A stretch of DNA of 64,000 bases from Sminthopsis crassicaudata (lineage: Eukaryota), in contig NC_133619.1 in assembly GCF_048593235.1 (NCBI RefSeq), forward strand, positions 597,859,963 to 597,923,962. The letters are read 5' to 3'. The notes under the pieces were generated by a model. That model was not told the DNA's origin. It searched no databases and was given only the letters and a program-made list of their open reading frames with translations. Positions 1 through 64,000 of this stretch are shown here, piece by piece (positions within the stretch are counted from its first letter, which is position 1; every line of letters starts with the position of its first letter). The position numbers and the translations under genes were made by a program.

Positions 1-800
1 TATTTTAACTCATTGCTAATGGAATTGTGAATTCTGGAAACTAAAGTGGAATAATGTTAAAAAATTTATTAAATTATATATAATCTTTGACTCAGAAATA
101 TGGCTATTAGTCCTCAACCCTAGAGAGATCAAAGAAAAAGAATAAATATGCAAATATGTACAAATATATTTATAGAAATTCTTTTTCATGGTGACAAAGA
201 GTTGGAAACCGAGAGTGCCTATCAATTGGGGAATGACTGGATAAGTTATGGTAGTTATGAAGTGGATGGAATGCTGTTGTTATGCTTTACAAAATGATAA
301 AGGGTATGATTTAAGGAAAAACCTGAGAAAACTTAAATGAACTGGTATAAAATGAAGTGAGCAGAATCAGGAGCAAAATTTATACAATAACAACAGCACT
401 ATAATGATAAATAACTTTGAAAATGTTAGCTGTAATATAATAACCCAAGACAATCCCAACAATCATGATACAAAATGCTATCTACCTCCAGAGAAAGACC
501 TGATAGTATCTTAATATAGACTGAAACATACCATTTTCACTTTCTTTTCTTTGTTATTTTCCTTTGGTTCAAGTTCCACAAATGATTAATATGGATTTCC
601 ATATTTTACATGATTGTATGAATATCAGATTGCTTATTGTCTCAGAGGTGAGGAAGAGAAAGAGGGGAGCATAGATTTTGGGACTCAGAACTTTGAAAAC
701 CTAATATTAAGCCTGTTTTTACATGTAATTGAAAGAAAAAACAATTTAAGAAAGATTTAGAAACTTTTATCAACACAATGGCTAACAACAATTCCAGATG
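1..800 (+). mobile_element. L1 3' fragment (ORF2 C-terminal region and 3' UTR), degenerate
   Basis: Resembles the L1 3' ends at 6350-7270 and 36590-37170 (tcaattggggaatgactggataagttatgg; cagattgctt..gggaggaagag tail). Boundaries approximate. Confidence 0.65.
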
Positions 801-1279
801 ATTACACATATCTATATATGTAATGGGTCTTATTTTTGTTGCTTTCTCAGTGTAAATAAGGGAAAGGTGAGAAAAAAGAATCATAGCTGAAAATTGAAAA
901 AGTGAATTTAATAAAAGAATACAGAGAACAGAACCAAGATGGCTAAGTAAGGTGAATTCTCCCAGCATTCCAAACAATATTAAAATAATGCCTTAAATAC
1001 AATTTTGGAGTTGCAGAACCAACAAAAAGTGAAAAGGAAACATTTTTTCCAGTCTAAAACAACTTAGCAGAACTGCAGAAGAGGTCTTTAACACAAATGT
1101 GGATACAGACTCAGACCTTAGAAGGAGCAACACTCCAGTGGGCCTTGGAAGTAGCCATGACAGCAGCAGCTTCTTGGGAAGCTCTCAGTCAAGAGAAATC
1201 AAGGAGGCCAATCAACTGATCAGAAGATATTACAGAAGCATCTTTGCCAGCAAAAAATTAAAAAAAAAAATACATTTCT

Positions 1280-1412
1280 GGGCAGCTAGGTGGCACAGTG
1301 GATAGAGCACCAGCCCTGAAATCAGGAAGATCTGAGTTCAAAAGTGAATTCAGACACTTAATACTTCCCAGCTGTGTAACCCTGGGCAAGTCACTTAACC
1401 CCAATTGCCTCA
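1280..1412 (+). mobile_element. WSINE1-type CORE-SINE
   Basis: gggcagctaggtggcacagtggatagagcaccagccctg head with Pol III A/B boxes (gagttcaaa) and core ctgggcaagtcacttaacc. Confidence 0.9.
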
Positions 1413-2328
1413 GGAGGGGGAAAGGAAGCTTCTTTGCTTGCATTGGTTGCATTGGAATGAATTAGGAACTCTATTGACTATAATAAATGTGGATTGAAGT
1501 TACTGGAAGGAAAGGAATATTGTGATTGGTTATGAGTGAGCACTGATTACAGTTCCAGAGCCAAGAGGAGCATTAGTACTTGTGACTGCAAGGGAGCAGG
1601 ATCCCTTCAAAGACCAGTGCACAGATGAGAAGAGTAGTGACCACAGCTTTCCCAGAATAATACTACATTGGAAGCTTTGAAAACTTGAAGCTCAGAATTA
1701 GCTCTGAAAACAGCAACACAAAAAGCCTGAGATTTGGCACAGTGTCTCCCTTTCCCCAAGAAAAACCTTAACAAAAAGTTCAAAGTGCAGAAATAGAGTA
1801 ATAAAAATGAGGGGGGAAAAAGAATTTGGCCATAAAAAGCTACTATAGTAGCAGGAATAACAATAACATAAACTTAGAAGAAGCTAACAATGTGGAAAGA
1901 ACTATGAGTGAAGCCTGAAAAAAAATTTCCAATTTAATCCAAGGCCAGTAAGAATTCCTGGAGGAAGAAAAATGGGGGAAGAAATAAGAGTGGTGCAAGA
2001 AAAAAGAATCAACAGTTTGGTAAAAGAGCCACACAAAAAGTACTGAAGAAAATACCTTTAAAAACAGAAAAGGCCTAATGGTAAAAGAGGCACAAAAATT
2101 TACTGAAGAACTATTTTTTAAAAATGGGCCTAATTGAAAAAAAAGTTTAAAAGTTCACTGAATTTCAATTCAAAAAAAGAAAATATTAAATATTTCATAA
2201 AGAGAATAATGTACACAGTAACAATAACATTATGTAATGATCAACTGTGATGGGCTTGGCTCTTCTCAACAATGTAGTGATTCAAAGCAATTCCAATAGA
2301 CTTGATAGTGAAAATGTCATCAATAGAG

Positions 2329-2467
2329 AGGCAGCTAGGGGGCGCAGTGGACAGAGCACCAGCCCTGAAGTCAGGAGGACTTGAGTTCAAATCTGTTCTC
2401 AGACACTTAACACTTCCTATCTGCGTGACCCTGGGCAAGTCACTTAACTGCCTCAACAAAAAAAGAA
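2329..2467 (+). mobile_element. WSINE1-type CORE-SINE
   Basis: Same head and core as the 1280 copy, with A tail. Confidence 0.9.
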
Positions 2468-2989
2468 AATGTTATCAATATCCAGAGAGAGAGCTATGGA
2501 GATTGAATGTGGATCAAAGTACAGCATTTTCACCTTTTCTTGTTTTTTTCTTTCTCATATTTTCCCCCTTTTGGTCTGATTTTTCTTGTACAACATGACA
2601 AATCTGTAAATACTTTTAAAGGGATTACACATATTTAACCTATATCAGATTGCTTGCTGATTTGGGGAGGGAGGAAGTAGAGAAGGAAAAGAGAAAATTT
2701 TGGAACACAAAGACTTATAAAAAATGAATATTGAAAACTACCTTTACATGTAAATAAAATACTATTGAGAAAAAAAACCCAATGAAAAAAATTAGAATCA
2801 GGCAACTAAAAGCTAATGACTCCATAAGACATCAATAAACAATTAAAGTCAAAAGAATAAAAAAGAATAAAATGTTGAATATTTCATTGTAATAACTCAC
2901 CTCAAAAATAGATCAAGGAGAGATAACTTAAAAATTATTGGATTGTCTGAAAGACATGAACAACAACAAAAAGAATCTAGATTTCATGT

Positions 2990-4060
2990 AAGTGTTTCCA
3001 GGATTTTCTGCAATCAGCCTGCTCATCATTTCAACAATATTCCATTGCATTCATGTACCATAACTTATTCAGCTGTTTCCCAACCAATGGCCATCCATTC
3101 AGTTTCCAATTCTTTGCCACTACAAACAGAGCTGCTACAAACTTTTTTGTGAGTCCTTTTCCCTCTTTTATGATCTCTTTGGGATACAGATCCAGTAGAG
3201 ACTCTGCTGGATCAAAAGGTATGAATAGTTTGATAGATGATAGACATAGTTCCAAATTGCTCTCCAGAATGGTTAGATCATTTCACAACTCCACCAACAA
3301 TACAACAGTATCTTACTTTTCCCACATCCCCTTCAACATTCTTCATGATCTTTTCCTGTCATCTTAGCCCAATCTCTGAAGTATAAAGTGGTACCTTAGA
3401 GTTGTCTTAATTTGCATTTCTCTAATCAATAAGGATTCAGAACATTTTTTCATATGACTAGAAATGGCTTTAATTTCTTCATCTGAAAATTTTCTGTAAA
3501 TATTCTTTGACCATTGATCAATTGGGAAATGGCTTATATTCTTATAAATCTGAATCAATTCACTATATATTTTAGAAATGAGGCCTTTATCAGAAACACT
3601 GGCTGTAAAAAATTTCCCCCTCCAGATTTCTGCTTCTCTGCTAATCTTGGATGTATTTGTTTTGTTTGTGCAAAAAATTTTATAATTCAATGTAACCAAA
3701 AATATCCATTTTGCCTTTCATAATGTTTTCTAGTTTTTCTTTGGCCAAAAATCCCTCTCTTCTCCACAGATCTGGGAGGTAGATTGTTTTCTTAATTTGC
3801 TTATAATATCACGTCTAAGTCATGAACCCATTTCAACCTTATCTTGGTATAAAGTATTAGATATTGGTCAATGCCTAGTTTCTGCCCTACTATTTTACAG
3901 TTTTTCCCAATAATTTTTGTCAAATAGTGAATTCTTATCCCAGAAGCTGCAATCTTTTAGTTTATGAAATACTAGACTACTATAGTTATTGACTATTGTG
4001 TCTTATGAACTTCACCTATTCCACTAAACCACTACTCTGTTTCTTAGCCAGTACCAAATG
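2990..4060 (-). mobile_element. L1 ORF2 C-terminal fragment, antisense insertion
   Basis: ORF 3364-3699 gives FTASVSDKGLISKIY...MKKCSESLLIREMQIKTTLRYH; ORF 3031-3255 gives FDPAESLLDLYPKEI...FVAALFVVAKNWK. Both are typical L1 ORF2 C-terminus. Confidence 0.9.
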
Positions 4061-5454
4061 GTTTTAATGACCGCTGATATTTTAGAACCAGAGGGTGAGA
4101 TAGAAATGGAAAGAATACACTGGTCACCTCTTGAAAAGATCTCAAAATGAAAACTCTTAATAATAGTATAGCCAAATTATGAAGCTGCCAGAAAAAGAAG
4201 AAAATATTGCATGCAGCCAGAAATAAACAATTCAAATAGTGTGTAGCCTCAGTCAGAATAACCTAAACTTTAGCAGCTTCCATGTGGAGGACTTCAAATA
4301 TGATATTCCAGCAGGCAAGTGAGCTGGGGTTACAACCAAAAATTGCCTATCCAGCAAAATTGAATATAATCCTTTGACTGGAAAATGGATATTTAATGAA
4401 GTAGAGGACTTATAAGCATTTTTGATAAAAAGACCAGAACTGAATAGAACATTTGAAATTCAAACAGAAGACTCAAGAGAAGCATAAAAAGGAAAACATG
4501 AAAGAATAATCATAATGGACTCAATAAAGTTAAATTTTTTGCATTCTTATATAAGAGGAGGATATATGTATGTATAATTCCAAAGAACTTTCTTATTATT
4601 AAGGCAGTTAGGACTTATATAGACAGAGGGCAAAAGTGTGAGTTTATTATGTTTGAATTATCTTCAAAAACAGAATGTAGGGATGAGAAAGAAGGATGGA
4701 GAAGGGGGAAGGAGGAAAAAAGAAAGGAGTATTAAAGTAGAATACATTTTCTCACAGAAAAGAGGTTTGCAATGAAGAGCTTTTGTAGTGGAGAGAGACA
4801 TGAGTGAGTGGCAAATAATGCTTGAATTCATTAGAATTGTTTCAAAGAGAGAAGAATGCATACTATGTGTATGCATGGATGTTTTATGTTTGTGTATACA
4901 CTTATGTATATTGCTTGTACATGTATATGTGTGTATGTATGTATATGTAGACATATATATGCACATATATAAAAGTACTCAACAATCTATCTTACCCAAT
5001 AGGAAAATAGGAGGGGAAGGGTGAATTGGGGGAGGTAGTGATTGGAAGCAAGACAGACTTTTGAGGAGGGACAGGATAAAAAGAGGAGACAGATAAACAG
5101 AGGAAATGGGATGGAGGGAAATATGATCTTAACCATGAATGAGAATAGGATGAGCTAACCCATAAATTGGAAGGGAATAGCAGAATGACTTAGAAACCAG
5201 AATCCAGTAATATGTTGTACACAAGAGACACACTTGGGGCAGAAAGACACACACATTTCCACAAAATTGAAATGAAAGCCTGGAGCTGTCTATTCTTTAA
5301 TTGAAATGAAAAAGGTGAGGATTAGGGTAGCAATCACCATCTCAGATAAATTCAAAGCAAAAATAGATCTAATTGAAAGAGATAAGCAAGGAAACTACAT
5401 TTTTCTAAAAGGTACCATAAACAATGAAATATCAAAAAAATTAAAGCATGTTTC

Positions 5455-5930
5455 TGTAGAGAGCTACACATAGTGGGGGGAGCTCTGGGTGAGGTATAAG
5501 ACCCTTCAGCCCAGAGGGAACCTGCTGACACTGTCTGATGTGGCTCCTCATCTCCCCATGAGGCATCTTACCCTTCAGGGTAAATCAAGGAGTAGGGTGT
5601 GACCACCTGTGTTCTACTTGTAGCAAGGGATACTTACAATAAAGCAATAGCAGGGTGCTTTTAGTTAATACTTGTGTGCTGTGGTGATGTAATGATTCTA
5701 TAGTTGGCATATGCTCAATGTGTCATAGTAATGTAATCGTGCTGAGGTATTTAGGGGCTGAGAGGACTTGAAATAAATGGACTCCATCTTTGACCATCCT
5801 CGTGGGTCCCCTGCTTTATCACTCTTCCACTGAGACCAAGGACTTGGGCTAGTCCTGAGATCCTCCAGAAAGCTAACCCAGATGGTATATTTTGGCACCC
5901 CACTGTGGGGGCTCTAGAACGCATACTACA
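5455..5930 (+). mobile_element. Solo LTR (ERV) inserted in L1
   Basis: TGTAG...CTACA termini; 6-bp TSD tgtttc at 5449-5454 and 5931-5936; internal aaataaa. Confidence 0.88.
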
Positions 5931-5969
5931 TGTTTCTCTGATAAAAGTCTTATTTCCCTAATATATAAG

Positions 5970-5971
<2 letters not shown>

Positions 5972-6006
<35 letters not shown>
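5972..6006. repeat. (TA)n microsatellite
   Basis: Direct reading. Confidence 0.95.
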
Positions 6007-6009
<3 letters not shown>

Positions 6010-8259
6010 AAGCACTTTTTCTCAATTGACAAATGGTTAAAGAACATAAACAGCAAATTTTTAGAAGAAATCAAAGCTATACATCATCATATGAAAACAT
6101 GGACTACTAATTAGAGGACTATTGATTAGAGAAAGGCAAATTGACAGCTCTATAAAACTTCACAAGCATCAAAAATGAAAAAATGCTCATTGATATGAGG
6201 ATATGAGGGAAAACAGGTACATTAATGAACTATTGGTGTAGTGAACTAGTCCAACCACTCTGAAAAACAATATGGAGCTACCCACAAAGGGCTTTGATAC
6301 AAAAATACTACTGCTAGCTCTGTATCCCAAAGAGTTTTACAAAAGGGGAAAGGATCTATATGTACAAAAATATCTATAGCTGCTCTTTTTGTAGTGACAA
6401 AGAAAGCCTGGAGCTGTCTATTCTTTAAAAAACTGAGAGAATGTCTATCAGATTAGGAATAACCAAACAGGTTGTTCATATGGCATATTTTTGTGATGTA
6501 GTAGAATTGTTCTATAAGAAATGACAAAGGATTTGGAACTATGCCCAAAGGGCTATAAAACTGTGCATAGCCTTTGATCCAGCAGGGTCTCTCCTGGGCT
6601 TGTATCCCAAAGAGATCTTAAAGAAGGGAAAGGGACTCACATGTGCAAAAATATTTGTGGCAGCCCTTTTTGTAGTGGCAGAAACTGGAAACTGAATGGA
6701 TGCCCATCATTTGGAGAATGGCTGAATAAGTTATGGCATATGAATTTATGGAATATTATTGTTCTATAAGAAATGATCAGCAGGATCCTGGAGAGACTTA
6801 GATGCTAAGTGAACTGAGCAGAACCAGGAGATTATTGAACATGGCAACAACAAAATTATAGAATCATCAATTCTGATAGGTGTGGCTCTTTTCAACAATG
6901 AGATGATCAAGGAATGCTCCAATGATCTTGAAGAGAGCCATCTACACCCAGAGAGAGGACTGTGGGAACTGAGTGTGGATCACAATATGACATTTTCAAT
7001 CTTTTTGTTGTTTATTTGCATTTTATTTTCTTTCTCATTTTTTCCTTTTTCCTTTGATTTTTCTTGTGTAGCAAGATTATTGTATGAATATATGTTCATA
7101 TATTGAATTTAACATATATTGAATTTCTTGCCATCTAGGGGAGGGGATGAGGGCAAGGGGGGGAATTGAAACACAAGGTTTTGCAAGAGTTAATGTTAAA
7201 AATTATTCATGCATATCTTTTCAAAATTAAAAAGCTTTAATAAAAAAATAAAGTTCTTAAGAGAGAAAAAAAATTACAAAGGAGAGTAGTTTCAGGGAAA
7301 AAAGCTGCAAACAAATGAAGGAAGATCTATGTGAACTGATGCAAAGTGAAGCGACAAGGACTAGGAGATAAATGTTACAATAACAGCAATGTTTTAATGA
7401 TAATCAATGTTGCTCTGATCCAAGATTATTCCAAAGCACTCATAATAAAAAAAAAAAATCTATTCAACTCCAGAGAGAGAACTGATGAACTCTGAGTACA
7501 AATTGAAATATTTTATTTTTCTTTGTCTTTTTTGCAATATGGCTAATATGGAAATGTTTTGCAAAATTTCACATGTATAATTGATATATTGTTTATCTTG
7601 TCAGTGGGTGGAGACTGGATAAGAAGGGAAGGAGAGAATCTAGAACTCAAAATTTAAAAAGTTAAAAATCAATGTAAAAAGATATTAAAGTGGTAAAATG
7701 ACAAAAACTCATCTATTTTGTGATTAGCATGATGGACAAAATGGGTTAGGGTTAGAGTTAAGAGTAGGGATAGTCTTCTTGGCCAACTGTATCCCATAAA
7801 TTCAAATTTATGGAGTTTTGATCTATGATAACATTGGCCAAATAGTGACTAATAAAAGAAATTCTTTGGTTATCATCAGTAGTGTTACCTATAGTACATC
7901 TCTTACCATGATAACACATGATAATTTACAACACATGATATGCATTTCCTTTTTGATTTTTCTTGTGCAGCAAGATTATTGTATAAATATATGTGCATAT
8001 ATTAAATTTAACATATATTGGATTATTTGCTATCTAGGGGAGGGGATGAGGGCAAGAAGGGGAATTGGAACCAATTGGAACCATTAAAGTGGTTCGGTGG
8101 GCTGGCCTCGGAAGGTGAGAACTAACTAGATTGAACAGAAAGGGTACTTCATACAGGGAACTGCTCAGGAATGGTGGGAAGTGGGGTATTGAGAAGGAAA
8201 GAAAAAAAAGGAGGGAAGGAAAGAGGGAAGATTAATCTATTTTCCAGATCAGTTGTTTT

Positions 8260-9530
8260 TCCAATAAGATATTTCACATTTTCTTCTATTCATTCATTCT
8301 TGATATCTTGTGGAGACATGCTCAATTCTAATTTTTAGGAAATTATTTTCAGCAGCAGGTTTTTGTACCTCTTTTTCCATTTGGCCAGTTCTACTTTTTA
8401 TAGGAGTTTTCAGCGAATTGTTGCATATCTTTTCCCATCTGATCATTTCTGCCTTTCAAGGCATTTTCTCTTCAGTAAATTTTTGTCTCTCTTACCATTT
8501 GACCTATTCTGTTTAAGGTGTTATTTTCCTTTGAATTTTTTTCTGCTTCATTTGCCAAATTTCATGATTTTCTTGTATCACTATAATTTCTTTCATTTTT
8601 CTACTCTTGAATTTTATTTTATTTTATTTTATTTATTTTTTAGGCTGGGGTTAAGTGACTTGCCCAGGGTCACACAGCTAGCAAGTGTTAAGTGTCTGAG
8701 ACCAGATTTGAACTCGGATCCTCCTGAATTCAAGGCTGGTGCTCTATCCATTGCACCACCTAGCTGCCCCCTCTATGCTTGAATTTTTAAAAATTCCTTT
8801 TAGCTCTTTCAGGAATTCCTTTTTTGGGCCTGATAATTCATATTTTTTTCTGAAGCTTTGGATGTAGCACTTTAGACTTGTCTTTTGAGTTTGTGTTTTG
8901 ATCTTTTTTGTGACCCATGCTAATTTTCTTTGGTCAGAATCTTTAGTTGTTCATTTTTGTATCTATTTTTTAACTTTTATTAGCTTTATATGAGAACTGG
9001 GTTCTGCTCCTCGGATGGAGGAGGCACTGCCCCAAGCTTTAAGGTTTTTTGTATAGCTAATCTTTCAGTTCTTATAAAGGATATGTATGTTTGCCATTCT
9101 CCTGGCCTGTGCTCTGCTCTGACTCTACTCTACTGGGACCATAAACTATGTGTGATAGTGCTCCTCCTTGTCCTGGGCTGTGACAAAGGACTGTGAGCCA
9201 AATCTGAAGATGGGTAGTTAGAGTCCTGCACCCAGTGCCAGCCAAGGGAACCCTGTAATTTCCTTCTCAACAGTCGTCTGACTTCCTTACCCTCTGTGAG
9301 CTGATAGTTCTTGAAGCACTGATTCAGTTGCCCCTGAGGCCTACAATGGCATCTCAGCCAGCTATAATAGACCTTTCCTGACAACCTTCTAAGCTCTCTT
9401 GAGCTGAAAAATTGTTTCACCAATTCTGACACTCCAGATTTGTTCTGAAGCATTATTTAAAGTTGTTGGGGGGGGGGGAATTTGGGAGAGCTCAGGAGAA
9501 TTCCTGTCTTTTCTCTGCCATCTTGGCTTT
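8260..9530 (-). mobile_element. L1 5'UTR/ORF1 fragment
   Basis: Reverse complement begins gccaagatggcagagaaaagac near 9530; ORF1-like AT-rich segment at 8260-8900. Confidence 0.65.
8636..8770 (-). mobile_element. WSINE1-type CORE-SINE
   Basis: Reverse complement of the SINE consensus, ending cacctagctgcccc. Confidence 0.9.
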
Positions 9531-10089
9531 AACTTCAAGGCCTCGGTTTTATTTTATATCAAATTAGATTTGTGACAAGGGACAAGTCATTTAGATTCTC
9601 TAAGAAGTCAGTTTTCTCAACTGTATAATTATGGTAAAAGCAAAGGGTTCTTGTGAGTAAATGAGATTGAATAAAATAAGTGTATTTGTTAGCCTCAAGG
9701 TGCTATATACATGGGACATATTACTATTAGCATTGTATAGTGCATAGAAGTCAGGAAGATTTGAATTCAAATCTCACCTGAGTGCTCTGGGGAACTGAGG
9801 TTCTAAAATGAGAAGGCATTGAGTTGCATTGGGAAAGGGAAATCTTTACTAGAATCTATCCTGATGAAATTCAGGTCCAATAAATATATACATATATTTA
9901 CATATACTCAGGTGTTTATGTATATATACACCTACATATATGTTTGCTTGGTTGACTACTTTGATCTTTGCATAGACAGTTACTATTTAAAATGTTTCCA
10001 ACATAGTTTGGGCTCTGTTGGCATTGTTTTCAAGAACCTTTGGTTACCTTCAAGCTAAGATGAAACAGATGACAGTCATAGAGGGAACA

Positions 10090-10270
10090 ACAAACAAAAG
10101 TCTCTTGATTCAGCTCATGCTAGCCAGCTAGTATCTTTAAGGAATCTCATTTCTATTGTTCAGTATATCATCACTCCCATGCCTAACCTTCCAATTCAGA
10201 GTATTTTGCCATCACTTAAGTCAATGACTAAAATGTTGAATGACATAAGTCCAAAGACAATTCCCAAGCT
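10090..10270 (-). mobile_element. L3/CR1 RT fragment
   Basis: Reverse strand encodes a degenerate GxxFGxxxFNIxxxDL-type CR1 RT motif. Confidence 0.45.
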
Positions 10271-11427
10271 CGCTCCATGGCGTAGTAGAATCCTACATTT
10301 AGAGTTAGATCAGGGTTCAAATCCTTTTTTTCTATTATAACTTACTATATGATGTTGGGCAAATCTCCTAATCCTGTAACCCCTTAGGCCTGGAATTTTG
10401 GAGGGAGTTGGGTGACACCTAATTTCCCTTCCAGTTCTAAATCTGTGATCCTATGATATACTAGCAGTCTTTCTATAGGAGTTATGAACTCATTGATGAA
10501 CCTCTCTTGGGGTCCAGAAGAGCTCATTCCAAGCCTATCTCACAACTCATCTCTCTCCAGCCTGGCTGCAAGACAGACTTTGTCCTATCGTTTGTCTTTT
10601 TCCTCCATGAGCCTCTTTAGGGATTGTGTTTTCTTCATCTTGGCCTCCTTAGCTCTGAGAATATTAGAAAATATTCAGTGAATGGGATGGCATGAAATAG
10701 AAACTAGATCTACTTTTGATTCACGGGAGTCACACTTCTTCTTCAAAGTCCTCTCGAGAGGAGAGAAAGGGTACCATTACTCAGGCTTCTAGGTGACTGT
10801 TTATTGTGCTCCTACCAGAGACAGAAAAACAAGAAATGATCCCATTGCTTTCCAAGTTGCAGCTGGAGCCAGTGGCAGGAGGTTGAGGGAGAAAATGGAG
10901 TAGGAATAATTGTGTTGTGTTGAGCCACAAACTCCCAAGACAGACCAAGAGTGGTAGATTACATGCACTATGCCTCGGAAAAAAGATTTCATGATGCAAA
11001 AATGATTTGTTATGTTCTCTGACTTTTATCAAAGTCATTTCCCTTTCCTTGGTCTCTTTAAAATTTTAAAATTTGAAGTTGGTTCTTTGACCCAGAGGTT
11101 CTTATAGGTATATTAGGTATATAACCCAGAGACAAAAAAGAAAATCCCCATATGTATTAAAATATGCAGCACTGTAGTTGAAAAATTAGAAAACAAAGTG
11201 CTCACTGATTAGAATTAGCTAAATTATAGTACATATAGAATATTGTAATACCGTAAGAAATGACAAATATGAATTCTGAGAATAGAGATTTATGTGAATT
11301 TATGAGATCAAGTTTTGCTTAAGAATCGTATTTTAATATGCATAATGACAACAAAAAATTAAATGGAAAGAACATTGATCTGAACACTGAAGAAAATTAC
11401 TACTACTTTGATTCATAGAGCTCATAG

Positions 11428-11547
11428 AACTCAGGAAGAACCGAGTTCAAATCTAGCCTCAGACACTTAATACTTCCTAGCTGTGTGACCCTGGGCAAGT
11501 CACTTAACCATAATTGCCTCAGCAAAAAAAAAAAAAAAAAAAAAAAT
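11428..11547 (+). mobile_element. 5'-truncated WSINE1-type SINE with poly(A)
   Basis: B box, core and A tail; flanked by the direct repeat aaaattac..tactttgattc. Confidence 0.88.
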
Positions 11548-11665
11548 TACTACTTTGATTCTAAAGTTGCTTTTCTATGTCCTTGAGTTCAGCAATTTCT
11601 ATTTCCTTCTGAATTAAAGTTATCTTTCTTACCAGTAGCCCCAGGGATAACCTCCAGGATATGTT

Positions 11666-12140
11666 TGTTATCTTTAAGACCTACAAGTGGATACTATTCC
11701 TCAAAAGATTTTGTCTGTCCTTGCCTGTCCTTGTACAATTAAAGGAGTTTTTAATCACTTCAAGAAGACAGCAAATGTGGTAATTTTCATCCCCTAACAA
11801 AGATTACAAGATGCAAATGGATCCCATAAAACAATTAAAATTTCTTAATTGTCAGAGAGAGGTGGTAATTAACCTCACAAGAATGCCAACCTACCTTTCT
11901 TGGTATAATCAATCATGATCTTCCTGCCCAAGCCTGACAACCTATTACTTTTTCTCCACATCTACCAAGACCCCTTTTTTGTTCTGTGTCAATATAAGAG
12001 GACCCTCTCAATGGGGTTTCTGGCTTTACTGAGGTTGCCAATCTGACCCACTTTATCAGCATAAACATTACTGTTAATAAACTGATTTTGCTTGGGGCGC
12101 TGTACCTCAGTTTACCATTATTAATTTTATTTGCCATAAC
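11666..12140 (+). mobile_element. Probable solo LTR
   Basis: TGTTAT start and ATAAC(t) end; TATAA at 11993-11997; AATAAA at 12076-12081 followed by a U5-like segment. No clean TSD seen. Confidence 0.45.
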
Positions 12141-12722
12141 TGCACAATTATGACGATCAGCTTTGGCCCTGGAGATCAGATAATTTAATGTACTTTTCTT
12201 CAGTGGAGAAACAAAGGGTTATTCCTGTGAAATATGCATGTGAAATTGCCTCCCCTTTCCTCGAAATCACTTCCAATTTATCCTATTTATAGCTTATTTC
12301 TATATAGTTGTTTGCATGTTTTCTCCCCCACTAATCTATAAGCTCTTTGAGAATAGAGATTATTTTTTGCCTTTCTTTGTATCTCTAGGACTCAGTGAAG
12401 GGCCTAGTACATACCAGGCACTTAGTAAATGCTTGTTGAATTGTATATGAGGCTGAACAAGGTTGATGCATTGGTTGGCTCTGCTGAGTGGATATATTTC
12501 TTTAAAAAAATCTTTGTTATGAGGGAAGTCTTGCTGGGTAGGAAGGTAGGGAAGAAATCTGTTGGGAAATGGATGTAGTATATAAACAAAAGATACTAAT
12601 AAAGCTTTTAAGCATCAACTTAATCTTGGGATGGGCCCTGGTATCCTCTGAACTCCCCTGTGGCTCCATGACTCTGAGACTAAATGTGGCAGTGCTAATA
12701 AAGGGTTGAGGCAGCTATGGCC

Positions 12723-12799
12723 TTATACACTGGAATCCAGGATATATATGGCCTGTGGGTGCTGCCGGCTTCTGAATTGGTGTCCATGGCCCCTCCTAC
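12723..12799 (-). CDS. CLDN16-like exon 5 (cytoplasmic tail, PDZ motif SSV)
   Basis: ctctgctctgctccacag|GTAGG...GTA TAA; alternative in-phase acceptor at 12859. Confidence 0.75.
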
Positions 12800-14442
12800 C
12801 TGTGGAGCAGAGCAGAGGAGAATCTGGATATGACATTTCATAAGGTCTCACCCTTAACTCTGACTGGGGACCCTGGGACTGGGAGGTGGAAGTAAAGCTA
12901 GGACCTCCCCCGCAAATGCCTGCTTGTTTGAAGAAGGGAACTTGGGGAGAGGAAGTGGGAGGGTTCTTGGACATACTGACCTGGGAGCCAGAGGCCTGGA
13001 AGACAGCAGGCCAGACCCAAAGCAGTGGCCATGCAGCCACCAGATCCCACAATACCTAACCAGCAAGACCAGCCCCACTCATAATAGCCAGTAAGAGGTC
13101 CTCGGGGATGAGTAGGTAGGGTTCTCTCCAGAGCCACCTCCACAGCAAACCAGAGTGACCCCAGTGCTCCAGGGAACCCTAAAGCAAAGGTGAGTGGGTT
13201 GATCCCCCTGTTTTGAAGTCCAGTACCAGCAGCCTCTCTTCCTCAGAAGCCCCAGTCTGGACCAGTCCCTCCCACACAGTTTCTGGGTGCTGAACTCCAC
13301 CTGCCCTTCTCCCTTTCCTGGAGCTTGGGTCCAGCCCCTAGTTTCAACCCTGGCTCTACCCCTTGCTGTTCCCCTCCTCCCTCACCTCCGGCACCTAAGA
13401 GACATCCTGATGCCCAGGCCAGCCGAACCCTTATCCTGGGATCAGTCCCCAGGAGCTGCACCTGGGTCAGAGTGAGGAGCAGGGCCACCAACCCACAGCT
13501 ACACAGCATCCCGGCCAGGAGCAACAGGGACCTGGTCAACACCCGGCGTCCTGGGGGAGGGGGAGCGGAGAGAAGGGGCATGGGGAGCACCAAGGAGTAA
13601 GGCTCAGGGAGCTGAGGGGAGGGGCACAAGGAACATTTTGCAAGGGGTCATGGAGAGGGAGGATGTTCAGGGAGTACTGAGGGGGATCAGGAAGCCCTGG
13701 GGGAGAAGAGAGCTGAGGGAAAACTGGAAGGATGACTTCAGAAACAAGTTATCTACTGGGGAAGAGCCTGGGAGAAAAGGAAAGGTGAGAAACAATGGAG
13801 AAGGAAGCCCAGAGGAGGGAGCCGGAGGGAAGTATGGTGGAAGGAAAATGGGGTAGGACTCCCCATGGCCGGGACAATGTACGCGAGGAGACGGGAGTGT
13901 GGGAAGGGTCTGTCATAGCGGGTGCTGCCCTAGGAAGACAAGAGCTAGGACCTGGACAGGGCCCTGCAGGCGGGGTAGGGGTGGAGGGCTCACGTGGATG
14001 TGCGGCCAGGATGGAATCGTACTGGTCGCAAGTCCGAATGCCATCCAGTAGATTGGTGACGCACGCCCGCCACAGCCCTTGGCATTTGTGGCTTACCTGG
14101 GGGTGGGCAGAAAGGGGAAGGCAGACTGAGCGAGTCCGAAAGGCAGCGGGCCGCTTCCACTCGGAAGAGGGAGCCGGAGGCTGCGTTACTCGCACGTCCT
14201 AGTGCGGTTTTTCCTACTTCAGCGGTAAGCTCCTTGAGGACAGGGCCTGTGTCACGTCAATCTTCACGCCACCCTCCCACGTCTCTGGGGTCCGACCTCA
14301 AGCCTTGCTTATTCTTTCTCCCCCCTACTCCTCCTATCCTGAGCCTCAGCACCAAGGAGAGCTCCTGGTTACGGGCTCTTCTCCCCCTTCTCCTTGCACG
14401 CAAGGGAGAATTAAAAAGTGCTAAATTACCCATTAAGAAAAG

Positions 14443-14476
<34 letters not shown>

Positions 14477-15018
14477 AGACGCGTTGCTTTCCACTGAGTG
14501 CTCTTGCCGGACTAGGTGAGCCAGAATTGATCGGGAGGTGGATTAAGACCAGTTCAGCACGCGGGGGGAGGGCTAGGATCGGAGCTGGGAGGGCCTTTGG
14601 AAAGGCACAGGACTGGATGGGATCTGGGCTAGGAAGGATGCTGAAGAGCGATGGGGGCAGAGTAGGTTCTAGAAAGAACAACAGGGGGCTGGAGCGAGAC
14701 TGGTCGGGGTTGGGGCCAGGATGCCGACTAAGGCTTGTTTGGACTGGATCAGAACTTGCAAGGGGTGTGGCCTCGGGGGAGAGGAGGATCCTGAACTGGT
14801 GCCGGGTTTTATCAGCCGAACTTCAGAGGACTCAAATTGCCTGCGAGGGGCAGGGTGGAGGTTCGAGGTTTGAGAAAGGGGCTCCCTGACTCTCCCCCTC
14901 TCACCTCCAGACTGTCGTCGGAGTTCACCACCCAGCAGTCGGTCCAGGTGGCCGTGAGCAGCAAGGCCGTAGAGAGCAAGGCCAGACTGGCCAGCGGCAA
15001 GAGGCTGGGTCCTGGCAT
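12723..15018 (-). CDS. Claudin-16-like protein, CLDN16 paralogue; 5 coding exons; 218 aa (or 238 aa with the upstream exon-5 acceptor)
   Basis: Exons 15018-14905 (114 nt), 14096-13994 (103), 13550-13386 (165), 13178-12981 (198), 12799-12723 (77; alt start 12859, 137). All introns GT-AG with phases 0,1,1,1 and no internal stops. Protein: [72 protein letters not shown]...[17 protein letters not shown]...YILDSSV. Recalled human CLDN16 exons are 114/103/165/192/134. Confidence 0.9.
12981..13178 (-). CDS. CLDN16-like exon 4 (ECL2-TM4)
   Basis: tttgctttag|GGTTCC...CCCAG|gtcagt; 198 nt; [30 protein letters not shown]. Confidence 0.9.
13386..13550 (-). CDS. CLDN16-like exon 3 (TM2-ICL-TM3)
   Basis: cctcccccag|GACGCC...GGAG|gtgagg; 165 nt; [15 protein letters not shown]... 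Confidence 0.88.
13994..14096 (-). CDS. CLDN16-like exon 2 (ECL1, GLW-C-C signature)
   Basis: ccccag|GTAAGC...CCAC|gtgagc; 103 nt. Confidence 0.93.
14443..14473. repeat. Poly(A) run in CLDN16-like intron 1
   Basis: Direct reading. Confidence 0.9.
14905..15018 (-). CDS. CLDN16-like exon 1 (TM1, start of ECL1)
   Basis: ATG at 15018 gives 38 codons to LE, the same as CLDN16; donor GAG|gtgaga. An in-frame upstream ATG lies at 15063. Confidence 0.88.
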
Positions 15019-17504
15019 TGGAGCCTGCAGGCGACAGTAACCCAGACGTCCGGCCCGCCCCATCTCCCAGCGCCATCGTCCTTCCCAGGACCCACAGATC
15101 CCTCTGTCTCCCCGGGGAACTACAGGGCGGAGGCCTAGGGGGAGAACCCGAATTTAGTATCCACAGACTGTGAGACTGACTTTGTTGGCAGGTTTCCTTA
15201 GGGTGGAAGGATTTGACGCTGGAGCAGATCACTGTCCCCGGCTCCTATCCCTCATCTGAAGTAGCAAAGCCCCAGGATGCCCGCGAGTGGGGGGTGGGGA
15301 CCCCGCTATAATCCCTCGGGCCCAGGGGGGGTATCTCTAACTCCCCGCGGAGGCCGGAGAGCTGGGCTCTGGGACTGTGGGGAAAGTCACCGGCTACCTA
15401 TGTACTGCGAGGATGCTGAGTATGGAGGATTATTCCCAGACAGTCTACAGGAGAATTCGTAGATACAGTCTCAGAGGATGAGTCTCTGATGATCTACAAG
15501 CACTAGACGCTTGATTCGTATTAAACATCAGCTCCACTCAGTAACCCGCCCCGTCTACGTGGGCATAAAGTCTCAGAAGGTTGGTCACTGACGCCATCTA
15601 GGAGAGTTAGACATCTGACACGGTCTATAAGGGTTAAATACTAACCCGTGTTAGCCGTGTACCCGGGGTAGTCATTGACGCAGTCGATGATTCGGTCCAG
15701 GAGGACTGCCATCTCTCCGAGTTTTGATAGTAATAGAGTCTCTCTGACCCCACTGGGTCTTTTGGGTCTAGACCCCTCATCCATCTTTTTCAGTCCCTCC
15801 CGATCCCACCTCCCCACCCTGAACCGCCCGAGGGCCGACCTGCACTGGAGGACTTCCGGACAAGAACCTGGCCCCGGCTTCAGTCTGGTGGTCGCGTCCC
15901 TAGAGACAGAGTTGGGGCCGAAGGAGCTGCCGCCGCCGCCCAGCCCCGCGCCCCGGGCTACAGCCGGTTGGGAGCTCGTTACCCAGTCCTAGCCCGGGCT
16001 TCGCCTGGTGGAGTCCTGCGGGTTCCAGAGCTCGAACTGGAGTACTGGGGCAGGCCTAAGGGGCGCGGCCAGGGGGCGGAGAGCTGAAGGCAGAGTTCAG
16101 GATGGTGGGGGGGGGGTGCAGTGAGGGGCTGCTAGTGGGGGTGGGGATTCGGGAGAATCACATGCGGATCCAGGTTTCCTTCGCATTCCAAGTCAAGCCC
16201 TGGGCACCTGTCCAGCCCACGAGGGCAAGCTTGGCCCTCTTTCCTGAGGGACAAAAACTCTACACCACCCTTTCCCCTCCGGAGCCGCCCCTGAATGTGC
16301 CCCACCAAGGCAGGATGGGAAGGGGCTTTTTGTCAGCTCTCTCCTGGGCCCTCTTGGCAGACCCTCAGAGCAGGGACTCTGCTGCAGTCTCCTTCCCCAG
16401 GCCTCAGGCCTCAGCCTTAAAAAAGTCTTGGTCTTCAGAATTGTGAGATAGATTCTTAGGCTTCTAAGAGAATATGGAGGGGGGAGAGGATGCATCTCCT
16501 CCCTAGGAAGTAATGTCAGGACAGAAGAGGCTCTAAAGATCCAAACAATCTCTACTTTTAATCTCAGTGCCGATTCTTTACATAAAAGAGTGACTTAGGT
16601 CCTAAGGGATGAAAACCAAGAGAGGAAAGTCAGATTCTCCCTAAGAGGAGGAGAAACCAGAGTTTAATAGTAAAAGTCATGAGACTTTCTTTGGATCTGT
16701 TCTTTTAAACTCCTGCTGTTTCTCTGCATTAACCAGGAGTGAGACCTCTCTTATTTACTGATGCCAGTGAGCAGCACAAGGGAGAAGTCATTGGTATTCA
16801 TAGGACTTAGACCTCAGAGGTTATTCATTGAATCCTCATTTTATTGATGAGGTGAGAACCAAAGTGGTTGCATAAGATCACAAAGTTAATGGTAGTTTCC
16901 AGAATAGAACCTGATAGAAGGAAGGAGGGGATGCTGGTCACACTTGTCCCCTTTGCCACTCCTTTTTTGTCTGTCACCAGTTGTTTGTCTCTGTCCCCAT
17001 CACACTCACTCACCGTCACCTCCTACTCCCAGACAAATGAAAGACACCAAAGTCAAGAAAAACAAATCAGGACTTCTCTTTGCATATGGACTAAAGTCAC
17101 AGAAGCATAGCTTTCCACCCTGGTGGAAATTCAAGGAATAAAAGAGAAACAGAGGGGAGTAGCTGGGGCCTGGGAGGGAGCCAGAGATGGGGGCTGCTAG
17201 GTTACAAGCCTGGATCTCCCCTCATGGGTGCAGGCACTTTTATAATTTTTCTGAAATTCAAAAGAAAAAAAAGGGCCATTAGTTTTGCTGAGAGAACCTG
17301 GGTTCTGGAGATCTCAGGTCTCTGGCATCTCTGAGGAGCAGGGGTCACTGTCCCCAGCATCCACTCACATCCCACCCACAGCCCACTGGTCTAGACACAG
17401 ATTGGCAATGGCCTTAGCCCACACCATCCTCCTTCCCTGTTCATGTGATAGGAGGCAGATTCCTGAGCCCCTGCAGTAGTGAGTTTTCTCTCCATTTCTC
17501 TAGA

Positions 17505-17635
17505 TGTATGTGTGTGTGTGTGTGTACATGAGAGACAAAGAGAGAAAGAGATGACAGAGGATAAGACAGAGAGAAATGAGAGAAACAGAGACAGAAAGAC
17601 ACAGAGACAGAGAAAAAGAGAAAGAGACAGAGAGA
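17505..17635. repeat. (GT)n followed by a GA-rich simple repeat in the CLDN19 3' region
   Basis: Direct reading. Confidence 0.85.
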
Positions 17636-17898
17636 ATGTTATCTCTCCAAGTTAATGCCGATGGGCCACTCTCATGTGTGCCTGTGAGACTTTGCCTTAT
17701 TCTGTGTTGGTATGTGTGAACTGAGGAATGAGTGCTATTGGGAGCTACCTGATAAGCCATGGGGATGACTCTCACCCTCAGCCCATAGCACAGAGGCTGG
17801 CTGAGGGGTTGCCTCTTCACCTGCCTTGGGGCTGACAGGGGCATAGAGGATGTGGGAGTTAGGGACAGGATTAACAGGCCCAGGGCTGGGCCAGGGAC

Positions 17899-27699
<9,801 letters not shown>

Positions 27700-30384
27700 T
27701 CAGAGCAGGCTTGGGGTCCTGGCAGGGACGGGGGGCATGGCCCCACAGGGCTCCTGTCTCCTGGAGGACAGCTGAGGGATGGGGAAGTACTTCGAGGGCA
27801 GGGAGGGAGGGGGGCGCGGAGGGCAGCGGTGGCAACAGCAGTAGCTGCTCGGGCTCCCGGCTCCTGAATGCAGGGGGAGGTGGGGGGTTGGCAATGCCGA
27901 GGCACCGCCCACTCCAGCCTGCCTGGGACAGAGCTGAGTCCCTAATCAAAGTAGAGAAGTGCCCCAAGTCCCTGAGCAGGGGGGAGGGTGGACCATGGAC
28001 AGCTTCCTATGGAGGCTACCCTGAGCCCCCACCCCAGGCACTAAAGGTTCCAGGGCCCAAGGCACATCCATCCTCCCCTGCCTGGAGCGAAGCTCTCCGG
28101 GGCTCCTAGGAGCATCCTTTTGGAACTGTGAGGAACCTTGGAATCCAACCCTCTGATTTTACTGAAGAAGATCTGAGGCTCCGAGAGGTTGCCTTGCCCA
28201 AGTGGTAGTAAATGGGAAAGAATAAATTGAAACCCAAGTTGTCTGGCCCTAAATCCACGTGATATCTGGTTCATATATTAGAAAGTTAGGCTTGTGACGG
28301 ACCTTGAAACCAACTAGTCCAATACCATCAGAGGACAGAAAAAGGCTCCAAGATCACATAGTTCCTAAGTGATTTGAACACAGATCTTGGGACTCCAATT
28401 CCAGCCACGTTTTTGGTTTTGTGGTGGTTTTCCCCTACACGATGCTGTCACCAATTCCTGGTCCTAGAATTCTCTGACCTTTGGGGTTCCTATATTCAGA
28501 ATTTAGGGGCGGGAAAGAAGATGCGTTTCTTCTCTTCACAGGAGGTAAGGTTGACGATTAGCATCTGGGAGAATGTTCTCTAGGCACAAGCTGCTTGGAG
28601 ACCTTTCAGCTTTTGTTCTCCTTTTCTGGGTTCGGGAGGGGCTCAATCCTTCAGAGATATAAACTGGAGAAACTGAGGTGCAGACGAGCGGGGAGGGCCC
28701 AGAGCAGCTGGGCAGGGGACGGCCGGAGGCCTGGCTCTTAGCCAGCTTGGGGCCCAGCGTTGGGGGTGGGGAGAGAGGCTGCATCAATCCTTCCTGGCAT
28801 TAGTCTGAAGGTGGATTGTTCCAGCCCCCTAATCCCCTCCCCAGCAGCTGGATTAGCAGCTCCCGCTGGGACCCAGGCCCAAACTGCTTCTGGGGGAAGG
28901 GGACTCTGACTGGGATAAGCAGCCAGAACAATTCCCCTGACTGGAGACAGGAGAAAACTGAGGGATTCTTGTAAAGAGTGGGGTTCAGTCCTCCACACGC
29001 CTCCTAATCTACGTCCAGAATGGGTATCACACCCTCAGCGCCCCAGCCAGAGTAATTGAGGCTAGGGACTCCATGACAAGCTCAGCTCCCTGGAGGAGAG
29101 GAGGGGGGAGCCCCACCCTCTCGGGCCCCTGGCTCAGCAATCCTGCCCCTCCTTTCCTCCCACAGCAGGGGAATGTTTAACTGCCCTGGGCCTCATTAGA
29201 AATCCCCTCACGCTCGGATTCTGAGGCTCTATGTACTTGCTGTTGGGGGTTGAAGTCAGGGCCCCACCCCCAGCTACATGGCCATTCCTGGTAGCCTCCA
29301 CCAAGGGCCTAGTTCTGGCACTGGTCATCCCTCAACTCCATTTCATTCTCCAAGGTGCCTAACAGCTGCCCGCCTCATCCTGCAAATTTGAAATTTGGGG
29401 AGAGGTTCTCTTGCCACCTTGTCCTGGGGGATAGAGGTGCTAGGAGATTTCCACCGGCTGGGCTGGGAGAGGCCGAGCTGGGCCCCGCTCCCTCCCCACC
29501 CCCAGCTCGGGAGCTCCGGGTCCATGGAGTGCTTGTCTACAGGGCCTGCTCCCTTACATTCCTCACATGACTATGCAAAAAAGGAGAGTGCCAGGGGACA
29601 ATAGCATCTGTGTGCCCAGGGCCCAGGCGTGGGCCTTGTGGTATGGTCCAGCGCTCTGGTCCAGCGGGCCACAAGAGTGGCCCACCACCCACCAGGTCAG
29701 GGGCTGTTTGGCCTCCAGGTCCCCAGCCCTCCCATAGTCTCCTCCCCAATCCAGGACAGCCCCAAGGCAACACCAGGCTATACAAATGTGGGTCCTGGAG
29801 ATGCTCTAAGGGCAAGGTCAGAGGCTCAAGGAATAATTTCTAAGTTTATTAAAATTGTGGCCCAAACCTATAGGGCCCTAAGTCTCCCCACTTCTAAGAA
29901 AATCGGCTGTGAGGCAGCAGCAGTGTGCTGCTCCTTCCTGGATTAAAAAATCGAGTCACTGGGAAGGGGGGTATGAAAGTCATGGATCCAAGGACACCCT
30001 CAAAACCTCCTCCCTGCATGTTGGAAAAAACAAGTTTGGTTTCTCCCAACTCAGTCAGTATCAGAGCTGGTTCTACCATAGACCTCTCAGTCCCTTACAG
30101 GGGATGCGGCCTCACAGGACCCACATTTTACACTGGGGATTTATGCACCCTCAGATCAGCATGGTTTTGTGCTTAGACATCCATTTCCTATTTTGTCCAG
30201 TGCTCAGCACAGTGCCTGGCACAGAGAAAGCCCTTAATGTTCATGGACTAGATATCTTTGTGGTGTATCTGCCTTGTGTAAATGTAAAATGCTCATCCTT
30301 CCTACAACCTGCTTCTTTATATGTGTGTACGTGCATACACATACGTCTAAACATCTCTTGATGTTACTTTTATATATTATATTA

Positions 30385-30630
30385 TATGGGGACAGACAGG
30401 TGGCACAGGGGATAGAGTGATAGAGCTAGAAAAACCTGAGTTCAAATTTAGTCTCAGATAACTCTTTGACTGTGACTTTGGGGAAGTCACCTAATCTGTT
30501 TGCTTCAGTTTTCTCATCTTTAAAATGAGGATAATAATAGTACTTAATTCCCAGTGTGGTTGGGAGGTTCAGATGAATAGTATTTGAAAGCTGCTTTGCA
30601 AACTTAGTTATATAAATGCTAGTTATTATT
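30385..30630 (+). mobile_element. MIR/Mar-type CORE-SINE
   Basis: gacaggtggcacaggggatagagtg head, gagttcaaat B box, core tcagttttctcatctttaaaatgagg. Confidence 0.8.
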
Positions 30631-30829
30631 CTGGCCAAAGTTATTCTGAATTTACAAAGAGGGAAGCTGTGATCATTAAGAACTGGAATGGGCTCATCAA
30701 AAATACCAAGCTTTTTGTTATGATCACTAAATTGACAGATTAGACATCATCATCGTAAGTAGCTTTTATATAGTGCTTTAAGGTTTGCAAAATACTTTAT
30801 ATATTTTACTTCATTTGATATTATCTAGT

Positions 30830-30965
30830 TGCCAGATGAGGAAATCGAGGGAAACAGATTAAGTGACTTGCCCAGGATCACATAGCTAGTAAGTATCTGA
30901 AGCAAGATTTGAACTCAGATCTTCCTAATTGCAAGATTAGCCCTCTTTCCATGGCACCACTAGTT
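30830..30965 (-). mobile_element. Mar1/MIR-type CORE-SINE
   Basis: aagtgacttgcccaggatcacatagctagtaag..gatttgaactcag antisense consensus. Confidence 0.8.
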
Positions 30966-31079
30966 GCTTGGATTTTAGCAAAATCATTTCACACATTGTT
31001 GAGCAGCAGAAAGGTGGATTTGAAAGGGCAGAGGAGGAACTGGTTGAGAACCAGACTAAATTATTGTTAATCTGGGTAA

Positions 31080-32280
31080 TCTAGTCTGTCTTCAACAATG
31101 ATTTAGATGAAGACATAGAAAGCATAATTATCCAAATTTTTCAGAGAATGTGAAGCTAGGAGGTAAAGCCAACAAACTGTATAACACAATAGAGAACCAT
31201 AGAGATCTTAGCAGATAAGAATAGTTGGTCAAGGCTAATTAAGAATGAATCTAATTATATAAACAGTTTAAAAGAGAGTCATGTTAAGTTTTATACTTGA
31301 GTCCAAAAAAATCATCTGTACAAGTACAAGATGAGAGACATGTGGCTAAAAACAATTCCTGAGAAAAAGATTTGTAGGTTTTAGTGGACTGCAAGCTCAG
31401 TGAATCAACAGTGGGACAGAGTAGCTAAATAAAGGACAATCTTAGGCAGCATTTTTTTTTCTTTTTTCTTTTTCTTAATAGCATTTTTCCAATTTTTTTA
31501 TCAAAATTATTCTCAACATTCATTTTTGTAAGATTTTGCATTCAAAATTTTTCCTCTTCTTTCCTTCTCTTTCCCCTCCCCAAGACAGCAAACAATCCAA
31601 AATAGGCTATCCATGTACAATCATGTTAAACATTTCCACATTAGTCATGTTCTGAAAGAACCAGAAAAACCACAAGAAAGAAAAAACAAAAAATATATTT
31701 TAAAAAAAGTATGCTTCAATCTGCATCTAAACTCCATACTTCTTTCTCTGGATTAAAAGGCATTTTCCATCACAAATCTTTTGGAATTGTCTAGCATCAC
31801 TGGATTGCTGAGTAGAGCTAAGTCTATCATAGTTGATCATCACACGTCACTGTCTAAGTACATTGTTATCTTAGTTCTGTTCCCTTTATTTAGCATCAGT
31901 TCATGTAAGTCTTTCCAGGTTTAAAAAAAATCTATTAGACTGCATTAATAGAAGCAAAGCTTTTTTTTTCTTTAAATAAAGAAATGTTTACAGTTCTGCT
32001 GCCCTTTGCTGTGATCATACCACAACTAGAGGGTTCAGTTCATTTTGAGTGCCATATTTGAGGAAAGGAATTTATAAACTGAAGCAGGCAAGCAGAAGTG
32101 AGAGGACTTTATACCATGAGAATGAACTGGGGGATTTAGGAACATTTATCACCTTCAGAAGAAAAGAATTGAGAGAACTTTCTGTTTTCAAACATTTGAA
32201 GAGTTCTCATGGAGCAACAAGATGCCATTGACTCTTCCTGACCCTAAAAGGCAGAACTAGGAGTGAAGCAGAAGAGGAAG
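31080..32280 (+). mobile_element. L3/CR1 RT and 3' region, interrupted by an antisense L1 3' end (~31455-31930)
   Basis: ttcaacaatgatttagatgaag..aagctaggaggtaaagccaac encodes a degenerate FxNDLDE..KLGG CR1 RT motif. Confidence 0.65.
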
Positions 32281-32899
32281 AGAAACAGATTGAGCCAAGT
32301 GGTACCTATTAGCATTTATTGGGCACCTACTCTATACTGGGCATTTTGCTATACAATAGGGAGGCAAAGAAAGACAAAAACAGTTCTTTCCGTCAAAAAT
32401 CTCACTTCCTAATCAGAAGACAACATGCAAATCATACATACATAAATATTTCATGCACACAAGTGTGTATATATTATATATCTTGTATATACACAAAGAA
32501 ACTAGGGAAAGGACATTAGAAGTAATGTCAGAAGGAAAGCACTAGCATTAAGGGAGACTGGGACAGGCTTTTTGGAGAGGGTGAGATTTTGGTTGAGACT
32601 TAAAGAAAGCTAGGAAGCCAGCCAAGAGGCAGAGACAAGGAGGGAGAGTATTTCAGGCATGGGTGAAGGGTGGCTAGTCGGTAAAAATGCACAGTTGGGA
32701 GATGGCAATGATTGAAAAAAGGTTAGGGTCAGTTAATCATATATGAGGAGGAGTGAAGCATAACAGGTAGGAAGGGCCCTGGTTATGAAGAGCTTTAAAA
32801 TCAATTTTATATTTGATCCTGGGGGTAATAGGAGTTCACTAGAGTTAATTGAATAGGGGTGGGAGAAATATGGTCAGCCATGTAATTTAGGAAGATCAC

Positions 32900-34060
32900 T
32901 TTAATTTTCGCTCTCTTTGTATGTATATTATTCCTTCTTTTTGGCCAGTTCAAATGAGAATGAAGTTCAAGTGTTAGCCACTAATCCATCTCTCTTTTTA
33001 GTTTGTTTAGATGTCTACTTACGCATCCTGATAATGTGAGATAATTTTTCCAAGCTTTTCTTTTACTGACCCTCCACCATTCCTCTTCCCATGCTTTTCA
33101 TAAGATTGTCAAGACATAAAACATCAAGACAGAACCATTTTCAGGCCTTATCTAATTAGCCTCCTTCTATGAAGCCTGATGATAAGGTTCTGAGGGGAAA
33201 CACATATCAACTCCCTTTCTTTGAACGTAAGCTACTTATCCTCTATCATTCTTCATTAGTGTTTATTTTTCTTTCTCTAAACATTCTTGTTTGAACTTCA
33301 CAATTTCTTTGCAGCTCTCATTCATCAGGAATGCTTAGAAATTCTCTATTTCATTAAAGATATGTTTTCCTCTTGTAGCATTATACTTAAGTTTTGCTGG
33401 GTAAGTTTTGTTTGTTTGTTTGTTTGTTTGTTTGTTTGTTTTCTAAAGCCCATGCCCTCTGCCTTATGGGAATATCAGATTCCAATCTCTCTGTTCCTGT
33501 ATAGTGATGGCTGCTAAATTGTGTATGACCAGACTATGGTTCCTTGGTACTTAAAATGTTTCTTTCTGGCTGCTTGCAGTATTTTTTTCTTTAACTTGAA
33601 AGCTCTGGATTTTGATTATTATGTTCTTGGAAACTTTCCATTTTTTTAGGAAGTGACAAGTGAATTTTATTTCCAATTTGTCTTCTGGTTCTCAGAGATC
33701 TGGGTAGTTTTCTTTTAAAATTTCTAAGGTTTAGGATGTCTAGAATTTTTTCAGTTTTAAAATTCAAATATTCCAATTACTTTAAATTTTTTTACTTTGA
33801 TCTGTTTTCTAGATCAGTTATTTTTGCTATGAGATAACTTACATTTTCTTCTATTTTTTTAGCCTTTTGACTTTGTTTTAATATTTCTTGTAGTTTCATG
33901 GAGTCAGTGGCTTCTCTGTTCCGTTCTGATTTTCAGGAAGATTGTTGCAAGGTTTTCTACTTCTTATACCAAGATATTAATTCCTTTTCTCATTTTTTCT
34001 TCCATAGCTTTCATTTATTTGCCATTCCCTCCTCCCCATTTTTCCATTTCTATAATTCTT
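32900..34060 (-). mobile_element. L1 ORF1/spacer fragment
   Basis: Antisense match to ORF1-like segments elsewhere in the window; contains (TTTG)n at ~33405-33440. Confidence 0.6.
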
Positions 34061-34079
34061 CTTAAAAACTCTTGCTTGT

Positions 34080-37000
34080 GAGCAAGATAGTGGAGAAAAG
34101 GTAAGGACTTACTAAGTTCTCCCCCAAACACTCCAAACACCTTAAATGATTCCTCAATGAAAATTCTAGAGTGGCAAAACATACAAAAGGTCAGAATGAA
34201 ACAATTTTCCAGGCCAAAACAACTTAGAAAATTGGTAGGTTGCACCAGAGTGAGAGGGAAGTATAGTCCAGTGCAGGCTATACCCCAAAAAACCAGCAGT
34301 AAGCCTTTGGGGTGACTGAATCAGTGATGGCAGTGGCAGTTTCTGGATGTTTCAGCCCATAGATGCTAAGAGGGTCAGACAACTAACTAGTCAGAAGGAG
34401 ATTCGAGAGGTTCCTTTGCTAGCTCTGGGGGTAGGACTCTGTTGCATTGTCCATATTTGGATCTGGGTCACCGTACTGGGTCTCAATCCCAGAGTAAGGA
34501 GGAGCACTGGCACACCAGAGCTTATGGTTACAAGGGAGCAGGGGCTCTGGTCACAGTGCAGAGTGGAAAAGTGTTTATGGTCACTCACAGATCAATGCAT
34601 TCGATAAGAGAGTAGTTAATGCACTTCTCCCTAGATCACATCACTTTGGAAAAATTGGAAATTTATTGGTCCCCAGAATTACCTCTGAAAATAATTGCAG
34701 AAAAATATGGAGTTGGGACAGTGCCCCTTTTATTCCAGAAGAAGAGATTTTTTAGCATAGAGTTAAAAATTAATAAGCTGGAAAATGAGGAAAAAGTAAG
34801 GAAAAAAACCTCTACAATTAAAGCACAAATTCAGAAAAACACAATAAAGCCCAAACTCCTGAATCCAAAGCATCAAAGAAAAATATGAATTGGCTCCAGG
34901 CCATGGAGAAGTCAAAAAGTATTTTAAAAATCAACTAAGAAAGATAGAGGAAAACTTTGTAATATAAATGAGATAGAAATCATTTTAAAAAGAGTCAATG
35001 GCTTGGCAAATGTGGCACAAAAAAAGAAGAAAACATCACTCTATAAAACAGAATAGGCCAAATTGTAAAAAAGGCACAAAAATCAAATGAAGAGAAGAAT
35101 ATTTGGGAAAATGGAATTGGCCAAATGGAAAAAGATACATAAAAAATCACAGAAGAACTCTTTAATAAACAAAATTGGCTAAATTGAAAAAGAAATTAAA
35201 AAACTCATTGAAGAAAGTGATACCTTAAAAATTAGAATTGGGAAACTAGAATATATTGATCCCATCAGACAGTAAGAATTAACAAAATGAAATCAAAAGA
35301 ATAAAAAAAATAGAAGGAAATATAAAATATCTCACTAGAAAAGAATCTTATTGAAAACTATATCAAGGAGAAATAATTATCAAATGATCAAAAAAAGAGT
35401 CTAGACATCATCTTTTAAGAAATTATCAAGGAAAACTGCCCTGATATTCGAGAACCAGAGGATAAGATAGAAATGGAAAGAATCCATTGATCACCTGCTA
35501 GATTTTCCAAAATGAAAACTCTAAGGCATATTATAGCCAAATTGAGCTCTAGCTCAAGGAAGAAATACTATAAGTCAAAAAGAAGCAAATCAAATAGATA
35601 AAACATGATTTAGCAGTCTCTACATTAAAGGATTAGAGGTCATGGAATATGATATTCTGTAGGATAAAAGAGCTAGTATTACAACCAAGGATCATTTACC
35701 CAGCAAAACTAAGTATAATCCTTGTGGAGTGGGAAGGAATGGATATTCAATGAATTAGAGGACTTTTAAGCATCCTTGTTGAAAAAAACAGAACTAAGTG
35801 GAAAATTTGATTTTCAAATATAAGATTCAAAAGAAGCATAAAGAAGTAAAGAGGAAAGAGAAATCACAAGGGATTTGCTACGAGCAGAGACAATTAAAGC
35901 AATTGAGGTATTACCTCATAATGATCAGATTGGCTAATATTACAGAAAAGGTATATGACAAATGTTGGATGGAGTATCGGAAAATTAAAATATTAATGCA
36001 CTATTGATGAAATTATATCTGATTTGGAATTAAGCCTAATTAAGACTATAAAACCACACATACTCTTTGACCCAGAGATTTCACTACTCGGTCTGTATCC
36101 CAAAGAAGTAGAAATCAAAAAGAAAAATGATCCATATGTGTTAGGTTCTTACTAAGTGCTAATGAGATAATGAGATGATAGGTTCTTACTAAGTGCTAAG
36201 TCAGTACTTAACAGTTCTCTAGTTCCAGCCTTTAAAGGGAGTTTTACCTCTTTGAACTTTTGGGGAGGAGCTTGCATGCTTAGGAGGAGCAAGTTCATTG
36301 GTTGAAGTATTTTTCCCAGAAGCCCCTGAGTTATTCCACGCCCATTCTCTGGGAGGGTAAAAGAAGCAACATTGAGCAAGGGAGAGAAGTCTCTACTCTA
36401 GGTCAGAGTTGGCGGCTCAAGAGATTGAGTTGGGACAGCACATCTCCTCCCAGAGAGCGATGGGTAGTCTCTGGAGATAACAAAACATTACATATTGGCG
36501 CCCAATGTGGGGCAAGGACTTTTGCTTATCCTGACAAGGACTTATTCTGAGCTCTTTAGAGGAGCTAGACCGGACCTTGACATATATGTATAAAACTATT
36601 TAAAGAACTCTTTTAGTGGTGGTAAAAAATTGAAAATTGAGGGGATGCTCATCAATTGGGGAATGGTTGAACACGTTGTGGCATATGATTGTGATGGAAT
36701 ACTATTGTGCTGAAATGATGAGCAGATGCTCTCAGAAAAACCTGGACTTACCTGAACTGATGCAAAGAGAAATCAGCAGAACCAGAACACTAGGCACATT
36801 AACAGTAATATTGTATCTACTACTGTGAATAACTTAGCTATTCTCAGCAATATAATGACCCAAGACAATTTGGAAAGAGTTATGATGAAAGGTACTGTCC
36901 ATCTCAAGAGAAAAAGCTGGTGGAGCCTGAATGCAGATCAAAGATACTTTTCCTTTACTTCATTTTTTCTTGTTTTTTTTTGGGGGGGGCTATTTTTTTT

Positions 37001-37170
37001 CAAAGCAAGACTAGACATGAAAGGTATTTTCTATGACTACACATGAATGACCTAAGTCAAATTGCTTGCCTTTTCAATGAGGGAGGTAAGGGATGGAGAG
37101 AATGTGTAACTCAAAATAAAAAAAAAAAACATTGAAAATTGTTATTATATGTAATTGGAGAAAATATTCA
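34080..37170 (+). mobile_element. L1 with 5'UTR, degenerate ORF1 and 3' end, lacking most of ORF2; solo LTR inserted
   Basis: 5' end homologous to 931; ORF1 at ~34860-35860; jumps to the LRYYL..IRLA ORF2 C-terminus at ~35900; 3' UTR 36589-37170. Confidence 0.75.
36139..36582 (+). mobile_element. Solo LTR (class II ERV-like) with internal PBS motif
   Basis: TGTTAGG...CCTTGACA termini; TSD catatg/tatatg (36133-36138, 36583-36588); interrupts a contiguous L1 sequence. Confidence 0.88.
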
Positions 37171-38200
37171 ATATAAAAAACTTCTTGCTTCATCTTAGGA
37201 ATTCTAGCTGAGTTTGTGTCACAGTTATGTTTTTCTATGTTTTTCAATGTTTTGAAGTAATTTTATTCTGTGTTAATATCCTGAGTGCCCCTGCCACCAT
37301 AATAGCTCATTATGTTTGAATTCTTTTTTTCATTTGATCATTTTCCCAGGCTACTTCCTGATTTCAGATTTGATGTTAGGTCTGTGCTCTGTAGCACTTC
37401 TGAAGGGAATGTCTGGGTTGATCTTACTGTGTTCTTGGGGCACTGAGTGTTGTGTGATTGTGGGATCTCAGGCCTGGGAGCTGCAAGCTTTCAGTGTTTC
37501 CAAAGTGGTCTGATCCAGAGCAAAATCTGATTGCTGCCCCTCAGTCTGATCTCTGAAAATTCTTTACCTGAGTCTGGGTTTAGAAAGAGAAGGTAACTGC
37601 TAGTCTCTGTGCTCTATTGACCAACAGGAAAGCTCAAGTTCTCCTTTGGTGTGAGATTCCCGCCTTTGTTCTTTTTTTTACAGGTTGGTCTAGATGCTTT
37701 AACCTGGGGTTTGGGTCATGCTGCTGTTGCTTATTCCTTCCTCTATACACCTCAGAAGGCCTTCTTACCCACTTTTCTTTCTGCAGCTCGCCATGGGGAC
37801 CTAGGGTGGGGAATGCTCCAGGAGGGCCTAGGCCCTCCTCCAACCCTGGTGCCCCACCTCTCCCTGGTTTCTGGCATTCTTTCCCCCATCCTGTTCCAGA
37901 GTCTGAAGACCTCTCTGTCTGTATCCCTGTGCCAAGGTGGGTTGGTCCAAGAGTTCACAGTCACTTCCCATCAGGATTTGGTCTGGTGCATTTTCTCATT
38001 AGGTTTGGAGGAATTTGTGGGTCGGGAGCTCACTGCCCTGCTTCCTTTTACTGCAATCTTGGTCCTACCTTGAACTATTTTCTTTCTTTAGAACATCTTC
38101 AAAGCCAAATCTTGGCTGGGGTCATGGGAACTCAGGACTGGAAGTTAGGATATCTGGCCTCTAACGCTGAATCTGCCATTTCCTCTCTGTGTAAAAGTCC
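37170..38200 (-). mobile_element. L1 5'UTR/ORF1-start fragments
   Basis: Ends ..tctgccattt (reverse complement of an aagatggc-like start) near 38180. Confidence 0.5.
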
Positions 38201-38389
38201 CTTCTGTCCTTAGGTAGCTCAAGTGGACATTGTACCTGTAGGCATGTTCTGAAGATCAAAAAGGTAATGGATAGGAAACAATTTTGAAAAGGCTAATGTT
38301 CTGTAGTTACTACAGAACTTTGTTAAAAAAACAAACCAAAAAAATTATAGCCTCCTCAATAATCTCAAGGTAATATCTAATAATATTAA

Positions 38390-38645
38390 TAGTTAATATT
38401 TATATATTACCTACTTTAATGTGCCAGAAATTGTGTCAAGCACTTTACAAACAGTATCCCACTAGATCCTCAAAACAACTCTAGGAAATAGGTGCTATTA
38501 TTATTCTCATTTTACAGATGAGAAAACTGAGTCAGGTAGGGGTGAAGTGACTTGCCCAGCTCCACACAGCTAGTAAGTATCTGAGCCCGGATTTGAACCT
38601 GTCTTCTTGACCCCAGGCCCAGCACACCATCCCATAGCTGCCCCA
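38390..38645 (-). mobile_element. CORE-SINE (MIR/Mar1)
   Basis: attttacagatgagaaaactgag..aagtgacttgccc..gatttgaacc. Confidence 0.8.
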
Positions 38646-39820
38646 CGGTGGTGAGAACAAGGACAAAACCAGCACAAGCACCTTTTACTCCTTACTCTTT
38701 CCTCCTACAGCTCCTATTACTCTCACATTTGCCCTGTTGTGAGGATCCCCTCGCCTGATGTCCCCTCTGATGCTCACCATCTTCTGGCATCCCTCAAAAG
38801 CTTCCGGCAAGGGCTCTGGGGCCCTGTATTCTGCCCCCTGGGCTCCGGGTACCTCTAGCCTCAGAGGCTGTCTGACCCATTGAATGAGGAAACGGAGGAA
38901 GAGCTAGACTTGGGAGTCAGGAAGCTGGGCTTGGTCCTTAATCAAGCTCTGCAACCGTCTCAATCTTAGAAACCTCAGCCTTTACACCTGTAAAATGGTG
39001 TACTGTTGCTTACCCTCGGGGCAGGGTAAAGTTTAAGCCTTCAGGAGAGCAAGAGCCATCTTGTCCTTCCGCACAGAATAAGCTCACACCAGTCCTGGCC
39101 TGAATAACCACCACCTCTCTCTAAAAGAGCCCATCCTCCCCTCCTCCAACAGCTCCCAACTTCCCATGCTCTGAGGAAGGCCTCTCTCCCAGCCCCTCCA
39201 GGCCCTGACCCAGACATGCCCTGTCTCTGACGCCAAAGGTTCCCTTTCCTTGTACCTGCCTCAGTCCCACTCACTTTGCACCCCTCACACAGGGAGGTCC
39301 TGGGCTGGGCCCAGGCCAGACACTCACGTGGCCCCACATCCAGCTGCTAGGAGGAGTACTTCTCCCGGCCGTGGCTGGTGCCTTAAGGCCAGACCCAGGG
39401 ATGGCCCACGGCCAGGTAAAGGTGCCCATGCTTTTCATCGGCCCTACACCCATTTCGGTTAGGATGGGGACGGCCAGCTGCTCTGTTAGTCAAGGAACAG
39501 ACAAATGGCCCAGATGGGCAAGGCAGATGGAAGAGGCTCAAGATCTCCAGGTCCATTCTCTTTTGGAAACTGCTGCCCCCCAGAGGAGTGGAATTGCCAG
39601 GAACCTTCAGGGGACTTTGGCAATGCTCTCTGACAGCAGGGATGAAAGCACGTGGTGGGCATCAGAGAGACGGTGCCAGGGACACTGATGGCTGCTTCCC
39701 CCACGCTGGGACAGGATTAGGATAATCCCTACCAGTTGGGGCCTCTCCTGGGGTGGGGGCAGGGAGGTGAAACAGATTTCCACTCTCCAAAAAACAAGCC
39801 ATGATATAGAAAAGAAAATC

Positions 39821-39826
39821 TTTATT
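39821..39826 (-). terminator. P3H1 polyadenylation signal AATAAA
   Basis: tttatt on the plus strand, ~350 nt past the stop codon. Confidence 0.7.
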
Positions 39827-40179
39827 CTTTGGTTGTCTATATAAGGTACCCAAATACTGGAGTGTTGCTGGCTCTGAAAGCCGGCCTGCACCAGGACTCC
39901 TGGCAGCTGCCCAATCCCCCAGAGAGGGAGAGCTGAGCCTCCAGGCCAGAATGTAAGAAGCAGCAGGCCGGCCCTTCCGGCCAGCCACTCAAGTAGTAGC
40001 ACCAAGCCTGGGGGACATGTCCAGTCACTTTGGCTCTGCAAATTGGTGCAAGCAGCAGACAGAAGTCACAACCAGTTCCCTAGCCCCAAGGCACTTGAGG
40101 GGACCAGACCGATCTCATCGCAGGCACCCCAGTTCTCCATCAATCCGTGTGCAGCCAATACCCTTCCTCCTGGACACTG

Positions 40180-43100
40180 TCATAACTCATCCTTGCTCCC
40201 TGACTTGGTCGCTGAGGGAGGCTCCGTGGGAGGCACAGGTGCATCCTGGGACTTGTCATGGGGCTGCTCCTGGGACAGGTCCGGTTCTTCAGGGCTGAAG
40301 AGCATCTTCACCAGGTCGTCTGCCTGCACTCGGTCCTGTGAGTACAGAGGGCAGGTAGGGCAGGTAGGGAAAGTCCCTATCACCTTTCCTAGTGGTTAGG
40401 GGGCCTTATGACCTGGGAAATCATTTTCTCCAGTCATCTCCAACTTTGGAGGAAGGGGCATTCAGAAGACCTCACCCCTAGTTCTGCCTGCCCCTGGCAT
40501 TCTGGGGCAGAAGAAGACAATGAGTCACTTAAAATTACTGTCATGATATCTAGTCTGGAGAAATAAATAGGCTCCCAAGAGAGTGAAGGGGCCTGACGCA
40601 TCCTGTCCAATCTTGCCCCTTTTTCTGAAGAGGGGTTAGAGATCATCAGGACCCGCCAGGTGTTCTTCCCACCACATTTCGGTCAGGGAGAAGGAAGATG
40701 GAGGAAGTGGAGTGGAGGGGGGATAGGAGGGGGGTCCTCTGAGAAGGGAGCACTCACCCGCTCACTGTGCCGGGGGTCCAGGGTGAACCAGAGTGCAATG
40801 GCGCAGCGCTGCCCCCTGGTGACAGCCCTCACCCCATGCGGGTTCTCAGCCCCTGAGGTGAAGCCCACCGCTCTGCCACACTGGGGCTGCACTTCTGCCT
40901 GAGAAAGGAAACAAGGTAGGCTGTGGCACTTGGCCCTGGGCCAGGGCAGGTGGCAGGTGCCAAGCAGTGCCAGAGCCCAAACCAGGGCTGCCAGGCTGCC
41001 TCCAGGGAGGCACCCTGTGCCCTCCCGTCCCGGGCACTGCAGCTACCCCACACCTGCCAGACCCCAGGACAGTCACTCACCGTCACTGTCTTGGCATCTA
41101 GTTCAGTGAAATAAAAGTTTCCTCCGTCAAAGTCCCCATTTAGGTAGAGAATAGCACTGGAAGAGACACAAGCAGACGCTGAGTGTGGGCCCTCCATCAG
41201 GCTCCAGGCCTGATCAGGACAGCTGGCCCTCAGGAGGGAGAGGCCCTGGGGGAAGCGAGGATAGAGGCCTGCTACCTGTAGTCCCGGAAAGTGTAGGCAG
41301 GAGGCTCCTTGATGCACACCAGTGCCTCTGAATTCAGGATGCAATTGTCCACGTGCACCGGATGGCTGCTGTCGGTCCTGTCCTCCTGGGCTTCTAGAAT
41401 CCAAGCACGTCAGCTGTGAGGCAGAGACCCCCCTCCCTACCAGGAGGCCCCAAGTGCCCCCAAAAGAGAGACAGGAGGAAGGGGCTCCACCTGCGGGACC
41501 TACCTTCGATCGCTGTGCGGCACACCAGGTGGGAGTAGGAGAAATAGAGGGGCGTATCCAGCCGGAAGTAGGATTCCATGACGCGCCTCACCTTCTCGGT
41601 CACGTTGTAGTAGAGATGGGCACTCTGCAGGGGCACCTTCCCCTCCTGGCCCAGCTACCCGGGAGGCATGGCCCAAGGTTAGCGCCAACGCCTGGTCCTT
41701 CCCAGGCAGCCCCCAAGGCTTCTGGTCCTCAGCCCCCTCCCTTTCCCATCATACTCAACCTCCTCAGGACCAAGCTCCTTTACCCCAATCTCCAGATGGC
41801 TTTTGGGTGCTCCTCAAGGGCCCCTGAGCTTTCTCCTCAGAAAACAATCTTCCCCTAATCCTGAGGTCTCCCGATCTTGTCCTCCCTCTTTCTGACAGCA
41901 TGTGACCCAATGTCCAGTAGGAGGACCCCAAAATAAAGCTCCTTAAACACAGTGACCCTTCTTTCCAGGGAAAGCAGGAGGAAGGGGGTAAAGCAGCTTT
42001 CTTTGAATGCCTTCCTTTCGAGCCAGTCTATCGTTCTTCTCACCTTGAGGGCTTTGAAGACAGTGACCCCGTAGAACTTCTCACTTTTGGTGTGGGGAGA
42101 AGTGTGACCTCGGTACCCATCCCCTGCAGTTGCTGCTGCCTGGAGGACAGACCCCCAATCAGAGAAGAGTCACTGTTCCTCATGCCAGACGTCCCTGCCG
42201 CCCAGAGCCCACCGGCCGAGGGCAGGGTTATCAGTCCTCTTGGGGAGGGGAGCAGGGCTGGGATCCCTCTGGCAAAGCCACTCACATTGGTGAGTCTCTG
42301 CAGCTGCCGACACTCATCATCAGAGATGACTCCATCCATCACCACTCGCTGGGAGCCATTCAGCACCTTGGAGCTCATGGTAAGGCTGATTCCATCATAG
42401 AGGAGGGGGCCTCCTGGAGGAGAGGATGGAACCCAGCTGGGATTGGGCCCATGACCCGCCTAGGAGTGCCTGCTCTCTGGGGACGTCTCCCTCCTACCAC
42501 CCCCAGAGGCAGTGTGGCTTTGTGGGAAGCAGGAAGCTGTGAAAGGCAGGGGCAGGCCTTGCTCTCGGCTCTGCCCCTAGAGACCATCTGACAACCTGGG
42601 CTATTATAGCCTACAGAGAAAAGTTTCCAAAAGTCTCCAACAGGAACAACTCAAACCATTTAAGAAGCACTGACAGCTCAGGAGTGCTTTTCCAAAACCC
42701 CCAGGAAATGGGCTGCCCAAGTGTCTGCTGTGTCATATTAGGCAAGGCTCTCCTAGATGAGAGGGTGCTCCATTCAGGGTCTCAATAGGGGCACTGGCTG
42801 AGTGTGGAACTGAGATGAGACCCCAAGGCCATGCAGCACGTGAGTAGAAAACTCGCAATCTGAACCCAGGGCTTCTGATTAGCGATCTAGAGGCTTTTCC
42901 CATCTGACCACCTAAGGCCCCTGACAGGCATCCTCCAATTATGGGCATCTGCCTTATTCTCCCAAGCAGATAATAATGGAGAGGAGGGCAGGATCATGTC
43001 TCCTCCCTTCTGGATTTTCCACAGAGCCAATAAGGCCTGGCTGAATTGAATGGTTATTGGACTCTTAGGGGTCTTGTTTTCATTGGTTTGCATATTACTA

Positions 43101-46100
43101 CGTACAGCATTCATGAAATAATTCCTGTGTCAGCAGTCTCCTCTAAAAGCCAGGAATGACCTGGGCGTCAGACTCTAGTCTTTCTCCTGGATTACCTCAA
43201 CCCCTCTGGGCCTGCCTTCCACCCTGGGCCTGCCCCACGCCTTGGGCAGAGGCACTTTTGGCCCAATGCCACTTTACTCTAAGGCAGTAAACCCCCCTGG
43301 AGCCTACATGGAACTATCAGCTCTAAGGGCCTGATCCCCACATCTGTTCTATTACCACTGGCCCTCTCACCTTCCCGAGCGAGCAGGCTCACGTCCACAG
43401 CTTCCTTTGTCTTCTCCTCCACGAGAGTTTCAATCTCCTTCATGAGGTTTCCAATCTCTTGAGAAATGCGTACAGCTGTCTCCCGTTCTGTCCTGTTAGG
43501 ACATGTCCTCTGAGGAACCCCACTCCAAAAGCAGCCCTAGTATCTCAACGTCATCATACTAGGCCCACCCCTCTGACCACCTGTCATCCCTGAACAGAAT
43601 TCAATCCTGATTGATAACACATCAGGAGGTAGTTATATCCAAGGGCCCAAACCTAATCAAAGGCTCAACTTAAAGTCCTCACTTCTGCTTTTCTTGCAGT
43701 CTCTTGGGAATCACCTCCTCTGGGGTCCATGTGTCCTAAAACAGGCAAGAAAATATTAGGAAAGGCTTGCTAACCAGTTAGTCCATATTTCTGCTTACAA
43801 AGTAGGGCTAAGATGTGTTCCAGGGGGAAAATAGGCTGATGCTGCTCTCCAATAACTTATTCCAAGTCCATTCCTGTCTCCTCCTCCCATCCCTGACAAT
43901 CAACATCCATCCAACTCCAGACAGTCCCAGGACCATGTCAACCTCATACTCCCCAGACTATCCCAAGTTATTGCTTACTGGGTCCACAAAGGGAATTCCA
44001 AATACATCGTAAGCAAAGAAAAGCAGCTCCTTCTCCAACAGGCTTCGGTGTCGGTATCTCTGGGCATTCTGAGGAAGAAAGATAACAAACAACAATTACT
44101 AATTAATTGTTGCATGCAAAACATTATTAGATTCTGGAGGAAAGATTAAAAATCTTTTATAAGATAGTCCTTGTCCTGGAGCTCACACTATGTATTTGAT
44201 TAAGGTGTAGGACAGACTGCCTGCATTTTTTATTTCCTTCACAGGCTAATTGTACACTATTTCAAAGCCTGATTCTTTTTGTACAGCAAAATAACTGTAT
44301 GGACAAGTATACATATATTGTATTTACTTTATACTTTAACATATTTAACATGTATTGGTCAACCTGCCATATGGGGGGTGGAAGGAGGGGAAAAATTGGA
44401 ACAAAAGGTTTGGCAATTGTCAATGTAAAATTACCCATGAATATATCTGGTAAATAAAAACTATAATTAATAAAAAATTAATTAATTTTAAAAAAGGTGT
44501 AGAATAGAAATAACCCTAATATTTAAGAGTGAAGGGCCATGTGATACCTGGAAAGGGAAGAGAAGGGGGAAACAGAGAAGGCTTCTTGGAGAAAGTGGCA
44601 TTTAAGTAGAGTTCTAAAAAAATGTAGTTGGATATAGAAATCTATCTTACCCTACAGGAAGTAGGAGAGAAAAGGAATAAAAGAAGGAGGGGGAATGCTG
44701 ATAGGAGGGAAGGCAGAATGGGGGAAGCAGTAGTCAGAAGCAAAATGCTTTTAAGGTTGCACAGGGTAAGAAAAGAGAATGAGTAGGATAAACAAGGGGA
44801 GGAAAGGATGGAGGGAATATATAGAAATCATAATGGAGGGAATATGTAGAAATCATAACCATGAAAAAAATTTACAGCAAGTTTCCCTGATAAAGGCCTC
44901 ATTTCTCAAATCTATAGAGAACTGAATCAAATTTATAAAAATAAGAGCCATTCCTCAGTTGAGGATGTGCACAGGCATTAGTTTTCAGACTAAATATAAA
45001 AGCTCTCTATAGTCAACTGAAAAATGCTCTGAATCGCTATTGATTAGAAAAAATGCAAATTAAAAGAACTCTGAGGTACCAGCCACACCTCTCAGATAGA
45101 TTAATATGACAGGAGAGGATATAGGAAAATTAAGACACTAATGAATTGCTGGTACAGTTGTGAACTGCAATTTGGAATTAAGCTCAAAGGGCTATAAAAG
45201 CACATAAACTCTTCAGCCAGAAATATAACAGCTAGGTCTGCATCCCAAAGAGATTTTTTTAAAAAAGGAAAAAGGCTGATATGTACAAACATATTTATAT
45301 CAACTTTCTTGATGATGGCAAAAAAAAAATCCAAAAAAAACACTGGAAATTGAGGCAATATATATAAATAGGGGAATGCTGAATAAATTGTGGTGTGACT
45401 GAGATGGAATTCTATTGGGCTATAAAAAATGAGCAGGATGCTCTCAGAAAAATGTAGAAAGGCTTACATGAGTTGATCCAAAATAAAATGAGCAGAAAGA
45501 ACACTGTGTACAGTAACAGCAATATTATACAATGATCAACTAAGCTATTATCAACAATACAATGATCTAAGATAATTCTGAAGGAGCCATCATGGAAAAT
45601 GCTATCCATGTCCAGAGAAAGAACATAGAGTCTGAATGCAGATTGAAACATACTTATTTAGGCTTTATTTTTCTTTGTTGTTGTTTTTGTAGGGGACTAT
45701 CTTTCATAATATGATTAATACAAATATTTATTTTGCATGACTATACATGTATAACTACATTAAATTGCTTGCTTTCTCAATGAGGAAAGGAGAAAGGGAA
45801 TTTAAAACCCCAAATTAAAAAAAAGTGTTAAAATTATTTTGGCATGTAAAAACAAAATTTTTTTAAAAGGATGTGTAAGAGTTCAAGCAAAGGAAGGACA
45901 TTTCAAGTAGAGAGAAGAGTGTAAGCAAAGGGATGTTTAGCTTGGAGAATGAATGAATCCCTGAGTGTGAGAGATCTTAGGAGAGAGTCTATTCCCTCTT
46001 TCACATGACAGTCCTTCCACCTGCAGCAGGTTTTCTTCTGACTGAAGGCTGAGGATTGAAACACTCCCAGTTCCTTCGTTCCACTGATCTTCACATGGCA

Positions 46101-49100
46101 TGAACCCAAGAGCTCCATTCTCTTGATTGCTCTACTCTAGATACCCTTCAGTTTCTTTCTTAAGTTTAGAACCCAGAACTGAATAAATACTCTAGCCATG
46201 GTCTCACTGTGGCACAGGCCTGTAGGATGACCATTTCTCCAGAATTGGACATTACATTTCTCAATATGGAAGCCTTTGATTGTGTAAGCCTTTTTTGCTG
46301 CCATAATACTCATATTAAATTTATAGTGCACCATAAATAACCTCTATATCTTTTTCAGAACTGCTACCTAGCCAAATGTCTCTCATTTTATAGTTGGAAA
46401 ATTATTTTTTGAACTCATGTTAGACTAAAATCTCACATTTACTTGAATTTTATTTGTATTAAATTTCCATATATATGTATAATATATACATATAATATGT
46501 ATGTTGCCTTATAAGAGGCAACATGGTATATAGCTGGCCTAGTCAGGTGCCACCAATCATACATTCTAGCTGTTACTTTGGCCAAAATACTGAACTTTTC
46601 TGCATTCTAGGGATCTCTTTAGGATTGTGAGCTGCAGAGATGCTGCCACTCTGCATTAGGAGAGAGAATTCCTCTCCAGAAGTTTCCTACAATGCTGAGA
46701 TCACAGAGTTAGATCCAATTTCACTATATTCCATTAAGCCCAATGTTCAAGCCTGCAAAGCCTAACTACACCTCATATCAGCTGATGTGTCAGCCATAGT
46801 TCCCAGGCCTGTTTCACTTGCATCCCATCTATGCCTTGGTCCTGATGACAATATTAAGCAGCATAGGTCTATGGGGACATATCCCCAAAGACTTTTTCCT
46901 AAGATGCTCAACTGTTTATGATCAGTCTTGAGGTCCCATCCTTCAGCCAGTTTTGAAAATATATCTTCTTCAGCCCACCTTTCTCCATCTTTTACCCAAG
47001 AGCAGCATAAGATATTATTCTCTTTTCTTTTTTTTTCTTCCCTTTTTCTGAGGCTGGGATTAAGTGACTTGCCCAGGGTCACACAGCTAGGAAGTGTTAA
47101 ATGTTTGAGACCAGATTTGAACTTGGGTCCTCCTAAATTCAGGGCTGGTGCTCTATCCACTGCACCACCTAGCTGCCCCAGCATAAGATATTATTTAAAA
47201 GTAACCATTCCTTTAAGAATCTGCTCTAAATTATTTTTTAAGAATTGGAGTCAAGCTTCTTGGCCTAGAGTTGCCTGGTGAACTCCCTGTGTATGGATAT
47301 CAGGCTCCTTAATATTAAATTTTAAATCCTTCTTTTATTCCTGATCAGAATTGTTCCTTTGTCTTTAGTTTCCCATCCTTCCTAGATTGATTTCTATTGC
47401 AGAATTTTCATCTACAGACTCCTCCATTTAGATTCTTTCTCTAAATTCTTTTAGGCCCTCCCAGAAATTTAGAGTATATAACAAACTAGATTTCTTTATC
47501 TTTATATCTTTATCTTCTTTATCACAAATTCTAAGAGAAATTTTTCCCCAAGGGTTTTATCATTTCCACCTCAATTATCTCCTCGGGTATTAATCAAATT
47601 CCATAGAGAATTTCCTTTATATTGATTCTTTTCCCATCTGAAGGATAAAATTATTATTAAGGCAAGTAAAGAAATTATTAGTTTCTCTGCTTTTGGCAAA
47701 TGACTAGATAACTGAAGTCCTTGATCCTTGTTACATCCAATTTCTTTGTCAGTTTTGTTTCTATTTCTCAAGCACCTCACCAATCTCACTGTTTAGGTGG
47801 GCTATCATATAATTTGTATGATAATAATGTGCCTGTTTCTGCCTCCATTAGTTTTCATCCAAATATTCTTATGTCATCTTAATTTACAATGGTATTTTGC
47901 ACCTCACTGATCTGATCCTATTTCTTTTGGATATGGTACATCCTGTCATGTTTATTTTAATCATGAATCTCTCTCCATTCATCAAACTTTCAAGAGACTT
48001 AAAAAACAAAAACAAAAACAAAACTAGACCTGTGATTTCATCAGTTTAGGGAGATCTCTCTGAGTAACTCTCACTAACAATGTAAACCAATAACTACTTT
48101 GCAATAAGAGGTTCTTGGAGCATTTGGACTAAGTGATCTACCCAAACCATAAAGCTGGGAGGAGTCAGAGAATTTGAATTTGTTTCTTGCTTCCTTCAGA
48201 GGCCAGCTTTCTCTCTATTACATCACAATGCCTCCTTCTGGCTTGATAGCCACATTCTGGGCACAGGTAGTATCTGGATTTGGGATCCTCTGAACTTCTG
48301 GCTGGCATTGAGTGCTATTCTTCCTATAGTGTGATGTCTACTTTTTAGACTGGGGGGGTATAAAAAGCAATTCTTTTCCTCTCTCCTTCATTTTTAAAGC
48401 CTGAATACTCAGAATTGCAGCACATCAGGCAAATGCCCCCTGACTAGTTCTTCTTAGGAGCACTCTCTTTTTCCTCAAGAGCATGTAATCTAAGCCATGA
48501 AAGGCTCAGAAGGAAATGATGGCTGTCTTCAACACTGAAGGGCTGTTATGTGGAAGAGGAATTAAGGTGGTCCTGCTTGGCCACAAAAGACATTACTAGT
48601 AGCAGTGGGTAGAAGTACAAAGAAGCCAATTTAACTGGATTTAAGAAAAACATCTTAACAATTGGAAGTTTCCAAAAGTGAAGCAAACAGCCACAGATGA
48701 GCAAGGGAAAGGCTGGATGACTTCCTAACTGACCCTCAGGAATTTTCAATTAGACTTGATGGGCTCAGGATTCTACAATTGAGACTCAAAGACCAGTGTG
48801 ACTAGTATCTAGAAATGTCTTTTGGATGGGGAAAGAAGTGCAAAAGTGAGGGATGAGCCAGAATAAGATGAAGGGGAAGAGGAAAAGGGAAAAGTTGGCA
48901 TAAACCGCCAGTAAGAGGCCTCGGAGGAGGATAACAATGATTAGTTTCAGCTGTTTAACTATGCTCAGTCTGTCTCTGGTGAGGAATAGACTCTATCCCA
49001 TAGCAAGGAACCAGATCCACCACATACACTGTCCTTCCAGCATCTGCAAGCCAGAATTCTTTGCTCTTTGGCCTGGCCCAAGGCTGCCTCTATCATCATT

Positions 49101-52100
49101 GTCTCAAGCATCCCAGAGGGTGAGTTGGAAGGCAAAGGGCTTGAGCTCATGCCAAAGGAAGTAAGAGTGTGAAACTTGAAGAGAAGACTTGAATGGGCCA
49201 TGGAGACTGCCATTTGTTGAAGGATCATAAATGTTCTGTATGGCCTAAAGGGCAGAATCAGGAAAGGGGTAAAAGCTACAGAGGGACAAACTTAATCTTA
49301 GTAATAAGATAGGATGTCCAAGAGTGGAATGGGCTGCCTTGGAAAGGAGGGGGTCGCCAGCATTTTCTGCAGATCTTTGCACAAAAGTTAGATAACTATC
49401 TAGGGACTAGGTTGTACCAGGGTTTTTTTTTTTTTCAGGTTTGATTTGGATGAATCCTTTTTACTCTTAAGAATCAGTGACCCACTACAGAAAGAATGGG
49501 GAGCAGACACTGCCCCATCTCTGGGCCTGGATCCACCTGGCCAGCCATCACCATAATTAGCAGAAGCCACTCACCTCCCGGGGGCTCAGGAGCTTTGCCA
49601 GTTCTTCTCCCACCATCGCTGTGTAATAAGCCAGGTTCTGGTTCATTACCTCATCATTGGGAAAGAAGAGCAGGTACGTCTTGGCACATTCAATAGCTTG
49701 GGTATAATTCCCGACTGCAAAGAGAAACATGGCTGCAACTGTCAGGGTATATCTCAGTCTCAGTTGGGGCTTAGGTGGGGCCAGTATTTTAATCACAGGA
49801 GGAAGACAAGGCATGTTGAGCCAGCTGACTGACTGACCTGCACCTGGTTTTACTGGGAAAAGCTTTCAGGATCAGTTATAATGGCATCCATGTTTTATTT
49901 ATTTATTTTGGCTTTGCAAGTTTCTTAATTTTTTAATACCCTTCAGAAAGCTTTTTATAAGCTTTATTTATTTTTTTTATCCGTGTTTTATTAATAGAAA
50001 TACAGATTATCCAGAAAACAGTGAGAAAGGGCAAAGACAGAATAAAGTTTGCATTCCTTAGTCTACAAAGTGCTTTCCTCTCCCCAGTAATGTAAGGGAG
50101 ATAAAAAGCAAGGTTTTCTCCATTTTACAGATAAAGAAGTTGAGGTTTGGGGTACAGGCAGCAAAGCTTAGGGATAGGACTTATTTTCACTTGCCTGTCT
50201 CAAATCTAGCACCCTTTCCCCTGAACCAGACACTGTTATAGTGATGAAACATTTATTTCCCCTACTGGTCACTTTTGGGCAGAGAGAAGGGGAGGGTTAA
50301 ACTAAGAGAAGGAGGGGTTAACTTTTTTAGGGTTTTTTTTAGGATAGGTCTTCTTTATATAGATGATAAGCTCATCCCACAAGGCTCCCACCAAATGACA
50401 AAAGTCAGATTCCTAATTTCCAGCACTTGAAATTTCTACATGGCCTCTTGTCACGAAACACTTTCTGCTGATTATCTGCCTCTTTGCCCTCTCCTCCCCA
50501 CGTCCTATCTCTTCTATCTACCAGTACCCTCCCACTCCTGTTAAAATTCCCTGTTTTTTTCCAGGTCTATTATTAGGGGTCAGGGACAAATCTCTATGAA
50601 GAAATCTAGAACATAGTTTCTTTATGTGTGAGTGAGAGAGTGAGTTCTCAATGTGGGGATGGATTAAATCCATCTATACTTGGTTGCACATAGTTGTTTA
50701 TATGTTGCCTCCCCAATTAGACTGGGAATTCCTGAGGGTATGAGTTGGCTTTTGCTTTTCTTTCAAGTACTGAATATCCTCAGTACTTGGCCCATAATCG
50801 GTCTGCTTATTGACTTGACCTCCCATCTACCCCTCCCTGCCTCAAATCTGGGCTGGCTAAAGACCAGGCAATTTTACAAGAAGCCATGTCTGTGCTGTTG
50901 CCTCTACTATCACTGTTGCTGCTACCTCTAGGATCAACATTTTCCCCTGTTTTGCCACTAAGGACTTAAACCATGGAAAGACAATCTCAGCCTCTCCCAC
51001 TTTCTCAATGACTTTGTTGCTCCCCCTTTCTATCTCCTTCTGACATTTTCTGTGATGATGGTAATTTTGATGGTGGATAACCTTCTCAACAAATAGGCTC
51101 ATAAACTCTTGGCTCCTACCACCACTACTCCCATTGGCCCTTGGCCACCCTTTTAGACCTCAGGAGCATTCACAACTTCTCTAAGAGGTGGGAACCTGAA
51201 ATACTTCTTTCTTACTGGCTCCTTACTTCCAAATGCCCTCCCCAAAATCTCTGGTGCCTCAAAGCCACTATCATCAGATTTCTCTTCATGATCTCAAGTT
51301 TGTAGTTCACTATTTCAGTGATATACTCTCCTCTACTCTGGACACCTGGTTATTCTGCCATTCTACCTCTGTTAACCCTGAATTCCATTAGCCTCCTCTA
51401 TTCCCTCTTCCTGAATTGTTGAACACTGCTAGAGGAAGGAGGGAAGTGACCCTGACTGGACCCCATTTATAGATACCAAACCCCAAACATTCATCATTTC
51501 CAAGGGACAGCCCTAACAGCTCCTCCAAATAGCTCTTTCATAGATTTGTCACTCAAACTCCCAACTTCTTCCAAAAGTTTATCCAAACTACCTTCTCTCT
51601 CTTTTTCTATTTATTCCTCATTACTCAATTTCCTACTTGTATGAACTTGGGAAATTACTTCTCTGGGCCTCAGTTTCTCTTATCTGTAAAATGGGGTGTT
51701 TTCTAGTTATAAAATTCTGAGATTCTGTGAAATTTGTAAGATTATATAGGAAACATGTAGTCTATATACTATAAAGTTAATTCCTGAGCTGTACTAGTGA
51801 AAAGTCAAATATATTATTAAGGAAGAGGTGACAGTTCTTTTTTCTATTGTTTTGATAAAGAGAACAGAATGAGGCAGAAGAGGAGGAAGATGGCTCTTAC
51901 TGTTGTAGTAGGCAAACTGAAGATAATTATAGTGCGACGGGAGGAAATCTTCAAAGGGCTTCTCTCGGCTGGGATGAGAGGCAAGCTCGGTAACACAACT
52001 CTGTTTACAACTCAGCACCTGGATGTAATGATCTGAAAGGAATCAGAGAGGGGAAGGAACAACAGATCAGTCTGGGACATTTAAAGCTGTGGACCAGACA

Positions 52101-55100
52101 AACAAAATCAAGCAAAGGTAACTGTTGGTCAGATGCCTAAAAGGATGCAAGCCAGCAGACACTGAGGCAGAGTTGGAATCAGAGAACAATAAAAGAGCTA
52201 CAATGTAGGTTCCTGATACATGGAGCAGAAGCAGCAGAAGCCCTGCTGGGGTTAATCCCAGAACCTCATTCTCTTCCAGACTGCACTGACATCATTCTAG
52301 GATACAAAACCTACTTAGGTAGCAACCAGAACTTTCCTAGAGAAAAAGATGAGTAAAAGGTCCCATTGAGCAAAGCAGAGCAGAGCCAGCAGAGCAGAGC
52401 AGAGCAGAGCAACACACACCTGTGATGGACTGGAAGAGGTCAGCATTGTATTCGAGGTAGTTGTAGCCATCATAGTCATAAGGGCCCTCACAGAGGGCAC
52501 GGCATTCCTCATCTGCCACAAAATACTCTTGCAGGGCCGCCTCCAAATGGGGCACAGCTTCATGGGGCTGTTCCTCTGAGTAGAGCCGCACACCCAGCCG
52601 GAACTCGTGCTTGAAGGAGGACAGGGGATTCAGCCTGCCAAGTCATGAATTAAGCAAGGCCCATCCCTTCCCTTCTGCCCACTGCCATGAGATCCATAAA
52701 CTCCTCTGTCTATCCATCTGAGTCCTAACAAAAGCTCAAGGAATGAATGAACTGTCCCTGGCAGGAAAATTAATAGGAAAAAATATATTTGTTGATTGAT
52801 AATTACAAAAGGCTCTCACAAGGGCCTTTTACACAATAATAAAGCACTCAGGCATCATTATCCACATTTTACAGATGATGAAATTGAGGCTCAGGGAGGT
52901 CTATCAATTAGCCTAAAGCCATGTTCCACTTTACAAAATGGAGAGGGATATTTAGAAAGTCCCTGTGTAGCTTTAGAACTTTTTACTTTTCAGATTTCAT
53001 AATTTAGGCTGCTAGTTTGAGAGAAATAACTTGTTCTTAGTCTGGTAAGAAGTAATGAATTTTCTTCTCACCGCTGCCCTAGGACGCCACTAATCAAGGG
53101 AGGCTTTTCCCCTAAACCACAGGATCGGAAATCAGAATTCACTGTCCTGTGCATGTTCCACCTGGACCAAAGTCAAATATACTGGTTTTGAGGTGCCGTG
53201 TGCAGGGAGTTTCTAATGTAATTAAAAGCAAAGATTTCCTAGTTTAGAAGTGCACAAGGACTTTCAGAAGGTTGTTCATCCCTTATCAAGAGTGGAGGAC
53301 CTTCTCTGCTGACAGAGGGGGTAGGATAGAAAGGGCACAGGGAAAGGAAGGCTGGGGATCCTGATTCACCATGTGAGGTTTTGCCTCGAGGTCCTTGAAG
53401 TCCTCCTCCTTGACCCCTGACATTGTTTGATAATAGTCCAAGTTCTGGCGCATCTCCAGGTGCTCTGGATTCCCCACAAAGAAGGTGTGTGCAGCTGCAA
53501 CAGCCTTCTCCAACTTGTTAATCTGGAAGTGAAGCAAAATGAAGTAGTTCCCGAGTTTATGCTGAGCAGACAGCCTCCCTTCTGAAGAGCTTCCCTGCCT
53601 CCAGCTCCCTCTGGCTGTCATGCCATCTCTTGCTCAAATGCTAGTGACCCCCTAAGACACCATAGCCCAACAACACACACCGCTGTGCTCCACATTAGAA
53701 GTCCTTTTATAATTCAGCCCTTCCTAGCTTCCAGCTCTGCCATTCCTCCCTGAACCATTCTACAACCCAGCACCATGAGCTTGTCCATGTATAGCACAAT
53801 TTGTCCTTAGTTTTGATCATTGCCTAAGCCTGGGACACTCTCCTCATTCCTTCTTATTCCTCTTAGCTTCCCATGTTTCCCTCAAGACTGAACTCAAAAC
53901 CCCTTTTCTTCAAGAGACCTTTCTTGGTCCTCTCTAAAATCACTCCCAGTTCTACTGCATATAGTTTGTATGTGTCTAGTGATTTGTGTTGACTCCCTCA
54001 TTATAACACAAGTTCCTAGAAAGCAGGGACCATGTCTCTATCTTTGTATCTTAGAATTTACCCTAGTACAAAGTATCCTTATTAAATCTTTATTGATCAA
54101 CTGATTGGCACATTAGGGACACAGAAATAGAAAAACATGACATACAACTACACCACAAGAAGCCAGCCATTGGTGAGCAGGAATCCTCAGACCATTTCCA
54201 GCCAACTGAGCCCAGATCTTTCCTTTTAAGAGGATGAGCTGCTACTTGTTAGTCAGTTGAAAGGAACTAGAAGGAACAGCAACTTCTCTGGGATAAACTT
54301 AGCACAGCAGATGCTTTAGAGTAAATGAGTGTTTCTCTGATCAGGCCTGGGGATACACTGTTAAAAGGTGCAATGCTTCACTCAGTAGTGCTATTTTCAA
54401 ATTTTTTAAATAAAGGTTACACTTATAACTACTCAATCTTCTAATTCCAGGATTCTGATCAGGAACTGCGATGACCAAAAACATCAAAGGGACTAAGGAT
54501 GGGTATAGGGCTTTAAAGAATGACATTGGGCTGAATAAGTAATTTGAAAGACAAATTCGGGCAGGGGGATTAAATTATCCAGGCATATTCAAAAACAGGC
54601 TACATTATTGACAAATCCTAAACTCTTCACAAAATTATGGGGAGCTGGTGGCACAGTGTAATAGAGTGCTGGTCTGGAGTGAGAAGACCTGAGATCAAAT
54701 CAAGCCTCAGACACTATGATAATTGGCCAAGTCACTTAACCACAATCTGCCTCAGTTTCCTTATTTGTAAAATAGGCATGATAGGCTTGTTCAGGGCAAA
54801 ATGAGAATAGTAAAGCACTTTGTAAAGCTTATGCACAGGCAAGCTGTCATTATTTCACTTTTATCTTTGTATCTCTTTTAGATACTTCTAGCACAATACC
54901 TGGCAAACAATAGATGCTTAATTGGCTCATTTGATTTCTACTCCAAAATCCATTCTGGAGAAGAATTCTAGTTCCAGCTCTAAGCTTCAGGATCTTAGAA
55001 AAACACTAAAGTCTCATAGGCCTCAGGTTCCTAATATGTCAAATGAAGGAATTGGACTAGATAACCTCTCGAGTTTCTCTTTCCAGGACTAGATTCATTT

Positions 55101-56771
55101 TTATTGTTAGAAGTGATGAAGCCTTCCAGATATGATGAATTTTTGCTTGATTTTCTTCCAGTCTCTTCTTCCTTGTGCAATGAAATATCCCTTCCATGAA
55201 GTAGCAGCTGTCATTCTCCCCTACAAGTATGCTATTGCATCATTAGGTTTTTAAGGGAATATGAGTTTGGGGAGGAATTATATGTATCTTGCAGAATTTT
55301 ATATTCTCTTATCTAGAAGATTGGGGGGAGGAAAGTTTTTTTTTTTTTTTCAGAGTAACTTTCTGGGGATGGGTGTTTGAGACTAAATTCTTTGTGGTTT
55401 ATCTGTAGGCTATTAAAGGTCTGTTCTTTAAAGATACATTTGGGAAAAAAAAAAAAAAACAAGCAGTACTGCCAGCCGGCCAAAAACCTTGGTTTTTATC
55501 CTCACAACCGCTCTTAACATTCTGCAGAACTGAAGGGCTGGCACTAGTGAATTAACCCTTAAGGGCTAGCCTAGTGAAGTCAAGTAGGAGCCAAGAGGAA
55601 AAGAAATAACTACCTCGGGCCAGAAACGGGACAAAGTAGTATGTAATTTCTGTGTTTTAACTTGACTCAGAAACTTGAGAGGGTCCCCGGCGGGGAGGAG
55701 CCTGCTACGTGGCATTCCAGGGCCTGAAACGGAAGGCGCTGGAGTCCGTAGGAAAGGAAAGGTTTCTTGAAAAGAGATGGGGCTAAGAAACAGGGAAAGC
55801 ACGGGTGGAAATCAAGCCCTGCAACTTTGTCTACAACCCGGCAGGGCAACTTTGTCTCTAAACTAGCTGTCAGGGGGTGGAGAGTTCCCAGCTCAGCCCG
55901 ATCACGGGGGTGGGGCAGGACCTGGAAGGAAAGCGATCTTTCCAAGTTCTATAGACTTAAGCCTGGGTCACACCTGCATTGCATCTTCAAACTCCCTCCT
56001 CGGTCTGCCTCCGACACGGCCAGCTCCCTGGAGCATCCTGGAGGGAATGGGGGTGCCATCAGCTAAGCCCACAGAACCTGGACACTGTCTCCATCGGAAT
56101 CTGGACAAAGGTCCGCTCTATTACGTGCCCAATCGGTTATGCAGCCTCCGCGAAAAGCTCTCCAGTGATGGGGAGCTCACTATCTATCAGGCCGGTGCAT
56201 TCATTTTGGACCAGCTCGCTCTAAGGTCGGGAAGATCCTGCTCATTTGGGCCTGCCCGTGTCCCCCGCTAGGCCCCCCGCCGCCGCCGCACCTTAAAGTA
56301 GGCCACTTGTAGGTAGTTGTAGGGGCTCCGCTTGCGGAACTCCAGCTCCAGCTCCTCGCTGAGGGTGTGAGCGGCGGGCGGGCCCAGGCAGGCGCGGAGG
56401 CAGGCGGCACGATGCAGCAGCCTCCCGAAGAAGCGCAGGTCGTGCAGGGCAGTGGCGGTCCGGTCGGTCTCGGCCTGGAGCCCCAGTTCAGGCTCCCAGG
56501 GGTGCTGGGCGGCGCACTCCGAGCGGCAGCGCAGGCGCAGGGCTCGGAGCGAGGCCCGGGAGCGCAGCGCCCGTTCCATGTGCAGCACCACCGCCGCCCA
56601 GTCCCCGCGCGCGTAGGCCGCGGCGCCCGCCGCAAACAGCCCGTCGGGGGTCTCAGTCGACTCCAGCCCCGCTGCCACAGACGCCGTCCCCGGCTCCGCC
56701 GCGGTCCAGAGCCAGGCCTCAGCCCCAGCCCAGGCCACGGACAACCACAGCCACAGAGCGAGCCAGGCCAT
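40180..56771 (-). CDS. P3H1: Prolyl 3-hydroxylase 1 (leprecan/LEPRE1), 15 exons, 741 aa
   Basis: Exons 56771-56292, 53522-53370, 52609-52420, 52032-51901, 49714-49575, 44068-43979, 43735-43683, 43492-43371, 42413-42286, 42139-42044, 41654-41504, 41393-41276, 41156-41081, 40898-40758, 40335-40180; total 2226 nt; all GT-AG and in phase. Signal peptide, HVD...H 2OG-Fe(II) ligands, GQRCA and C-terminal KDEL. Confidence 0.98.
44220..44490 (+). mobile_element. L1 3' end with A-rich tail
   Basis: tatattgtattt..atatttaacatgtattgg..ggaagg..aataaaaa. Confidence 0.7.
44640..45870 (+). mobile_element. L1 inter-ORF spacer joined directly to ORF2 C-terminus and 3' UTR
   Basis: atcataaccatgaa joined to tttacagcaagtttccctgataaaggcc at ~44865. 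Confidence 0.75.
45890..46400 (-). mobile_element. L3/CR1 fragment
   Basis: tttagaacccagaactgaataaatactctag..caatatggaagcc antisense CR1-like segment. Confidence 0.5.
47020..47178 (-). mobile_element. WSINE1-type SINE with 17-bp TSD
   Basis: TSD cagcataagatattatt at 47003-47019 and 47179-47195. Confidence 0.93.
52368..52411. repeat. (GAGCA)n pentanucleotide repeat beside the P3H1 exon 3 donor
   Basis: Direct reading. Confidence 0.9.
54640..54850 (+). mobile_element. MIR-type CORE-SINE
   Basis: ggtggcacagtg head; caagtcacttaacc..ctgcctcagtttccttatttgtaaaat core. Confidence 0.8.
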
Positions 56772-57748
56772 AGCCGACCGTGCACACCTAACGGACCCGG
56801 CGGGCCGCCACTCACAACCCGCTTGGAGCTCTGCCCCAAAAGCCGACCCCGCCCCCACAGAATGGCCCCGCCCTAAAGTCTGAGCCCCGCCCCTCGGCAG
56901 CCAGACCCGACTAGGGTGAAACCTCGGCCTTAGACTGCACCCCAGAATGAGACCTACCCCTAGACCCAGGCACCACCCTCGAAGAATAAAGCCCAGCCTT
57001 TAGACCGCCTCAGAGAACAAGCCCCGCCTCCAGGCCTATGCACCTCCTCCAAAGAGTGAAGCCCCGCCCCCAGACTTATGCACCTCCTCCAAAAAGTGAA
57101 GCCCCTCCTTTAGGCCAATGCACCTTTTCTACAGGACGTTTTGCCCTTAGACCTCCTCAAAAAGTGAGCCCCACCTACGCCCGCCCTCCAGCGTGAAGCC
57201 CCACCCCTAGACCTATACATCTTTGAGGGCCAAGGGCTGCAACACGTCACACACCCCATGCCTTCCTCTAGACTGACGCACCACCCCTAGGTTCTTTTTT
57301 TCTCTTTTCCGTCCGTCAGGAAGGAGGTGAATCTTAGACTTGAGCCCCTGAGGCAGAAGTCTTTCCCCTGGACAAAAGGGAGACACCCCCCCCAATCATA
57401 CCATGTGCCCGCCTCCGCCTCTCTGAAGCCAGAGCCCTCAGAGCGTAGCCCCGCCCACAATAGAATGCCACCTTTGGCCTAGATAGAAAGACCATCCCTC
57501 TAATCATCTCCGCTACTCAGAATAGAGGCAGCATATTCATTACAGAGCCCCTGAGGCTTCCTAAATGGCATTTTTAGTGACCTGCTCCCCAACCAGGAGG
57601 CAGCGAACTTAGTCCCGTCAGCGCCTCTCCGGGAGGCGCGACCTCCTTTCGAAGCCACGCCCCCTGACGTAGCCCTGTTATTAGGACGCAGCCCGCCTCT
57701 TCCTCACAGCGCATGCGTCACCTGTCGGGCTTCTTTAGAGTTGGGAAC
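56772..57748. promoter_or_regulatory. Bidirectional CpG-island promoter of P3H1 and C1orf50
   Basis: Head-to-head ATGs 978 bp apart; multiple GC boxes; NRF1-like GCGCATGCGT at 57709-57718; CRE-like TGACGT at 57665; YY1-like AACATGGCGGC over the C1orf50 ATG. Confidence 0.85.
57019..57130 (+). repeat. 40-bp tandem repeat carrying GC boxes
   Basis: aagccccgcctccaggcctatgcacctcctccaaagagtg at 57019-57058, a near-identical copy at 57059-57098 and a degenerate third copy. Confidence 0.9.
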
Positions 57749-63011
<5,263 letters not shown>

Positions 63012-63123
63012 TGAGACAGGATACACCTGAGCAAATTTATCCTTTAAGAAATTTCTTTGTGCGATCCATAAGAATGCATTTATATAGCTGCCAAAGGCAA
63101 AGAATGCTGTTTATCTTTTGTGG

Positions 63124-63158
<35 letters not shown>

Positions 63159-64000
63159 GGAAAGAATTAGCCTAGGTATAGGCCTAGCAACAGACTTTGC
63201 TTTCCAAGGATCATCTAGCTAACTAACAAGTAGGCTTTTCACAAAGTGATTAATTCATTAGCTCACCGCCAAAAAAGAAAAAAAAAACTCCTGAGTTTTA
63301 TGGGACCCTTTTCTACCTTTGCATAAATGGTGGCAGAGTTGTGGGATGTAGAGAGGTGGGGGATGAAGGAGCAAAGGATACTAGAAGAATATAGGTTTTA
63401 GACTATTTATAAATATTGAGCATTGATGTATAGTGACCAACAAATGGACCTGGTACTGGAGGAAGATAAGTCACATCAATTTTTACTCTTTCTATAAATA
63501 AAACCAGGGAATAGTAGGAAGTAGCAGTTAAATGGAATGGTCATAACTGGAAGGGACCACAGAGGCTATTTAATCCAGCTCTCTTTACGGCCAGATCTGA
63601 GATCACAAGTAATAAACAATGGAGTTGAAGCTCTTTCCAGTTCAGAAGACTTCCCTAGACAAATAAGGCATTGACATAATTGGTTTTTGGTTCATTCATA
63701 GGCAATAAAAAGCATCATTTCCTGGGATGTTTGGGCATCTGTTGAAATATTCATTATGTCCCAACATTTGTTACAGAGAATGAGAAGGCTGAGAACTCAA
63801 TGAGCCTCTCTCCTAATTCAGTAACTTCTATGGGAAGGTGGGCAGTAAGGGAAGGTGATTAAAAACATGTTGGAAAATATATAGCTTGGGAGTAAAAAAG
63901 GAAGGACACCAAAGACATGTAGACTCATGCCTAGACCTTGAATATTTTGCTTAAGAGGATAATCAGGAAGCATAGAATATGCCATGCCAATCACTGAGTA

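Follow-up and report, generated by a model that had tools for sequence, protein, structure and literature searches.

Gene structure and predicted protein

The window, which is the whole stretch of 64,000 nucleotides from Sminthopsis crassicaudata (dunnart) that was analyzed, contains a claudin-16-like gene (CLDN16L, hereafter 16L) on the minus strand. Its upstream tandem neighbor is CLDN19, and 16L begins only ~0.6 kb past the CLDN19 3′ UTR on the same strand. Further upstream lie ORF pieces with a TPR-like N-terminal part, an internal ...SAILYLNGDFDGGNFYFTELDAKTVT... segment and a terminal KDEL followed by a stop, which we take to be P3H1 (prolyl 3-hydroxylase 1). The 16L gene has five coding exons from 15018 to 12723 (114/103/165/198/77 nt) and spans 2.3 kb. 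All of its four coding introns are GT-AG (4/4), and the spliced coding sequence of 657 nt encodes 218 aa without an internal stop. RNA contigs from three runs (X6, X7, and X8) contain spliced joints exactly at the four predicted coding introns, while a fifth joint (15024/15840) adds a 5′ UTR exon. The initial annotation had read five in-phase GT-AG exons without stops, and the joints bear this out; it had allowed 77–137 nt for exon 5, and the shorter option proved correct. The features are as follows, with each joint written as the two positions that it connects.

40060..56858, minus strand: presumably P3H1, from exon 1 to the KDEL stop (ORF pieces)
17899..27666, minus strand: CLDN19, upstream tandem neighbor (ORFs; joint 17250/17909 in X8)
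27666-27442, ~24770-24606, ~24370-24286 and 18063-17899, minus strand: CLDN19 exons, the last ending in REYV and a stop; an alternative last exon runs from 17250 downwards
15840..16030, minus strand: 16L non-coding 5′ exon (joint 15024/15840 in X6 and X7 contigs; an X7 contig covers 15839-16030)
14905..15024, minus strand: 16L exon 1, with the acceptor at 15024, the ATG 6 nt later at 15018 and a coding part of 114 nt (15018-14905); N-terminus, TM1 and the beginning of ECL1 (joints 14096/14905 in X6, X7 and X8, and 15024/15840)
13994..14096, minus strand: 16L exon 2 (103 nt), the ECL1 core with GLW and two cysteines, the best-conserved part of the protein (joints 14096/14905 and 13550/13994)
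13386..13550, minus strand: 16L exon 3 (165 nt), TM2, the intracellular loop and the beginning of TM3 (joints 13550/13994 in X7 and 13178/13386 in X6)
12981..13178, minus strand: 16L exon 4 (198 nt), TM3, ECL2 with GWSCWLG, and TM4 (joints 13178/13386 and 12799/12981)
12723..12799, minus strand: coding part of 16L exon 5 (77 nt, with the TAA stop at 12725-12723 counted in), a short cytoplasmic tail that ends the protein in ...YILDSSV (joint 12799/12981 in X6 and X8)
11525..12722, minus strand: 16L 3′ UTR (lower coordinate extrapolated from the length of X8 contig 21)

The 5′ exon has its donor at 15840/15839, with GT at 15839-15838, and its 5′ end lies at or past 16030, just downstream of a GC-box-like sequence at ~16055-16075. 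At the other end of the gene, the 1384-nt contig 21 of X8 covers the sequence from exon 4 via exon 5 as far as 12300 and extends for a further ~775 nt, so that the 3′ UTR measures at least 0.4 kb and probably ~1.2 kb.

The full-length protein is a four-helix claudin that carries the ECL1 signature of the family. It matches Pfam PF00822 at 35.8 bits (cutoff 26.7) and PF13903 at 32.5 bits (cutoff 29.1), and its top sequence match in the PDB is claudin-19 (3x29); single exons were too short for Pfam and PDB comparisons, and their scores were too weak. The W-GLW-C-C signature reported in the initial annotation is present as W29, G45-L46-W47, C50, and C61, all of which are invariant in a 64-sequence alignment. 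An AlphaFold model (pTM 0.66) places helices at residues 6–26, 73–105, 110–147, and 164–191 with a pLDDT of ~90, whereas ECL1 is poorly modeled (pLDDT 40–58), which affects the ECL1 sheet. The best Foldseek matches of this model in the PDB are claudin-19, -3, -4, -15, and -9 (TM 0.70–0.74 by target). The first extracellular loop is acidic (net charge -4) and the C-terminus is S-S-V.

The product is identical at 218/218 residues to RefSeq XP_074153720.1 (“claudin-16-like isoform X2,” Sminthopsis crassicaudata), and thus the gene model had already been annotated automatically. What we add lies in recognizing and interpreting the gene, not in the discovery of unannotated sequence. The initial annotation had anticipated an automated claudin-16-like label without functional study; RefSeq carries this label, and our full-text literature search returned incidental mentions and no study of the gene. 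Elsewhere the naming varies: 16L orthologues are labeled “claudin-16” in brushtail possum, pigeon, ostrich, alligator, and a woodpecker, and “claudin-16-like” is also applied to a third, more distant gene type. Such inconsistent automatic naming can corrupt orthology-based analyses.

Orthology and relation to CLDN16

As the initial annotation had expected, the true CLDN16 of the dunnart lies elsewhere in the assembly, as a 32.7-kb gene (XP_074153975.1) at 5.54–5.59 Mb of CM109183.1 that has no long identical stretch in common with the window. Both CLDN16 and 16L are present in species from shark to lizard and tinamou. A first homologue search, which used a stop-free ORF around exon 2 as query, returned four candidates only. 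A word-prefiltered search with the Dromiciops orthologue as query listed no true CLDN16, and because of the prefilter the absence of CLDN16 from that list is weak evidence.

In an IQ-TREE phylogeny computed under a mixture model (69 rows), the mammalian 16L proteins form a clade (100/100) nested inside the amniote 16L clade (99/98), outside CLDN16, and a lamprey gene groups with 16L. AU tests reject joining mammalian 16L with mammalian CLDN16 (p 0.024) or with bony-vertebrate CLDN16 (p 0.029). The mammalian stem branch is very long (1.8 substitutions per site), and the mammalian proteins deviate in composition (GARP 0.31–0.37 versus 0.18–0.24), having shifted to GC-rich codons. Given this long, deviant branch and AU p-values of only ~0.03, tree placement alone is open to artefact and the orthology argument leans on synteny.

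Gene order is shared widely. In dunnart, Dromiciops, tammar wallaby, opossum, platypus, Dryobates, Podarcis, and Callorhinchus (elephant shark), 16L directly follows CLDN19 in the direction of transcription, both genes being on one strand. In platypus, a 340-aa gene with a CSD domain (YBX1-type) follows ~10 kb beyond 16L on the opposite strand, convergent with it, and in Dryobates a 325-aa gene occupies the position beyond 16L. No YBX1 coding motifs were found in positions 1–12700 of the dunnart window by tblastx against a bird locus and a motif scan, and thus the YBX1 flank is not visible in this window. In Callorhinchus the first copy sits beside a CLDN19-like gene, while the second is head-to-head with a CLDN1-like gene; CLDN16 adjoins CLDN1. 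In a lamprey assembly, a claudin lies upstream of the 16-like gene on the same strand. The corresponding neighbors, CLDN19/P3H1 here and CLDN1 by the elephant-shark CLDN16, fit a possible origin in early vertebrate genome duplication.

These data have to be weighed against a recent marsupial- or mammal-specific duplication of CLDN16, in which the copy landed beside CLDN19 and then diverged fast. Such a duplicate would share the CLDN16 exon structure and the 39 of 49 ECL1 residues identical to CLDN16, the long and compositionally odd branch could mislead the tree, and the AU rejection is moderate only. However, the order of CLDN19 followed by 16L recurs in platypus, a bird, a lizard, and elephant shark, and species as distant as shark, lizard, and tinamou carry CLDN16 in addition to 16L. 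Of the seven positions that distinguish CLDN16 from 16L, the mammalian proteins agree with 16L at 93, 125, and 216, whereas at the remaining four they match neither group, and their short tail with an S-x-V end is also that of 16L. We therefore rejected a recent duplicate, which we consider very unlikely, on the shared CLDN19 linkage in distant vertebrates and the 16L-type residues.

Thus, the locus is very probably the dunnart CLDN16L, an old vertebrate claudin gene in tandem downstream of CLDN19 and the sister paralogue of CLDN16. An origin of this paralogue before the divergence of jawed vertebrates is supported. The earlier proposal of a CLDN16 paralogue retained in marsupials holds as regards the paralogue; on the other hand, the gene is no marsupial peculiarity, as elephant shark, lizard, bird, and platypus also have it in linkage with CLDN19.

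The mammalian proteins have changed markedly. Of 73 positions conserved in CLDN16 and non-mammal 16L, 13 are altered in mammalian 16L, which suggests that its function may differ from the ancestral one. The mammalian lineage lost two ECL1 acidic residues through E49A and E70A and a conserved TM2 aspartate through D86G. With these losses, the properties of mammalian 16L would have changed in a burst of GC-biased change.

The gene appears to have been lost in placental mammals, judging from annotated proteins and from the human locus, where we know of no gene between YBX1 and CLDN19. An exhaustive HMMER protein search found no placental 16L relative, its scores falling from 465 bits for the marsupial cluster straight to 206 bits for sauropsid 16L, and the word-prefiltered search with the Dromiciops query returned no placental 16L protein. 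The eutherian loss proposed in the initial annotation thus agrees with both searches, its support coming from annotated proteins and the human locus.

Selection, transcription and splicing

Purifying selection keeps 16L intact in marsupials. Annotated intact orthologues exist in at least 12 marsupial species and in platypus, and in 12 marsupial species, covering both American and Australasian lineages, the 217–218 codons are intact; the dunnart tail is found in 11 other marsupials. Coding exon sizes are identical across the four marsupials checked, with all splice sites conserved at the four loci. Among dunnart, Dromiciops, tammar wallaby, and opossum, pairwise dN/dS is 0.12–0.15 at dS of 0.22–0.51, and between marsupials and platypus dN/dS is 0.20–0.24. 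The checks of orthologue integrity and dN/dS suggested in the initial annotation thus came out in favor of a retained gene, as did its call for spliced RNA.

Transcription of 16L proceeds from a 5′ exon of its own, with splicing exactly at the predicted sites. Alongside the full set of joints, some contigs skip exon 3 (joint 13178/13994; X7 and X8) and so lose 55 aa without shifting the frame. Another donor inside exon 3, at 13462, was sighted once (joint 13178/13462, X6), and transcripts retaining intron 4 are present. Contigs of CLDN19 accompany those of 16L in X8 and are absent from X6, and thus co-expression of the two genes is not obligatory.

Some of these observations could point to a decaying or unitary pseudogene, or to a transcribed relic that is still open in the dunnart by chance: change along the mammalian stem was very fast and removed conserved acidic and TM2 residues, exon-3-skipped and intron-4-retaining transcripts occur, and placentals seem to be without the gene. 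Against this stand the intact codons in 12 species from two continental lineages, the low dN/dS at dS up to 0.51, the splice sites conserved at all four marsupial loci, and the correctly spliced contigs from three runs. We rejected decay on these grounds and give it very little credence. Finally, the idea that these exons belong to CLDN19, either as alternative exons at its downstream end or through read-through, which the short gap on the same strand and the occurrence of both transcripts in X8 might invite, was rejected and has next to no chance of being right, since none of the RNA contigs (X6, X7, and X8) links any CLDN19 exon to any 16L exon, 16L possesses a separate 5′ exon (15840-16030) with a GC-box-like sequence ahead of it, X6 and X7 express 16L at little or no CLDN19 coverage, and the 16L ORF has its own ATG and a complete TM1.

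Possible role and comparison with known claudins

CLDN16 (claudin-16, paracellin-1) is the partner of CLDN19 in the divalent-cation pathway of the renal thick ascending limb. Its loss causes familial hypomagnesaemia with hypercalciuria and nephrocalcinosis, for which CLDN19 is the other disease gene. The closest relative of CLDN16 is 16L. Its product would insert into tight-junction strands, its S-S-V motif would anchor the tail to ZO-type PDZ scaffolds, and like CLDN16 it would add to a cation-permeable paracellular pathway, possibly together with CLDN19. A bolder reading, which we put forward as speculative and rather doubtful, is that CLDN16L is a second ancestral CLDN19 partner in a paracellular divalent-cation channel, kept from lamprey or shark to marsupials, remodeled on the mammalian stem and lost only in placentals. 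If so, CLDN16 would have been left as the sole CLDN19 partner in placentals, the remodeling would have removed two acidic residues of the pore loop along with the TM2 aspartate in a GC-biased burst, and marsupials and monotremes would have a channel selectivity or tissue use absent from placental models.

Whatever its role, 16L is an additional mammalian claudin that is kept, expressed, and conserved in marsupials and monotremes. Physiology works with a catalogue of 27 mammalian claudins that derives from human and mouse. The gene offers a natural experiment on the evolution of the CLDN16/CLDN19 pore and may underlie some of the ways in which placentals differ from other vertebrates in renal or epithelial ion handling.

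Compared with known claudins, 16L is most similar to CLDN16. Both have five coding exons in the same phases, the first three of identical size (114/103/165), in line with the exon-size parallel drawn in the initial annotation. ECL1 has 49 residues in both, of which 39 are identical between dunnart 16L and the CLDN16 of dunnart as well as of a primate, in agreement with the roughly 40/50 estimated earlier for the ATW...HP segment. The GWSCWLG motif of ECL2 is also kept, and the C-terminus is a class-I-type PDZ ligand (S/T-x-V), with an invariant tyrosine six residues from the end. However, whole-protein identity between dunnart 16L and dunnart CLDN16 is only 44%. The 16L gene belongs to a different clade, adjoins CLDN19/P3H1 rather than CLDN1, and in the dunnart spans 2.3 kb compared to 32.7 kb. 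Its tail has ~25 residues versus ~45 in CLDN16, and its ECL1 net charge is -4 versus -7, with E49, E70, and the TM2 aspartate lost.

The non-mammal 16L genes of sharks, sturgeon, eels, frogs, turtles, squamates, crocodilians, and birds (~220 aa) fall in the same clade as the dunnart gene. They share with it the location next to CLDN19, downstream and in the same orientation, exon sizes of 114/103/165/192–198/77–89, and a short tail with an S-R/S-V end. On the other hand, they are only 45–50% identical to marsupial 16L, whereas identity between alligator and shark 16L reaches 67%; the non-mammal tail reads ..MYAMDSRV rather than the marsupial ..YILDSSV, and marsupial codons and amino acids are GC-shifted. 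CLDN19 (3x29) has the same fold, is the top PDB match by sequence and by structure, and is the adjacent gene, but it is a distant paralogue from the CLDN1/7/19 group, ~22% identical in the structural alignment and with another exon layout.

Structure and expression of the CLDN19-linked gene

The 'claudin-16-like' gene beside CLDN19 (CLDN16L; 15018-12723, minus strand) is split into five exons.

Exons of CLDN16L
15018-14905, minus strand: exon 1, coding, 114 nt (reverse-complement reading and scripted assembly)
14096-13994, minus strand: exon 2, 103 nt
13550-13386, minus strand: exon 3, 165 nt
13178-12981, minus strand: exon 4, 198 nt
12799-12723, minus strand: exon 5, coding, 77 nt including TAA

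The introns are all GT-AG, with pyrimidine-rich tracts ahead of the acceptors, and the 657-nt coding sequence yields 218 residues that end in YILDSSV and carry the claudin signature residues W29, G45-L46-W47, C50 and C61. The exon sizes of the initial annotation were correct, and assembly of the spliced coding sequence settles the last coding exon at 77 nt. The spliced product is identical at 218/218 residues to XP_074153720.1 (P0150 in our protein collection), "claudin-16-like isoform X2 [Sminthopsis crassicaudata]". RefSeq already carries the gene under an automatic name, as had been guessed from the sequence, and full-text literature searches with this label and likely synonyms returned incidental mentions only.

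Single exons were too short to score against Pfam; P0150 matches PF00822 at 35.8 bits (curated cutoff 26.7) and PF13903 at 32.5 bits (curated cutoff 29.1). Among solved structures, claudin-19 (3x29) is the closest to it by sequence. The AlphaFold model, computed from a 64-sequence alignment, has four confident helices (pTM 0.66) and a poorly resolved first extracellular loop (ECL1), and Foldseek ranks claudin-19, -3, -4, -15 and -9 as its nearest PDB matches. The product is a claudin.

Logan contigs of four sequencing runs (X1, X6, X7 and X8) were mapped to window positions 12300-18250, applying the tool's stated cut offsets to the joints. Spliced transcripts, by which the initial annotation had proposed to judge the gene, are present: joints at 14096|14905, 13550|13994, 13178|13386 and 12799|12981 in contigs of X6, X7 and X8 reproduce all four predicted coding introns exactly. 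A further joint in X6 and X7 (15024|15840) leads to a non-coding 5' exon running from 15840 to at least 16030, with a visible donor GT and a GC-box-like sequence upstream; the corresponding acceptor lies six bases before the ATG of exon 1. At the other end, a 1384-nt contig of X8 contains exons 4 and 5 and a 3' UTR extending past 12300. Minor forms also occur. Contigs of X7 and X8 skip exon 3 (13178-13994, on short anchors), an in-frame event that removes the 55-aa stretch from TM2 to TM3. In X6 an internal exon 3 donor at 13462 is used and intron 4 (12800-12980) is retained, the latter corresponding to RefSeq isoform X1 (220 aa). No contig of the four runs joins CLDN19 exons to CLDN16L within the mapped interval. 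Run X1 covers the whole region with zero joints and looks like DNA.

Two irregularities were seen in the contigs. Those of X1, X7 and X8 all depart from the assembly at 12333 and share the letters that follow (GAATGGAAACCC...), while other contigs join the assembly sequence at 12303. An indel or insertion polymorphism in the 3' UTR, or a further splice, could account for this. RNA and DNA contigs also break at an unbroken run of about 33 A on the plus strand of intron 1 (about 14443-14475).

Relationship to CLDN16 and conserved gene order

The initial annotation expected a true CLDN16 elsewhere in this genome, and one exists: the 235-aa protein XP_074153975.1, "Claudin-16 isoform X1 [Sminthopsis crassicaudata]", whose 32.7-kb gene lies at 5.54-5.59 Mb of CM109183.1. 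This locus has only short repeats in common with the window. CLDN16L is therefore not the only CLDN16-type gene of the dunnart. A search with a shark CLDN16-type protein recovered true CLDN16 in mammals (including opossum, koala, echidna and platypus), birds, reptiles, amphibians, and lobe-finned and ray-finned fishes, along with numerous proteins about 221 aa in length that carry a '16-like' label. In an IQ-TREE analysis of 69 rows (LG+C20 by PMSF, with two CLDN19 sequences as root), one clade holds bony-vertebrate CLDN16 (SH-aLRT 98 in the quick tree) and a second holds lamprey together with the 16-like genes of shark, frogs, sturgeon, eels, osteoglossomorphs and amniotes. The window protein groups with those of Dromiciops, tammar wallaby and platypus (100/100) within the amniote 16-like clade (99/98). 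Constraining these four sequences to join mammalian CLDN16 lowers the log-likelihood by 19.3 units (AU p 0.024), and uniting them with the whole bony-vertebrate CLDN16 clade lowers it by 18.3 units (AU p 0.029). Because the mammalian CLDN16L stem, at 1.8 substitutions per site, is very long and deviant composition is flagged by the program, synteny is the stronger argument for orthology.

Neighbours of CLDN16L in the window
27666-27442, minus strand: CLDN19 exon 1, upstream of CLDN16L; other exons near 24.7 and 24.3 kb
18063-17899, minus strand: CLDN19 exon ending in REYV and a stop
From 17250 downwards, minus strand: alternative last exon of CLDN19, spliced from about 17909 (joint in X8)
56858 to a KDEL stop near 40060, minus strand: P3H1, after CLDN19; first exon 56268-56858

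In Dromiciops, tammar and opossum, a claudin of 224-228 aa ends about 2.1 kb upstream of CLDN16L on the same strand. The platypus order is a 221-aa claudin, CLDN16L and, about 10 kb on, an opposite-strand 340-aa CSD-domain gene that occupies the expected place of YBX1; no YBX1 coding motifs were detected in window positions 1-12700. In the woodpecker Dryobates, the lizard Podarcis and the elephant shark, too, a 'claudin-16(-like)' gene is preceded by a claudin on its own strand, and the exons of that claudin match the window CLDN19 where sampled, including the REYV end. Elephant shark has a second 'claudin-16-like' gene (P0024, with a long tail), head-to-head with a CLDN1-looking gene, which we liken to CLDN1 from its exon 1 (YAGDNIVTA, GQIQCKV). 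In one assembly of the lamprey Lampetra there is a single gene of the CLDN16/CLDN16L type, with a claudin upstream on the same strand. The proposal of a functional CLDN16 paralogue, kept in marsupials and lost in eutherians, is essentially right; the gene has an older origin and a wider distribution than supposed.

Orthologues of 217-218 aa fall in the same protein clusters as P0150 in Antechinus, Sarcophilus, Macrotis, Notamacropus, Petaurus, Trichosurus (labelled 'claudin-16'), Phascolarctos, Vombatus, Dromiciops, Monodelphis (XP_007493006.1, K7E1P4) and Gracilinanus, as does a 206-aa platypus protein (XP_039768154.1). An HMMER profile of marsupial and platypus CLDN16L, run against 1.84 billion cluster representatives, scored the marsupial cluster at 465 bits and then fell to 206 bits, where the next matches come from sauropsids and are sequences or fragments of the 16-like or CLDN16 kind. 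A word-based search returned marsupials, platypus and non-mammals only, the placental proteins from the shark-query search are all named claudin-16, and the five placental sequences in the tree all lie within the CLDN16 clade. Since neither protein searches nor tree gave a placental CLDN16L, the protein data support its loss from placentals, or at the least the lack of any intact annotated copy there.

Automatic names in this family are inconsistent (for example P0138, P0013, P0107, P0113 and P0021): the CLDN19-linked paralogue is 'claudin-16' in brushtail possum, pigeon, ostrich, alligator and downy woodpecker, and the true CLDN16 of sharks is 'claudin-16-like'. A third claudin, with a CLDN16-type exon layout (DCWRV, then CRGLWSEC), follows CLDN16L tail-to-tail in Podarcis (17648-23853 of that locus, minus strand) and elephant shark (17968-20392, minus strand); relatives in frogs, a salamander, a blenny and geckos carry the 'claudin-16-like' label too. 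Neither the window nor the Dromiciops, tammar and woodpecker loci gave any trace of this third claudin, and the opossum and platypus loci gave no match at 60% identity or more. Within the window, CLDN19 has both known kinds of 3' end (17250-18063), matching the 211-aa and 224-aa isoform types. Retroviral-looking ORFs in its large intron (21245-23328, plus strand), the first matching Integrase_Zn at 28 bits (above cutoff) and rve weakly and the others lacking Pfam matches, look like a fragmentary endogenous retrovirus. An ORF head-to-head with the first exon of P3H1 (57868-58188, plus strand; weak DUF2452 match) is consistent with a C1orf50-like gene that shares a bidirectional CpG promoter with P3H1.

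Constraint and divergence in mammals

Coding sequences taken from the Dromiciops, tammar and opossum loci have the same 114/103/165/198/77 exons and GT-AG introns, and their translations equal the database proteins exactly. Nei-Gojobori dN/dS, a check suggested in the initial annotation, is 0.12-0.15 for all six marsupial pairs (dS 0.22-0.51), with the strongest constraint in exons 1-2 (about 0.04-0.05); between marsupials and platypus it is 0.20-0.24, with dS near saturation. CLDN16L is under purifying selection and evolves faster than true CLDN16 (dunnart-opossum identity 87.6% vs. 97.0%).

The window protein is altered at 13 of the 73 alignment positions that are at least 90% conserved both in CLDN16 and in 16-like proteins of non-mammals. 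The changes include R44Q, E49A, K74R, I83L, D86G, Y138F and Y143A; several substitutions are common to platypus and therefore date to the mammalian stem. Composition, computed from the coding sequences of the window gene and its Dromiciops, tammar, platypus and opossum counterparts, is strongly shifted in mammalian CLDN16L: GARP residues make up 0.31-0.37 (vs. 0.18-0.24), FYMINK residues 0.09-0.11 (vs. 0.18-0.25) and GC at codon positions 1 and 2 0.57-0.62 (vs. 0.43-0.49), and platypus GC3 is 0.79. Given this shift, GC-biased substitution is a plausible non-adaptive contributor to the long mammalian branch.

Proposed role and comparison with known claudins

CLDN16L is a transcribed and correctly spliced claudin, maintained by selection, whose ECL1 is acidic and whose tail is of the PDZ type. 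Every group has an ECL1 of 49 residues. The net charge of this loop is -7 or -8 in CLDN16 of tetrapods, -6 in shark CLDN16, -5 or -6 in the 16-like proteins of non-mammals, -4 in marsupial CLDN16L and -2 in platypus CLDN16L. The C-terminus is DTRV in CLDN16 (DSRV in shark), and among 16-like proteins most non-mammals and platypus have SRV, lamprey has SHV, and marsupials have SSV or TSV; S/T-x-V fits every one of these ends except that of lamprey. In CLDN16 and CLDN19, ECL1 acidic residues confer cation selectivity, junctional assembly of CLDN16 needs CLDN19, and the TRV tail binds ZO-1. By analogy with these two proteins, CLDN16L would enter tight-junction strands, its tail may bind ZO scaffolds, and it could add to or modulate a cation-permeable paracellular pathway, perhaps with its neighbour CLDN19. 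The weaker negative charge of ECL1 suggests altered selectivity. Partnership with CLDN19 is possible and not obligatory, because X8 contains both transcripts and X6 has CLDN16L without CLDN19 coverage. CLDN16L deserves the notice of claudin and renal-transport specialists, as an uncharacterised member of a well-known family rather than a new kind of system.
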